DNA of 59,440 nt, from assembly GCA_902464175.1 (NCBI GenBank), contig CABQHZ010000001.1, positions 1 through 59,440 on the forward strand, in the 5' to 3' direction. The position numbers and the translations under genes are program-made. Below are positions 1 to 59,440 of the stretch, piece after piece. This stretch comes from an uncultured Collinsella sp. (GTDB lineage: Bacteria > Actinomycetota > Coriobacteriia > Coriobacteriales > Coriobacteriaceae). Below the pieces are notes generated by a model. The model searched no databases, had not been told where the DNA came from, and saw only the letters and a program-made list of their open reading frames with translations. Position 1 is the stretch's first letter; each line of letters opens with the position of its first letter.

Positions 1-1006
1 ACATAAAGGTCACGTCGCCCTCGGGGTGGACCACGATGTCGTTATCGAGTGCCTGGGTAAAGTCGAGCAGGGGCTCGAGCACCTCGTAGTCGACCTTGAT
101 GAGCTTGAGCGCCTTGTCTGCGGCCTCCTCGGTCTCGGCGGCGACGATCGCCACCTCTTCGTTTTGGTAACGGACGAGGTTCTCGAGGATCAAGCGGTCG
201 TAGGGGCTCGGCTGCGGATAGCTCTGACCGGCGATGGTAAAGCGGCGCTTGGGCACGTCCTCATAGGTGTAAACGCCCACCACGCCGGGCACCTTCAGGG
301 CGCGCGACGTGTCGATGGAGCGGATCTTGGCGCGGGCGTACGGGCTGCGCTTGAGCTTAACGATGAGCACACCGGCGGGCACCATATCGCCCGTGTAGAC
401 GGGACGGCCCTCGAGCAGCGCCTTCGAGTCCTTCTTGGGCTGCTTATGGGTGATCTGCTTGTACGAGACACCGTCGCAGCTGGTGTCGTTGACCGGCAGT
501 TCGGGCATCTCGAAGCCCACCTGCACGCCGGACTCGTTGAGGAAGCGCACGATGGCGCGCAGCTGGCTCTCGTAGCCGCTGCAACGGCAGAGGTTGCCGG
601 CGAGCTGGCGCGAGAGCTCCTCGCGCGTAGCGACGAGGCTCGGGTCCTCCTTGGAGGCGCGGGCAAGCGCCAGTACGTTCATGATGAGGCCGGGGGCGCA
701 AAAACCGCACTGCTCGGCGCCTTCGGCAGCCATCGCACGGGCCAGCGCCTCGGACTCGGCCTTGAGGCCCTCGAGCGTGGTGATGGAGCGGCCCTCGACG
801 CGCGCGGCGGGAACCGAGCAGCTCAGCACCGGGTCGCCGTCGAGCCACACCGTGCACAGGCCGCAGTTGGTGGTCTCGCAGGCGCAGCGCACCGACGCGC
901 AGCCCTGCTCGCGCAGCAGCGCAAACAGCATGGTATCGGGGGCAATCTGAACCTTGACCTTGCGACCGTTGAGCGTAAAGGAAAGATCGATGAGTTTGGC
1001 AGCCAT
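1..1006 (-). CDS. Xanthine dehydrogenase-family molybdenum hydroxylase, fused 2x[2Fe-2S] + molybdopterin-binding subunit (XdhD/YgfN-like); 3' end runs off the window
   Basis: Not in the ORF track. Manual translation from ATG at 1006 (overlapping the upstream TAA) gives MAAKLIDLSFTLNGRKV...VRCACETTNCGLCTVWLDG...LSC...EQCGFCAPG...GNLCRCSGY (2Fe-2S motifs), then GRPVYTGD...KRSPYARAKIRSID (Mo-subunit N-terminus). Confidence 0.85.
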   Translation of the reverse strand, partial: MAAKLIDLSFTLNGRKVKVQIAPDTMLFALLREQGCASVRCACETTNCGLCTVWLDGDPVLSCSVPAARVEGRSITTLEGLKAESEALARAMAAEGAEQCGFCAPGLIMNVLALARASKEDPSLVATREELSRQLAGNLCRCSGYESQLRAIVRFLNESGVQVGFEMPELPVNDTSCDGVSYKQITHKQPKKDSKALLEGRPVYTGDMVPAGVLIVKLKRSPYARAKIRSIDTSRALKVPGVVGVYTYEDVPKRRFTIAGQSYPQPSPYDRLILENLVRYQNEEVAIVAAETEEAADKALKLIKVDYEVLEPLLDFTQALDNDIVVHPEGDVTFM

Positions 1007-1920
1007 TATCGCACCTCGCTAGAATCGACGCCGGGCACGCGGCGGCAGGAATACTCGTCCGTGGCGAACTTGGGGATCTGCACGGTCTCGAGCTCGCGGG
1101 CAAGCGCGGCAGAAAGCTCGATGCCGGCGGCACGGCGCACGGCCTGGATGGCGAGCGGGGCCGAGATGCGGCGGCGGTAGTCGGCCGAGCCCCACAGGTT
1201 GGTTCCGTAGCTCAGGGCACGCACGGATGCAGCAAGGGCGCGAAGCTCGTCCTCGGAAGGCTGCTCGTTGGTAAGGCCGCACGCCACGCCCTGCAGCAGG
1301 GTCGCGCGCAGCGGGCGGGCGCCCACGGTGACGTGCCAAGTGTTGTTCCACCAGGCGGCGGTGACGTTCAACGAGGGGAAGTCGGTCGCGGCCTTGCGCA
1401 CGGCCTCGTAGCTCGCACGGTAATCGTGTTTAACGACCACGATGTGCTCGATCACGTCGCGCACGTAACCCATCCGCACGAACTCGGCGAGCGGCACGCG
1501 GCCGGCGCCCGTCAGCTCAACATACGAATCGAGCGCCAGGAACGCCGAGAGAACGTCCGAGAAGCCAAAGCGGCCGTAGATGCTGCCGCCCACCGTGGCG
1601 GTATTGCGCAGCTGCACGCCCACGATGTCGTGGACGGCGAACTCGAAGACATTGTTGACAAGCGCGTTGAGCCCGGCATGACGCTCGAGCTGGCGCAGGG
1701 TGCACATGGCACCGATGCGAAACTCGGTCTCGGTCTCCTCGATCTGATCGAGTCCGCAGGCCGAAAGGTCAATCGCCGTCGCCACGCGACGCGAACCCAG
1801 ACGCATCCAGATGCCGCCGCCCACAATCTTGTTGTTGCGGTTCTTCTGCAAGAGCTCATAGGCTTCGACCGCGTTTCCAACACGGACGTAGGTACCGAAC
1901 TTGAGCACGTTCTCCCCCAT
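1006..1920 (-). CDS. FAD-binding subunit of xanthine dehydrogenase family (YgfM/XdhB-like)
   Basis: Motifs IVGGGIW, IGAMCTL, QLRNTATVGGS, SADYRR. Translationally coupled (TAATG) to the Mo subunit. Confidence 0.88.
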   Translation of the reverse strand: MGENVLKFGTYVRVGNAVEAYELLQKNRNNKIVGGGIWMRLGSRRVATAIDLSACGLDQIEETETEFRIGAMCTLRQLERHAGLNALVNNVFEFAVHDIVGVQLRNTATVGGSIYGRFGFSDVLSAFLALDSYVELTGAGRVPLAEFVRMGYVRDVIEHIVVVKHDYRASYEAVRKAATDFPSLNVTAAWWNNTWHVTVGARPLRATLLQGVACGLTNEQPSEDELRALAASVRALSYGTNLWGSADYRRRISAPLAIQAVRRAAGIELSAALARELETVQIPKFATDEYSCRRVPGVDSSEVR

Positions 1921-2002
1921 CTCTTCACTTGTCCAGTACTTTTAAGTGTACCAAACGAGGGGCCGCACGCCATTGCAGGACAAAATCCACCCACCCATCC
2001 AT

Positions 2003-2071
2003 AACTTGCGGTGAAATACGGACTGTTTGTCGGGCTTAGGGCGCCCAACAGTCCGTATTTCACCGCAACTT
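2003..2071. mobile_element. Putative MITE/REP-like palindrome: perfect long inverted repeat flanked by AACTT direct repeats
   Basis: TTGCGGTGAAATACGGACTGTT (2006-2027) is the exact reverse complement of 2047-2068. AACTT occurs at 2003-2007 and 2067-2071. Confidence 0.5.
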
Positions 2072-2131
2072 AAGGGGCGGCCGGCAGAGGGCCGAGGGAA
2101 ATGATCCGTTTTCCTCCGTCGCATGCGGATC

Positions 2132-2163
2132 AAAAAAGGCTCCCGGCGTTGAGCCGAGAGCCT
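2132..2163 (-). terminator. Rho-independent terminator of gdhA
   Basis: Minus strand AGGCTCTCGGC-TCAAC-GCCGGGAGCC-TTTTTT just downstream of the gdhA stop. Confidence 0.8.
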
Positions 2164-2188
2164 CATTACATGCTATGTCAGGCAGGGT

Positions 2189-3544
2189 TTAGCAGACGCC
2201 CTGGGCGAGCATGGCGTCGGCGACCTTCAGGAAGCCGGCGATGTTGGCGCCCATGACGAAGTTGCCCTCCTCGCCGTACTCCTTGGCGGTGTCGTCCACG
2301 TTGTGGAACATGCCGCGCATGAGCTGCTCGAGCTTGCCGTCGACCTCCTCGAAGGTCCAGGACAGGTGCTCGGCGTTCTGGCTCATCTCCAGGCCGGACA
2401 CGAGCACGCCGCCGGCGTTCGCAGCCTTGCCGGGCATAAAGGCGACGCCGTTCTCCTGGAAGTAGGTCGTGGCCTCGATGGTCGTGGGCATGTTCGCGCC
2501 CTCGCCGACCACCTTGCAGCCGTTGGCGACGAGCGCTTGGGCGTCCTCGAGCAGCAGCGTGTTCTCGCGAGCGCAGGGCAGCGCGATGTCGCAGGGCAGC
2601 TGCCACACGCCGCGGCCGTCGCCCTCGTGCCACACGGCGTTGGGCTTCTCGTCGACGTACATAGCGAGCGTAACGCCCTTGTCGTGGCCGGAGCGCTTCT
2701 TGTTGTAGACGTGCTCGAGCACGGTGTAGTCGATGCCGTCGGGATCCTCGACCCAGCCGTGAGTATCGGAGCAGGCCAGCACCTTGCCGCCGAGCTGAGC
2801 GACCTTCTGGACCGCGTAGATAGCGACGTTACCGGAGCCGTGAACGACGACGTTCTTGCCCTCGAAGGAGTCGCCACGGCTCTTGAGGTACTCGTCCACA
2901 AAGTAGACCAGGCCGTAGCCGGTGGCCTCGGTACGGGCGAGCGAGCCGCCAAAGGAGAGGCCCTTGCCGGTAAGGACACCGGTCCACTCGTTGGTCAGGC
3001 GCTTGTACTGACCGAACATGTAGGCAACCTCGCGGCCGCCAACGCCCAGGTCGCCGGCAGGAACGTCGGTGTTGGGGCCAATGTGGCGATAGAGCTCGGT
3101 CATGAAGGACTGGCAGAAGTGCATGATCTCGTTGTTGGACTTGCCCTTGGGGTCAAAGTCGGAGCCGCCCTTGCCGCCGCCCATGGGAAGGGTGGTCAGG
3201 CTGTTCTTGAGGATCTGCTCCAGGCCCAGGAACTTGAGCATACCCAGGGTGACCGTCGGGTTAAAGCGCAGGCCGCCCTTGTAGGGTCCAATGGCAGAGT
3301 TGAACTCGACGCGGTAACCGCGGTTGACCTGAACCTTGCCCTGGTCGTCGACCCAGGGAACACGGAACATAACGATTCGCTCGGGCTCGACGAGGCGCTC
3401 AAGCAGGGCGGCCTCCTCGTACTCGGGGTGGGCGTCGAGCGCCGGCTGGATGGTGCCGAGGATCTCGGTCGCGGCCTGGATGAACTCAGGCTGCTCGGGA
3501 TAGCGGGCCTTGAGCTCGTCGAGAACTTTCTGCGTGTAGCTCAT
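2189..3544 (-). CDS. gdhA: NADP-specific glutamate dehydrogenase
   Basis: Motifs GPYKGGLRF, LPMGGGKGGSDFDPK, DVPAGDLGVG, RTEATGYG, GSGNVA, EGANMP, KAANAGGV. SD GGAGG. Confidence 0.97.
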   Translation of the reverse strand: MSYTQKVLDELKARYPEQPEFIQAATEILGTIQPALDAHPEYEEAALLERLVEPERIVMFRVPWVDDQGKVQVNRGYRVEFNSAIGPYKGGLRFNPTVTLGMLKFLGLEQILKNSLTTLPMGGGKGGSDFDPKGKSNNEIMHFCQSFMTELYRHIGPNTDVPAGDLGVGGREVAYMFGQYKRLTNEWTGVLTGKGLSFGGSLARTEATGYGLVYFVDEYLKSRGDSFEGKNVVVHGSGNVAIYAVQKVAQLGGKVLACSDTHGWVEDPDGIDYTVLEHVYNKKRSGHDKGVTLAMYVDEKPNAVWHEGDGRGVWQLPCDIALPCARENTLLLEDAQALVANGCKVVGEGANMPTTIEATTYFQENGVAFMPGKAANAGGVLVSGLEMSQNAEHLSWTFEEVDGKLEQLMRGMFHNVDDTAKEYGEEGNFVMGANIAGFLKVADAMLAQGVC

Positions 3545-3801
3545 GCTTCCTCCAATGATGGGAAACGAAAAGTGTCGGTCGCGGCACCCTGTGCGCCGCG
3601 AACTTTATCGTGTATGGATAATATCGCACTGTTGCGGGAAAGTTTCGCATAAGCAGACGAGCAGATGTTTCGTTTTGATTACGATGCAGGTAGAGGCGTT
3701 TTTGAGTGCCTGACGTGCAAAACCCGTGTTTCAAACCTGTTTCGTCCACGTGTTCCAAACCACCACAAAAGGGCCTGTCCCCAATGTGGTGGTGTTGGTG
3801 G

Positions 3802-4197
3802 TTAAAGGACGAGCTGATGGTAGTCGGCGGGAGTTATGCGGCCTTCGGTGGCGGCACGGAATGCGGCGAGCGCATCGCCCGAGAACGGCATGGCCCAGCA
3901 CAGCCCGCAGCCGGCGGTAATGGAGCCGGGCAATGGCATAATGCGTCCGGGCACGCCGGCATCCAGGCACAGCTGCTCGCATTCCATCACATCGAACGTG
4001 CTGTCGAACGATACGATGATCTTGCGTTCGTGGTCGAGGACATCACCGGACGGGCCTTCGCGGTGTGCCTCACGATACGCCGCGGCGGTCGCTTCCTCTT
4101 CCGCGGTATGCCCGCAGCCTCCGCAGCCGCAGGTACAGGGTTCGGACCCGTCGCAAGTGCAAGGTTCTCCCGTGTCGGGACAAATATCGTGAGACAT
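3802..4197 (-). CDS. DUF3343-family protein (putative Se/S carrier) with Cys-rich N-terminal extension
   Basis: C-terminal IVSFDSTFDVM...GRIMPLPGSITAGCGL matches the DUF3343 pattern. Start moved to ATG 4197 (SD GGGAG). Confidence 0.75.
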   Translation of the reverse strand: MSHDICPDTGEPCTCDGSEPCTCGCGGCGHTAEEEATAAAYREAHREGPSGDVLDHERKIIVSFDSTFDVMECEQLCLDAGVPGRIMPLPGSITAGCGLCWAMPFSGDALAAFRAATEGRITPADYHQLVL

Positions 4198-4212
4198 GGC
4201 AACTCCCATCGT

Positions 4213-4845
4213 CTAGGCAAGCAACTCGGCCGCCGCAAACTCCTCGGGCGTATTGACGTTCTCGAAGCAGAGCGTCGAGCCCGCGGCCTTAACGATCTGC
4301 GGCTCATCCATATAACCAGCCTGAACGCGATTGATCAGGCAGCGAATGCGTTGGCGGTCACAGGCGAGCATCTCTTGGGCAACCGGCGCGCACGCGTCAC
4401 GGCGCCAGACAGCGCAAAGCGGCTCAATCCCCCGCTCCTCGCGCGGCACGCACACATCGAGCGCCTCGGCCTCAACACGATCGGCAAGCGCGCCGATGAG
4501 TTCCGGCGAGACAAACGGCATATCGCAGGCAACGATCGCTACGAGCGGCAATCGGGCCGCGGCCAACGAGCTCGCGATGCCGCGCATGGCGCCGGCGGGA
4601 CCGTCGACGTCCATGACTACGCGGGGGCGCAGGCCATCAAACATAAGCTTCTCAAGGTAGGCCAGCTCGCTGGGACGCGAAGTCGTCACGACCAACTCGC
4701 CGGCAACTGGCGCCAGCCGACCCAGCACGCGCTCGATGAGCGGCTCGCCGCAAAACGCCATGCGCGCCTTATCGCAGCCCATGCGCGAGGACAGCCCGCC
4801 CGCCTGGACGACACAAGAAAGATCGGCACGTCTTACGGTAGTCAT
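4213..4845 (-). CDS. mobA: Molybdenum cofactor guanylyltransferase
   Basis: AGGLSSRMGCDKA, GAMRGI, VACDMPF, EPLCAVW, NVNTPEE. True start ATG 4845 with SD GGAGGTG; the ORF-track extension overlaps tRNA-Sec. Confidence 0.92.
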   Translation of the reverse strand: MTTVRRADLSCVVQAGGLSSRMGCDKARMAFCGEPLIERVLGRLAPVAGELVVTTSRPSELAYLEKLMFDGLRPRVVMDVDGPAGAMRGIASSLAAARLPLVAIVACDMPFVSPELIGALADRVEAEALDVCVPREERGIEPLCAVWRRDACAPVAQEMLACDRQRIRCLINRVQAGYMDEPQIVKAAGSTLCFENVNTPEEFAAAELLA

Positions 4846-4999
4846 ACGGCAAAACACCTCCATCGGCATGCTCGAAACCCGGTGCACGAAGCTAAATACA
4901 GCCGCCAAAATAGCGGCGCTACAAAAAGCTCGTGCAAAAACAAAACAGCGCCTTTGCGGCACGCAGCAAGACCGCGAGCACAAAAGCGCTGGTAGCGTA

Positions 5000-5096
5000 T
5001 GGCGGGAACGTATGTGAATCGAACACATCCAAGACGTTTTGCACGCCTCGCAACGGTTTTGAGGACCGCGGAGCCCACCGGAGCCCATCCGTTCCC
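5000..5096 (-). tRNA. selC: tRNA-Sec (anticodon UCA), 97 nt
   Basis: GGGAACGG AT GGGCTC CGGT GGGCTC C GCGGT CCTCAAA ACCGT TG CGAGGCGT GCAAA ACGTCTTG G ATGTG TTCGATT CACAT ACGTTCCC G CCA. 6-bp D-stem with 4-nt loop, long variable arm, G73, encoded CCA; directly downstream of selB. Confidence 0.93.
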
Positions 5097-5132
5097 AAGT
5101 GCGCCGGTATTTTACCAAACCGAGCAACCAAC

Positions 5133-7100
5133 CTAGCGCAGGGAGCGCAGGCCGCCGGCTTCCTTGTCGAGCACCGTAAAGCGCACGGCATCCAAGTGCT
5201 CCAAGATGCTGATGGCACGCTTGCGCGACACACCCAGGGCTTCGCGCAACACACTCGTGGTGGCAGCGCCACCGGCTGCCTCAATGGCGGCGGCAACGAG
5301 CTCGCGCGCATGGGCCTCGGCGGCAGCGGACAGGGCAACGTCGCGCTCGATCTTCACGATGGAACGGTTGAGCGAAAGCTCGCGCAGGGCACGCGTCATG
5401 GTGTCGCGATCGAGCTGCAACTGCTCGCCCACCTCGGGCAACGTCGGCGCATCGAGGCCAGCTTCGTCCAGCAAGGAAACGATGCGCTCGCAAGCCTCTC
5501 GCACCACGCGTGCCGCCGCGGTGGCCGAATGCGGATCGAATACCTCGGCGCCCTCGGCGGCGCACACGCCGCGCGAGCAGCCCTCGTAAACCAGGGCCGC
5601 GGCAACGCCTTCATCAGCGGCAGGCCACGCAGCATGGGCAACGGCGCCGGGCGTAAAGCCTGTCTCCTTGGGAGCCGCCGCGTGCATGGCTGACAGGGTC
5701 GCCGCCAGTGCATCCATCGCGGCGTCGAGCACCACGGCGTCCGCCAAGAGGTCCGCATCACCCACGGCAAGCTTGCGAACGGAGCCCTGCGCCACCAACC
5801 CGCGCAGTGCGGCATCGACCTCGCCTACACCAAGATCCAAAGCCTCGGCAACATCAATCGCCGTAACCGGCAGCGTCTGCAGCGCCAGCCAAGCGCCCAC
5901 ACCGCCCGCGATATCGCCGGACTCGAGCGCCGCGTACAGCACGCGTTCCCCCTCAGTAAGTTCGCGCGAGCGGCGGCATCGCGACAACAGCACGCGCCCT
6001 CCACCAATAAGCATGACCGGCGAATAGGACAGCACCACGGCATGGTCGCCGGCGCGCAGCGGCAGCGGTTCCTCCAAGCGTACCTGCACCACTCGCGTCT
6101 CTCCCACCGCCATGGGGGCCTCGCCCTCCAAAAGCATGATGCGACCGACAACCTCGGCCGTACCCGCCATCACATGCACGCGCGCGCCCGACTCGAGCAC
6201 GCGCGGCTTGGCACCCTCGCGGCCCAGGTAAGTGAACACCATCATAAAGCGCATCGTCTGGCCAAAGCGACCCTGCACGCCGAGCATCTCTCCGCGATCG
6301 AGCGCGGCGACGGCATCGCCCACCAAGTTGAGCGCCACACGCTGACCGGGCAATGCCCGCGGCGTATCGCCATGCACCTGAATCCCGCGCACGCGACAGG
6401 TCGTGCGCGACGGCAAAGCCATCAGCTCATCGCCCACCGCGACGGGCGCATCGTGCAACGTTCCCGTCACCACGGTACCGGCGCCCTTGATCGTAAAGCA
6501 GCGGTCGATGGGCAGACGCGGTGCGGCATCGGTGATCTCGGCACGGGCACGGCAGACACCCCAGCAAGCGGCAACCTGCTCGTCGAGCGAAGCCAGCAGG
6601 TCATCGATTCCCGCGCCGGTCTTGGACGAAACGGGCACGATCGGCGCGTCCGCAAACACGGTACCCGACAAAAAGTCATCGACATCGAGCTCGGCAAGCT
6701 CAGTCATCCCTGCGTCGGCCAGGTCGCACATCGTTAGCGCGACCACCATGTGTGTGACGCCCAGCAGCTCCAGCACATGCACGTGCTCGCGGGTCTGCGG
6801 CATCACGCCCTCGACGGCCGATACCACCAACACGGCAACGTCGATGCCCGTGGCACCCTGCACCATGGCGCGCAGGTAATGCGCGTGGCCCGGCACGTCG
6901 ACCAGGCCCACGATCTTGCCACTCGGCAGCGCCAGCTCACCAAAGCCAAGCTCCACGGTCATGCCGCGACGGCGCTCAACCTCCAGACGGTCGGGGTTTT
7001 TACCCGTCAGCGCCTCGATGAGCGCCGACTTACCGTGGTCGACATGTCCCGCCGTACCTACGATAACGGGACACTCCACCAGTGCTTGAACCTCACTCAT
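5133..7100 (-). CDS. selB: Selenocysteine-specific elongation factor
   Basis: GTAGHVDHGKS, RGMTVELGF, DVPGH, PIDRCF, GQRVALN, C-terminal winged-helix GVSRKRAISILEHLD. Overlaps the selA stop. Confidence 0.96.
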   Translation of the reverse strand: MSEVQALVECPVIVGTAGHVDHGKSALIEALTGKNPDRLEVERRRGMTVELGFGELALPSGKIVGLVDVPGHAHYLRAMVQGATGIDVAVLVVSAVEGVMPQTREHVHVLELLGVTHMVVALTMCDLADAGMTELAELDVDDFLSGTVFADAPIVPVSSKTGAGIDDLLASLDEQVAACWGVCRARAEITDAAPRLPIDRCFTIKGAGTVVTGTLHDAPVAVGDELMALPSRTTCRVRGIQVHGDTPRALPGQRVALNLVGDAVAALDRGEMLGVQGRFGQTMRFMMVFTYLGREGAKPRVLESGARVHVMAGTAEVVGRIMLLEGEAPMAVGETRVVQVRLEEPLPLRAGDHAVVLSYSPVMLIGGGRVLLSRCRRSRELTEGERVLYAALESGDIAGGVGAWLALQTLPVTAIDVAEALDLGVGEVDAALRGLVAQGSVRKLAVGDADLLADAVVLDAAMDALAATLSAMHAAAPKETGFTPGAVAHAAWPAADEGVAAALVYEGCSRGVCAAEGAEVFDPHSATAAARVVREACERIVSLLDEAGLDAPTLPEVGEQLQLDRDTMTRALRELSLNRSIVKIERDVALSAAAEAHARELVAAAIEAAGGAATTSVLREALGVSRKRAISILEHLDAVRFTVLDKEAGGLRSLR

Positions 7101-8554
7101 CGAGCAATCGCCTTCTCAACACACGCGACGAGCGTCGATGCCGCCGTCTCGATATCGCGGTCGCCCACGAGCGTGCGCACATCAAACAGAATGCGGTCGT
7201 GCGAAGTGCGCGTGACGACCGGCGTATCGAAGTCTTGGACGAGCGAGCGTTTGAGCGCGTCGATGGACAGGTGCTCGTCAACAAGACGCACGGCAACGCA
7301 CATCGTCGGCAGCTCAACGGTAGGCAGCGAGCCGCCACCGGGGGTCGACGATTCCTCGACGATCTCCACCTGAACGGCGCACGGGCAACCGGCCTTATCG
7401 AGCCCGTCAACCATACGATCGCGCAGCTTGCGGGCACGTCGCTCCAAATGAGCCTGCGGCAGCGTAAGCATGCTGAGCACCGGAATATCGCGATGGGCCA
7501 CGTCGGCGCCGTCCATGTAGATGCGCAGCGTAGCCTCGAGCGCCGTGAGCGCCAACTTGCCCGGGCGCAGGGCGCGCATAAGCGGATGCGACCCACAGGC
7601 CTGGACCAGATCGCGACGGCCCATGATAATGCCCGCCTGTGCGGCACCGAGCAATTTATCGCCCGAGCACGACACCAGATCGAGCCCTGCCGAAACCGAA
7701 GTGGGCGTAGTCTCCTCGCCGCCGCGCACCAGGATATCGTCAGGCAACAGCGCCCCCGAACCCTGGTCTTCATAGAACAGCAGACCGTGCTTATGGGCCA
7801 GCGCGGCGAGCTCCTTTGAGCTCACTTCCTCGTGAAAACCCTCGATGCGATAGTTGGAAGGATGGACCTTGAGAATCATGGCCGTTTCGGGCGTAATGGC
7901 GCGCTCGTAGTCGCCCAGATGTGTGCGGTTGGTAGCGCCGACCTCGACGAGTTTGGCACCCGAAGCCGCCATGACATCGGGGATACGGAAGCTGCCGCCG
8001 ATCTCGACAAGCTCGCCGCGGCTGACGATGACCTCTTTGCCCGCGGCATGAGTCGCCAGCACCAGCAGCACCGCGGCGGCGTTGTTGTTGACCACGAGCG
8101 CGTCCTCGGCACCGGTAAGCGAGCGGATCAGCTGCGCGGCATGCTCCTTGCGCGACCCGCGCGAGCAGGTGTCCACGCTGTACTCGAGCGTGCTGTAGCC
8201 GCGCGCAACCTCGGCCACGGCCTTTGCCGCCGACTCCGCGAGCGGGGCGCGGCCCAGATTGGTATGGATGACCACACCCGTGGCGTTGACGGCAGGACGC
8301 AGGCTCGGCAGCGCGGATCGATGCGCACGCCACTCGATGGCCGAGGCCAGCTCGCGCTTGGAACGCGGGGCGGCACCGGCGCGAATCGCGGCGCGCTCCT
8401 CGTCGAGCTCGGCCGTCACGGCAGCATGGACCACCGCATCGCAGGTCTCCCCCGCCGCCTTCACCACCGGCCACTCGGCAAGTAGCTCGTTGACGGAAGG
8501 AATAGCGCGCAGGCGGGCGCGTACCTCATCGGACATGTTCTGGCTATCGCTCAT
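7097..8554 (-). CDS. selA: L-seryl-tRNA(Sec) selenium transferase
   Basis: NATGVVIHTNLGRAPL, VNNNAAAV, SRGELVEIGGSFRIPDVM, KVHPSNY, PLP lysine in SGDKLLG. Confidence 0.97.
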   Translation of the reverse strand: MSDSQNMSDEVRARLRAIPSVNELLAEWPVVKAAGETCDAVVHAAVTAELDEERAAIRAGAAPRSKRELASAIEWRAHRSALPSLRPAVNATGVVIHTNLGRAPLAESAAKAVAEVARGYSTLEYSVDTCSRGSRKEHAAQLIRSLTGAEDALVVNNNAAAVLLVLATHAAGKEVIVSRGELVEIGGSFRIPDVMAASGAKLVEVGATNRTHLGDYERAITPETAMILKVHPSNYRIEGFHEEVSSKELAALAHKHGLLFYEDQGSGALLPDDILVRGGEETTPTSVSAGLDLVSCSGDKLLGAAQAGIIMGRRDLVQACGSHPLMRALRPGKLALTALEATLRIYMDGADVAHRDIPVLSMLTLPQAHLERRARKLRDRMVDGLDKAGCPCAVQVEIVEESSTPGGGSLPTVELPTMCVAVRLVDEHLSIDALKRSLVQDFDTPVVTRTSHDRILFDVRTLVGDRDIETAASTLVACVEKAIAR

Positions 8555-8607
8555 GTGCGGCCTTTCAAAACAAACGCGGATCAGTCGAATACATCGGCTG
8601 AGTCAAA

Positions 8608-10725
8608 TTACTCGTCATTATCCCCGCGCGGCGCAATCTTTTCCACGCGAACGGCGTTTTCCTGGGTGAGCGCGGCACCCGTAATGGGATCCCAGCGCAG
8701 CGGCGTGTGGTCGAGCGGGCCGACACCGAGCGCCTGGGCACCATCCGCGCCGGCACCAAACGAACGCCCACCGGGAGCCGCCGACGTAAAGATGCACGCC
8801 GGATGCAGATAGGGTGTGGTCTCCACGCGCACGCGATCGCGGCCCATGTCGCTCACGAGCTCGACGACCTCGCCGCTGGCGATGCCCATACGCACGGCGA
8901 CGTCGGCATTCATCTGCACGGCGTCCAGGTCGGAGCCCGCCTCGGCAGCGCCGGCCGCAGCGAGCCTACGCGACGTGTGCGACTCAAAGGGTCGATTGCC
9001 GCTAATGAGGCGAAACATCCCCGGCCCCGGCTCCACCATCGGGGCAATCCAGCCGGGCACACGACCCAAACCGGAGCGCTCCCACAGTTCGCTTGCCAGC
9101 GCAATCTTGCCGCCGTCGAGCGAAATCACCGGCTCGCCCGTACGCGACGGCAGCGACATGCCCGTGTCTGCCCAACCGCGCTCCTTGAGCGTAGCCAGGT
9201 CGATCCCAAACGGAGCCACCTGGGCCGCCGCAAGGTCATCCGCCGTAAAGTCGAAGTACTCGCCCACGCCACAGGCAGCAGCCAGGCCGGCAAAAATCTC
9301 CCGTCCGGGGCGCGTATCGTCATGCAGCACGGGCAGCACGGCGTTGCGGTAGAACACGCACGAATCATTGGCGCCCACGACTGTGCCCACACCGCGGTCG
9401 GCCTCCAGATACGTCACGTCGGGCAGCACGAAGTCAGAAGCACGCGCCGTCTCGGACCAGCGGATATCGATGGTCACGAGCAGGTCGAGCTGCTGCAAGA
9501 TGCCAAGCCACGCATCGGCGTTGCCATAGCCCGCACCGGGGTTACTGGCATAGACGATGAGCCCACGCAAATCGCCGGCCAGTATCGACTGACCGATGGT
9601 CGTGCACAGGCCGCGCACCGGATCGACCAGTGGATAGCGCTCGGACCCCAGCTTGGGCCCACGCGGCACCGGTGGCGTCGCAAAGCGCGTGGGATCGAGG
9701 TCGCCCAACACAAGCGGCGTGGGCGGATTGAGCGCGCCGCCCGCATGCCCGATACAGCCCAGCAGCACATCGACCAAGCAGATAGCGCGCGCGGTCTGGG
9801 TGCTATTGGCATACGCGATACCGATGCCACCATGAAAGCCCGCATCCACCACAGCGGCAGGCGCGGCGGCAGCGAGATCGCGCGCCGTGGCGACAATCTC
9901 TGCGGCTGGCACGTCGCACATCGACTCAGCCCACTCGGGCGTCCAGGCACGGGCCGCCTGCGCCAGTTCGTCAAAGCCCGTGGTATAGCGGGCAACAAAC
10001 TCGTGGTCGTACAAGTCCTCGGCAATCAAGACATGCGCAATGCCCAGCAGCAAGGCTAGGTCGCAGCCCGGGCGCACGCGCAGCCAACGGTCAGCAAGCG
10101 CGGCCGAGCCGCTGCGCCGGGGGTCAACCACGATGATCTTCGCCCCGCGCCGGCGCGCATCGTTGAGCGCATCAACGGCCCCCATCGTCGACGAATCGAC
10201 GATAGAACGCCCCAAATACATGATGCAATCGGTATGCGCCAAGTCAGATGCCGGGCTGTAGCCCAAGCTGTGCTCCCAGCCGGTCAGGCGGCTCACCTCG
10301 CAGGCGCCGTCGGCACCGTACACGTTGGGAGATCCCAGCGCGTGCATAAAACGATAGGCCCAATAACGGTCGAACGAGGGCACGCCAAGTGTCATGCCCA
10401 GCGCACGGGCGCCATGCGCGTCCACGATCCCGCCAAGGCGCGCCGCGATCTGAGCAAACGCCTCGTCCCAGCTCACCGCATCGAACCCCGAACCATCCTC
10501 GCGGCGGTGCATGGGGTGCAAAATCCGGTCGCGCTCGTCAAACGGCATAGACAGGCGATGCCGCCCGCGAGCGCACAGGGCACGTGCCGCGCACGGATGC
10601 CCCGGCACCGGCAGCTCGGCTACCACGCGACCGTCCTCAACGCGTGCCGCAAAGGCACAATCGGCATAGCATCCCCCGCATGTGGTCACCACGGCGCGAC
10701 CGTCACACTTCACAGCAGATGCCAT
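8608..10725 (-). CDS. Molybdopterin (bis-MGD) oxidoreductase, PsrA/PhsA/SrrA-like catalytic subunit without Tat signal
   Basis: N-terminal CGGCYADC...LCARG [4Fe-4S] motif, VSWDEA, probable Mo-ligand Cys in GACEVSR, VDPRRS, RPGCDLAL, WSETARASDFVLP, C-terminal MopB domain. Start ATG 10725. Confidence 0.85.
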   Translation of the reverse strand: MASAVKCDGRAVVTTCGGCYADCAFAARVEDGRVVAELPVPGHPCAARALCARGRHRLSMPFDERDRILHPMHRREDGSGFDAVSWDEAFAQIAARLGGIVDAHGARALGMTLGVPSFDRYWAYRFMHALGSPNVYGADGACEVSRLTGWEHSLGYSPASDLAHTDCIMYLGRSIVDSSTMGAVDALNDARRRGAKIIVVDPRRSGSAALADRWLRVRPGCDLALLLGIAHVLIAEDLYDHEFVARYTTGFDELAQAARAWTPEWAESMCDVPAAEIVATARDLAAAAPAAVVDAGFHGGIGIAYANSTQTARAICLVDVLLGCIGHAGGALNPPTPLVLGDLDPTRFATPPVPRGPKLGSERYPLVDPVRGLCTTIGQSILAGDLRGLIVYASNPGAGYGNADAWLGILQQLDLLVTIDIRWSETARASDFVLPDVTYLEADRGVGTVVGANDSCVFYRNAVLPVLHDDTRPGREIFAGLAAACGVGEYFDFTADDLAAAQVAPFGIDLATLKERGWADTGMSLPSRTGEPVISLDGGKIALASELWERSGLGRVPGWIAPMVEPGPGMFRLISGNRPFESHTSRRLAAAGAAEAGSDLDAVQMNADVAVRMGIASGEVVELVSDMGRDRVRVETTPYLHPACIFTSAAPGGRSFGAGADGAQALGVGPLDHTPLRWDPITGAALTQENAVRVEKIAPRGDNDE

Positions 10726-10789
10726 CTCGATTACCCCTTTCATCAGCCAAACACAACAGGCCAAAAGCCCGGCAACGAGCCCCAGACCC

Positions 10790-10825
10790 AAAAAGCCTCC
10801 CGCACGGCAACGCCCCGCGGGAGGC
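10790..10825 (-). terminator. Rho-independent terminator ending the FHL operon
   Basis: Minus strand GCCTCCCGC...GCGGGAGGC-TTTTT downstream of focA. Confidence 0.75.
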
Positions 10826-10847
10826 CCAGCGTCAAACAGACGGTACC

Positions 10848-11687
10848 TTACGCCTCGGACTTCTTGGCGTAGATAAACCAGTAGCCGAGCGCGACCAGAA
10901 CCGCGCCGCCCACGATGTTGCCCAGCGTGGCGGCGGACAGGTTAAACGCAATGCCCGCGGCGTTGAGCGCATCGGCGCCGGCGACGTCGGCACCGTAGCC
11001 ACACGCGTGCATCACGGCACCCATGGGCAAAAAGTACATATTGGCAACGCAGTGCTCAAAACCGCAGGCCACAAACGCGGCAATGGGCAGCAGAATGCCC
11101 ACGACCTTATCGACCACGGTCTTGCCGGCGGTACCGATCCACACGGCCAGGCACACAAAAATGTTGCACAGGATGCCGCGGAAGAAGATCGTCACCCAGT
11201 CGATCGTCACCTTGCCGGCGGCGACGCTCACCATGGAATTGGCGACCGCCCCGCCGTTGAGCTTGTAAATGCCGGCCATGTACACCAAAAAGACGATGAA
11301 CAGGGCACCGACAAAATTGCCGACCCACACGACGACCCAGGCCTTGAGCATCTGAGCCAGGGTGATCTTTTTGCTCTTGAGCGCACAGACCATAAGCGAA
11401 TTGCCGGTAAACAGCTCGGCGCCGCACACCAGTACCAGCACCAGGCCCAGGCAAAAGCACAGGCCGCCCACGACGCGCTGGGCACCCCAGCCCAGCGTGT
11501 TGTCGCTCAAAAACACCGTAAAGAACAGGCCACCGAAGGCGATGAACGCACCGGCGAACATCGCCAAGACAAAGGCCTTCGCGACCGGCAGGTTTGCCTT
11601 GGTCACGCCGGCGGCCTCGGTCTTAGCCTCGATCGCGGCGGGCGCCAGGCAATCGGGAGCGGGATACTCCACCTTGGTATCTGCCAT
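10848..11687 (-). CDS. focA: Formate/nitrite transporter (FNT) family channel
   Basis: AGAFIAFG, GAELFTGN, GNFVGA, GILCNIFVCLAVW, GFEHCVANMY, TLGNIVGG. Confidence 0.92.
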   Translation of the reverse strand: MADTKVEYPAPDCLAPAAIEAKTEAAGVTKANLPVAKAFVLAMFAGAFIAFGGLFFTVFLSDNTLGWGAQRVVGGLCFCLGLVLVLVCGAELFTGNSLMVCALKSKKITLAQMLKAWVVVWVGNFVGALFIVFLVYMAGIYKLNGGAVANSMVSVAAGKVTIDWVTIFFRGILCNIFVCLAVWIGTAGKTVVDKVVGILLPIAAFVACGFEHCVANMYFLPMGAVMHACGYGADVAGADALNAAGIAFNLSAATLGNIVGGAVLVALGYWFIYAKKSEA

Positions 11688-11726
11688 GTCAATCACTTCT
11701 TTCCTAATGGGCAGGGACAAGGGCTC

Positions 11727-12230
11727 CTAAAGCTCCTGCCCCAAGCGGACAAAGTGGGAAAAGTCGTTGGCGGCCACGGCGTCGTACACGGCGTCGACGG
11801 CGTCAAAGACCTCCGGGGACATGGGGTTGTAGAACTCCGTGTCGCCCGGCTGAATCCCTACGAAGACGATATCATCGCATGATTGCTCGATCTCTTCGAT
11901 CAGAATCGAGAGCGGGAGCGAATGTGTGGTGAACATCGACTTACGAGCCACGTCGCTTTTGTCGAGCAGGCGGATCGCGCCGACGGGCAACGCCATATCG
12001 GCGGCATCTACGAGCACCAGACGCGGCGGACGCTCGCGCTTGACCTCGATGATGTCGTCCTCGGGCGTTTGCCCGCCGTCGATGGTGTACCAACCGGCGA
12101 TGGGTGCGTCTTCCATCTTTTTGGAGAGCACGGGGCCGGCGGCATCGTCGGCACGCAGCACGCTTCCCGCCGTGAGCACGATACCCGCAAACGGGGCGCC
12201 GTTCACACGTCCATCCACAACGCGACCCAT
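11727..12230 (-). CDS. hycI: Hydrogenase 3/4 maturation endopeptidase
   Basis: GSVLRADDAAGP, DGGQTPED, LVDAADM, TTHSLPL, GIQP. Confidence 0.9.
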   Translation of the reverse strand: MGRVVDGRVNGAPFAGIVLTAGSVLRADDAAGPVLSKKMEDAPIAGWYTIDGGQTPEDDIIEVKRERPPRLVLVDAADMALPVGAIRLLDKSDVARKSMFTTHSLPLSILIEEIEQSCDDIVFVGIQPGDTEFYNPMSPEVFDAVDAVYDAVAANDFSHFVRLGQEL

Positions 12231-12811
12231 TACTGCAACCTTCCCGTCAGATACACGCCCGACACATCGCGCACGCGCTCAACCAGATCGCGGAACTTCA
12301 TCAAAAACGCGACCTGCTGGGCATGCAGGCCAAAGTCGTCGTCGAACACCGAGATGCCGGCCTTGGCCGACCCGCGAAAACCGCGCTCGTCGAGCAGCGC
12401 ATCGCAGGCCTCGAGCAGCGACGGCGCCGCCGCCTTGTCGAGCTGACACTCACCAAAGGAGCGGATGGCCTCGAACTTGGTCTTGGCCTCCCCCTCCGGC
12501 AGCGCGTCGACGAGCGAATAGAACACATCCACCGGCACCGACAGGCGCGGCTCAAAGCAGTCGAGCACGCCGGTGTGGTGGCCCACGGCGAGCGTGTAGT
12601 ACAGCACGTCGCAGGCCTCCTGGGGAACGTCTTCCTCGGTCTCCACAAACTTACGCGTGAGCTCGTAAAAGACCACCTGGTCGGGCGCATGGCCCAGGCA
12701 GGGGTCGGCGACGCCCTCGGCAGCCTCGTCGCTTGCGCGCGAGGCATCGCCAAAGGAGCCGCCGAGCATGCCGGGACCCGCAAAGTAACCAGAGCGGTCC
12801 GTGAGCTCCAT
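12230..12811 (-). CDS. hyfJ: Formate hydrogenlyase maturation protein HycH/HyfJ
   Basis: VVFYELTRKFV...YYTLAVGHHTGVLDCF...FGEC; position in the operon. Confidence 0.85.
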   Translation of the reverse strand: MELTDRSGYFAGPGMLGGSFGDASRASDEAAEGVADPCLGHAPDQVVFYELTRKFVETEEDVPQEACDVLYYTLAVGHHTGVLDCFEPRLSVPVDVFYSLVDALPEGEAKTKFEAIRSFGECQLDKAAAPSLLEACDALLDERGFRGSAKAGISVFDDDFGLHAQQVAFLMKFRDLVERVRDVSGVYLTGRLQ

Positions 12812-13594
12812 CTAGCGACCTCCGGCCAGCACCAGATCCTGCAGCGCCGAGTAGACCTCAACGCGGCGCGGATCGTCCTGCTTGTCGATGAGCAGCGCCA
12901 TGGCACCGCGGATATCGCCCTTGGGCGCGCCCTCGAGCGTATCCATAAACTCATTGGCCAGGTCGCGACCATAGCGGTAACCGCTCATGGCACGAGCCTC
13001 GCGCTCGATGGCAACGCGCAGCTTGTACGGCACACCGGGGTGCAGGATATCGGCCTGCTCGCCGGCGGCCTCCACCGTGGTCTCGGCATGGAGCTTTTGG
13101 TCCAGCAGACCGAGTGCCATGGCAAAGCCGTAGATGGTCTGCGCGGGGCTGGGCGGGCAGCCGGGGATGTAGACATCGACCGGCAGAATCTTGTCCGTGC
13201 CGCCCCAGACGCAGTAGTTGTCGTAGAAGATGCCGCCGGTGCAGCCGCACGCGCCATAGGACACCACGATCTTGGGGTCGGGTGCGGCCTCAAAGGCGCG
13301 CAGGGCCGGCATGCGCATGGCACGCGTCACGGCGCCGGTGTACAGCAGCACATCGGCGTGACGGGGCGAGGGCACGACCTTGATGCCAAAGCGCTCAACG
13401 TCAAAGACGGGCGTGATGGAACCGAAGATCTCGATCTCGCAGCCGTTGCAGCCGCCGCAGTCAACACGGTAAACATACACCGAGCGCTTGATCTTCTTAA
13501 GAAGGGTCGCCTTGGCCTTCTCGATACTCTCGTCGAGCTCGATCTTGGTCGGGCGGTACTGAAGCCGCTCGGGCAAAAGCGTGGGTTCGGCCAT
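12812..13594 (-). CDS. hyfI: Group 4a [NiFe]-hydrogenase small subunit (HyfI/HycG)
   Basis: VDCGGCNGCEIE, SPRHADVLLYTGAVT, GACGCTGG, YIPGCPP. Confidence 0.93.
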   Translation of the reverse strand: MAEPTLLPERLQYRPTKIELDESIEKAKATLLKKIKRSVYVYRVDCGGCNGCEIEIFGSITPVFDVERFGIKVVPSPRHADVLLYTGAVTRAMRMPALRAFEAAPDPKIVVSYGACGCTGGIFYDNYCVWGGTDKILPVDVYIPGCPPSPAQTIYGFAMALGLLDQKLHAETTVEAAGEQADILHPGVPYKLRVAIEREARAMSGYRYGRDLANEFMDTLEGAPKGDIRGAMALLIDKQDDPRRVEVYSALQDLVLAGGR

Positions 13595-13596
13595 GG

Positions 13597-14313
13597 TTAC
13601 TCCTCCTTCGTTTCAAAATCCATGATGATGCCCTCGACCGGTGCCGGACCGGCGGGAATCTCGGGCGCATCGGGGTTGAGCTCGCGATCGATATACTCCG
13701 GGTTCACGCCGTGACCGCCCAGATACTCCATGCCGGGGCCCTGGGGCTCACCGGACGCAAGTGTCTCGTTGGCAGCCATGCCGCGCGCGTTGCCGGTCTT
13801 TACGGCCGAGGCGGCGCGCAGGGCGTCGAGCTCGCGCTTGCACTCCTGGCACATGCCGACGGTACGGGCGGCCTGGATGGCCTCCATGCCGCCGGCCTTT
13901 TGCAGCAGGCGCTTGGCGTAGTCGATCTCCTTGTGCGGGGCGAACGGCTTGCCGCAGCGCGAGCAGTGCTCGAGCGTGTAGACGCTCTTGCTGGTGAGGT
14001 CGTCCTTGCTCATGACGGCCAGCTCAAACTCCTCGGTGAGCTTGATGGCCTCCATGGGGCAGGCTTCCTCGCAGCGGCCGCAAAAGATGCAGCGACCGTA
14101 GTCGATCGACCAGGTGATGGTATCGGCCGCAAGGTCGGTGTCCATGCGAATGGCATCGGCCGGGCACGCCACGCCGCAGGCACCGCAGGCGATGCAGAGC
14201 TCCGCGTTGTGCTCGGGCTTGCCGCGCATGTCCTTGTTGGTGGGGAACGGCGCAAACGGGTACTTGACCGTCGCGTCGCCGGCCTTGGCGTTAACCTTCC
14301 AAAGCTTCAGCAT
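13597..14313 (-). CDS. hyfH: FHL iron-sulfur subunit (HyfH/HycF)
   Basis: ATVKYPF, CIACGACGVACP, CIFCGRCEEACP, CSRCG...CQEC. Start ATG 14313. Confidence 0.92.
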   Translation of the reverse strand: MLKLWKVNAKAGDATVKYPFAPFPTNKDMRGKPEHNAELCIACGACGVACPADAIRMDTDLAADTITWSIDYGRCIFCGRCEEACPMEAIKLTEEFELAVMSKDDLTSKSVYTLEHCSRCGKPFAPHKEIDYAKRLLQKAGGMEAIQAARTVGMCQECKRELDALRAASAVKTGNARGMAANETLASGEPQGPGMEYLGGHGVNPEYIDRELNPDAPEIPAGPAPVEGIIMDFETKEE

Positions 14314-14314
14314 A

Positions 14315-16087
14315 TTAGAGCGCCTCCTCATCGAGCGGAGCAGCCATGGTGCCCTCGCCCGCAAGCGGCGACTTGTCGCGCCAGACGTTCTCGAACTGCT
14401 CCTTGTCGAGCACGTGGTCGCGCTTGGCGGCGACGTCGGTCACTGTCACGCGGTCGGTGCAGGAGTAGCACGGGTCGAGCGAGCCGACGATCAGCGCCGC
14501 GTCGCCCACGGTGTTGCCGCGGAACATGTAGCGCAGGACCGGCCAGTTGCTGTACGTGGCGGCCTTGGCGCGCCAGCGGTAGCACTTCTGGTTGTTGCCG
14601 AGCATGGCCCAGTGCACGTCCTCGCCGCGCGGCGCCTCGGTGGCGCCGATGGCGTACTTGTGCGGGGTGTACTCCCAATCCGTGGTGAGGATGGGGCCCG
14701 ACGGGCAGTTCTCGAGCATGGTCTCGATCATGTCGATCGAATCGTAGACCTCCTGGATGCGAACGGCGGTACGGCCGAAGGCGTCGCAGGTGTCGGCCGT
14801 AGCGGCGTGCATCTTTTGGACATCCGGATCGGCGTAGCCGTCGAAGGGATGGTCAAAGCGCACGTCGCGGGCATAGCCCGAGCCACGCATGAGCGGGCCG
14901 ACCGGCGAGAAGTCGCGTGCGATCTTGCGGTCCAAGATGCCAATACCGCTCGTACGCTCAATGAAGTTGGGCGTAGAGAGCAGCACGTCGACGAGCTCCT
15001 GAACCTCGGAGCGCAGCTGGTGGATGGTCGTGAGCGTGGAAAGCTTCTGCTCGGCCAGGATATCGCGACGCACGCCGCCGATCACGTTGAGGCCATAGGT
15101 CTTGCGGTGACCGGAGAGCTTCTCGGCCAGATCCATCGACTTCTCGCGGACGCGGAAGAACTGCTGGAAGCCAGAGTCGAAGCCGGTGTAGTGCGACGCC
15201 AGGCCAATGTTGAGCAGGTGCGAGTGCAAGCGCTCGACCTCGAGCATAATGGCGCGGATGTACTGGGCGCGCGGCGGGACGTGGATACCCTGGGCGCGCT
15301 CGACGGCCTCGGCATAGGCCACCGAGTGGGCGCAGCCGCAGATGCCGCAGATACGGTCGGCCAAAAACGTGACGGCGTCATAGTTCAGGCGCGTCTCGGC
15401 GACCTTCTCCATGCCGCGGTGAACGTAGAACAGGCGGTAGTCGGCGTCGACGATCGTCTCGCCCTCAACAAACAGGCGGAAGTGGCCGGGCTCATCAGAG
15501 GTAATGTGCAACGGGCCCATGGGGACGAGTGTGGTCTCCTTGCCCTTGGTGTCGGCCAAGAACTCGTAGTTTTCCATGTCGCTTACGGGAGCGGGACGGA
15601 AACGGTAGTCCATGGAGTCCTTGCGCAGCGGGTACAGACCGCTCGGCCAGTCATCGGGCAGCACCAGGCGACGGCGATCGGGCAGACCCTCGGGAATCAG
15701 GCCGAACATGTCGCGCAGCTCGCGCTCGCCCCACACGCAGGCGGGGACGAACGGCGTCACGGACGGGAACGTCATCTTGGCGGGATCGACCTCGGCGCGC
15801 ACGGTCACCCAGCCGGGATCCTCCCCCTCCATGGAAATGAGGTAGTACACGGCGTAGCGGCCGCACAGGCTGCGCTCGTCGTTGCCAACGATCACGGGAA
15901 TCCAGCCGTAGCGCTCGTAGTACAGGTAGTGGACGGCCTCGGGCAGACGGTCCAGCTTGACGGTGATCGTCAGCTGGTCCTCGCACTGCCACTCGACCTT
16001 CTCGATGCAGCCCGGAACGGCGCGGCGCAGGGCCTCGACATGGCTCTCGCAGCGGCGGGCATACACCTTGTTCTCAGTATCAGTCAT
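14315..16087 (-). CDS. hyfG: Group 4a [NiFe]-hydrogenase large subunit (HyfG/HycE)
   Basis: N-terminal NuoC-like domain, L1 RICGICGCAH, L2 DPCYSCTDR followed by a cleavable C-terminal tail. Confidence 0.96.
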   Translation of the reverse strand: MTDTENKVYARRCESHVEALRRAVPGCIEKVEWQCEDQLTITVKLDRLPEAVHYLYYERYGWIPVIVGNDERSLCGRYAVYYLISMEGEDPGWVTVRAEVDPAKMTFPSVTPFVPACVWGERELRDMFGLIPEGLPDRRRLVLPDDWPSGLYPLRKDSMDYRFRPAPVSDMENYEFLADTKGKETTLVPMGPLHITSDEPGHFRLFVEGETIVDADYRLFYVHRGMEKVAETRLNYDAVTFLADRICGICGCAHSVAYAEAVERAQGIHVPPRAQYIRAIMLEVERLHSHLLNIGLASHYTGFDSGFQQFFRVREKSMDLAEKLSGHRKTYGLNVIGGVRRDILAEQKLSTLTTIHQLRSEVQELVDVLLSTPNFIERTSGIGILDRKIARDFSPVGPLMRGSGYARDVRFDHPFDGYADPDVQKMHAATADTCDAFGRTAVRIQEVYDSIDMIETMLENCPSGPILTTDWEYTPHKYAIGATEAPRGEDVHWAMLGNNQKCYRWRAKAATYSNWPVLRYMFRGNTVGDAALIVGSLDPCYSCTDRVTVTDVAAKRDHVLDKEQFENVWRDKSPLAGEGTMAAPLDEEAL

Positions 16088-16090
16088 TGG

Positions 16091-17650
16091 TTACTCCACC
16101 TCGCTCTGAGCGGTCTGGGTACCGAACACAGCGCGGTACATCGGCGTCGCGTGAAGTTCCTCGGTGCTCTGCTCGAGCACGATGCCGGTCGCGGTCTCCA
16201 CACCGTGCACGAGAGGCAGCGGGGTGGCGATGCCAAACCACAAGATCATGACAGCCAGGATGATCTCGGGGATCAGCATGAGCGCCGGGGCCTCGTGCTT
16301 ACCCATGCCCTCGGGAGCGTGGCCGAACACCGACTTAAGCGCGATGCGGGTAAGCGCGGAGATGGCGACGGTAAGACCGAGGGCGACCACGACGACCAGC
16401 CACATGGGACCGGCGGTAACGCCGGCGACAAAGGTCAGGAACTCGGAGATAAACATGCCAAAGGGCGGGAAGGCGGCAAGGCCCAGCAGCGCCAGGATGG
16501 CGAGCGCGGCGGTAGCGGGAGCAACCTCCACGACGCCCTGGATCTTGGCCAGGCTGCGCGTACCGTAGGCATGCTGGATGTTGCCGGACACGCAGAAGGC
16601 AAGCGTCTTGGTAAAGCCGTGGAACACGCAGTGCAGCAGGGCCGCGGCGATACCCAGCGGGCCACCGATACCCAGGCACAGGGCGATAACGCCCACGTTC
16701 TCCACAGACGAGTACGCAAAGCGGCGCTTGAGGTCGTCCTGGCGAAACATCGAAAGTGCCGCCACCAAAATGGACAGCGTGCCGACGATCAGCAGCAATA
16801 TTTGCGGATACTCGGCGCCCACGGCTTGGATAGTAAAGCCGTAGAAGCGCATGATCACAAGCATGGCGCACTTAAGCAGCACGCCCGAGAGCAGGGCCGA
16901 GACAGGGCTCGGGGCCTGGGAGTGGGCATCGGGCAGCCAAGTGTGCATGGGGAACAGGCCGGCCTTGGTGCCAAAACCGATCACGACAAACGCAAAGGCG
17001 AGGCGCATGAGCGTCGGGTCGAACTGATCGGCATACGGCAGCACGCACGACAGGAATGCGGCCTCGTGGGCATTGGGAATCACGTCGGCGGCGTTGGCGT
17101 AGATCAGCAGCGTACCGAACAGGCCGAAGGCCACGCCGGCGGTGCAGACCATCGCATACTTCCACGAAGCCTCGAGGGCCGTCTTGTTCTTGTAGATACC
17201 CACGAGGAACACGGTGGAAAGCGTGGTTGCCTCCACGGCGGCCCACGTGAGGATCATGTTGTTGGACAGGCACGCGAGCAGCATGGTGAACACGAACAGG
17301 CTAAACAGCGCAAAATACTGCTTGGCGCGCTCGGCGGGCATGGAGCCCTCCTCGATATCGGCCTTTACATAGGGCAGCGAGAACAGCCCCGTAAGAAAAC
17401 CGATAAAGCCGATGAGCAGCACAAAGATGGCGCCCAGCGAATCGAGGTGGAACCACAGGCCAAGAGCGCTCGCGGCGTCGCCGCTCATAAGGACGTCACC
17501 GGCCGTCATTATCGACAGCACCAGGACGGCTGCGACGGAGACCAGGTTGAGACCGGCAAACACGTTATAGGACGTGTTCTTGGGCAAAAACGCCATGACC
17601 AGCGAGAACACCAAAGGAGTCGCGAGTAGGGCGAGAATCAACGTTTCCAT
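16091..17650 (-). CDS. hyfF: Hydrogenase-4 antiporter-like membrane subunit F
   Basis: EATTLS, EASWKY, GFGTKAGLFPMHTWLPDAHSQAPSPVSALLSG, KRRFAYSSVEN. Confidence 0.92.
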   Translation of the reverse strand: METLILALLATPLVFSLVMAFLPKNTSYNVFAGLNLVSVAAVLVLSIMTAGDVLMSGDAASALGLWFHLDSLGAIFVLLIGFIGFLTGLFSLPYVKADIEEGSMPAERAKQYFALFSLFVFTMLLACLSNNMILTWAAVEATTLSTVFLVGIYKNKTALEASWKYAMVCTAGVAFGLFGTLLIYANAADVIPNAHEAAFLSCVLPYADQFDPTLMRLAFAFVVIGFGTKAGLFPMHTWLPDAHSQAPSPVSALLSGVLLKCAMLVIMRFYGFTIQAVGAEYPQILLLIVGTLSILVAALSMFRQDDLKRRFAYSSVENVGVIALCLGIGGPLGIAAALLHCVFHGFTKTLAFCVSGNIQHAYGTRSLAKIQGVVEVAPATAALAILALLGLAAFPPFGMFISEFLTFVAGVTAGPMWLVVVVALGLTVAISALTRIALKSVFGHAPEGMGKHEAPALMLIPEIILAVMILWFGIATPLPLVHGVETATGIVLEQSTEELHATPMYRAVFGTQTAQSEVE

Positions 17651-17653
17651 GGA

Positions 17654-18307
17654 CTACCCCCTCAGCTCGGACAGGTCGCGCGCATCGAGCGAGTGGGAGT
17701 CGTCCCAAATGCGACGCACGACGATGGACATGATGATGACGGCAAAGATGGCGTCGGTGGCGATGCCGATCTCGATGATCTCGGGAGCGGTGGGGGCCAA
17801 AAGCGCGAGCGTCACATGGCTGCCGTTTTCCATAAGGCAGTATCCAAAGATCTGCTTCATGATGTTGCGCTGCGAAATGATGCAGGTGAGGCCCACAAAG
17901 AAGTGAGCGAAGCTAATAGCGAGCGCAGGCGTTGCGACCTCGGCCGTGGGCAGGCTGATCTGCGTCACGACGGCAAAGCAGATCGCGACCTCCACGGCGA
18001 TGATGCAAATGGCCCACGCGGGCTTAAGGCCGGCCTTGAGCGATGCGTCGCTCGGCTCGCCCATCTTCTTGTACGCGCGGTTGAGGATGTAAGGGACCAG
18101 GACGACCTTAGTGATAAAGGCAGATCCAGCCCACATAAGCAGCTCCTGCGCACCGGTGGTGACACCGAGCGTGGCGAGCAGCCCCACGAGCACCAGCGAC
18201 TGCACCGCATACCAGCGGATGGCATGTTTGATGTTCTTGGAGACGACCACCATGGTGGACGTGACGATCAGAAGGCCGCCAAGGATGTTGACGATCGAAT
18301 AACCCAT
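17654..18307 (-). CDS. hyfE: Hydrogenase-4 membrane subunit E
   Basis: Hydrophobic; YAVQSLVLV, TKVVLVP, KQIFGYCLMENG, EIGIATDAIFAV. Confidence 0.9.
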   Translation of the reverse strand: MGYSIVNILGGLLIVTSTMVVVSKNIKHAIRWYAVQSLVLVGLLATLGVTTGAQELLMWAGSAFITKVVLVPYILNRAYKKMGEPSDASLKAGLKPAWAICIIAVEVAICFAVVTQISLPTAEVATPALAISFAHFFVGLTCIISQRNIMKQIFGYCLMENGSHVTLALLAPTAPEIIEIGIATDAIFAVIIMSIVVRRIWDDSHSLDARDLSELRG

Positions 18308-18320
18308 GTCGTTCTACCTC

Positions 18321-19778
18321 CTAACCGATCCAGCTGGCCGAAAGCGGGCCGCTGACGATGACCATGATGATGAGCACGATGAACACGAACGCCATCGCGC
18401 GGGGAAGCGGGGCTCCCGCAGCAACCTCTTCGCTCGGCTCGCCGGGCAGGCAATAGCCCATCCACTTAAGGAACCAGGCAAAGGTGGCGACGGTCTCGGC
18501 GACCATGATGCACACGAGCACCAGGATCGCGACGTTGCCGGCACCCACGGAAAAGCCGCCGGCGATGATCTGAAACTTCGAGAAGAACGTGTTCATGGGC
18601 GGCACGCCGGCAATGGCGAGTGCCGCGACACCAAAGCCCACGCCCGAGATCGGGTACTTCTTTACGATGCCGCGAAGCTTGGGCAGCATACGCGTGCCGA
18701 GCGTAAAGGAGAACGAACCGGCGATCAGGAAGAACAGCGTCTTGGCGAAAGCGTGGTTAAAGATGTGGCACACGGCACCATCAAAGGCCAGCTGGCTGCC
18801 AAAGACCGAAAGGCCCAGACCAAAGAACACATAGGAGAGCTGGGCGATCGTGGAGAAGGCCAGCAGGCGCTTCATGTCCTTTTGCGGCAGGTACATAAGG
18901 AAACCAAAGAGCATGGTGACCATGGCGTCGATAATGGCGACCCAGCCCACGATCTCGGGAATCTCGCCGGCAGAGACGAGTGCACGCGCGAACACGCACA
19001 CACCGACCTTGACCATCGAGGCACCATGCAGGTAGGCCGAAACAGGCGTCGGCGCCTCCATGGCCGAAGGCAGCCACATGTACATGGGAACCTGTGCGGA
19101 CTTGGCCCAGGCCGCAAACAGCACGAGCAAAAGGACGATGGCCTTGAGCTTGGCGTCGAGGCCGGCAATCGCGGTAATGGCGAAGGTACCGGTGTGGGCA
19201 AACACGATGGCGGCGCCCAGATACAGGCCGAGCGCACCGATATGCGTGATGATCAGGGCCTTCATGCCGGCCTTCTTGGCCGTAGGCGTCATGTAGTAGC
19301 TAATGAGGCCCCAAGAGCACGCACCCGTGATCTCAAAGAACACGAGCTGGCCCAAAAGGGTCGAGCTGTACACGAGGCCGGCCATGGCGCCGATGAAGGT
19401 CGCGAGGTACGCGTAGAAGCGACGACGCGGCGCATCGGGATGCTCGCGGTTATTCTCGCTCATATAGGGGATCGAATAGATCACGACAAGCAGGCCGATA
19501 CCCACAAAGGCGGGCGCGAGCAGCGTGCTCATGCGATCGAAAGTGAATCCCATGACGAGGGTCTGCCCAAACGAGATCAGGGGGACCTGCGTGTCGGGCA
19601 TGCCGGCGCCAGCGAAATTCGCGGCGAGGGCGATGGTGCAGACCGTCGAGACGGCGGCACCCAAAACGCTGAACCACTTGGCGTACGGACGGGGGAACAG
19701 GGCGACGAGCACCGAGGCCACCATCGGGGCCGCGATCGCGACCAAGCCGAGAAGGGACAGACTGACTGCAAATGACAT
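18321..19778 (-). CDS. hyfD: Hydrogenase-4 antiporter-like membrane subunit D
   Basis: FFEITGACSWGLI, WAKSAQVP, WLPSAMEAPTPVSAYLHGASMVKVG, NHAFAK. Confidence 0.92.
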   Translation of the reverse strand: MSFAVSLSLLGLVAIAAPMVASVLVALFPRPYAKWFSVLGAAVSTVCTIALAANFAGAGMPDTQVPLISFGQTLVMGFTFDRMSTLLAPAFVGIGLLVVIYSIPYMSENNREHPDAPRRRFYAYLATFIGAMAGLVYSSTLLGQLVFFEITGACSWGLISYYMTPTAKKAGMKALIITHIGALGLYLGAAIVFAHTGTFAITAIAGLDAKLKAIVLLLVLFAAWAKSAQVPMYMWLPSAMEAPTPVSAYLHGASMVKVGVCVFARALVSAGEIPEIVGWVAIIDAMVTMLFGFLMYLPQKDMKRLLAFSTIAQLSYVFFGLGLSVFGSQLAFDGAVCHIFNHAFAKTLFFLIAGSFSFTLGTRMLPKLRGIVKKYPISGVGFGVAALAIAGVPPMNTFFSKFQIIAGGFSVGAGNVAILVLVCIMVAETVATFAWFLKWMGYCLPGEPSEEVAAGAPLPRAMAFVFIVLIIMVIVSGPLSASWIG

Positions 19779-19793
19779 TGTTTCTCCCTTCTC

Positions 19794-20720
19794 CTACACG
19801 CCGACGACCACGAAGACAAACGCCAGAACGGCGATGCCCACGACGGCCCAGGTCTGATTGCCAAGCACCTTAAAACGCGAACGCGAGCAAGAGTTCTCGA
19901 TCACGCCGCATACGACAAAGTCGATAAGGCACTTCACCAGGAAGATGACCGCGCCCAGAACGGCGGCGGCGCCCACGGTCGCGGGCTCGCCCCAGGGGAC
20001 GAAGATCGCGCAGAACCAGGCGACGACCAGGACCTGCTTCATGGACATGGCAAGCTTGGCCATCGCAAGCGATGGGCCGGAAAGCTCGGCGAGCGGGCCT
20101 TCCTGAAGCTCCTGCTCGGCCTCGGCCTGATCAAACGGCAGCTTACCGAGCTCCATGTAGCAGGCAATCGCAAAGGCGATGCCGGCGAGGATCACGGCGA
20201 CCGGCGCGTCGATGGCGCCCGTCATGATGTGCTGGCCCATGGTGGCGATGTCGGTGGAACCGCACACCAGGGCGGCGGCAAACAGCGCCAGCAGCATGGA
20301 CGGCTCGATGAGCACGCTCATGAGCAGCTCTCGAACGCCGCCGATACCGGCGTAGGCGTTGGACGAATCCACACCGCAGAGGGCGAAGAAGAAGCGGGCG
20401 AGCGCCAGGCTGTACATGATGGTGATGGCGTCACCAAAGACCGGGATGGGGCTTTGTGCCGTAAAGAGCGGCAGGCCCATCGCGAGCATAAAGGCGACGG
20501 CGAAGAACAGCGGCGGCATAATGCGAAGCGCAAAGCTCGCGTCCTCGCTCTGGGACTCGGGGCGCGCAAAGAGCTTGGCCAGGTCGCGGTAGTCCTGCAT
20601 GATGCTGGGGCCGCGACGGTTGTGCATCTTGGCGCGAATCACGCGGCCGAGACCGGAGAAGAACGGCGCGACGGCCATGACGACCACGCCCTGCAGAACG
20701 GCAAGTACGATGTTGTTCAT
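19794..20720 (-). CDS. hyfC: Hydrogenase-4 membrane subunit C (NuoH-like, HyfC/HycD)
   Basis: RAKMHNRRGPSIMQDYRDLAKL, GKLPFDQAEAEQELQEGPLAE. Confidence 0.93.
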   Translation of the reverse strand: MNNIVLAVLQGVVVMAVAPFFSGLGRVIRAKMHNRRGPSIMQDYRDLAKLFARPESQSEDASFALRIMPPLFFAVAFMLAMGLPLFTAQSPIPVFGDAITIMYSLALARFFFALCGVDSSNAYAGIGGVRELLMSVLIEPSMLLALFAAALVCGSTDIATMGQHIMTGAIDAPVAVILAGIAFAIACYMELGKLPFDQAEAEQELQEGPLAELSGPSLAMAKLAMSMKQVLVVAWFCAIFVPWGEPATVGAAAVLGAVIFLVKCLIDFVVCGVIENSCSRSRFKVLGNQTWAVVGIAVLAFVFVVVGV

Positions 20721-20732
20721 GCTCTCCCCTCC

Positions 20733-22751
20733 TTAACCCATTTGCACGGCGAGCACGAGGAACACCACGAGTGCCGCGACGATGTAGCAGATATAGATGC
20801 TGTAGTTGCCGCCCTCGAGCTTAGTCGCGAGGTCGGCGAGCTTCTCGACACCCTTATGCGGGGCATCGACGAGAACCTTGTCGGGTACGGGCTCCACAGC
20901 CTCGGCCACACCGGTGAGCTTCTGGAAGAAGTGCGCGATGGACCAGCAGACGGCCGTGCAGCGGTCGCGCAGCGTGTAGAGCGGCTGCATAAACCAGGAA
21001 ACCTCGGAGGCAAAGGTCGTGGCCACGACGGGCATATGCTCGTTGGGAGCATAGCCGCATGCCCACGGCTGGGACTTCTGCACCTTGCCGACGGTCTTGA
21101 GCTTGCGATAACCGCAGGCAAGGCCGACAAGCACCACGAGCGCAATGGCGATCGCAGGCGTGGAGGTGGCAGCGCCGGAGTACTGGTTCATGAGCTCCAT
21201 GCCCTCGGCGGCAAACACGCCGCCGTACGGATGCAGCACGGACGCGGCGACGTCGACCAGAACGGGCGCGATCACGGGAGCGCCGATGCCCAGCACGACG
21301 CAGATGGCCGCGAGCAGGCCTTGTGCAAACACCATGGGGGCGGGAACCTCCTTGGCATTGGCCGCGACCTCGGAGCGGGGCGCGGAGGCAAAGGAGACGC
21401 CATAGGCCTTGACGAAGCACGTGACGGCCAGAGCGCCGGTAATGGCAAGCGCGACGGCAGCGAACACGGCCACGATCATGACGGCCTTGTCACCCTGCAT
21501 GGCGGCATTAAACAGCGACTGGTAGGTAAACCACTCGGACACAAAACCGTTGAAGGGCGGGATGGCCGAGATGGCAAGCGCGCCAATAAGGAAGCAGATG
21601 GCCGTTGCCGGCATACGGCGGAACAGACCGCCCATCTTTTCCATGTTGCGCGTGCCCGTCGAGTACAGCAGCGCGCCGGCACCCAAGAACAGCTCGCCCT
21701 TAAACATGGCGTGGTTAAACGTGTGGTAGAGGGCGGCCATCAGGGCCAGGACGGCGACACCGACCGAGTCGAGCGCCATGGCGGCCATGGAGGCGCCCAC
21801 GCCGAGCAGGATGATGCCGATGTTCTCGACGGAGTGGTAGGCCAGCAGGCGCTTGATGTCATGCTCCTGCAGAGCGAAGGCAACGCCGAGGACCGACGAG
21901 ATCGCACCGAAGACCATGACCATGAGGCCCCACCAGACCTGAACGCCCGAGGCGCTCAGCAGGTCGAGACCCACCTTGAGAATGCCGAAAATACCGATCT
22001 TGATCATGCCGCCGGACATGAGGGCCGACACGTTGGACGGCGCCTCGGGGTGCGCCTTGGGCAGCCAGCCGTGCAGCGGGATAATGCCGGCCTTGGCGCC
22101 AAAGCCAAAGAAGGCAAGCACGAAGCACACGGATGCGACCGCGGGGCTAAACTGCGTCGCGCGGAAATCGGCAAACGCGAACGAGCCGCCAGCGAAGTTG
22201 GTCATGGTGAGGAAACTCGCCATGATGAGCACAAAGCCAACGTGCGCGATGACAAAGTAGAGCCAACCGCCGTGGATGGAGTTCTCGTTCTCCTCGATCA
22301 CGACGAGGAAGTACGAGGTGAGCGACATGAGCTCAAAGGCAACCAGGAACCAGAACACGTTGTCGGCCGTGATGACGAGCATCATCGAGGCGACAAACGT
22401 GTTAAAGAAGAAGCCAGCGCGGCCCTTCTTGCCCGGATACTCATCAAAGTAATTGAAACCGTAGATCGATCCGGCAAACGCCAACACCGAGATGAGCATC
22501 ACAAAGACACCGGCCAGCTGGTTGAGCAACAGCTGGAAATGCGCGAACGGGAAGAAGACGATCGTGTCGACCGACGTGACGTCGCCGAGCACGGCCTGAA
22601 TGCCGGCCACAAAGGAGAGCACCGCGGCGACGGCGCCGATAAGGCAGCCGGCGGTCTTGGCGGCGTTGTCGGCCTTGATCAGCAGAACCGAGGCGAGCGC
22701 ACCGATGCACGAGACGGCAAGCGATGCGATAAACAGCGTCATGCTATCCAT
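20733..22751 (-). CDS. hyfB: Hydrogenase-4 membrane subunit B (HyfB/HycC)
   Basis: ELMSLTSYFLV, GFGAKAGIIPLHGWLPKAHPEAPSNVSALMSG, KRLLAYHSVENIG, WACGY. Confidence 0.93.
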   Translation of the reverse strand: MDSMTLFIASLAVSCIGALASVLLIKADNAAKTAGCLIGAVAAVLSFVAGIQAVLGDVTSVDTIVFFPFAHFQLLLNQLAGVFVMLISVLAFAGSIYGFNYFDEYPGKKGRAGFFFNTFVASMMLVITADNVFWFLVAFELMSLTSYFLVVIEENENSIHGGWLYFVIAHVGFVLIMASFLTMTNFAGGSFAFADFRATQFSPAVASVCFVLAFFGFGAKAGIIPLHGWLPKAHPEAPSNVSALMSGGMIKIGIFGILKVGLDLLSASGVQVWWGLMVMVFGAISSVLGVAFALQEHDIKRLLAYHSVENIGIILLGVGASMAAMALDSVGVAVLALMAALYHTFNHAMFKGELFLGAGALLYSTGTRNMEKMGGLFRRMPATAICFLIGALAISAIPPFNGFVSEWFTYQSLFNAAMQGDKAVMIVAVFAAVALAITGALAVTCFVKAYGVSFASAPRSEVAANAKEVPAPMVFAQGLLAAICVVLGIGAPVIAPVLVDVAASVLHPYGGVFAAEGMELMNQYSGAATSTPAIAIALVVLVGLACGYRKLKTVGKVQKSQPWACGYAPNEHMPVVATTFASEVSWFMQPLYTLRDRCTAVCWSIAHFFQKLTGVAEAVEPVPDKVLVDAPHKGVEKLADLATKLEGGNYSIYICYIVAALVVFLVLAVQMG

Positions 22752-23361
22752 TGTTTACGCTCCCTTCTGCTTTCTCGGACAGGCCCTGGGCCACAGCCGC
22801 CACGTCGACAGACGGACCGTTCTCGATCGAACGCAGGCGCTTGGCCTCGTCGAGCTCGCGATCGGCCGCGCCGCCCATGACGGTAAGCGCCTTGGTGGGG
22901 CACGCCGCCACGCAGTGGGGGCCATCCGGGTCGAAGGCACACAGGTCGCACTTGACGGCGCAGGTGTACTGACCGGGCGCCCACGTGAGCAGGCTGCTCA
23001 GGGACTTGGGGTAGGACGGTGTCGGGTCGCACATGCCTGCGACACCGGCGATAGACGTGCCATCGGGATGGATGGCTCCGAAGGGGCACGCGATGGCGCA
23101 CAGCCTGCACCCGATGCACTCCTGCTCCTTAACGTGGATGCGGTCGCCATCGTGCTCGATGGCGTTCACCGGGCAAACCTCGGCGCAGGGGGCACCCTCG
23201 CAATGGTGGCAGGCAAGGGCGGCCGAAATGCCGCCGGTCTTCACGAGCGCCAGACGCGGCGTGTCCTGAAGACCCTGCATCCGGTGGGCGTCGGCACAGG
23301 CGGACTGGCATGTTCCGCAGCCGATGCACCTCTCCGGGTTGATGTCGATGAAGCGGTTCAT
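22744..23361 (-). CDS. hyfA: 4x[4Fe-4S] electron-transfer subunit (HyfA/HycB)
   Basis: CIGCGTCQSAC, CHHCEGAPCAEVCP, CIGCRLCAIACP, KCDLC...CVAACP. Confidence 0.9.
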   Translation of the reverse strand: MNRFIDINPERCIGCGTCQSACADAHRMQGLQDTPRLALVKTGGISAALACHHCEGAPCAEVCPVNAIEHDGDRIHVKEQECIGCRLCAIACPFGAIHPDGTSIAGVAGMCDPTPSYPKSLSSLLTWAPGQYTCAVKCDLCAFDPDGPHCVAACPTKALTVMGGAADRELDEAKRLRSIENGPSVDVAAVAQGLSEKAEGSVNNG

Positions 23362-23439
23362 CCCCACTTCCTTTCAAAGTAACGGGCCGGGCGCCCGATG
23401 CGCTTGGACGCCCGGCCCAAAAAGCCAACGAGAACGGGA

Positions 23440-25662
23440 CTACACGATTTGATTCACGTGCGTCTCGTCGTCGAACTTTGCGGCACCGGGCTCAACGTCC
23501 TGGGGAGCGGCGGCGTCGACCAGAGCCTGCTTGAGCTCGGTGTACTGACGCTCGACCTCGCCCTCGGCCCAGACCTGGTCGGCAATGGCGTCGACCTGGC
23601 AGGCGGAGAACTTGTCCTCGGGCGTATGCGAGACCGGGTCGACCTTGTGCATGGTCAGCTCGTTGCACTTGCCGATCCACCACTGGTAGGTCATATAGAC
23701 CGTGCCCTTGTTGATGCGGTCGCTCACGTCGGCGCGGCTGTATACCTGGCCGCGGCGGCTGTGAATCGAGACGATGTCGCCGTTCTTGATACCGCGCGCC
23801 TGGGCGTCCGCGGGATTCATGCGGACAAAGCCGGGCTCGTCGGCGAGCAGCGCCAGCGTCTTGCAGTTGCCGGTCATCGAGCGGCAGCTGTAGTGGCCAA
23901 CCTCGCGGACGGTGCACAGGATGAGCGGGTACTCATCGTCGGGAAGCTCGGAGGGCGCCTCCCAATCGTGCGCCATCAGGTTGGCGCGGCCGTCCTTGGT
24001 GGTGAACTTGCCGCCGGCGAACATGTCGGCCGTGCCGTGGTCGTGCACATCGGTGCTCTTGACCGGCCACTGGGCGTAACCGCCCTCGGGGGCCATCTTC
24101 TCGTAGGTCGCGCCCACAAAGTTGGGGCACAGGCTAATGCACTCGTTCCAGATCTGCTCGGTGTTGTCGTAGTGCATGGGGTATCCCATACGCGTGGACA
24201 GGTCCGCGAAGATCTCCCAGTCGTGACGGCACTCGCCCTTGGGCGGAACGGCCGCGTCAAAGTGCTGGAAGCTACGGTCGGATGCGGTAAAGACACCCTC
24301 GTGCTCGCCCCAAGAGGTGGCAGGCAGGATGACGTCGGCGAGCATGGTCGTCTGCGTCATAAAGATGTCCTGGCAAATGAACAGATCCAGCTCGGATAGC
24401 GTCTTGCGCATACCGGCCGAATCGGGCTCGGTCTGAACCGGGTCCTCGCCGTAGTTGTAGAAGCAGTGCACCTTGCCCTCGTCGACCAGGTGACCCAGGT
24501 CGGTGAGCTTGTAGCCCTCCTCCAAGGGGAGCTTTTCCTCGGGCACGCCCCAAGCCTTGGCAAACTTGGCGCGCACGGCGGGGTCGGTGACTTTTTGGTA
24601 GCCAGGGTAGAGGTTGGGCAGCATGCCCATATCGCAGGAGCCCTGGACGTTGTTCTGGCCACGCACGGGCGCGAGTCCGGAATTGGGTTTGCCGATCTGG
24701 CCGGCAACGCAGGCGATGGAGGCGATGGTGTGCACCGTCTTCAGGTTCTGCTTCTGCTGACACACGCCCATGCCCCAGCCAATGATGGCAGAGGGCTTCG
24801 CCGTGGCGTACATCTCGGCAGCTTGGTGGATCAACGCGGGCTCGACACCCGTGATGTCCTGTACGGATTCGGGAGTGTAGTTCTTGATGGTCTCCCACCA
24901 CTCGTCAAAGCCGTTCGTGTGCTCGGCGACGAATTGCTTGTCGTAGAGGCCATCGTTGACCAAGCAGTTGGCAAAGGCGTTGAGGAACGCCACGTTGCAA
25001 CCGTTCTTGATCGGAAGGTAGATGTCAGCGATACGCGCGGTTTCTATATGGCGCGGGTCGGCGACGATGATCTTGCAACCCTTTTCTTTGGCTCGCACGA
25101 TACGCCTAGCGACGATCGGGTGCGAATCGGCAGGGTTATAGCCGAAGAGGAATATGCAGCCCGCATCCTCCATACCGGGGATGGAGCAAGACATGCAACC
25201 TGAACCAACCGTGTCCATCAGACCGAGGACAGTAGGGCCGTGTCAAGTACGGGCGCAGTTGTCCACGCTGTGGGTGCCGATGCACGCACGCGTAAACTTC
25301 TGCATGACGTAGTTCGCCTCATTGCCGCCGCCTCGCGAAGAGCCGGTGGTCATGACGGCGTTAGGACCATATTCGTCAATTATGGCCTGCATCTTAGATG
25401 CGGTGAAATCCAGTGCCTCGTCCCAGCTTACACGCTCAAGATCCGCGCCCTTGGTGCGACGGATCATCGGGTGCAGCACGCGGGGAGTCAAGATCTTGGT
25501 GTCGTTGATGAAGTCGTAGCCGCTCATGCCTTTCAGGCACAGCTCGCCCTGATTGGTGATGCCGTTAAGCGGTTCGGTACCCACGACCTGGCCGTTTTGG
25601 ACCAGGAGGTTAAACTGGCAACCGGCGCCGCAATACGGGCAGATCACTTTATGCTTCTCCAT
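23440..25662 (-). CDS. fdhF: Formate dehydrogenase H, selenocysteine-containing (740 aa; UGA at 25243-25245)
   Basis: ORF-track pieces 25243..25770 and 23440..25218 are in the same frame. Read-through gives DNCART-U-HGPTVLGLMDTVGSG (E. coli FdhF has CARV-U-HGPS). N-terminal CPYCGAGC...LCLKG; RGQNNVQG. Confidence 0.95.
25212..25231 (-). promoter_or_regulatory. SECIS element of fdhF
   Basis: Starts after an 11-nt spacer 3' of the UGA: TGTCC-TC-GGTCT-GA-T-GGACA. Loop and spacing resemble the E. coli fdhF SECIS. Confidence 0.75.
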
Positions 25663-25738
25663 GACACCCTCCTTCCTTTCGGTACTACCGATTATTCGGT
25701 ACTTTTTTGACAATCGTTGGGCTTGTTGGGTCGGCTGC

Positions 25739-26257
25739 CTACGCCTCGTTTTCAATCGTGGCGCGGGCACGCTCGGCGGTCAGCTCCGCCAGACGCTCCT
25801 CGTCCACCAAGGAAAGGCCCTTGGTCGGGCAGGCCTCGGCACATGCCGGGCCGCCGGGACGATCGACGCACAGGTCGCACTTAAGCACAAAGCTCTTGGT
25901 CTGCGACCCCACGCGCACATCGCCCATCAAGACGGGGACCTGTGTGGTCGCCACGCTCACGGCGCCAAAGGGGCAAGCCATGACGCAGCTCTTGCAGCCG
26001 ATGCAGTTGTCCTCGTTCACACCGATGCGATGGTTCTTTGGATCAAAGAACAGCGCGCCCGTGGGGCATGCCTTGGCGCACGGAGCGTCCTCGCAGTGAT
26101 GGCAGGCCACCGGTGCGGAAATCTCGTAGGTGCGCGTCACGCGGAGGCGCGGTGCGGCGATGTTGCCGGGGATGTCGTGCGCCTCGATGCACGCCGCCAT
26201 GCAGGTTTGACACCCAATGCAGCGCGAGGAATCGGCTACGACTCGTTTATTGCCCAT
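25739..26257 (-). CDS. hydN: HydN-like 4x[4Fe-4S] electron transport protein
   Basis: CIGCQTCMAAC, CHHCEDAPCAKACP, CIGCKSCVMACPFG, KCDLC...ACAEACPT. Start ATG 26257 with SD AGGAGGG. Confidence 0.85.
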   Translation of the reverse strand: MGNKRVVADSSRCIGCQTCMAACIEAHDIPGNIAAPRLRVTRTYEISAPVACHHCEDAPCAKACPTGALFFDPKNHRIGVNEDNCIGCKSCVMACPFGAVSVATTQVPVLMGDVRVGSQTKSFVLKCDLCVDRPGGPACAEACPTKGLSLVDEERLAELTAERARATIENEA

Positions 26258-26564
26258 GTTGTTCACTCCCTCCTGAATCCCATGCCGGAGAGACCCTGTC
26301 GACGTTGCCCCGGACCGCCCGTGGTCCGGCATCGGCGTATCGAGAGCATGCGGCGAAACAGGCACTCGGTAGAATATCTCCAACGGTATACAGGTTAAAT
26401 ATACGCAGTTGCAGGGGGTAAACTTGAGCATAGGCCCTGCATTACGGGTGTATTGCAGGGGTTTGGGCTGGTTAGGATTATTCTCAATAGGATATAAAAG
26501 CGAGTGTATTACACGCGTACGCCCAACAAAGATTTCACGCTCGCTTCTGAAGGATGTAGTACGT

Positions 26565-26582
26565 TTGTAATAATGTTCACAC
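26565..26582. promoter_or_regulatory. Possible Rex- or CRP/FNR-type operator in the AT-rich divergent promoter region of the FHL operon
   Basis: TTGTAAT-AATG-TTCACAC compared with the Rex consensus TTGTGAA-N4-TTCACAA. Confidence 0.35.
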
Positions 26583-26685
26583 TCAATTACTCGAGTGCAA
26601 TAAAGTAGTTGTTATAAGATTGGCAATTACTAGCCGAAGCTGTATTTGACTATTCATATTGCACGCTCATTAAGGGAGGCCAGTG

Positions 26686-27009
26686 ATGTCATCGACTCAA
26701 AAACGAGCCATCCTGCAGGTGCGCATTCGCGAGGAAGACAAGCAGCATGCTGAGCGTCTCTACGACGCCATGGGCACATCGCTCGCCGAGGCCGTCCGTC
26801 TATTTGTCGCGCAGAGCATTTTGATGCGCAAGCTCCCCTTTCAGCCGGTCGCCGTGCGCTCAAAGGACGGCACCGCCGCCTATGGATCGCTCAAAGCATA
26901 TGGGGACCCCAATCGCCGCTCCGAGGAGCGCAACGCCTGGATTGAATACCTTGCTACAGAAAGCGACGATTCGATTTTGGGTCCCGAGGAAGTAGATATC
27001 CATGAGTAG
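26686..27009 (+). CDS. RelB/DinJ-family antitoxin
   Basis: LQVRIREEDKQHAERLYDAMGTSLAEAVRLFVAQSILMRKLPF (ribbon-helix-helix RelB/DinJ pattern). SD GGGAGG; overlaps the downstream PIN gene. Confidence 0.8.
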   Translation: MSSTQKRAILQVRIREEDKQHAERLYDAMGTSLAEAVRLFVAQSILMRKLPFQPVAVRSKDGTAAYGSLKAYGDPNRRSEERNAWIEYLATESDDSILGPEEVDIHE

Positions 27010-27457
27010 CACCATCATCGACGAGACCGTCATCCTGCGCTATCTGCTCGACGACGACGAGGTCCTGTCGCCGCGCGCCGCCAAGGTCATCGCCACGCGC
27101 ACCGCTCGCGTCTACCCCGAGATCATCACGCGCGTCGTGGTCACGCTGCGCGACGTCTATAAGGTTCCCCGCGTTGAGATTGCTGCGGCCATGAAAAGGC
27201 TGCTCGATGACGTCATGGTCGACGAGCCCACCGTTATCGCCCTTGCTATCAAACTGTTCGGCAAAACGCATATGGACTTTACCGACTGTCTACTTGCCGC
27301 CCGTACCGCTATCTACAACGATGATGTCGTGAGCTTTGGCAAACCCATCATCCAAGGCATGATCGATTACCGCCGCAAGCGCCAAACCGCAGCCGAAGCC
27401 CGCAGCCGCAGCATCGACTCCACCATCGACAAGCTCCGCCGTCGCCCCCGCAGCTAA
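27002..27457 (+). CDS. PIN-domain (VapC-like) protein
   Basis: IIDETVILRYLLDDD...MDFTDCLLAA...VVSFGK; PIN fold pattern with a partly degenerate active site. Confidence 0.78.
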   Translation: MSSTIIDETVILRYLLDDDEVLSPRAAKVIATRTARVYPEIITRVVVTLRDVYKVPRVEIAAAMKRLLDDVMVDEPTVIALAIKLFGKTHMDFTDCLLAARTAIYNDDVVSFGKPIIQGMIDYRRKRQTAAEARSRSIDSTIDKLRRRPRS

Positions 27458-27514
27458 CCCCATGCCCACCTAAGTTGCGGTGCGGGATCGATTTCCGTCA
27501 CCCGGCACACTTAT

Positions 27515-27783
27515 GAAAATGGCTCTGTTCCCAAAAGGAAGCAGAGCCATTCATCTATCTTGTGGAGCGGGCGACGGGAAGTCCAAGGATTTGCGAAGCA
27601 AATCCTTGTTTCGCTGCGGGCCTTCGGCCCTTGCGTGCTGCGCTGGAAAATGCTCACGCATTTTCTCAGCTCCGCACCCTGGCGGGTTCGATTCCCGTCG
27701 CCCGGCGCGTAAACGAAAACAGCTCTGATCCCCAAAGGAAACCAAAGCCGTTAAAACAATTCTTATGGAGCGGGCGACGGGAA
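27515..27783. repeat. tRNA-Gly 3'-end-derived repeat: degenerate direct duplication of tRNA 3' end + trailer hairpin, with an internal inverted copy of the T-arm/acceptor and several small hairpins
   Basis: TGGAGCGGGCGACGGGAA occurs at 27563-27580 and 27766-27783. GCGGGTTCGATTCCCGTCGCCCG lies on the + strand at ~27682-27704. The upstream flanks 27515-27562 and 27716-27765 are similar. Confidence 0.75.
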
Positions 27784-27839
27784 TCGAACCCGCGTCATCA
27801 GCTTGGAAGGCTGGGGTTCTACCATTGAACTACGCCCGC
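27766..27839 (-). tRNA. tRNA-Gly (TCC)
   Basis: GCGGGCGTAGTTCAATGGTAGAACCCCAGCCTTCCAAGCTGATGACGCGGGTTCGATTCCCGTCGCCCGCTCCA. Confidence 0.97.
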
Positions 27840-27845
27840 AAGATA

Positions 27846-27922
27846 TGGTCGGGACGACAGGATTTGAACCTGCGACATCCTGCTCCCAAAGCAGGCGCGC
27901 TACCAAACTGCGCCACGTCCCG
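27846..27922 (-). tRNA. tRNA-Pro (TGG)
   Basis: CGGGACGTGGCGCAGTTTGGTAGCGCGCCTGCTTTGGGAGCAGGATGTCGCAGGTTCAAATCCTGTCGTCCCGACCA. Confidence 0.97.
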
Positions 27923-28013
27923 AAGGTGTTGAGCAGCTAAGGTCTAAACCTTGCGTGTCCCAAAGCGAAGGAAATTATAGGGGAGACTCCCCGCCTGTGC
28001 AAGCATTGATGTC

Positions 28014-29372
28014 TTAGCTCCTCGAATGTGCAACAAACTTGCTGTGGAGCAGACCGATCACAAAGGCAACTACGGCGACCGGCGCCCACGCGGCACCGAT
28101 GTCTGCAAGGGGTAGCGCATCAAACGGCAGCCACGTGCCCGCAAAGAACGCATCGCGGACCGAGGTGATCACACTCTGCACAGCAACGACGCCGCCGACC
28201 CAGACCCACACCTGCGGATGAGCGTCGCAAAAGCCGTGCACCAGGCCCATAAGCACCAGCACAATGGCAACGGGGTACAAAGCGTTGAGCATGGGCACCG
28301 AGAACATAAGGATCATGTCGAGACCCACGTTGGAAAGCACGCACGAAAACGCCGCGAACACAAAGGCGAGAACCGCAAAGGGACGGCGCATGGCCTCCTC
28401 GGAGGCCTCCGCTCCCCCTTCGACCACATACGTCTCGCAGAAGTAACGCGAGCAGCAGCTGATGAGGCCGATGCACACGTTCATGCAGGCAAGGAAGAAG
28501 ATGGCGAAGACCACGACCGTGCCGGCAAGCCCAAAATGCATGGAGGCCGAACGGGCGAGGATGGCGGCGCCGTTGGTAGCGTCGGGCATCACGGTGCCGA
28601 GCTGCATACCGGCAAGGCCCAAGCCGCAGTAGATGATGGCCATGAGCACGCCGGCGATCACGCCGGAACGCGAAATCTCAAAGGCCACGCGCTTGTCATC
28701 GGTAACACCCAACTCGTGGATGGTCTCGGCGATGATGATGCCAAAGGCGAGCGACGCGAGCAGGTCCATGGTCTGGTAGCCGGTCAAAAAGCCCTGCACG
28801 GCAGCACCGGCATCATAGGGAGCCTGCGGCGCGGCGGCGGGGCCCAGCGGCGAGACCATGGCGGCACCCACGACCAATACGATGAGGGCAATGAGCGCGG
28901 GGCCCGTAATGCGGCCGAGCACGCGTGTGATGACGCCTGGGCGCAGCGTGAGCGCAAACGCGACGACAAAGAAGCCGATGGCAAACACCAGGCGCGCCGT
29001 GCCGAGCGAGACGCCCTCGGGCAACAGCGGCACCAGCATCTCGAAGGCCGTGGAACTCGTACGCGGAATGGCCAGGCACGGGCCAATGGCCAGATACACC
29101 GCCGCGACAAAGAACTCGCCAAACTTGGGGTGCACGCGGCCGGCAAGCTCACGCGCCGTTCCGGCAAGTGCCACGGCGATAAAGCCCATGACGGGCAGGC
29201 CGATGGCGGCAACGAGAAAGCCAAGCATGGCGACCGGCGTGGCAGAACCTGCCTGCAGCGCCAGCAGCGGCGGAATAATAAGGTTACCGGCACCAAAGAG
29301 CATCGAGAACAGGGCGATGCCGACGGTGACGACATGGTCGGAGCGCAGACCGCGCGGAGCGGATGAAGCCAT
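28014..29372 (-). CDS. brnQ: Branched-chain amino acid transport system II carrier
   Basis: FSMLFGAGNLIIPP, IGPCLAIPRT, GYQTMDLLASLAFG; about 12 TM segments. Confidence 0.93.
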   Translation of the reverse strand: MASSAPRGLRSDHVVTVGIALFSMLFGAGNLIIPPLLALQAGSATPVAMLGFLVAAIGLPVMGFIAVALAGTARELAGRVHPKFGEFFVAAVYLAIGPCLAIPRTSSTAFEMLVPLLPEGVSLGTARLVFAIGFFVVAFALTLRPGVITRVLGRITGPALIALIVLVVGAAMVSPLGPAAAPQAPYDAGAAVQGFLTGYQTMDLLASLAFGIIIAETIHELGVTDDKRVAFEISRSGVIAGVLMAIIYCGLGLAGMQLGTVMPDATNGAAILARSASMHFGLAGTVVVFAIFFLACMNVCIGLISCCSRYFCETYVVEGGAEASEEAMRRPFAVLAFVFAAFSCVLSNVGLDMILMFSVPMLNALYPVAIVLVLMGLVHGFCDAHPQVWVWVGGVVAVQSVITSVRDAFFAGTWLPFDALPLADIGAAWAPVAVVAFVIGLLHSKFVAHSRS

Positions 29373-29395
29373 GGGACCACCTTTCGAGTCAAAAC

Positions 29396-29425
29396 AAAAA
29401 CGGGACGGGCAAAAGACCCGTCCCG
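29396..29425 (-). terminator. Terminator-like hairpin between the giant surface protein gene and brnQ
   Basis: Minus strand CGGGACGGG-TCTTTTG-CCCGTCCCG-TTTTT. Confidence 0.65.
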
Positions 29426-29490
29426 CAAGTATATACGCTTTAGCAGACTAAATCGCGCAAAGCTTCAATCTAGCTGCCCCTTTTGAGCCG

Positions 29491-32400
29491 TTACGCGTCC
29501 GAGCGACGGCGACGCAGCAGCTCGAGCCCCAGCGCGACAAGCACAGCGGCGCCTGCAGCGACGACGACGGCCAATGGCGCACGATCGCCCGTGTCGGCGA
29601 GCTGCTGAGCGCTCGTCTTGGAAGACTCCTTCTTGCCGGAGTTTTCCGTGCCCGATGCCTTTGCCTTATCGACCGCAGAGTTATCCGAACTACCGGGTTT
29701 TGTCGGATCCTTTGAATCCGGCTGGTCGGAATCGGGCGTTCCGGGCTTTTCCGGCTCCGGCTTACTCGGGTTGTCGGGCTCAGGCTTATCCGGGTTATCC
29801 GGGTCCGGCTTGTCCGGCTGATCAGGCTCCGGTTTGTCGGGCTCGGGCTTGCCCGGATCAGGCTGGTCAGGCTCGGGCTTATCCGGGTCCGGCTTGTCCG
29901 GATCGGGTCCATCGGGCTTGTCCGGATCGGGAACCACCGGGTCCGGGTCGACAGGCTCCTGCTTCTTCTTCACCGTCAGCGTACCGGGCTCAACCGTGAC
30001 ATCGAAGTTCGGGTCGGTGACCGTCGCCTCGATCTGGTACTCGCCCGCCGGGGAACTCTCATCGGCGACGCAGGAGTACTCGACTTTCACGCGCGAGGTA
30101 TCGGCCGAGCTCTTTAGGCTCGAGGTAAAGGCGGGATTCATCTCTCCCTCGAAGCGTTCAACATCGTCGACCTTTACCTTGAGCTTCGTCGGCGCAATCT
30201 TGAACTTGCGCGAGGCGGCGCCGACATACCCGTTGCTTCGCAGCGTGGCAACAGCGCGATACGTGCCGGCATCGGTCGGGGCCTCACTCGACGAATAGTG
30301 CGTGCCGCCCGTCCCGTAATACCTGACCCTCAGGTCACCTTCGCAGGCCTTGGGAACCCCCGTGACCTTGGGCGCTTGAGCATCACCGCTATAGACGAAG
30401 TTGCCGCCCTCAAAAGCAAGCTCGACCCGCTTCGTCTGAACGACCAGAACGAAGTGCGCGGTCACGGTCTTACCCTGAGCGTCCTTGCACGTGATGTCAA
30501 AGGTAGACACTCCGGCCTTGGACGGGGTGCCCGAGAGCGTCAGACCGCCCGCCGTGCGGGTGAGCTTAAACCCGTCGGGGAGCTTAGCGTCGTCCCACGT
30601 GTACTCATACGGAGCTTCGCCACCCGCGGCACCAGAAATCGTCGCGCGATACGTGCTATGCGCGCGTGCGACCGGCAGCAGACCGCCGTTGAACACGAGG
30701 GCGTCCCGGGGCACAACGGAAACGACAGCGCGATCGCTTTCCACCTGCGCCTCGGTGCCGAGATAGCGCTGGGTGACGCGGCAGAAATACTCGCCGGCGC
30801 AATCGTCATCAAGGTTCTCAATGAGGAGCGTCTCCCCCGTCTCGCCCTCGAGCGCCACGGCCTCGCCGCCCACCATGTGGAACCACTGATAGGAAAGTTC
30901 GACATCGGCGGCGGAACCCGTGGACGAGGACGCGTGGTCGAGGACGCCCTTGCCCGCCTCGGCAGCGACCGAGAGCACGGCAGCATCGCCCTCGTGGGCG
31001 CTCGCATCCTGCGGCTGGGCGATCATCTTCGGAGCGTCCGCCTTCACGAACTCGAATGTGACCTCCTGCGACGCGGTGACGCCACTCAGCGTGACCTCGT
31101 ACGCTCCACCCTCATAGTCGGAGATATCGAGATCGACGGCCTTGTCCGAGCCGGCTTCCGTGACCGTCACTCGCTCGAGGTAGCAGCCCTCGTCGGGCGT
31201 CGCCGAGAGCGTCACATCTCCGCCCGCATCAACGGTGACGGAAGCGTTGTCAACCGAACCGTTGACCGCCTCTGCCGTCACCTCAAAGCGCTCTGGCTTG
31301 TCCGGGTTATCGGGCTCGGGGTTATCAGGGTCGGGATTATCAGGATCCGGCTTGGGGCCCGGATCAGGCTGATCGGGGTCCGGATTGTCCGGATCCGGAA
31401 CCACCGGGTTGGGATTGACGGGCTCCTGCTTCTTTTTCACCGTCAGCGTTCCGGGCACGACCTCGACATCGAAGTTCGGGTCGGTGACCGTCGCGCCGAT
31501 CTGGTACTCGCCAGCAGGAGAGTCCTCATCGGCATCGCAGGAGTACTCGACCTTCACACCCGAAGTGTCAACCGCACTCTCCAGGCTCGAGGTAAACGCT
31601 GGGTTCGCCTCGCCCTCGAAGCGCTCGGCGTCGTCAATCTTCACCTTGAGCTTTGCCGGAGCGATCTCAAACTGGCAGGCGGCGGCACCGATGTAGCCGT
31701 GGCTGCGCAGCGTGGCGACAGCGCGGTACGTGCCGGCATCGGTCGGGGCCTCCGTCGAGGAATATTGGGTGCTTCCGGTACCGAAGTACCAGACCCTAAG
31801 GTCGCCCTTGCAGACCTTAGGGGCACCGGAAACTTCAGGCGTCTGCGGTGCGCCATTAAAGGTATAGTCGCCATCCGTAAACGTAAGTATTACGTGCTTT
31901 GCCTGGACAACGAGCGCAAAGCGGGCGGTCGTGGCCTCGCCACGAGCATCCGTGCACGTGATATCAAAGGCGGAAACGCCCGTCTTGGACGGGATGCCCG
32001 AGAGCGTCAGACCGCCCGGTATACGGGAAAGCTTGAGCCCGTCGGGGAGCTTCGTCTCATCCCATGCGTACTCGTACGGAGCCATGCCGCCCGCGGCCCC
32101 GGCAATCGTGGCGATGTACGTGCCGTGCGCACTCGCTGCCGGTAGCAGGTCGCCGTTGAACACAAGGGTGTCCCAGGCAACGACGGAGACGGAAGCACAA
32201 TCACTGTCCGCCTGCTTCTCAGCACCAAGGTAGCGTTGAGTGATGCGGCAGTAGTACTCGCCGGCTTTCTCGTCATCGAGATCCGCGAGCGAGAGCGTCT
32301 CCCCCGTCTCGCCATCGAGCGCCACAGCCTTGCCATTCGCCATGCGGAACCACTGGTAGGAAAGCTCAACCTCGGCAGCGCAACCCGTGGACGAGGCCGC

Positions 32401-35400
32401 GTGGTCGGCGACGTTCTTGCCTGCCTCGGCAGCGACCGAGAGCGCGACGGCATCGCCCTCGTGGACGCTCACGTCCTGCGGCTGCGCGACCACACGCGGA
32501 GCGTCCGCCTTCGCAAACTCGAACGTGACCTCCTGCGATGCGGTGACATCGCTCAGCGTGACCTCGTACGCCCCGCCCTTGTAATCAGAAATGTCGAGGT
32601 CAACGGTCGCATCCGAGCCGGCCTGCACGACCGTCACGCGCTCGAGGTAGCAGCCCTCGTCGGGCGTCGCCGAGAGGGTCGCGTCCCCGCCCTCAACAAC
32701 CGAAACCAAAGCATTGTCGACCGAACCGTTGACTGCCTTCGCCGTCACCTTGTAGTGCTCGGGCTTCTTCTTGACCGTCAGCGTGCCGGGGTCGACCGCG
32801 ACATCAAAGTTCGGATCGGCGACCGCCGCGTCGATCTGGTACTCACCCGCCGGCGATTTCTCATTCGCCGAGCAGAAATACGTAACCTTTACGTCCGACG
32901 TGTCGCAACGACTCACCAAGCTGGAGGTAAACTCGGGGTTCTTCTGACCCTCAAAGCGCTCGGCATCGTCGACCTTCACCAGCAACTGGGCAGGTGCAAC
33001 GGAAACCGACAACTCGACGTCCTCGGCGGCAAGATAGTTTCGAGACGCCTTGGCATGGGCGACAACACGTGCCGTACCGGCGGCCTTCACCGTCGCGCAG
33101 CGTCCCTTAATCGAAACCGGGCTCGCATCGTCATCGGAATCAACCAGCTCAAAGCTCACGGGAGTCTGGGCAACGTTGTTAAACACAATAGGGTCGCCAC
33201 CGTAAACACCCGAATAGCTCGTCGTTCCCGTAATGACCTGGCTTGCCTTTGTAATCGAAAACTCGGCGGACTTTTTACCCTGATAGTTGGGATCAGTCAC
33301 TTTAACCGTGACGCGGTAGTTACCACTGTCGCACGGCTCCAGCGCCGTCGGACCATAGGACGTTCCATCTATACCGCGATAGGTAACGGAATAGGCAGAC
33401 GCATCAAGGCCGGCAACCGCAACCACCGCACCGTGTCGTGCGCCATCGTATGTCACATCAGACGTCTCGATCGAAATATCGACCGGGGCCTTCTCGATCG
33501 TGAAGTCACAGGAGGCATTACCGACATATCCCTGGGCATCGAGCGTCGCCACCACACGATACGTGCCGGCATCCACCGGCGCCTGATCCGACGAGTAATG
33601 TGTGTCGCCCGTGCCAACATAGGTCAGTTTGACATCGTCCTCGCAACCCTCGGGCACGCCCAAAAGCTCCGGTGCCTGCGCCGTCGCGTTGTAGGTAAAG
33701 GTCTGGCCCTCAAATGCAAGCGGGGCTTCCTTCGCCTTCACGAGCAGCGCGAAGTGCGCATCGCACTTGTTGCCATGGTCATCGGTGCACCTAATCTTGA
33801 AGCGACGCACGCCCGTAGCCGCAGGCACGCCCGAGAGCACCAAGGCGCCCGATCCGTCATCTGCCAGCGTCAGCTGCATGCCCTCAGGAACCTCAACATC
33901 ATCCAAGTTGTACGCATACGGTGCCTTGCCGCCCGTAGCGCCGGCAATATCTGCACGGTACTCATCGTGCGCGGTCGCCGCCGGCAACACGCGCCCGTTA
34001 AACACGAGCGCCTCGCGAGGCACGATGGACACCGTCGCATGCTCGGTATCCGTCTTTGTCACCGTGCCCAGGTAGCTCTGCGTAATGCGGCAGAAGTACT
34101 CGCCCTCGCTGTCGCTGCCGAGCTGCGCAATCGAGAGGGTCTCCCCGGTCTCGCCCTTCAGCGGCACCGCCTTGCCGCCATCGGCAGGCACGCGATACCA
34201 CTGGTAGCTCAACTTAACGTCGGCGGCAGAACCCGAAGATACGGCGGCATGGACGCGAACATTACGCCCCGCCTCGGCAGCAACAGAAAGCTCAACCGGA
34301 TCGCCCTCGTAAGCACTCGCATCCTGCGGCTGAGCGAGCACCTCCGGAGCCGCAGCCTTCGCGAATTCAAACGTGACCTGTTGCGGAGCACTCACGCCGC
34401 TCAGTGTGACCTCGTACGCCCCGCCCTGGTAGTCGGAAATATCAAGGTCATAGGCGTTGCCGGCCGAACCGTCCTCGCCAGCCTCTTCGGCAACGGTCAC
34501 GCGCGTCAGGTAGCAGCCCTCATCGGGCGTCGCCGAAAGCGTCACCTTGCCGTCCGTAGCGACCGAAGCAGTCTCCGGATCGACCGATCCGTTGACCGCT
34601 CGGGCCGTCACCTTGTACTTGGGCGCCTCCGCAAAGCGTGCCTCGACGGTCATGTTGTCCTCGGGGACAAACGTCCAAACTGCATCCATGCTCAGCGGCT
34701 CATCGCCCAACGACCCGTCATCGTTGCGCGCATACCACCCATCGAACACGTAGCCCGCATCGGGAACGGCAGTCAGCGTCGTCGACTCACCGTTCTCGAC
34801 CTCATTAGTCACGGCATAACCCAGAGATTCGTCCTCGGAGGAACCCTCGACGTGTCCGCCCTGACGCGAATCCACCGCTGTAACCGTCATCGACGCCCGC
34901 TCATAAACGGCCGTAAAAGTACGGTTGCCAAACACTACGCGGTTGATCACCGGCGTAAATCCCACAGGCATGCCGTTCTCGTCGACCCAGTATTTAAACT
35001 TCCAACCCTTATGCGGCACGGTAAACATAATCGCCGCGGAGTGGTAAGAGCCGCCGGTACCAAGCGCAACCATGCTAAAGCCCGCATCCTTGGGATACGT
35101 AGCGACCTGAACATCGCAGCCCGTCTCGTAGAACACGGCCGTAAGCTGCTTATTCTCCTTTGCGGTACCGATATAGAACGCGCTGTAGCTCACCGTGACG
35201 CCCGCATCGTCGACCCAATGCGAGAAGTGGTACTTCTTCCACGGGATCGCGATCGCCATAAACATGTCGCCCCTGTCGTAGGACCTGCTACCGGCAGGAA
35301 TGCCGTCGACCAGAAGGGCCGTACCGCGGAAGATGGACGAGCCGGTGACGGTAATGGTCACCTGTCCATCGGATTCGAACTGCGCGTAGTACGTTATGTC

Positions 35401-38400
35401 CTGCGTGGCGGTCACATCGAGGGTCGTCGCGGTCTCGACAATCGAGGTGCCCTCTTTATCGGTGCTCCAGCCCACAAAGCGATAGCCCATACCGGCAACA
35501 GCGGTCAGTTCCACCTGATCGCCCACGGCAAAGCAACCGCTGCCCGTAACACGGCAGCCCCTGTTCGATGCCTTGTCCTTCGCCACGACCTCGCCCGTAA
35601 CGGTCACCTCGTACGGATCGGCAAACACGGCCTGGAGCTCCAACGCATCGTCCTCGAGCCCCTCGACCATATCCTTGTCGAGCTTAACCCAGCAATGGGC
35701 GTCGCAGCTCAGCAGCGACTTATTGCCCTCGGCATCAAGGACATACCAGCCGACAAAACGTTTGGTTCCCATAGGCGTAGCATTGAGCTCGACCGTATCA
35801 CCGAATTGATAGGAGCCCTCGCCGCTCAGGGTGCCCACGCCATCGTCACTTGCGCTCAAAACGACCTGATAGGACTTAGGCGTAAAGATCGCCGTATAGG
35901 TGGCGTCACCCGTGACCTTAACGGTATAGTCGGCGTTCTCGCTGACTGTCTCGCCCTTGTCGTCCGTCCAACCCGCAAACGAATACCCGGTGTTGGCGAT
36001 CGCGCGAAGCGTCGCACGGTCGCCGACCTCATAGCCACCAAAGCCGTTCACGGCTCCGCCCTCGGCAGGCGAGGCAACGGTATGTACGACATACGAACCC
36101 GACGCAAAGACGGCATAGAGCGACGTGTCCTCACGCACGGTGAATCGATAGGTTTTCTTGGAGCTCACGCACGTGCCATTCTGGAACCAGCCCACAAAAG
36201 CCGTATCCTCGGCGGCAACCGCACGCACGGTTGCGACCTGTCCGGCGGCATACGACCCCGCGCCCTCGACCGTGCCCATGCTCTCCTCGCACGAGACGTC
36301 CACCGCATATTGTTTTGCCGAGAACACGGCCTGGAGCGCCGTGTCAGACGTCGGCGCCACGTGATAGGTGGTGTCGCGGCTTACCACGGCGCCCGAGGCA
36401 TCGGCCCAATACTCAAACGCATAGCCCGAAAGCGCATGCGCGGTCAGCGTGGCGGCATGCCCCGCCTCAACGGTACCTGTGCCCTCGACCCAGCCGACGA
36501 CGCTCGATTCGACCAGCGAACCGGTGCCGGAATCGACTACCGCCGTGGCGTCGACTTCATAGCTTTTTGCCATAAAGCGAGCGACGTGCACATGGCTGCG
36601 CTCCTGGTGGCAGGTGAACTCCGCATCGGCAGACTCAAACGTGCCGTCGGCCGTATACCAACCAGTAAAGACGTAACCGGGATTGGGCGTCGCCTTCAGG
36701 GCAACCTCCGCGCCGCGGTCGGCAAGGATTCGGCTCGCCTTGACGGTGCCGCCCTCCGCAGGATCGGCGAGGGGCACGCAGACGGTATCGATCGGCACAA
36801 AGGCCGCGGTAATGACGCAGTGCCCGGTTTTGCCGCGAGCTTTGGCAACCAACGTGGTCTCGTGCTTAAGGCTCTTCAGGCGCCCGTTGACGTACCAACC
36901 CCAGAACAAATAGCCAGGACGAGCCTTGGCCGTCAGATGAAGGGTCTCCCCCAATTTGAACTTATCGGTCGCAGGCTTCACCACGGTCCCATTGCACGTC
37001 ACGGTACCGCCGAGCCATGAATCGGCCGTGACCATGACCTCGGGCTTTGAGTCGGTAAAGATCGCGGTATAGGTATCGCTCTTGGTGACCTTAACGACTA
37101 GCTCGGCAGATTCGTACTCCTTACCGGAGCCGTCCTTCCAATGGTCAAAACGATAGCCGTCGTTGGCCTTTGCCTTGAGCATCACCGTATCGCCGTATCC
37201 GCAGGTAACAGAAGACGCCCCCGGGTGGCCCTCGATCTCAACCGTACCGCGCTCCACAAAGGTCTTTTTTGCCTTCGCCGTCACGGTATACGTGTTTTCC
37301 TCAAACACCGCGCGCACGGTGCATTCCACGTCCTCGGGATAGAACTCGAGGTAGCTGGGGTCGGTGCCCAAAAGCAGGTCCGTCTTGGCGTCGTACCAGC
37401 CCTTAAAGGTAAATTGTTTGCTCGCCTCGGCCGTGAGCTCAATGCTCAGCGTGGCAGGCTCGCCCTTCATGCAATAGCCCTCGCCGTGCACCATATATTT
37501 GCCCGCCATGGCCGCGGCCGGCTCAACGACAACGTCCACCTTGCAGGCACGCGTAAACTTCGCCTGGACCACGCAGTCGGTAATGGGCTCAAAGGTATAG
37601 GAGCGATCGCTCGAAACCAGCGTCGAGGTGGCATCCGAGCCGCCGTTGCTCAGATACCAGCCGTCAAAGATATAGCCCTCGGATGGGGTGGCCTCCGCGG
37701 TCACGCGCTCGCCTTCGGGAACCTCGAGCACCATGCCAGCAGTCTCGCCGCGCTTCAGCGTAACGGTACCGCCCTCGAGCGGGTCGGCCTCGGCACGCAC
37801 AGTATGCGCATCCCTGCCGTCCATTACAGCCTCGATCCGGGCATTCCCGTTAACGCGATATTCGCAAACTTCCTGCTTGTTGGCAATCGTGATGCCCTGC
37901 GCATCAGTTTCTCGCCACTCTACAAACCGGTACGTCTTCTCCGGATTGTCGGGGCGCACCTTGGGCCGCATCGTAAACGTGAGAATGTCCCCATCCTTCG
38001 CGCGAACCTTGCCATCCACAACCGGCACGCCATCGCACAGCACCTCGGCGCTGTCGAAGGGATCGGTATTCACCAGGATGGTCTTATCCGCCTTGCGGAA
38101 GCGTGCAACCAAATGGCGGTCGACCTCGGCCTTGAAGATATACGTGCGCTCGGGCGAAACCTCGAGGCCGTCCTCAAACCATCCCACAAAGGCATAGTCG
38201 GGACCCTCGCTCGCAGTGACCATAGCCTGATCGCCACGGGTGATGCTCTGCTTTACAGGGCTTGCGGTGCAGCCCGTCGAAAAATCGGCCTGAATGCCAT
38301 CGGCTTCGGCAACCGCCGTAATCTCGACTTTTTTCTCGAAAACGGCCGTCATTTTTACGACCTCGGGCGTCAGGTCCGTGATCGTCATCGTCTTGAGAGG

Positions 38401-41400
38401 AGATGTCGAGACCTCGACACCGTTCTCTTTCCAACATACGAAGCGATAGCCGGGATTTGCGACAGCCTCGAGCGTGGCGACCGTCCCCTCATAGTGGATA
38501 CCGCCTCCGGTAACGACGCCGCCCACCTCGGGCTGCGCGGTGGCAATTATTTCAATCTTATGGTCGCCATGAGGCTTGGGCTTCTTGTGGTCGTCGATGA
38601 TGTCCTTAATCTCCTTGAGCACCTTGGTGCCCACAGCGGCAACATCCTCGATGTTATCGGCCATACCGATCTCAATCACTGCATCGGCCGCGATGGGGTC
38701 GACGATCTCGCCCAAGCCATACATGGTAGCGAGAACGGCCGCAGCCGTAATCGCGGCGATGAGCGCGGCCTTAAGCGCCGCGAGTGACTCGTCGGGGTCA
38801 GTCGCCTCACGGAAATGTGCGGTGTACTGCACATCCCCCTCGAGCACAAACGTGTAGGACGGACCATCGTCGCCGGTAAAGACAACGTTGCCGAGGGCAT
38901 CGGTCGCGTAGTCAAAAACATAGCCAGGCATTGGCACCGCCACGACCGTTACGCGCGACCCGATACCGTACAGACCGGTAGAGAGGAACTGTCCGAGCGG
39001 CTGCCCGTTCTCATCGACCCCGTCCACACTCAGCACAACGCTCGCCTGCGGAGCGCAGTAGCGCGGAGTGATCTCGATCCTAGCGTCAGTCTTGTCCTCG
39101 GACACAATCGCATCTGCCTTGTCCACCGTATAAGTAAAGTCGAGCTGATCGCTCACGGCATACGCATCATCGCCCTCGCCCAGATACCAGCCCAGGAAGA
39201 GAGCGTTATCCGTGGCGGCGGAAAGCTCAACCGTCTCGCCGGCATTGCGATAGCAGTTTTGCGCGGTAACGCTCAGGTGCGCAAAGTCCTGCGACGAGTC
39301 GGTCGCCTGCGCATCGTTGGCATGCACCGCATAGTCCTTGAGCTTAAAGCGAGCCTCCAGGGACAGGTCCTTATCTGGCGTAAACGTGCAAACCGCTTCC
39401 TTGGAGATGTACTTGCCGGACTCGGTGTCATACCAGCCCTTAAACGTGATGTTGTCATTGAGCATCCCCAAAGCACCGGCATCGAGCGTGACCTCGGCGC
39501 CTGCATCGATCGTCATCGTGCCGGAAACATCGGGAAGCTCAACGCCGTCCATCAGCTTGCGTTCGCCTTTATCGATCGTTTGGGCATAGGAGATCTGGAA
39601 CGATGTCGGCGTGGGTTTCTTAAGCTGTAGCGTGCCCTTGGTCTGGGTTTCAAAATGCGAATAGCCGTCGTCATATACAAGCTTTACGGGCTGTCCGTCC
39701 ATCGACTCATCGAAGACGTCACCGTCGCAGGGAGTCGCCGTAAGGTACTCACCCAGTTCTTCCTTTATGAGCGCCTCGTAGTCCCAAATCGATACCGAAT
39801 GCGGGTAATCGAGCTCGACGCTCATGCCCTCGAGCGAAATGGTGTCCCCCGGCTCATAGGTCATGTTGTTGGGGTCGCATGAGATCTCAACGTTCTCGAG
39901 CACCTTGCCCACCGGGACGGGCAGGCAGCCGTTGCACCTCTCCCAAACAGCCTTGGGCTCTCCCTTGCTGTACTTTGGAATCATCTTTGCGGGGACCATG
40001 ACGGTCATGTTGTATTTGGGGAACGTGTCGGTGTTAATGAGCACCGCATGGTTGCACCCAAAGAACACGGTCTCGAGATTGGTACTGCCAAACGCCTTTT
40101 CCGGCAACTCCTCGATCTTGGAGTTATATGGCAGCGTCAGCCCGCCGCTCAAGTCGGTGCCGTAGAAGCAGGTGTGGCCAAGCGTTTCGACCGTTGTGTT
40201 GCTCTCGAGCCCTGTGGTAGCAAGGTTCGAGCAGAACCTGAACGCGCAAACGCCAATCGATGTAATGGAGGCATTCTTGTCCAGGCCGGTATCGGTCAGA
40301 GCCTTGCAGCCTTCGTAGGCTCTGTCGGGAATCGATGTGAGGCCGACAACCTTGTCGAGCCCCGTGGACACCAGCCCACTGCCGGCAAACGCGGCATAGC
40401 CCATCGAGCCAATGGTAGTAGTCTCGCTGATGTTCAGGCTCGCAAGCGACTTGCAGCCATAGAATGCCTCTTTCCCGATGGTGCCGATGGTCATACCGAA
40501 AAGGCTGATATCGGTGAGATTCGGGCAGTTATAGAAGGCGTGCAATCCGATTTTGGAAATGGAAGTGTTCTCAAAGCGCACTGAACGCAGATTGGTAGAG
40601 TCGGCACAGAGCTGTGCGTCGACTTCATCCACCCCGTAATCGACAATCAAATTCGTTACCATTCGACCGTCGACGGAGTTCTCGCGCGGGCTGTTCTCAT
40701 CGATTTCTACTGTAAGATTTCCGTTTGCGTCGCACGGATACAGATAGTAGTTGGGCATGAGCTTGGCATACTCGTAGGCCGCCTGCTGCAGGTTGCCCTT
40801 GCTGTACGCGACAAGGCGCGTGTAGCCATCGTCGTACACGAGCTGTATAGGTTCTCCGTCCATCGACTCGTCGAAGACATCACCATCGCAGGGGGTCGCC
40901 GTAAGGTATTCGCCGAGTTCGTCCTTTATGAGCGCTTCGTAGTCGCTATCCATCGTCGAATGAGGATATTGAAACGTGACGCTCATGCCCTCGAGCGAAA
41001 TGGTGTCACCCTGCTGATAGGCCATCTTGTCGGGATCGCGCGAGATCTTTATCTTTTGGAGTACCTTACCCACGGGGACGGGCAGGCTGCCATTGCAACT
41101 CTCCCAAACCTCTTTGGGGCGACCGCTTGCGTATTGCGAAACCATCTTGGCAGGGACCATGACAGTCATGTTTTGCTTGGGGAACGTGGTGGAATTAATG
41201 AGTACAACATGGTCGCACCCAAGGTACACGGTTTCGAGCTTAGAGCCATAGAACGCACGGCTCGGCAGTTCCTCGATTTTGGAATAAAGGGGCAGCGTCA
41301 GCCCGCCGCTCATATTGGTCCCGGAAAAACAACCTTCGCGGAGCGTCTTGATCGTCGTATTGTTCTCGAGTCCCGTCGTCGCAAGGCGAGAGCAGTTTTT

Positions 41401-42348
41401 GAACGCATTAACGCCGATTGATGTGATAGATGTGTTCCCTCCCAGACCGGTATCGGTCAGAGCGCTGCAGCCATTATAAGCGTTCTCAGGAATCGAACTG
41501 AGACCAACGACCTTGTCGAGACCCGTAGATCGCAGCCCGCTCCAGGCAAACGCGGCATCGCCCATAGAGCCGATGGTAGCAACGTCATTAATGTTCAGGC
41601 TCGTAAGCGATCCGCACCCAGAAAACGCCTCTGTTCCGATGCCCCCAATGGTCATGCCGGAAAAACTGATATCGGCGAGATTCGAGCAACCAGAAAAGGC
41701 GTGTAGTCCAATTGAAGAAATAGAGCTGTTCTCAAAACGTACCGAGCGCAGACTGGAGGAGTACTCACAAATATATCCGGGGACCCCATCCACTCCGTAA
41801 TCAACGATCAGGTTGGTCACCAATTTACCATCGACAGAGTTCTCATACGGGTCGTTTCCATCGATCTCTACCGTAACGTTTCCGCTTGCATCACACGGAT
41901 ACACATAGCCGTTCGGCATAAGCTTGGCATACTCATAGACCGTTGGGTCCTCATACACGAGGGAATCGACTTCGCTGTCATCGGACGAGGGTTCCGCCGT
42001 AGCAGCCAAGCTCTTTGCAGCATCGGAGTTGGTCGCGGAGCTCGAAAGGTCTTGGGCCAAGCTCGACGTGGAAGTGCTGGTATCCGAGCTGGACGATTCG
42101 TCCTGAGCGTTATTCGTTTGGTCGGAAGTTGTGGATGAGCTGCCCTCGCTCGAAGACGACGCGTTATCGACCGCATCGACATCAGCGTCAGAGCTCGAGT
42201 CGGTCTTTTGGGCCTCGCTCTCGACGGCGACCGCCCCGGCATCATCGGCATAGGCCGCGCGGGGCGCAAGGGGTATCGAGGTCACGACCATCGCAACCGA
42301 AAGATAGACAACCAAAAACCTATAGAGGGCAGCAGTGATCCTGTTCAT
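29491..42348 (-). CDS. Giant (4285 aa) sortase-anchored surface protein: BspA-type leucine-rich repeats, Ig-like, InlB-B-like repeats, MBG-like and Ig repeats, PD-rich linker, LADTG anchor
   Basis: N-terminal signal peptide (...APRAAYA). Two LRR modules with SIGxxAFxxCxxL repeats. Many GYxFxGW-type repeats. Three copies of a V(T)AxAVNG...QPQD...SYQW...GEYxCRITQ...TDAGTYR...NPxF module. C-terminal LADTGD + hydrophobic stretch + RRRR. Confidence 0.9.
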   Translation of the reverse strand: MNRITAALYRFLVVYLSVAMVVTSIPLAPRAAYADDAGAVAVESEAQKTDSSSDADVDAVDNASSSSEGSSSTTSDQTNNAQDESSSSDTSTSTSSLAQDLSSSATNSDAAKSLAATAEPSSDDSEVDSLVYEDPTVYEYAKLMPNGYVYPCDASGNVTVEIDGNDPYENSVDGKLVTNLIVDYGVDGVPGYICEYSSSLRSVRFENSSISSIGLHAFSGCSNLADISFSGMTIGGIGTEAFSGCGSLTSLNINDVATIGSMGDAAFAWSGLRSTGLDKVVGLSSIPENAYNGCSALTDTGLGGNTSITSIGVNAFKNCSRLATTGLENNTTIKTLREGCFSGTNMSGGLTLPLYSKIEELPSRAFYGSKLETVYLGCDHVVLINSTTFPKQNMTVMVPAKMVSQYASGRPKEVWESCNGSLPVPVGKVLQKIKISRDPDKMAYQQGDTISLEGMSVTFQYPHSTMDSDYEALIKDELGEYLTATPCDGDVFDESMDGEPIQLVYDDGYTRLVAYSKGNLQQAAYEYAKLMPNYYLYPCDANGNLTVEIDENSPRENSVDGRMVTNLIVDYGVDEVDAQLCADSTNLRSVRFENTSISKIGLHAFYNCPNLTDISLFGMTIGTIGKEAFYGCKSLASLNISETTTIGSMGYAAFAGSGLVSTGLDKVVGLTSIPDRAYEGCKALTDTGLDKNASITSIGVCAFRFCSNLATTGLESNTTVETLGHTCFYGTDLSGGLTLPYNSKIEELPEKAFGSTNLETVFFGCNHAVLINTDTFPKYNMTVMVPAKMIPKYSKGEPKAVWERCNGCLPVPVGKVLENVEISCDPNNMTYEPGDTISLEGMSVELDYPHSVSIWDYEALIKEELGEYLTATPCDGDVFDESMDGQPVKLVYDDGYSHFETQTKGTLQLKKPTPTSFQISYAQTIDKGERKLMDGVELPDVSGTMTIDAGAEVTLDAGALGMLNDNITFKGWYDTESGKYISKEAVCTFTPDKDLSLEARFKLKDYAVHANDAQATDSSQDFAHLSVTAQNCYRNAGETVELSAATDNALFLGWYLGEGDDAYAVSDQLDFTYTVDKADAIVSEDKTDARIEITPRYCAPQASVVLSVDGVDENGQPLGQFLSTGLYGIGSRVTVVAVPMPGYVFDYATDALGNVVFTGDDGPSYTFVLEGDVQYTAHFREATDPDESLAALKAALIAAITAAAVLATMYGLGEIVDPIAADAVIEIGMADNIEDVAAVGTKVLKEIKDIIDDHKKPKPHGDHKIEIIATAQPEVGGVVTGGGIHYEGTVATLEAVANPGYRFVCWKENGVEVSTSPLKTMTITDLTPEVVKMTAVFEKKVEITAVAEADGIQADFSTGCTASPVKQSITRGDQAMVTASEGPDYAFVGWFEDGLEVSPERTYIFKAEVDRHLVARFRKADKTILVNTDPFDSAEVLCDGVPVVDGKVRAKDGDILTFTMRPKVRPDNPEKTYRFVEWRETDAQGITIANKQEVCEYRVNGNARIEAVMDGRDAHTVRAEADPLEGGTVTLKRGETAGMVLEVPEGERVTAEATPSEGYIFDGWYLSNGGSDATSTLVSSDRSYTFEPITDCVVQAKFTRACKVDVVVEPAAAMAGKYMVHGEGYCMKGEPATLSIELTAEASKQFTFKGWYDAKTDLLLGTDPSYLEFYPEDVECTVRAVFEENTYTVTAKAKKTFVERGTVEIEGHPGASSVTCGYGDTVMLKAKANDGYRFDHWKDGSGKEYESAELVVKVTKSDTYTAIFTDSKPEVMVTADSWLGGTVTCNGTVVKPATDKFKLGETLHLTAKARPGYLFWGWYVNGRLKSLKHETTLVAKARGKTGHCVITAAFVPIDTVCVPLADPAEGGTVKASRILADRGAEVALKATPNPGYVFTGWYTADGTFESADAEFTCHQERSHVHVARFMAKSYEVDATAVVDSGTGSLVESSVVGWVEGTGTVEAGHAATLTAHALSGYAFEYWADASGAVVSRDTTYHVAPTSDTALQAVFSAKQYAVDVSCEESMGTVEGAGSYAAGQVATVRAVAAEDTAFVGWFQNGTCVSSKKTYRFTVREDTSLYAVFASGSYVVHTVASPAEGGAVNGFGGYEVGDRATLRAIANTGYSFAGWTDDKGETVSENADYTVKVTGDATYTAIFTPKSYQVVLSASDDGVGTLSGEGSYQFGDTVELNATPMGTKRFVGWYVLDAEGNKSLLSCDAHCWVKLDKDMVEGLEDDALELQAVFADPYEVTVTGEVVAKDKASNRGCRVTGSGCFAVGDQVELTAVAGMGYRFVGWSTDKEGTSIVETATTLDVTATQDITYYAQFESDGQVTITVTGSSIFRGTALLVDGIPAGSRSYDRGDMFMAIAIPWKKYHFSHWVDDAGVTVSYSAFYIGTAKENKQLTAVFYETGCDVQVATYPKDAGFSMVALGTGGSYHSAAIMFTVPHKGWKFKYWVDENGMPVGFTPVINRVVFGNRTFTAVYERASMTVTAVDSRQGGHVEGSSEDESLGYAVTNEVENGESTTLTAVPDAGYVFDGWYARNDDGSLGDEPLSMDAVWTFVPEDNMTVEARFAEAPKYKVTARAVNGSVDPETASVATDGKVTLSATPDEGCYLTRVTVAEEAGEDGSAGNAYDLDISDYQGGAYEVTLSGVSAPQQVTFEFAKAAAPEVLAQPQDASAYEGDPVELSVAAEAGRNVRVHAAVSSGSAADVKLSYQWYRVPADGGKAVPLKGETGETLSIAQLGSDSEGEYFCRITQSYLGTVTKTDTEHATVSIVPREALVFNGRVLPAATAHDEYRADIAGATGGKAPYAYNLDDVEVPEGMQLTLADDGSGALVLSGVPAATGVRRFKIRCTDDHGNKCDAHFALLVKAKEAPLAFEGQTFTYNATAQAPELLGVPEGCEDDVKLTYVGTGDTHYSSDQAPVDAGTYRVVATLDAQGYVGNASCDFTIEKAPVDISIETSDVTYDGARHGAVVAVAGLDASAYSVTYRGIDGTSYGPTALEPCDSGNYRVTVKVTDPNYQGKKSAEFSITKASQVITGTTSYSGVYGGDPIVFNNVAQTPVSFELVDSDDDASPVSIKGRCATVKAAGTARVVAHAKASRNYLAAEDVELSVSVAPAQLLVKVDDAERFEGQKNPEFTSSLVSRCDTSDVKVTYFCSANEKSPAGEYQIDAAVADPNFDVAVDPGTLTVKKKPEHYKVTAKAVNGSVDNALVSVVEGGDATLSATPDEGCYLERVTVVQAGSDATVDLDISDYKGGAYEVTLSDVTASQEVTFEFAKADAPRVVAQPQDVSVHEGDAVALSVAAEAGKNVADHAASSTGCAAEVELSYQWFRMANGKAVALDGETGETLSLADLDDEKAGEYYCRITQRYLGAEKQADSDCASVSVVAWDTLVFNGDLLPAASAHGTYIATIAGAAGGMAPYEYAWDETKLPDGLKLSRIPGGLTLSGIPSKTGVSAFDITCTDARGEATTARFALVVQAKHVILTFTDGDYTFNGAPQTPEVSGAPKVCKGDLRVWYFGTGSTQYSSTEAPTDAGTYRAVATLRSHGYIGAAACQFEIAPAKLKVKIDDAERFEGEANPAFTSSLESAVDTSGVKVEYSCDADEDSPAGEYQIGATVTDPNFDVEVVPGTLTVKKKQEPVNPNPVVPDPDNPDPDQPDPGPKPDPDNPDPDNPEPDNPDKPERFEVTAEAVNGSVDNASVTVDAGGDVTLSATPDEGCYLERVTVTEAGSDKAVDLDISDYEGGAYEVTLSGVTASQEVTFEFVKADAPKMIAQPQDASAHEGDAAVLSVAAEAGKGVLDHASSSTGSAADVELSYQWFHMVGGEAVALEGETGETLLIENLDDDCAGEYFCRVTQRYLGTEAQVESDRAVVSVVPRDALVFNGGLLPVARAHSTYRATISGAAGGEAPYEYTWDDAKLPDGFKLTRTAGGLTLSGTPSKAGVSTFDITCKDAQGKTVTAHFVLVVQTKRVELAFEGGNFVYSGDAQAPKVTGVPKACEGDLRVRYYGTGGTHYSSSEAPTDAGTYRAVATLRSNGYVGAASRKFKIAPTKLKVKVDDVERFEGEMNPAFTSSLKSSADTSRVKVEYSCVADESSPAGEYQIEATVTDPNFDVTVEPGTLTVKKKQEPVDPDPVVPDPDKPDGPDPDKPDPDKPEPDQPDPGKPEPDKPEPDQPDKPDPDNPDKPEPDNPSKPEPEKPGTPDSDQPDSKDPTKPGSSDNSAVDKAKASGTENSGKKESSKTSAQQLADTGDRAPLAVVVAAGAAVLVALGLELLRRRRSDA
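29740..29950 (-). repeat. Coding tandem ~15-nt repeats (PDKPD/PEPDK linker); a second tract lies at ~31295-31420
   Basis: Imperfect 5-codon repeats within the giant CDS. Confidence 0.8.
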
Positions 42349-42474
42349 AGGAACCTTCCCGCAATTCGCAAAGATACAGAGTCCCAGTGTGGGCCATCAT
42401 TTCACATTACCCTGTATAAGCGACAATGCGGGAAGGTAGCGTAAACGGTTTATCTAAGGGCGCAAAAGGTTGGT

Positions 42475-43617
42475 CTAATCGCAGCTCAAATCGCGCAGAG
42501 CCTCAATCGCCATGTTGACTTCCTCGGCCGTGTTGAAGTAACCAAACGAGAACCGAACCACGCCCTGGCGCTCGGTTCCCAACGCACGGTGCATGAGCGG
42601 AGCGCAATGGGCGCCGGGGCGCGTCGCAATCCCCCACCCTTGCATGAGCGCGTCCGAGATCTCGGCAGAGTCGATATCACCCACGTTGAGCGACACGATC
42701 GCAGAGTGCGCCGGCTGGTCAAAGGCACCGTAGAGCTTAATCCCCGGAATCTCGCACACACCGGCAAGGAAGCGATCGGCGAGCGCACGCTCGTGGGCAG
42801 CAATCGCCTCGACCCCACCCTGGGCCTCGATAAAGTCGAGGCCGGCAGAAAGGCCCGCGATGCCGTGGCCGTTGAGCGTGCCCGCCTCAAGGCGCGTGGG
42901 CCACTCAAGCGGCTGCAGCGCATCGAAACTGTGCACGCCCGTGCCGCCCATGGCCCACGGCGCCACGTCAATGCCCTCCGCCACGGCCAGCCCGCCGGTG
43001 CCTTGGGGTCCCATGAGCCCCTTGTGGCCGGTAAAGCACACGACGTCGAGCCCCATGGCCTGCATATCGATATGCGCCGTGCCGGCAGACTGCGAGGCAT
43101 CGACAATTACCAGCGCGCCGGCCGCATGGGCCATGGCGGCCACACGTGCAACGTCGACCGCATTGCCGGTCACATTGGAGGCATGCGTCACCACCACGGC
43201 GCGCGTACCCGGCGTGACCAGCTGCTCGAGCTCGTCATAGTCGAGCACGCCGTTCGCGTCACAGCCCGCATGCTCAACGGTCACACCCTGCTCCACCGCC
43301 AGGCGGTTAAGCGGACGCAGCACGGAGTTGTGCTCGAGCACCGTCGTGACCACACGGTCGCCGGGGCGCACCACGCCATTGATGACGGTGTTGAGCGCCG
43401 CGGTGGAGTTGGGCGTAAAGCACACATGGTCCGCCCTCGGGCAACCTAAAAGGCGCGCGAGCTTGGCACGGCAACCGTGAATCGTACGAGCGGCATCGAG
43501 GGCACCCGACGTGGCGCCGCGCCCGGCATTGCCGAGCGAGCACATCGCCTGCGTCACGGCATCGATGACCGTCTGCGGCTTGTGCATGGTCGTCGCCGCG
43601 TTATCCAGGTAGATCAT
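42475..43617 (-). CDS. Class-V aminotransferase, cysteine desulfurase/selenocysteine lyase of the selenium-associated type
   Basis: YLDNAATT, EHNSV, HASNVTG, DASQSAG, FTGHKGLMGP (PLP Lys), EAGT, RPGAHCAP (catalytic Cys). Last gene of the selD-yedF-DUF3343 run. Confidence 0.88.
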   Translation of the reverse strand: MIYLDNAATTMHKPQTVIDAVTQAMCSLGNAGRGATSGALDAARTIHGCRAKLARLLGCPRADHVCFTPNSTAALNTVINGVVRPGDRVVTTVLEHNSVLRPLNRLAVEQGVTVEHAGCDANGVLDYDELEQLVTPGTRAVVVTHASNVTGNAVDVARVAAMAHAAGALVIVDASQSAGTAHIDMQAMGLDVVCFTGHKGLMGPQGTGGLAVAEGIDVAPWAMGGTGVHSFDALQPLEWPTRLEAGTLNGHGIAGLSAGLDFIEAQGGVEAIAAHERALADRFLAGVCEIPGIKLYGAFDQPAHSAIVSLNVGDIDSAEISDALMQGWGIATRPGAHCAPLMHRALGTERQGVVRFSFGYFNTAEEVNMAIEALRDLSCD

Positions 43618-43865
43618 CGCACGACCTCCCACATATCAATCACGGTATAGCCCTCGGTGGGAACGCCCGCCGCGGCGAGTTCGCCGCGCAGCAGCTCCTC
43701 ATCGGCAGGCAACGCCTTCCACGCCAGACCACAGCCGGCAGCGACCTCCCCGGGCACGGGAATCGTTCGCCCGGGAAGGCCGCGCTCGATGCACAGGGAC
43801 TCGCAGCCCATGGCGGCCGCCGTGGTGGGAAACGTGATGACAAGCGCCGGGCGCTTCTCCCTCAT
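43614..43865 (-). CDS. DUF3343-family protein (putative Se/S carrier)
   Basis: LVITFPTTAAAM...GRTIPVPGEVAAGCGLAW. SD GGAG; ATGA overlap with the next gene. Confidence 0.85.
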   Translation of the reverse strand: MREKRPALVITFPTTAAAMGCESLCIERGLPGRTIPVPGEVAAGCGLAWKALPADEELLRGELAAAGVPTEGYTVIDMWEVVR

Positions 43866-43884
43866 GGCAACTCCAACCAATACG

Positions 43885-44511
43885 CTACGGGCGCACGACG
43901 CGCACGGCCTGCTCCATCTTCTCCACGATCACGTACATGTTGGTGACCTCGCCCACCGCAAGCTGGTCTTTAATGCCATAGTGGTCGAGGCAGGTACCAC
44001 AGGTGAGAATCTCGACACCCTGCTCGGCCAGGCCCTTCAGGTCGTCGAGCACCGGCGAGCCCTCAACGGTGAGCTTGGCGCCGCCGTTGTAGAACAGCAT
44101 GGTCGCGGGCAGCTCCTCCTGCTGCGTCACGGCAAAGATAAACGCTTTCATGAGCTTGTGGCCCAGCTCGTCGTCGCCACGGCCCATGCAGTCGGTGTAG
44201 ACGGAAATGACGAGCCTGCCCTTGCCGGCGCTGGCATCACAGAAGGCAGCGCCATCCTGCTCGGGATCGGCCATGGCAATGGCGCCAGAGGTCGCCACGG
44301 TCACGTGCCACTCGGCGTCAGAAACCTTCTTGACCGAGGCCGTGCAGCCTTTCTCCTGCGCCATCTTGGAGATGTTCTTGACGGCGGTCTCGTTGTCGAC
44401 CGAGGTCACGACGGCGCCCTCGCCATCGAGCTGCTTCAGAGCTTTGAGCGTCTTGACGACGGGCAGCGGGCAGGCATCGCCCATGGCATTGACTTCAATC
44501 TTGGTAGACAT
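43885..44511 (-). CDS. yedF: Selenium metabolism protein YedF (TusA/SirA-like + DsrE-like domains)
   Basis: AMGDACPLPVV, VDNETAVKN, MGRGDDELG, FYNGG, ILTCGTCLDHY, GEVTNMY. Start ATG 44511. Confidence 0.88.
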   Translation of the reverse strand: MSTKIEVNAMGDACPLPVVKTLKALKQLDGEGAVVTSVDNETAVKNISKMAQEKGCTASVKKVSDAEWHVTVATSGAIAMADPEQDGAAFCDASAGKGRLVISVYTDCMGRGDDELGHKLMKAFIFAVTQQEELPATMLFYNGGAKLTVEGSPVLDDLKGLAEQGVEILTCGTCLDHYGIKDQLAVGEVTNMYVIVEKMEQAVRVVRP

Positions 44512-44572
44512 AGCAAATTCCTTTCGAAAGAGCCGTTCTAGAGAACGGCAAACAGTTACATAAACGTGCGGG

Positions 44573-45622
44573 CTAGCGAACAACGCGGACGGCAGGACCG
44601 CCCGGCTCCGCCTCGCACACGCGCCCGACAACGGCCGCGATGCGCCCCTCGGCATGCAAGCGACGCGCAAGCCCATCCACATCGGCAGCAGGCGCCGCGA
44701 TGAGCAAACCGCCCGAGGTCTGCGGATCGTACAGCGCATCCAACATGCCCGGCTCCAGGTCCTCGTCGGCAGTCACGCGCGGGCCAAAGAAGTCCTGGTT
44801 GCGGTAGGAGCCAGCGGGGATAATGCCCAGACGCGCCATGTCGAGCACCTGGTCAAAGAGAGGCACCGCCCCCGACGCAAGCTCAATCTGCACGCCCGAG
44901 CCCTCGGCCATCTCGCACGCATGCCCAATCAGGCCAAAGCCCGTAATGTCGGTGCAGCCGTGAAGTTCGAGCCCCTCGGCCAAACGGATCGGGGCCTCGT
45001 TGAGGGTACACATCGAGTCAAACATGGCTGCGGCCTCGTCCTGCTCGATGAGCTCGCCCTTAATGGCCGTGGTGATGATGCCCGAGCCGATCGCCTTGGT
45101 CAGCAGCAGAACATCGCCCACGCGTGCGCCGCTGTTGGCGAGCATGTGGTCGAGTGGCACAAAACCGCTCACGGACAGACCGTACTTGGGCTCGTCGTCG
45201 TTGATGGTGTGGCCGCCCGCGATGGAGCAACCCGCCTCGACGCACTTATCGGCGCCGCCCGCCAGAATCTGACCGGCAACCTCAACGCCCAGGCAACTGG
45301 GTATGCAAAGCAGGTTCATGGCATGGCTCGGCCGCCCGCCCATGGCGTAGATGTCCGACAGCGAGTTGGCCGCAGCAATCTGGCCAAACAGAAACGGGTC
45401 GTCGACCATCGGTGGGAAGAAGTCGATGGACTGCACGAGCCCCAGGTTCTCCCCTACGCGGAAGACGCTCGCATCGTCGGAGGTATCGAACCCCACGAGC
45501 AAGTTGTCGTTATGCACATTTGGCAAGTCGCCCAAGACCTGGGCGAGGGCTCCAGGAGCCAACTTAGCGGCTCAACCGCTCGCGGCAGTCATAGACGTGA
45601 GCTTAATCTGATCGTCAGCCAT
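44573..45622 (-). CDS. selD: Selenide, water dikinase (selenophosphate synthetase), selenocysteine-containing (U17; UGA at 45572-45574)
   Basis: From ATG 45622 (SD GAGGAGGT): MADDQIKLTSMTAASG-U-AAKLAPG (conserved U/CxxK). Also DDASV, DFFPP, AANSLSDIYAMGG, GGHT, TDITGFGL, DPQTSGGLL. Confidence 0.95.
45528..45560 (-). promoter_or_regulatory. Candidate SECIS of selD (two tandem hairpins)
   Basis: GGCTC-CTG-GAGCC at +12..+24 and TCGCCCA-GGTCT-TGGGCGA at +26..+44 after the UGA. Confidence 0.55.
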
Positions 45623-45692
45623 CGATACCTCCTCTCATCGGTCAATCATTTCCTCCCAGTATACGCATGAATGCAGGCCCACGGCCGATGCA

Positions 45693-46457
45693 TTAATCGA
45701 GCGCCTGTGCGCGAATCGCCGCGCCGATGGCACCGGCAAAGCGGGCCTGGGGCGAGGTGGTCACCGGCGACCCCAGCAGCTCGCCCAACCGCTCCACAAC
45801 GTAGGCGTTCTCGCACAGACCACCGGTCAGATAGTACGGGGCGCCCGCCGCCTGCCCGGCCATAGTGGCCACGCGCGACACGACACTCTCGATCACGCCA
45901 CGCGCAATGTTCTCGCGCGGCTCACCGCGACCGATCAGGCTGATAACCTCGCTTTCGGCAAACACCGTGCACATGCTGCTGATCTTGGTGGGTTCGCCGG
46001 AACGCGCCAGGTCGGCCATCTGCTGCTGGGAAATGCCTAGGCGGTCGGCCATGATCTCCAAAAAGCGCCCCGTGCCGGCAGCGCACTTGTCGTTCATGGC
46101 GAACTTGGCCACGCGGCCACTTTTAAGCTGAATGACCTTGGTATCCTGGCCGCCCACGTCAATCACCGTGCCGTGATCGCCAAACAGGCGCACGGCACCG
46201 GTGCCGTGGCAGGTGATCTCGGTCACGACCTTGTGCGCATAGGGCACGGCAACACGGCCGTAGCCAGTCGCGACCACGCGAACATCGTCGCCTGTCACGT
46301 CATAGCCGGCTGCAGCGAGCTCAACGCGGAGGCGCTCGGCCGCATCGACCGAGGAGAACCCGGTTGGCTGCACGCACATCCACGCCACCGAACCCTCCCC
46401 GTCGACCACAGCAGCCTTAGCCGCCGTAGACCCGATATCGATCCCGATCCCTATCAT
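45693..46457 (-). CDS. ATP-dependent [4Fe-4S] activase (HgdC/YjiL/DCCP-R family, ASKHA ATPase)
   Basis: GIDIGST, ATGYGR, TEITCHG, IDVGGQDTK, MNDKCAAGTGRFLE, ISSMCTVFAESEVIS. Confidence 0.93.
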   Translation of the reverse strand: MIGIGIDIGSTAAKAAVVDGEGSVAWMCVQPTGFSSVDAAERLRVELAAAGYDVTGDDVRVVATGYGRVAVPYAHKVVTEITCHGTGAVRLFGDHGTVIDVGGQDTKVIQLKSGRVAKFAMNDKCAAGTGRFLEIMADRLGISQQQMADLARSGEPTKISSMCTVFAESEVISLIGRGEPRENIARGVIESVVSRVATMAGQAAGAPYYLTGGLCENAYVVERLGELLGSPVTTSPQARFAGAIGAAIRAQALD

Positions 46458-46512
46458 GGCTCTCTCCCAATCAGCAAGAAAATCAAACGATCAGACACTG
46501 CTGCAACAACGG

Positions 46513-46624
46513 CCCTCTGGCGTCTGAGGTGCCCGAGATTCCGAGCGACAAGCCCGACGAAGCGTACTCAAGGTACGCGAGGAGGGTTGGAGCCGGAAGG
46601 TCGGTTGCCTCAGACGTCAGAGGG
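46513..46624 (+). repeat. Structured palindromic repeat element, copy 1 (REP/MITE-like)
   Basis: 17-bp terminal IR (CCCTCTGGCGTCTGAGG / CCTCAGACGTCAGAGGG) with inner stems. Homologous to 53226-53328. Confidence 0.6.
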
Positions 46625-47780
46625 TTTCGATAAAGGCGGCGATGCGCGTCTCGATCTGGCCCATGTCGCCATTGCTGTAGTCGGTCTCGATCTTCATATA
46701 CGGAATACCCGCACCCTCGACAGCCTCCTGCATGCGCGCACTCTCCACGTTAAAGGTGTGGCAGGCCTGCAGCACGCTCTCCACCACGCCATCGACGTGG
46801 TACTTCTCGCACATGGCCAGCGTGTTCTCCATGCGGCCGTCATTGGGCGTCATGACCGAGCAGTTGATATCCAGGTAGCGGTCGGCGATGGCGCGCAGGA
46901 TGTCGGGAGTCTCCGGATCGATCATCATGGCCGCCGTGCGCTCACCCGAGCAGTCGTCCATGCACACGACCACGCCGCCGTTGGACTCGATGGTGCGACC
47001 GATCTTGTTGATCACGCCGCCCACCGGGCAACCGGTGATCAGAATGCGCTTGGCATCCGCCGCAACCGGGCGCTCGCCCGCGTCGTAGGCCTCTCGCAGC
47101 TTGGCAACCTTTTGCTCCAGCTGCTGCGTATAGGCCTCGATATCAAAGCTGAACGTACCGGCAAACATGGTGCTCATCAGGTCGACGCCGCTCATGGCCG
47201 CCGGCTGGTTAGCCTGCAGCGCAAACATCTCAAGCTGGGCCGCACGCAGGCGATTGCGACGACGGACAGCGGCGCGCAGGTCGTCATCGGTGATCGTAAT
47301 ACCGTAGAAGTTCTCGAGCTCCTCCTTGAGCAGGCGGCACTCCTCGTACCAGCCCTCACGCTCATAGGCACGATCGCGGCTCTGCGGAAGATGCAGAATG
47401 TGCGTGCGCTTGAGTTCGTTGAGCAGTTCGTACATCTTCTTCTTGCCGTCGCAGGTGGTCTCGCCGATGATCATGTCGCTAAAGTACGTAAACGGGCACT
47501 TTTGCGAGTAGGCAAAGCCATACGTCGACTTGATGAGCGGGCAGAGGTTTGCCGGCAGCACCTTCTCGGCCTCGGGAATCACCTCATCGGACGTACCGCA
47601 CAGAGCGACACTTGCGGCCCCCGCGGCATCGATAATCTCGAGCGGCGTATAGCTGCACAAGAAGCCGACCAGGCGATTACCCGCCTGCTTATAATCCTTC
47701 ACGCGAATAAACGCCGCCTTGCGCTGCTCGTTGAACTCCTCAAACGTGCGCGGCAACGGCTGCCCCTCGATATCGGCCAT
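46617..47780 (-). CDS. Double-cubane [8Fe-9S] cluster anaerobic reductase, paralog B (YjiM-like; 2-hydroxyacyl-CoA dehydratase fold)
   Basis: Eight conserved Cys: [45 protein letters not shown]-terminal ETDY...TRIAAF. Start ATG 47780. Confidence 0.85.
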
Positions 47781-47857
47781 AGTAGATCCCCTCTCTTGTA
47801 CCGATGTACCTTCCATTAAACAACGAACCCCCGCAATACCAAAAAGGAATCGCTCCT

Positions 47858-48643
47858 TTAGGGAATCGCGTCGATAAGCGCCTGTGTATACGGATCGCTC
47901 GGATGCGCGATCACGTCCTCGGCAGCGCCCTCCTCAACAAGGCGGCCGTGATAGAGCACGCCGATCCGGTCGGACATATGCCGCACCACACGCATATCGT
48001 GCGAGATAAACAGCAAGGCCACGCCCGTTGTGCGTTGCAGCTCCCGAAGCAAGTTGAGCACCTGGGCTTGCACAGACACGTCGAGCGCCGAGACCGGCTC
48101 ATCGCACACCACGAGGCGCGGCTCGCAAATGAGCGCGCGTGCCAGATTAAGTCGCTGGCGCTGTCCGCCCGAAAGATCGTGCGGATAGCGGTCGTAGTGC
48201 TCGGGCAGCAAACCCACCGACGCCAGAGCCGAAAGCGCACGCTCGTGGCGCTCGTCCGCATCGCGCACGCCGGCGATAATCAGCGACTCCTCCAAAATGC
48301 GACCGACACGGTTGCGTGGGTCAAACGCGGTGGAGCTGTCCTGAAACACGAGTTGGATCTCACGGCGATATGGTTTGCGCTCGCGCTCCGACATAGCAGC
48401 CAAGTCATGGCCGCGATAGATAATCGAACCGGAATCCGCGTGCTCAAGCCCACAGATCAGACGCCCGGTCGTCGACTTGCCCGATCCAGATTCGCCGACC
48501 AAGCCATAGACCTCGCCCGGCGCAATCTCAAACGAAAGGTCGTCCACAGCGGTAAACACCTGGCGCTTAAAGCCCGAACCCGACATGGGATAGGTTTTGG
48601 TCAGGTGCGAGACCTTAAGCAGGGCTTCGCTATTTGCAGCCAT
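47858..48643 (-). CDS. Peptide/nickel ABC transporter ATP-binding subunit (OppF/DppF-like)
   Basis: [32 protein letters not shown]. Start ATG 48643. Confidence 0.92.
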
Positions 48644-49628
48644 GGCACTCCCCCTCCTCGACAAGCCAACACTTCGATCGGTCGCACGCGCTCGCGGCAA
48701 AGAGCGGCGGCTCCTGCGCGCGACAACGCTCCTCGGCGCGCGCGCAACGAGGCGCAAAGCGGCAGCCGCAGGGTATTGCCGTGAGCGGCGGCACCGTACC
48801 CGGAATATTCGCCAGCGTATCGACCCGCTCACCCTCAAGCGGCGGGATGCTCGCGATGAGCCCCTGGGCATACGGGTGGCTCGGACGCTCCATAAGGCCG
48901 CAGGCATCGATCTCTTCTACGATCTGGCCCAAGTACATGACGTGCACGCGCGAGCAAATGCTCGTGACAACGCCCAGGTCATGGCTGATAAACAGCACCG
49001 CCATGTTCTCGGTGCGGTTGAGGTCGCGCAGCAAATCCAAAATCTGCTTTTGCGTCGTCGTGTCGAGCGCCGTGGTGGGCTCATCGGCAATGAGCAGCCG
49101 CGGATGGCCGGCAAGCGCCATGGCTATCATCACGCGCTGGCGCATACCGCCGCTAAAATCGCTCGGATACATATCAAAGCGAGCACCGGCGTCGCGGATC
49201 CCCACGCGCTCCAAAAGCGACAGGGCCTCGGCGCGGGCGTCGCGACGGCTCACCTTGCGATGGGCGCGCACCGCCTCGACCACCTGCGCCCCCACCGTCA
49301 TGACGGGATTGAGCGAGCTCAAGGGGTCCTGGAATATCATGGCGATATCGCAGCCGCGCACCTCGCGCATGGTTTTGAGCGGACGCGCCAGCAGGTCCTC
49401 GCCATCAAACACAATCTGGCCCTCGTAGGCCATCTTCTGCTCATGCTCCAGCAGGCGCATGACACTTTGTGCAAAGACCGACTTACCGCAGCCGGACTCG
49501 CCGACGACGCCCACGATCTCGCCGGCATCGATATGCAAATTGAGCTTGTTAACCGCCTCGAGCGCGCGCCCATCGCGTCCCACAAACGAAATGCAGAGGC
49601 CGCGCACGTCCAAAAGATGCTGAGCCAT
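48630..49628 (-). CDS. Peptide/nickel ABC transporter ATP-binding subunit (OppD/DppD-like)
   Basis: GESGCGKS, FSGGMRQR, DEPTTALD, C-terminal GCRFAPRC...C...C. Confidence 0.93.
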   Translation of the reverse strand: MAQHLLDVRGLCISFVGRDGRALEAVNKLNLHIDAGEIVGVVGESGCGKSVFAQSVMRLLEHEQKMAYEGQIVFDGEDLLARPLKTMREVRGCDIAMIFQDPLSSLNPVMTVGAQVVEAVRAHRKVSRRDARAEALSLLERVGIRDAGARFDMYPSDFSGGMRQRVMIAMALAGHPRLLIADEPTTALDTTTQKQILDLLRDLNRTENMAVLFISHDLGVVTSICSRVHVMYLGQIVEEIDACGLMERPSHPYAQGLIASIPPLEGERVDTLANIPGTVPPLTAIPCGCRFAPRCARAEERCRAQEPPLFAASACDRSKCWLVEEGECHGCK

Positions 49629-49631
49629 GGG

Positions 49632-50459
49632 CTAGTCCTCCTTTGTCTTGGGATCGAGGGCGTCACGCAGGCCATCGCCGGCCAGGTTGAGCGAAAGCAC
49701 GCTTGCGATAATGGCCGCCGCCGGGAAGAAGATCATCCACCAGGCCTTGCGAATCACATTTTTGCCTGCCTGTAGGATGTTGCCCCAGCTGGCATCGGGC
49801 GCCTTGATGCCCAATCCCAAAAAGGAGAGCGCCGCTTCGGAAAGCACGGCCTCGGCAAAGATAAAGGTGGCCTGCACCAAAAACGGAGCCATCACGTTGG
49901 GCACGATATGCAGCCACACGATACGAGCGGTCGATGCACCCTGCACGCGCAGGGCCTCCACGAAGGGCTCCTCCTTAACCACCATGGCGCGTGAACGAAC
50001 GATGCGCGCCATGCTGGGCGTGTATACGATCGTGAGCGCGATGATGACGTTCCACACGCTCGCTCCCATCATCGCCATCAACGCGATGGCCAGCAGCACG
50101 CCCGGAATGGACATCAGGCCGTCGCAGATACGCATGAGCACGTGATCGAGCTTCTCGTTGTAGCACGCGTAGGCACCGATAACCAGACCGAGCGCACTCG
50201 TCGCAAGTGTGACGGCCACGCCGACGCCAAGCGACACGCGCGCGCCGGCAATTACGCGTGCAAGCAAATCACGGCCAAAATCATCGCAGCCAAAGGGGTG
50301 CGCAGGCGAAGGTGCAGACAGTCGCAGCGCCATCTCCTGCGTATTGGGGTCGACCGTCCACACCAAAGGGCCGACGAGCGCGACAAGCATGATGGCCAAA
50401 AAGATGCAGCCGCCGACTACAAACCCCTTATTGGCAAGGGCCTTCTTAAAGCTTGTCAT
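49632..50459 (-). CDS. Peptide/nickel ABC transporter permease (OppC/DppC-like)
   Basis: HPFGCDDFGRD, FVEALRVQGAS, EAALSFLGLG, GDGLRDALDP. Confidence 0.93.
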   Translation of the reverse strand: MTSFKKALANKGFVVGGCIFLAIMLVALVGPLVWTVDPNTQEMALRLSAPSPAHPFGCDDFGRDLLARVIAGARVSLGVGVAVTLATSALGLVIGAYACYNEKLDHVLMRICDGLMSIPGVLLAIALMAMMGASVWNVIIALTIVYTPSMARIVRSRAMVVKEEPFVEALRVQGASTARIVWLHIVPNVMAPFLVQATFIFAEAVLSEAALSFLGLGIKAPDASWGNILQAGKNVIRKAWWMIFFPAAAIIASVLSLNLAGDGLRDALDPKTKED

Positions 50460-51412
50460 TACGCATCGCCCCATTTTCGGACACGCGGGTCAAACGCGCC
50501 GTAAGCCAAATCGACCAATAGGTTAATCACCGAGTTCAGCAGGGCGATGACCAGCAGCACGCCTTGGATAACGGGATAGTCGCGCCGCTCGATGGAGCTC
50601 GTGACCAGCTGGCCCAGACCGGGGATGTTAAAGATAGCCTCGGTCACCACCGCACCCGTAATCAGGGCGCCAAAGGAATAGCCGACCGAGGTGAGGATCG
50701 GCAACGCGGCGTTGCGCAGGGCATGGGACAGCACTACACGCACCTCGGAGACGCCCTTGGCGCGCGCCGTCTTGACGCAGTCGAGCTGCATGGCCTCGAT
50801 CACGCTCGCGCGCGTCATGCGCATGAGCAGCGCGGCCTGCACGCATCCCAGCGATATGGCCGGCAGTGCCAGATAGCGCAGGTGCACAAACCAGCCTTTC
50901 GAGAGCGGCACATAGCCGGCCACCGGAAGCACACGCAGCGTGACGGCGAACAGCCACATAAGCATCAGCGCCATCAAAAAGCCAGGTATTGCCACGCCCA
51001 AAAGTGCTACGACGCGCAAGACCGCATCGGTACGCGACCCGTGCTTAAGGGCGGCAATGACGCCGCAGGGCAGCGCGATAAGCAGTGCGATAAGCTGTGC
51101 CAGAATCGCCAGCGACAGCGTAGGTCCAAAATGCTCGGCAATCGCCTGCGTGACAGGCTGATGCATAAAATACGAATCGCCCAGATCCCCGGTCAGCACA
51201 CCGCCCATCCACTCAAGGTAGCGTTGCGGCAGCGGCTCGTTAAGCCCCAGGCTTTCATTGACGCGCTCGATCTGGTCGGCCGAGGCCTCCATGCCGAGCA
51301 TCGAAGAAGCGGGGTCGCCCGGCGTAAGATAGATAATCAAAAACACGACGACCGAGATGATGAGCATCACCGGGATCATCGCGCCGATACGTTTGAGCGT
51401 GTACTTTAACAT
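50459..51412 (-). CDS. Peptide/nickel ABC transporter permease (OppB/DppB-like)
   Basis: PGDPA, GDLGDS, TARAKG, HALRNA, EAIFNIPGLG, RDYPVIQG. Confidence 0.93.
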   Translation of the reverse strand: MLKYTLKRIGAMIPVMLIISVVVFLIIYLTPGDPASSMLGMEASADQIERVNESLGLNEPLPQRYLEWMGGVLTGDLGDSYFMHQPVTQAIAEHFGPTLSLAILAQLIALLIALPCGVIAALKHGSRTDAVLRVVALLGVAIPGFLMALMLMWLFAVTLRVLPVAGYVPLSKGWFVHLRYLALPAISLGCVQAALLMRMTRASVIEAMQLDCVKTARAKGVSEVRVVLSHALRNAALPILTSVGYSFGALITGAVVTEAIFNIPGLGQLVTSSIERRDYPVIQGVLLVIALLNSVINLLVDLAYGAFDPRVRKWGDA

Positions 51413-51449
51413 GCGAGGTTTCTATATCCCCTCTGAACGCGGACAGACC

Positions 51450-51485
51450 GCGGCGGCCGAGGGGTCAAGCCCCTACGGTCGCCGC
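51450..51485 (-). terminator. GC-rich intergenic hairpin after the substrate-binding protein gene (terminator or mRNA stabiliser)
   Basis: GCGGCGGCCG-AGGGG-TCAAG-CCCCT-A-CGGTCGCCGC; no clear U-tract. Confidence 0.5.
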
Positions 51486-51499
51486 TCCATCGATACCTA

Positions 51500-53113
51500 T
51501 TACTCCGGGCGCTTGGCATTCCAAACGATGGCGCCGTCGAGCAGCTCAAAGCCCTCGACATCGGCCTGCGTGCCGGTGATGGCCACGTAATGGCACAGTG
51601 GCTCGATTACCGCGATCTCGTACAGGCGCTCCTGGCACTCGGCCCACTTCTTGGTTGCGGCCTTCTGGTCCTCGGCCGTACGGGTCTCGGCAACCAGCGA
51701 AAGTGCCTTCTCGTCCGAAAGGCCGTAGAAGCCTTTAGAGACGGAGAGCGACTGCGCCGGAATCGGCTTGTAGTTCGTCGATGCCACAAACAGATCCCAC
51801 TGGTCCGGCTTGCTGGAGCGAATATCCATAAAGGTCGCGAACTCATAGCTCTCGACCTCGGCGGTAAAGCCGGCCTTCTCGAGCTGCTCCTGCAGCGCAA
51901 CGGTGGCGTTGTACATATCCTTGTAGTCGGGCGTGGTGAGCAGCCTCACCGTCTCGCCGGCATAGGAGGTCTTGGCGAGTGCCTTCTTGGCCGCCTTGGG
52001 GTCGGCCTCGTTAAAGTATTTTTTGCCGGCATCGGTCGCCCACTGGTCGTTTTCGGGGTTGCCCAGGTTGGGATCGATCGTAAAGAGCTCTTCCTCGCCA
52101 TAGGCAGCCAGAGCGGCAGCCTTGCAGTCGATCGCCATAAAAGCGCACTTGCGGATAGCCTCGTCGGCAAAAATGCCTTCGTTCATGTTAAAGAACGCGG
52201 TGAGGACACCCGCGGTATGCGTGTACAGCTTCACGTCATCATTGCCATCGAAGTCATGGAAATTCTCGGTGGGAATCTCGCCGGCGATATCGTATTCGCC
52301 GGTCTCGAAACCGCTCACGCGCGTGGAGCCCTCCGTGACAAACTGATAGAAAATATCCTTCGTAGGTGCGGAGACCTTGCCGGTGTAGCCCGACGCCTTG
52401 CCCTCAGCAGCCTGATAATCGTCGTTACGTGTCAGATGAATGTACTGATCCTGCTTCCACTCCACAAGCTTATAGGCACCGGTACCGATATAGTCGGCGA
52501 TGCCCGTGTCGCCCGCGGCGTCGATAACCTCGGAGGGAACGATCGCGGGATATTGGGAGTGGTTGCCCAGAATCGTGAGGAAATCCGTAGCGGGCGCGGT
52601 GAGTGTGCAGGTCACCTCGTGGTCGCCGGACTTGGCAAACTGGGCACCGGGGAGCAGGCTCGCCGCGCGATCGTTGACCGTAAGCCAGCGGTTCATCGAG
52701 GCCACGACGTCATCGGGGCCAAACTCCTTGCCGTTGTGGAACGTAATGCCCTCGCGCAGCTCGATGGTATAGGCCAAGCCGTCGTCAGAGACCTTGTAGC
52801 TCTTGGCCAGGACGGGCTGGGGCTCATACTTGGAATCCAGGCCAAAAAGCGGCTCCATGATATTGCAGGCGATATCAACGGTCACGAGCGAGGAGGTGGT
52901 GTGGGGGTCGAGGCCATCGGGGCTGGCAGGCAGAGCAACCTGAAGCTCATCACGATAATCCACATCGCCCGAAGCCGAGCCGGCAGCGCTGCCGGAATCG
53001 CTGTTAGAGCCGCCGCAGCCCGCTAGGCCAAGACCGGCCAGCACAGAAAGCGTGCCAAAACCGGTTACAAAGCTGCGACGAGACATGCCCGCCTGGGTAA
53101 AGACGTTGTTCAT
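51500..53113 (-). CDS. Family 5 ABC substrate-binding lipoprotein with Tat-type signal
   Basis: MNNVFTQAGMSRRSFV...GLAGC lipobox; LDPH, LAKSYKVSDDG, LREGITFHNG, IGTGAYK. Start ATG 53113. Confidence 0.92.
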   Translation of the reverse strand: MNNVFTQAGMSRRSFVTGFGTLSVLAGLGLAGCGGSNSDSGSAAGSASGDVDYRDELQVALPASPDGLDPHTTSSLVTVDIACNIMEPLFGLDSKYEPQPVLAKSYKVSDDGLAYTIELREGITFHNGKEFGPDDVVASMNRWLTVNDRAASLLPGAQFAKSGDHEVTCTLTAPATDFLTILGNHSQYPAIVPSEVIDAAGDTGIADYIGTGAYKLVEWKQDQYIHLTRNDDYQAAEGKASGYTGKVSAPTKDIFYQFVTEGSTRVSGFETGEYDIAGEIPTENFHDFDGNDDVKLYTHTAGVLTAFFNMNEGIFADEAIRKCAFMAIDCKAAALAAYGEEELFTIDPNLGNPENDQWATDAGKKYFNEADPKAAKKALAKTSYAGETVRLLTTPDYKDMYNATVALQEQLEKAGFTAEVESYEFATFMDIRSSKPDQWDLFVASTNYKPIPAQSLSVSKGFYGLSDEKALSLVAETRTAEDQKAATKKWAECQERLYEIAVIEPLCHYVAITGTQADVEGFELLDGAIVWNAKRPE

Positions 53114-53225
53114 AAAAATCCTCTCATCATTGAACAACCGGACAGATATATGCAAAGCCAGGCAACACCTTGCGGTGCATCGGGGTGCCACCGGCAAAAG
53201 CAACGAATGGGCAAATATCATCCCC

Positions 53226-53328
53226 ACGGCTTCCCCAGGCACCCGATCTTGCCGTTCAAACCGTCGCTCGCGCACAAAGTACGCGGCGCTTCTCTTTCAC
53301 GGCAACCTCGGGCACCTTGGAAACCCGT
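53226..53328 (-). repeat. Structured palindromic repeat element, copy 2 (REP/MITE-like)
   Basis: Minus strand ACGGGTTTCCAAGGTGCCCGAGGTTGCCGT...GCGTAC-TTT-GTGCGCGAG...ACGGCAAGATCGGGTGCCTGGGGAAGCCGT; shares AGGTGCCCGAG, GCGTAC..GTRCGCGAG and TCGGKTGCCT with 46513-46624. Confidence 0.6.
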
Positions 53329-53347
53329 TTACCTTATTGGACTAGAC

Positions 53348-54631
53348 CTAAATGGTCTCCAGGAAAGCTTCGATCCTAGTTTGGAGTTGGCCTGCGTCCT
53401 CGCCGGCGTAGTCGGTCGTGATGTGCATAAAGGGAATACCGGCCTCTTCGGCGGCCTTCTCCACGGCGAAGGACTCCATCTCGTAGAGCGTGCAGAACTG
53501 CAGGGCCACGTCGACGATGCCGTCGGCATGCAGGTCGCGCGCCATCTGGACGATGTCCTTCATACGCTGGTCGTTGGGAGTAAAGACGGCGCAGTTGATC
53601 TTAAAGTAGCGCTCGGCGATGGCGTCGAGCATCTCGTCGACCGTCTCGCCGGACTCGTCGACCAGGTCCTTGTAGTAGCGCGAGCCCGTGCAGGACTCCT
53701 CGCCCACCACGATGCCGCCAGCCTTCTCGATCAGGTTGAACAGCTTCCAGTTGGGCACGGCCATGGGCGTGCCGGTGTACAGGATGCGCTTGGTGCCCTT
53801 GGGTGCCACGCCCTCACCATTGGCGGCGCGCTCCTCGCACTCGGCAGCCATGTCGTTGATGGCGCCGGTCAGGCGCGGCGTGTCGTCCATAAAGGCAGCC
53901 TGCACGGTCAGCAGGCTATCGAGGCCGCTGATGGGCGCCGGGTCGGCAGCACGGGTCGCAGCCAGACGCTGCAGGGCGCGGCGCTTCTCGTTAACGGCGT
54001 GGATGGCAGCCTTCAGGCGCTCGGGCGTGATCTTGACGCCGCACTCTTCCTCGATCTTGGCAGCGAGCTTTTTGACCTCGGCCTTCCAGGTCACGAGCGT
54101 CGACTCGTCGTGCACGTTGGGGATATCCATGACGTACATGTTCTTTTGCGTGGCAAAGAACTCATAGGCCTTCTTCTTGCCGTCGCAAGTGTTCTCGCCG
54201 ACTACCAGGTCGCTCGACTCGATGTAGGGGCAGACCTCGCCCAGCTTAAAGCCAGCAAAGCTCTTGATGAGCGGACAGGTGTTTCGCGGCAGATGCTCCT
54301 CGACCTTATCCGTTGCCCAATCGGCGCCAGAGCACAGGCCCACGGGAATGCCGTCGCAGGCAAGCACGATCTCCTCGGGCACGTAGACGCAGAACGAGCC
54401 GACGATCTTGGTGGCCTCGCCGGCCTCCTTCTTGTCGAGCATCTCCTTAATACGGCCGCTATGAATGTTGGTGGCAACAAAATCCAGGTAGGAAGTGGAC
54501 TTGGGGCGATTGTTCTGCGTCAAGAACATATCCCCGTACATCTGGCCCACGGCACCCAGCAGCATGTCGTGGTCGGCAAGATTCATGCCGAGGCTCTCCC
54601 ACATCGGATGGAAATCAAATTCTTCAGCCAT
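53348..54631 (-). CDS. Double-cubane [8Fe-9S] cluster anaerobic reductase, paralog A (DCCP-type long N-terminus)
   Basis: Eight conserved Cys: FCVYVP, LCSG, TCPLIKS, VCPY, NTCDGKKK, ESCTG, INCAVF, QFCTLY. N-terminal MWESLGMNL...RP...LDFV; C-terminal TDY...TRIEAF. Confidence 0.87.
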   Translation of the reverse strand: MAEEFDFHPMWESLGMNLADHDMLLGAVGQMYGDMFLTQNNRPKSTSYLDFVATNIHSGRIKEMLDKKEAGEATKIVGSFCVYVPEEIVLACDGIPVGLCSGADWATDKVEEHLPRNTCPLIKSFAGFKLGEVCPYIESSDLVVGENTCDGKKKAYEFFATQKNMYVMDIPNVHDESTLVTWKAEVKKLAAKIEEECGVKITPERLKAAIHAVNEKRRALQRLAATRAADPAPISGLDSLLTVQAAFMDDTPRLTGAINDMAAECEERAANGEGVAPKGTKRILYTGTPMAVPNWKLFNLIEKAGGIVVGEESCTGSRYYKDLVDESGETVDEMLDAIAERYFKINCAVFTPNDQRMKDIVQMARDLHADGIVDVALQFCTLYEMESFAVEKAAEEAGIPFMHITTDYAGEDAGQLQTRIEAFLETI

Positions 54632-54748
54632 GACGGTTCCCCTCTCGAACCAAAAATGAATAGCTACGGTATTGCTGCACGGTGGGTGGCGAAAACCCAG
54701 CCGTGCTTAAACCCGGAATTTTGGGGAACCTGCTTTGCGGTTGATGAT

Positions 54749-54859
54749 TTAGTTGTGCGTCGTCTCTCCCGGAGCCGTGAACATACCTGCTCATATGCGG
54801 CTCCGAGCCATATAGAGGGCGCGCGCGGCAACGCGACGCGAATATGTCTTCTGCGGCAT
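54749..54859 (-). CDS. Putative leader peptide with in-frame UGA at codon 23: MPQKTYSRRVAARALYMARSRI-U/stop-AGMFTAPGETTHN
   Basis: Strong SD AAAAGGAGGG at 54867-54876, ATG 54859, TGA 54791-54793, TAA 54749-54751. An extended -10 promoter lies immediately upstream. Confidence 0.5.
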
Positions 54860-54888
54860 CGGCGCGCCCTCCTTTTCTCGTCGAGGTA

Positions 54889-54897
54889 ACTATATCA
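54889..54897 (-). promoter_or_regulatory. Extended -10 promoter of the leader/DCCP/ABC/selD operon
   Basis: Minus strand TG-A-TATAGT about 30 nt upstream of the leader ATG. Confidence 0.5.
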
Positions 54898-54965
54898 ACG
54901 GTCGTCGTCCAGACGAATACCGCCGACACGCGTACGACAGCATCGGGATGCGAGTATCTCGCTGG

Positions 54966-54983
54966 CTGATAAATAATTATCAG
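54966..54983. promoter_or_regulatory. Palindromic operator candidate
   Basis: CTGATAA-ATAA-TTATCAG (7-4-7 palindrome) in an AT-rich patch upstream of the promoter. Confidence 0.5.
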
Positions 54984-55080
54984 ATTAATAAGGTTTTGTC
55001 ATCCCCGATTCGGCGAATGGCGACCCGTAAGCATGCCGGACGGCCAAGGAACCAATCCCCCGACCGTACCGCACACCGCG

Positions 55081-56151
55081 CTATCGGCAAACCAGATGGA
55101 TTCTGCTCGCATCAAAATGCATGCGCAGGGTCTCCCCCGCCTGCGGCAACTCCTCGACAGGCACACTCACCTTGTTGACCTTCCACTGCAGGCGCGTCGG
55201 TGCGTCGGCACGTGGCACATCCAGCAGCACCAAGCGCTCAAAACGCGAATCGCTCACGCGGGCCACGTGCAGGTCGTAGCTGTTGCGACCACGCTCGGCA
55301 CGGTTGTCCACATGGAAGTAGCTCGCGCGGATGCCCAGGTACGCCACGTTGTCGGGCACCTCGCGGCCCACATTGAAGGTCATGCCCCAGTCCAGGGCTT
55401 CAACTTCCTGAGGCCCGATCTTGCGCGCACGGCTCGTGTTCTTGCAGCCCGTCAGGCGCAGCGCGGCCAAGGTTTGCGGCCGGCGGACCACGTCCTCGAC
55501 GGAACCGATCTCCTCCACATGCCCGTTGTGCATCACACAGATGCGCTCGCACAGACGGCACGCCTCATCGATATCGTGGCTCACGTACAGCACGGTGCGG
55601 TTGCAGACATCGAACAGGTCGAGCATGTTTTGCTCAAGCGCGCTCTTGAGATACGCATCGAGTGCGCTCATGGGCTCGTCGAACATGAAGATGCCCGGGT
55701 GCGCCGCCACCATGCGGGCAAGCGCCACACGCTGCTGCTGTCCGCCCGAGAGTCGTGCGGGATAGCGATCGGCAAAGTCTGCCAGGCCAAAGATGCCCAG
55801 ATAGCGCTCGGCAAGCTGCCTGCGCGACGCAGCGTCACCCGCATCCTCAACGCCGGCGCACACGTTATCGGCCACCGTCAAATTGGGGAACAGCTGATAG
55901 TTTTGGAACAGCAGGGCGCACTTGCGTTCCTGGGGCGACAAGTTTATGCCCGCGGCGGAGTCGAAGAAGGTCACGCCGTTGACGACAATCTTGCCCTCAT
56001 CGGGCGTCTCCACGCCGGCGATGCAGCGCAAGGTGCAACTCTTGCCACAACCGGAAGCACCAAGCAGCGCCACACGCTCCTCGCCAGCCTCAAGTTGAAT
56101 GTCGAGCGTAAAGCCGGGATAGCGCTTTTTGATATCCAGAACGAGCGACAT
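55081..56151 (-). CDS. modC: Molybdate ABC transporter ATP-binding protein
   Basis: GASGCGKS, FQNYQLFPNLTV, LSGGQQQRVALAR, DEPMSALD; follows modB. Confidence 0.9.
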   Translation of the reverse strand: MSLVLDIKKRYPGFTLDIQLEAGEERVALLGASGCGKSCTLRCIAGVETPDEGKIVVNGVTFFDSAAGINLSPQERKCALLFQNYQLFPNLTVADNVCAGVEDAGDAASRRQLAERYLGIFGLADFADRYPARLSGGQQQRVALARMVAAHPGIFMFDEPMSALDAYLKSALEQNMLDLFDVCNRTVLYVSHDIDEACRLCERICVMHNGHVEEIGSVEDVVRRPQTLAALRLTGCKNTSRARKIGPQEVEALDWGMTFNVGREVPDNVAYLGIRASYFHVDNRAERGRNSYDLHVARVSDSRFERLVLLDVPRADAPTRLQWKVNKVSVPVEELPQAGETLRMHFDASRIHLVCR

Positions 56152-56154
56152 GGC

Positions 56155-57636
56155 CTATCGACCTCCCTTCGCGACCGCGTCATCACGCATAAGCTCGGCC
56201 AACGCCTCGCGATCGATACGCAGGGCATCGCCACCGACGGGGTCGAGTGAATCGCCCTGACCGACAAGCTCCTTGGCCTGTTTGCGCTCCGCGCGGGAGA
56301 GACCCCGCTCGCGGTACTTTTGCGAATGCGCCGTGTACATGTTGATGAACAGGATGACCAAGAAGCTAAAGACGATCACGACGACGACCCAAAAGAGCGC
56401 TACCGACGTATTGCCGCCCATCCACTCAAAGTAGATGGCGATGGGAATGGTCTGCGTAATGCCGGCATAGTTGCCCGCAAAGAACAGCGTGCAGCCAAAC
56501 TCTCCCATGGCGCGGGCAAAGGCGAGCACCGTACCGGCGGCAATCGAGGGCCAGCCGAGCGGCATCATAAGCTTGGTAAAGATGCGACGTTCGGACCACC
56601 CGAGCGTGCGCGCGGCGTCGAGCATCTGCGTGTCGAGGCTCTCGAAGGCTCCGAGCGCCGTGCGGTAGACCAGCGGAAACGACACAACGACGGCCGAAAT
56701 GACCGCCGCGGGCCAGGTAAAGACGATCGAGATGCCGTGCGCGATGAGCCACTGGCCCACCCCGGTCGAGCGGCCAAACAGCATGAGGAGCAGAAAGCCG
56801 CAGACCGTGGGCGGCAGCACCATGGGGATGGTAAAGACCGAATCGAGTAGGCCCTTCACGCGACTCGTGGTGCCCATGGTCTTCCATGCGGCAAGCAAGC
56901 CCAGCGCAAACGCGATCACGAGGGCAAGCCCGCTCGTTTTGATGGACACCCAAAACGGGCGGTAGTCGATACTGCCAAAAAACGTCGTGGCGCGCTCCGC
57001 CAGCGAAGGCGGCTCCGTCGTCGAGACATTCGCATACGGCACCATGGCGGCGTTATCGCTCCACAGGGCTCCGTCACCCAGATTGAGCCCGGCGTTTGCG
57101 GCATCCGCGGCGTTCACGACGGTGTAGTAGTCACCGTCGGCACCCTTCACTTTAAACTGGTAACGGTAATCGTCCTGTACCAACTCATTGTCCGAGGTAA
57201 ACACCCACTCGAGCTTGGAGTCCTCCAGCAGCGCGCCTCCCATGGAGTGGGACTTGTCGAGACCCGTGATCATCTTCTTGAGCGCCTTTTGGTCGGAGGC
57301 ATTTGCGATATCGAGGCCCGCTTCCTTGGCAGTATGTGCATCGACCCACACCACAATGCTCGTAGGCGTGGTCACCGTTACGAGCGACGTCTTTCTGTAG
57401 ATGGGAAAACGATAGCCCTCGGGCTGGTCGGCAAACGAGCGGGCCGTGCCCTTGGCGTTGCGCTCAAAGGCGTTGAGGCCAAAGTCGACGCCATCGATAA
57501 GCGCAGAGTCCTCTGTCGCTTGGCGTCCGTCGGCAGTGGCAAAAAGCGTCTCGGCCCGGGCAACCCCAGGCAGCGCCGTCAGTGCGCAGACAATCGCCGC
57601 CAGCGCAGCGAGCAGGCGAATCGTTTTCCTTGACAC
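56155..57636 (-). CDS. modB: Molybdate ABC permease with extra N-terminal exported domain
   Basis: C-terminal half has PMVLPPTVCGF, FPLVYR, AARTLG, FARAMGEFG, TQTIPIAIY. Start GTG 57636 (SD GAGGAG) gives a signal peptide ending VARA, then a ~200-aa hydrophilic domain. Confidence 0.88.
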   Translation of the reverse strand: MSRKTIRLLAALAAIVCALTALPGVARAETLFATADGRQATEDSALIDGVDFGLNAFERNAKGTARSFADQPEGYRFPIYRKTSLVTVTTPTSIVVWVDAHTAKEAGLDIANASDQKALKKMITGLDKSHSMGGALLEDSKLEWVFTSDNELVQDDYRYQFKVKGADGDYYTVVNAADAANAGLNLGDGALWSDNAAMVPYANVSTTEPPSLAERATTFFGSIDYRPFWVSIKTSGLALVIAFALGLLAAWKTMGTTSRVKGLLDSVFTIPMVLPPTVCGFLLLMLFGRSTGVGQWLIAHGISIVFTWPAAVISAVVVSFPLVYRTALGAFESLDTQMLDAARTLGWSERRIFTKLMMPLGWPSIAAGTVLAFARAMGEFGCTLFFAGNYAGITQTIPIAIYFEWMGGNTSVALFWVVVVIVFSFLVILFINMYTAHSQKYRERGLSRAERKQAKELVGQGDSLDPVGGDALRIDREALAELMRDDAVAKGGR

Positions 57637-57688
57637 GGGCGACTCCTCAAACAAAGGGTAACGACGCGCAGGCGCGCCGCTTCAATCT

Positions 57689-57722
57689 AAAAAGGGCGGG
57701 CGATCGCAAGAACGCCCGCCCT
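57689..57722 (-). terminator. Terminator-like hairpin between modA and modB
   Basis: Minus strand AGGGCGGGCG...CGCCCGCCC-TTTTT. Confidence 0.7.
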
Positions 57723-57753
57723 CAAGCATATCGTTATGCAGCGCTCTTCTGCA

Positions 57754-58629
57754 CTACTCGGAAAGCTCAAAGCCGTACTTAGCCCAAATCTTCTGCGCCT
57801 TCTTGTTAGACAGGCAGAAGTCGATGAACGCCTTGGCCTCGTCGGCATGCTCGGAGCTCTCGGCCACGGCACCCGGGTACACAATGGGCTTGTGCGAATC
57901 CTCGGGGCACACGAAGGCCTCCTCGATGCCGTCGTAGCGGTAGATGTCGGAGCTGTAGACAAAACCTGCCACGCAGTCGCCCGTGGACACGTAGGCGGCA
58001 GCGGTGCCGACCTTATCGGCCAGCGCGACCTTGTCGGCAATCTCGGGCGCGTACTCGCCGTCGTCGCCCTCGGTGCCGGTGTAGAGGCCGACGGAGGCCA
58101 ACGCCTGGTTGGCGTACTTGCCGGCCGGAACGGTCTTGGCGTCGCCGATGGCGATCTTGCCGTCCAGGCTCGCGACATCGGCGATGGCCTCGACCTTGGT
58201 GTCGGAGCCCTCGGCGCGAATGATCACGAGGTCGTTGACGAACATGTCCTCACGGGTGTCGGTGTCGACGAGCTCGGCAGTCTCGGCATCGTCCATGGTG
58301 CCCTTGGAAGCGGTGATGAGCACGTCGACGGCAGCGCCGGCCTTCATCTGCTCGACCAGGTCGCCAGAGGCCTTGAACTGCGTGTCGGCAAAGGTGGTGC
58401 CGGTCTGGTCGGTGTAGAGTTCCTGGACCTCGGGAAGGGCCTTCTCGAGCGAGTTGGCGGCGAAAATCTGCAGCTCGACGGCCTTCTTCTTAGAGGAGGA
58501 CTTGACAGAACCGGCGTCGGAACCAGCAGACTCGGACTCCTTGTTACCCGAGCAGCCGGCAAGGCCAAGGCCGGCGGCAGCAGCGGCAGAAAGCGAAACG
58601 AAACCGCGGCGAGAAACCATATCGAACAT
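57754..58629 (-). CDS. modA: Molybdate-binding lipoprotein (Tat-type signal)
   Basis: SRRGFV...LAGC; FAANSL, ASGDL, NDLV, VPAGKYA, GFVYSSD, IVYP, KYGF. Confidence 0.93.
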   Translation of the reverse strand: MFDMVSRRGFVSLSAAAAAGLGLAGCSGNKESESAGSDAGSVKSSSKKKAVELQIFAANSLEKALPEVQELYTDQTGTTFADTQFKASGDLVEQMKAGAAVDVLITASKGTMDDAETAELVDTDTREDMFVNDLVIIRAEGSDTKVEAIADVASLDGKIAIGDAKTVPAGKYANQALASVGLYTGTEGDDGEYAPEIADKVALADKVGTAAAYVSTGDCVAGFVYSSDIYRYDGIEEAFVCPEDSHKPIVYPGAVAESSEHADEAKAFIDFCLSNKKAQKIWAKYGFELSE

Positions 58630-58689
58630 ATTGAACCCTTTCGGACCTTGTGCCCGGGCACCCCACCGCGGGCTTTATTCTGTAATCAG

Positions 58690-58750
58690 ATTATACTTCA
58701 GCGCGAATAATGGCAGTGAGAAATTATTCTCGCATGAGAATATATTTTCA
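58690..58750 (-). promoter_or_regulatory. modA promoter: TATAAT -10 with two tandem 16-bp palindromes upstream
   Basis: -10 at 58690-58695; TGAGAA-ATTA-TTCTCG (58717-58732) and TGAGAA-TATA-TTTTCA (58735-58750). Confidence 0.55.
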
Positions 58751-58787
58751 GATTACGACACGCATCGACTTCACCTCGGCATCAAGC

Positions 58788-58821
58788 AAAAAGGCGGAGC
58801 AACCGTTCGGGTCACTCCGCC
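58788..58821 (-). terminator. Rho-independent terminator after mog
   Basis: Minus strand GGCGGAGTG...GCTCCGCC-TTTTT. Confidence 0.7.
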
Positions 58822-58834
58822 GCAGGTGAAACAC

Positions 58835-59314
58835 TTATTTGGTGTGTCCGCCGCCCGCCGTCATCTGTGCCGCGTGTTCCAGCTGGTCGGCAATCGCCTC
58901 CCAGCTTTCGCGGGCTGCCTTGGTGGATCCGGGAAAGTTTACGACAAGTGTATGACCGCGTTGCATGCACACGGCGCGCGACAGCATCGCGCGGCGCGTC
59001 TTGGTCATCGAGTACGCGCGAATCGCCTCGGCAATGCCCGGCACATCGCGGTCGCAGACGGCGCGCGTTGCCTCGGGCGTCACGTCGCGCATCGAAAGTC
59101 CCGTGCCGCCGCAGGTGAGCACGACATTGGCGTGGCACTCATCGGCGGCTTCCACAATGGCATCACCAATCTCGCTGACGTCGTCGCGCACAACCACATG
59201 TGAGGCGACCGTCCAGCTCTGCGCCTCGATAAGTTCCTCGAGTGCTGCTCCAGCCTCATCCTGAGCAAGATCGCGCGTGTCCGAGCAGGTCACGATCGAT
59301 ATCTTCAACTCCAT
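58835..59314 (-). CDS. mogA: Molybdopterin adenylyltransferase (MogA/MoaB family)
   Basis: VTCSD, TCGGTGLSMRDVTPEAT, PGIAEAIR, AMLSRA, NFPGS. Start ATG 59314 (SD AGGAGG). Confidence 0.9.
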   Translation of the reverse strand: MELKISIVTCSDTRDLAQDEAGAALEELIEAQSWTVASHVVVRDDVSEIGDAIVEAADECHANVVLTCGGTGLSMRDVTPEATRAVCDRDVPGIAEAIRAYSMTKTRRAMLSRAVCMQRGHTLVVNFPGSTKAARESWEAIADQLEHAAQMTAGGGHTK

Positions 59315-59324
59315 AGTCTTCCTC

Positions 59325-59440
59325 CTATAGCACCGTTTCCTCGGGCAGGTCGACGCGAACAACGTCCACGACATCGCCCGCCGCAAGCTCGCACGGACCT
59401 TCGTCAATACGCAGCAGGCAGTTGGCCCGCTGCATCGTGC
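59325..59440 (-). CDS. moeA: Molybdopterin molybdenumtransferase, C-terminal fragment (gene starts outside the window)
   Basis: ...TMQRANCLLRIDEGPCELAAGDVVDVVRVDLPEETVL* resembles the MoeA C-terminal domain; adjacent to mog. Confidence 0.7.
   Translation of the reverse strand, partial: TMQRANCLLRIDEGPCELAAGDVVDVVRVDLPEETVL

Follow-up and report, generated by a model that had tools for sequence, protein, structure and literature searches.

Double-cubane cluster proteins (DCCPs), together with an activase, carry out ATP-driven low-potential reductions in vitro. For the characterised pair, DCCP and DCCP-R of Carboxydothermus hydrogenoformans, the available portions of two reports describe the cluster as sulfide-bridged and active in vitro, and treat the natural substrate of double-cubane reductases as an open question (PMC7317905, PMC9351452). 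Haft & Gwadz (10.1101/2022.07.06.499078) counted selD in 955 of 970 DCCP genomes; in the available part of that work, DCCPs are nearly confined to SelD genomes and often adjoin an ABC importer, and the SAO system counts Sec-containing importer subunits among the products of its nine sao genes. For Slackia heliotrinireducens, the STRING table of Lin et al. 2015 (PMC5322559), in the part available, links YedF, DUF3343, a Sec lyase and SelD to an activase, a glycosyltransferase and two subunits of 2-hydroxyglutaryl-CoA dehydratase. The DCCP–SelD link is thus already published, as is the proposal of Haft & Gwadz that DCCPs have a role in the "processing of selenium compounds". On the side of uptake, Listeria CtaP-CtpP1-CtpP2 is described, in the accessible text, as a cysteine/glutathione importer without ATPases (10.1101/2023.10.16.562582, PMC10269559), and a 2026 review states, in its available sections, that a specific, high-affinity system for selenium transport has yet to be identified in any prokaryote (PMC13188914).

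We analyzed a 59,440-nucleotide stretch of an uncultured Collinsella sp. genome (the window) containing a string of 12 minus-strand genes (42475–54631). Gene calls and family profiles confirmed that all 12 are real, co-directional and ordered as in a preliminary description, running from DCCP-A to a class-V lyase. Comparison across relatives divides the locus into three layers. The selD-yedF-DUF3343-lyase core is constant, the DCCP–activase module is optional, and the third layer is a slot in which family-5 importers can be exchanged. Intergenic gaps range from −14 to 234 nt, and the string may be co-transcribed. A promoter and terminator scan of the string gave no more sites than shuffled sequences and no terminator-like site in any intergenic gap, and an Rfam search returned three tRNAs only, with no riboswitch. 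The RNA runs of relatives that we compared (n = 4, about 5% shared words) came from importer-less strains, with contigs reaching 23–42 kb. Two short intergenic repeats interrupt the string: a dispersed REP-like element (53221..53335; 11 matches in the genome), which is inverted in importer-less relatives, and a second repeat (46506..46615) that varies between strains.

DCCP-A (53348..54631, 427 aa) is a long, N-terminally extended class I protein, and DCCP-B (46617..47780, 387 aa) a short, YjiM-like class II protein. Both belong to the double-cubane family (NF040772, 490 and 499 bits, respectively; cut-off 350), and they are 39% identical to each other. DCCP-A matches the C. hydrogenoformans DCCP (6ENO/7YYL) over its full length (E 5e-127) with cysteines aligned (Cys 81/100/119/149/314/347/380), and every motif cysteine of either protein pairs with a 6ENO cysteine. 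The seven-cysteine spacings, 18/18/29/164/32/32 in DCCP-A and 18/18/29/166/29/32 in DCCP-B, deviate from the published motif by a few residues at most. Directly after DCCP-B lies the gene for its cognate ASKHA-type activase of the DCCP-R/HgdC family (45693..46457; TIGR00241, 229 bits, cut-off 125; PF01869), with C125 and C163 as candidate cluster cysteines. The locus therefore resembles the C. hydrogenoformans system, as far as the available portions describe it, in its protein family, in the alignment of the cluster cysteines, in having a paired ASKHA activase and in the class I extension of DCCP-A, whereas here class I and class II paralogues have one common activase and stand in front of selD (PMC7317905, PMC9351452). 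We rejected a reading of the DCCPs as 2-hydroxyacyl-CoA dehydratase or benzoyl-CoA reductase subunits (HadC, BzdN and BcrC models, 67–105 bits against cut-offs of 421–700). An obligate DCCP-A/B heterodimer was likewise rejected, because DCCP-A is absent from several otherwise intact loci. The analogy drawn earlier with methylthio-alkane reductases (MarHDK) survives only as a shared idea, that of ATP-driven reductive C–S cleavage for scavenging: MarHDK combines a nitrogenase fold with a MinD-type ATPase, whereas DCCPs combine a dehydratase fold with an ASKHA activase, and the two are unrelated.

Downstream of the activase, selD (44573..45622; TIGR00476, 341 bits, cut-off 125) is open from the ATG at 45622 only if the TGA at 45572–45574 (codon 17, SG-U-AAK), which falls at the catalytic site, is read as Sec. 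The Sec machinery lies in the same window (tRNA-Sec, selA and selB, plus a Sec-containing FdhF), identifying the product as a Sec-containing SelD. SelD makes selenophosphate, which is used here for the Sec residues of both FdhF and SelD. It is followed by YedF (43885..44511; TusA and DsrE domains, CPLP and CGTC motifs; TIGR03527, 213 bits, cut-off 110), a putative Se/S carrier (43614..43865; PF11823, Se_S_carrier/DUF3343) and a class-V PLP cysteine desulfurase or Sec-lyase-like enzyme of the EF2568 family (42475..43617; TIGR01977, 414 bits, cut-off 377). EF2568-type lyases are able to release selenide from Sec. The lyase shares with Enterococcus faecalis SclA this family, the group II motif RXGXHCA (here RPGAHCA) and a selD operon, but it scores 354 bits on the SclA model NF040779 (cut-off 525) and has Asn after the conserved His where, judging from the motif, SclA has His100; in the available part of that study, the H100N variant of SclA retained Sec-lyase activity (10.1101/2020.02.07.939272). 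The core was intact in every locus examined, in keeping with the claimed clustering of YedF, DUF3343 and the lyase with selD. The Slackia cluster links the same four components, but the available text describes no family-5 importer such as the one found here (PMC5322559). An insensitive motif scan of the genome for further UGA-containing genes gave two unconvincing matches, and a search for YedE in this genome, which is 86% complete, had no match.

The proposed coupling of DCCPs to selenium was upheld by profiling of non-Collinsella Coriobacteriia, where selD was present in 79/80 DCCP-positive and 15/34 DCCP-negative genomes. The first of these figures agrees with the 955 of 970 counted by Haft & Gwadz. 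This dependence is one-way: DCCP needs selD, and selD has no need of DCCP. Ten selD-positive relatives have a clean deletion of the DCCP–activase module and retain selD(Sec)-yedF-DUF3343-lyase, so the module is dispensable for the Sec trait; Fisher tests in this comparison count kin as independent and overstate significance. A one-way dependence would also suit a client enzyme, and DCCPs could be selenium consumers downstream of SelD, for instance with a Se-bridged double cubane or maturation via YedF/DUF3343, the importer then feeding an organic substrate to DCCP-B, with selenium optional. A Se-bridged cluster appears as a formal possibility in the accessible text of Haft & Gwadz (10.1101/2022.07.06.499078). 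Set against it is the sulfide-bridged, active cluster of the characterised DCCP, as described in the portions available (PMC7317905, PMC9351452), and we regard a consumer role as improbable.

Between the two DCCPs lies a family-5 importer, consisting of a binding protein (51500..53113, 537 aa; PF00496, SBP_bac_5), permeases B (OppB/NikB-type, 50459..51412) and C (OppC/NikC-type, 49632..50459), both with the Pfam domain BPD_transp_1, and ATPases D (OppD-type, 48630..49628) and F (OppF-type with a short C-terminus, 47858..48643), both ABC_tran with oligo_HPY. The N-terminus of the binding protein reads as twin-arginine and lipobox-like. In contrast to SaoABPX as described in the available part of Haft & Gwadz (10.1101/2022.07.06.499078), this importer is of the Opp/Nik type and has no in-frame TGA. 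None of the 12 genes matched a Sao family, and SaoE and SaoX queries from relatives had no match in the 86%-complete genome. A literature search, with few subscription journals covered, turned up no description of a family-5 importer within a DCCP/selD locus.

The binding protein falls under every named NCBIfam cut-off, and its PDB matches (26 bits or E 1e-26 at best) scatter over many ligand types. Two fold searches with its AlphaFold model (pLDDT 89.7) returned family-5 proteins at about 20% identity and no ligand-informative top match, the highest being the uncharacterised 8VDX (Z 39.3, rmsd 2.6, 481 aligned, about 21% identity). An ESM Atlas search gave only generic SBP_bac_5 clusters, and a viral-contig scan with the binding-protein alignment gave no matches. 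We rejected assignment to the CtaP type: the protein matches Listeria CtaP (5ISU) at E 2e-22, is 22–27% identical to CtaP-like proteins, falls in a separate clade and, unlike CtaP, belongs to an importer with its own ATPases. The surroundings could suggest a nickel or metal-chelate transporter for the formate hydrogenlyase island (a Hyf hydrogenase and a Mo/Sec formate dehydrogenase), next to a molybdate importer: modABC lies directly upstream of the string, the window also holds a hydrogenase-4 operon, and Nik/Opp models give the permeases and ATPases good scores that stay below the cut-offs. This is very improbable given that the binding protein reaches 82–103 bits on NikA models (cut-offs 393–600; NikA and CntA together, 73–103 against 393–800), that the fold search ranks NikA/NikZ structures no higher than binders of peptides, glutathione or opines, that the genome has a separate CbiM/NikM-family gene, and that most relatives lack the importer.

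The preliminary description had treated the importer as part of the pathway. Its position is indeed constant, the window-type binding protein always occupying the same slot, but only 14/150 same-genus genomes have it, and in most relatives DCCP-A directly adjoins DCCP-B with no importer between them; the importer is therefore no fixed part of the pathway. Profiling of the three-way linkage of DCCP, ABC importer and selD accordingly upheld the DCCP–selD association, whereas the importer proved optional and the DCCP module was deleted in the ten relatives above. Among the best 80 of 362 binding-protein matches, all lie directly behind DCCP-A or modC; DCCP-B is downstream of the importer in 70/70 loci with a DCCP-B match (≥60% identity), which would also fit a DCCP-B fed by the importer for purposes other than selenium supply, and 60 reach selD, 0/60 without DCCP-B.

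This distribution bears on a further alternative, in which the DCCPs are selenium-linked but the importer merely travels along as a passenger. It would have come from Bacillota, carry an unrelated amino-acid derivative, and have been inserted once in a recombining slot and shuffled among strains. A single insertion could explain the constant position. In a 301-genome draw of the class, the importer occurred in 12/97 genomes of the genus and 0/204 outside it, and its presence is scattered on flanking-gene trees (12, 14 and 21 changes, where shuffles averaged about 17.5–17.8). The nearest non-coriobacterial relatives of the binding protein, about 40% identical, are Bacillota, and 0/15 of their metagenome loci contained DCCP, activase, selD, yedF or lyase within at most 10 kb on each side. 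Because the best 80 of 362 contig-scan matches are all Collinsella-like, these Bacillota neighbourhoods rest on the 15 loci, from roughly six contexts. In the wider clade of the window's binding protein (support 1.0), one member, from Niallia, has an NtaA/DmoA monooxygenase, an M20 amidohydrolase and a TauE sulfite exporter as neighbours. Three alphaproteobacterial relatives stand beside a DgaE-like ammonia-lyase and RidA, two of them also with a deacetylase, which points to a non-sulfur cargo.

The slot, however, has been entered by a second, unrelated importer, an observation new here. In 4/300 relatives (G056, G596, G163 and G617) we found an alternative family-5 binding protein, 27% identical to that of the window; it lies directly behind DCCP-A in the first three, and the G617 contig ends before that point. 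Its PDB matches are led by Clostridioides difficile AppA (E 6e-82) and Listeria CtaP (5ISU, E 8e-79), the next being at E 7e-38, and the two complete cassettes (G056 and G596) consist of the binding protein and two permeases with no ATPase, as in Listeria Ctp. The cassette is thus CtaP-like, with glutathione/cysteine-type transport predicted. A literature search for a comparison of C. difficile AppA with CtaP found none. CtaP/AppA-like importers also flank DCCPs in two other families (G027 and G530), and both loci encode a PatB-type C–S lyase (398 and 337 bits, respectively; cut-off 340). An M20 peptidase and a family-3 importer are also present at the G027 locus, and the G027 genome has 19 family-5 matches. 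A family-5 importer stands beside a DCCP in only 2/31 non-Collinsella genomes examined, SAO importers flank DCCPs in 5/31, and in G255 the CtaP-like importer and the DCCPs are on different contigs. With CtaP-like importers near DCCPs in two other families and SAO importers in those 5/31 genomes, importers recur beside DCCPs, which argues against a passenger, an alternative that we hold to be unlikely. The C–S lyases beside CtaP-like importers likewise indicate supply rather than use of selenium by the DCCPs. For the claimed import of a Se or S compound, the result is divided: the slot can hold a CtaP-like importer of the cysteine/glutathione type, but the binding protein of the window itself falls outside the CtaP type.

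The gene content likely reflects a predicted scavenging of selenium or sulfur from imported amino-acid derivatives. We estimate a probability of roughly 40% that the string as a whole is an optional Se/S-scavenging front end. A S- or Se-substituted amino acid or a small thiol peptide would enter through the importer; the ATP-driven DCCPs would probably convert it, by reduction or cleavage, to selenol or selenide, and selenium is predicted to reach SelD by way of the lyase and carriers. DCCP-B, which persists when DCCP-A is lost and belongs to a class with a predicted open channel, would be the likelier partner of the organic substrate. The front-end reading is supported by the selD profile of DCCP-positive genomes, the fixed placement of the importer before DCCP-B among the best 80 of 362 matches, the second importer in the same slot, the CtaP-like importers and PatB-type lyases of G027 and G530, and the neighbours of the Niallia protein. 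Against it stand the alphaproteobacterial neighbours, the scarcity of family-5 importers beside DCCPs elsewhere, the ten relatives that keep the Sec core after deletion of the DCCP–activase module, the separate clade of the window's binding protein and the Bacillota loci without selenium genes; the last two also argue against a dedicated selenium pathway.

A narrower version, which we consider unlikely, casts DCCPs as the reductive step so far missing from the anaerobic scavenging of organoselenium compounds. Seleno-amino acids, selenoglutathione-type peptides or selenoethers would arrive through interchangeable importers, be cleaved or reduced by DCCP-B with electrons driven by ATP, and yield selenium that YedF/DUF3343 would carry to SelD. 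If true, DCCPs would gain a first natural function, and bacteria a first dedicated route of selenium uptake. The locus narrows the experimental question of the DCCP substrate: the CtaP-like cassette and its PatB-type neighbours nominate cysteine/selenocysteine peptides, glutathione analogues and S/Se-alkyl cysteines as candidate ligands. A selenosugar reading was rejected. A glycosyltransferase gene is physically linked to the importer and occurs in 13/14 importer-positive relatives against 21/136 others, but searches of this genome turned up no such gene, and the relatives' enzyme is not SenB-like (no TIGR04348 match at E 1e-15, no SenB among 14 PDB matches). The culturable gut genus Collinsella offers a ready-made natural knock-out series, with variants that have no DCCP, DCCP-B only, both DCCPs or either importer, with or without the glycosyltransferase.

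The twelve genes of the locus all lie on the minus strand, with intergenic distances of −14 to 234 nt, and the co-directional run claimed in the preliminary description is borne out in full and in the same order: double-cubane cluster protein A (DCCP-A), the binding protein, two permeases and two ATPases of a family-5 (Opp/Nik-type) importer, DCCP-B, an ASKHA-type activase, selD, yedF, a DUF3343 gene and a class-V, EF2568-type lyase. The two proteins described there as double-cubane reductases both exceed the NF040772 cut-off of 350 bits (DCCP-A 490, DCCP-B 499) and score far under dehydratase and benzoyl-CoA reductase models. They are 39% identical and each has the seven motif cysteines; over its full length DCCP-A aligns with the C. 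hydrogenoformans DCCP (E 5e-127), and DCCP-B lacks the N-terminal extension. By the classes of PMC7317905, DCCP-A is assigned from its sequence to class I, described as having narrow channels for small molecules, and DCCP-B to the YjiM-like class II, which larger substrates are predicted to enter.

The gene selD has a TGA at codon 17, modABC lies immediately upstream of DCCP-A, and tRNA-Sec, selA, selB, a Sec-containing FdhF and the hydrogenase-4 operon are all within the window. A complete formate hydrogenlyase-2-type island (3700–27300) holds this FdhF (TGA near 25245), a PhsA-like molybdoenzyme (8608–10791) and a second DUF3343 gene (3802–4209), along with hyf genes, focA, selA, selB, tRNA-Sec and mobA.

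A DCCP was found in 248 of 401 genomes in a class-wide draw. In a single joint search, selD was present in 79 of 80 DCCP-positive non-Collinsella genomes, a count that excludes four further such genomes. Five more genomes checked separately all had selD, as did 15 of 34 DCCP-negative genomes. Among the 13 selD loci fetched from these 15, ten come from close relatives that have selD-yedF-DUF3343-lyase next after modC and have lost the DCCPs and activase. Because activase fragments of two kinds are left in four of the ten, the sequences indicate repeated deletion of the DCCP-activase module. DCCPs therefore depend on a SelD genome, and the Sec trait is independent of DCCPs. This one-way dependence is as compatible with an optional supply route as with an enzyme that consumes selenium. 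We consider it fairly unlikely that DCCPs are selenium consumers.

Haft & Gwadz (10.1101/2022.07.06.499078) report that 955 of 970 high-scoring DCCPs come from SelD genomes, propose that DCCPs have a part in processing selenium compounds, raise a selenium-bridged cluster as a formal alternative, and describe DCCPs that adjoin the SAO importer. In Slackia, according to Lin et al. 2015 (PMC5322559), the STRING partners of YedF, YedE, DUF3343 and the Se-type LysR include a glycosyltransferase, an activase and two subunits of dehydratase type. PMC10418091 shows DCCP in a drawing of putative selenium genes. What is central here has thus been published before, and the locus is a new form of a selenium gene neighbourhood already described. 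It is of value for its natural strain series and short ligand list, which make the DCCP question testable.

DCCP neighbourhoods were mapped in 31 non-Collinsella genomes among the best matches listed, some of them ending at contig ends. YedF/TusA, DUF3343 or the lyase occurred near a DCCP in 16, selD within the fetched stretch in six, an SAO operon in five and a family-5 importer in two. Five genomes from other families of coriobacteria (L190, L199, L206, L263, L264) have DCCPs flanking SAO-type operons, which comprise an ArsP permease, an NMT1-type binding protein and a MerB-like lyase. An importer of a third type, made up of a DUF3798 binding protein, two ATPases and a BPD_transp_2 permease, sits between two DCCP genes in genome G232 (L204:2472-10690), close to a TusA-like gene. 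In four genomes (L186, L190, L197, L206), the gene right after the activase is ferredoxin-thioredoxin-reductase-beta-like.

The selenium-scavenging pathway originally proposed is partly supported: the DCCP-selD association holds, and the importer is not a constant part of the locus. Searches of 150 genomes of the genus detected the window-type binding protein in 14. In the class draw, with at most four candidates scored per genome, it occurred in 12/97 genomes of the genus and 0/204 others. Among the best 80 of 362 loci, it lies directly behind DCCP-A or modC in 80/80; nine reach modC without DCCP-A, which in some loci has been lost on its own, and DCCP-B is missing in none of the 60 that extend to selD. 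Importer presence is scattered over flanking-gene trees, as homologous recombination would produce, so that its constant place could stem from a single insertion and is weak evidence by itself. The binding protein averages 85.5% identity to its orthologues (permeases ∼95%).

Outside coriobacteria, the nearest relatives of the binding protein are Bacillota proteins (40–48%). An orthologous five-gene cassette occurs in 15 metagenome loci of a Bacillota group, in about six independent contexts; DCCP, activase, selD, yedF and lyase had no matches around it, and no selenium genes were found among 50 other ORFs scanned from these loci. These loci would fit an importer that is a passenger, a reading we consider fairly unlikely. 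A different binding protein, 27% identical to that of the window, was found in 4 of 300 relatives, directly after DCCP-A in three of its four loci. In the two loci that are complete, DCCP-A is followed by the binding protein, two permeases and then DCCP-B, with the ATPase absent. Among known structures, this binding protein is closest to C. difficile AppA (E 6e-82) and to Listeria Lmo0135/CtaP (E 8e-79), the next match being far behind. Ctp has been described as a three-gene, ATPase-less, high-affinity glutathione/cysteine importer, and the alternative cassette, known from its genes, resembles it in its CtaP-like binding protein and lack of an ATPase.

CtaP-clade proteins (support 0.995) also adjoin DCCPs in two other families. 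The order in G530 is activase, DCCP, PatB-type C-S lyase (337 bits, narrowly below the cut-off of 340), importer; that in G027 is family-3 importer, PatB C-S lyase, activase, DCCP, DUF3343, lyase, importer, M20 peptidase, an adjacency less surprising because G027 has 19 family-5 matches. G255 is a counter-example, with a CtaP-like importer plus PatB and the DCCPs on separate contigs. Judged from gene content, the alternative cassette and the arrangements in G530 and G027 are evidence that the position would favour sulfur or selenium cargo. Our best, still tentative reading, at a probability of roughly 0.4, is that the locus is an optional Se/S-scavenging front end that would feed a conserved SelD core.

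Many family-5 proteins match the structure model of the window's own binding protein (pLDDT 89.7) equally well. A T-x-D-Y-x-[ED]-M stretch is invariant in the family of this protein, from which the G-W-x-x-D-type segment of paralogues is missing. We take both regions to be those that bind peptide termini in DppA/OppA structures, and a non-peptide ligand is therefore likely by analogy. Nickel uptake by this importer is very improbable, because NikA scores are far below cut-off and a separate CbiM-family gene lies elsewhere in the genome. Distant clade members (31–33%) adjoin a DgaE-like ammonia-lyase and RidA in three Alphaproteobacteria (two also with a deacetylase), desuccinylase-like and CapA-like proteins in Microvirga, and an NtaA/DmoA monooxygenase, M20 amidohydrolase and TauE exporter in Niallia. 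Modified amino acids are the common theme of these contexts, with sulfur in one of the three.

A GT4 glycosyltransferase, so far uncharacterised, is encoded immediately upstream of selD in L034 (14147-15358) and in 34/150 genus relatives. Of the 60 importer loci spanning activase and selD (best 80 of 362), 57 have it between these two genes; it was looked for in the window's genome and not found. SenB was rejected as its identity: the protein is not SenB-like, and its weak PDB matches include MshA and BshA, SenB being absent from them. It also adjoins DCCPs in G037, G299 and G499, and database entries, possibly miscalls, show it fused to the activase.

ModB (56155–57654, minus strand) has an extra N-terminal region of ∼230 aa without a Pfam match, and two sequence types (∼68% and 90–96% identical) circulate in the genus. 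Xanthine-dehydrogenase-like molybdoenzyme genes (2–1920, minus strand), truncated by the contig end, have a selenium-dependent XDH model as top match, below cut-off. After the lyase, where many relatives carry brnQ, the window encodes a 4285-aa surface protein (29491–42348, minus strand) with BspA-type leucine-rich repeats, InlB B-repeats, MBG and Ig domains and a C-terminal sortase-type signal; G019 has a homologue at the same place. Short dispersed repeats (53221–53335 and 46506–46615) in the two gaps next to the DCCP genes differ in presence and orientation among strains and may mark recombination points.
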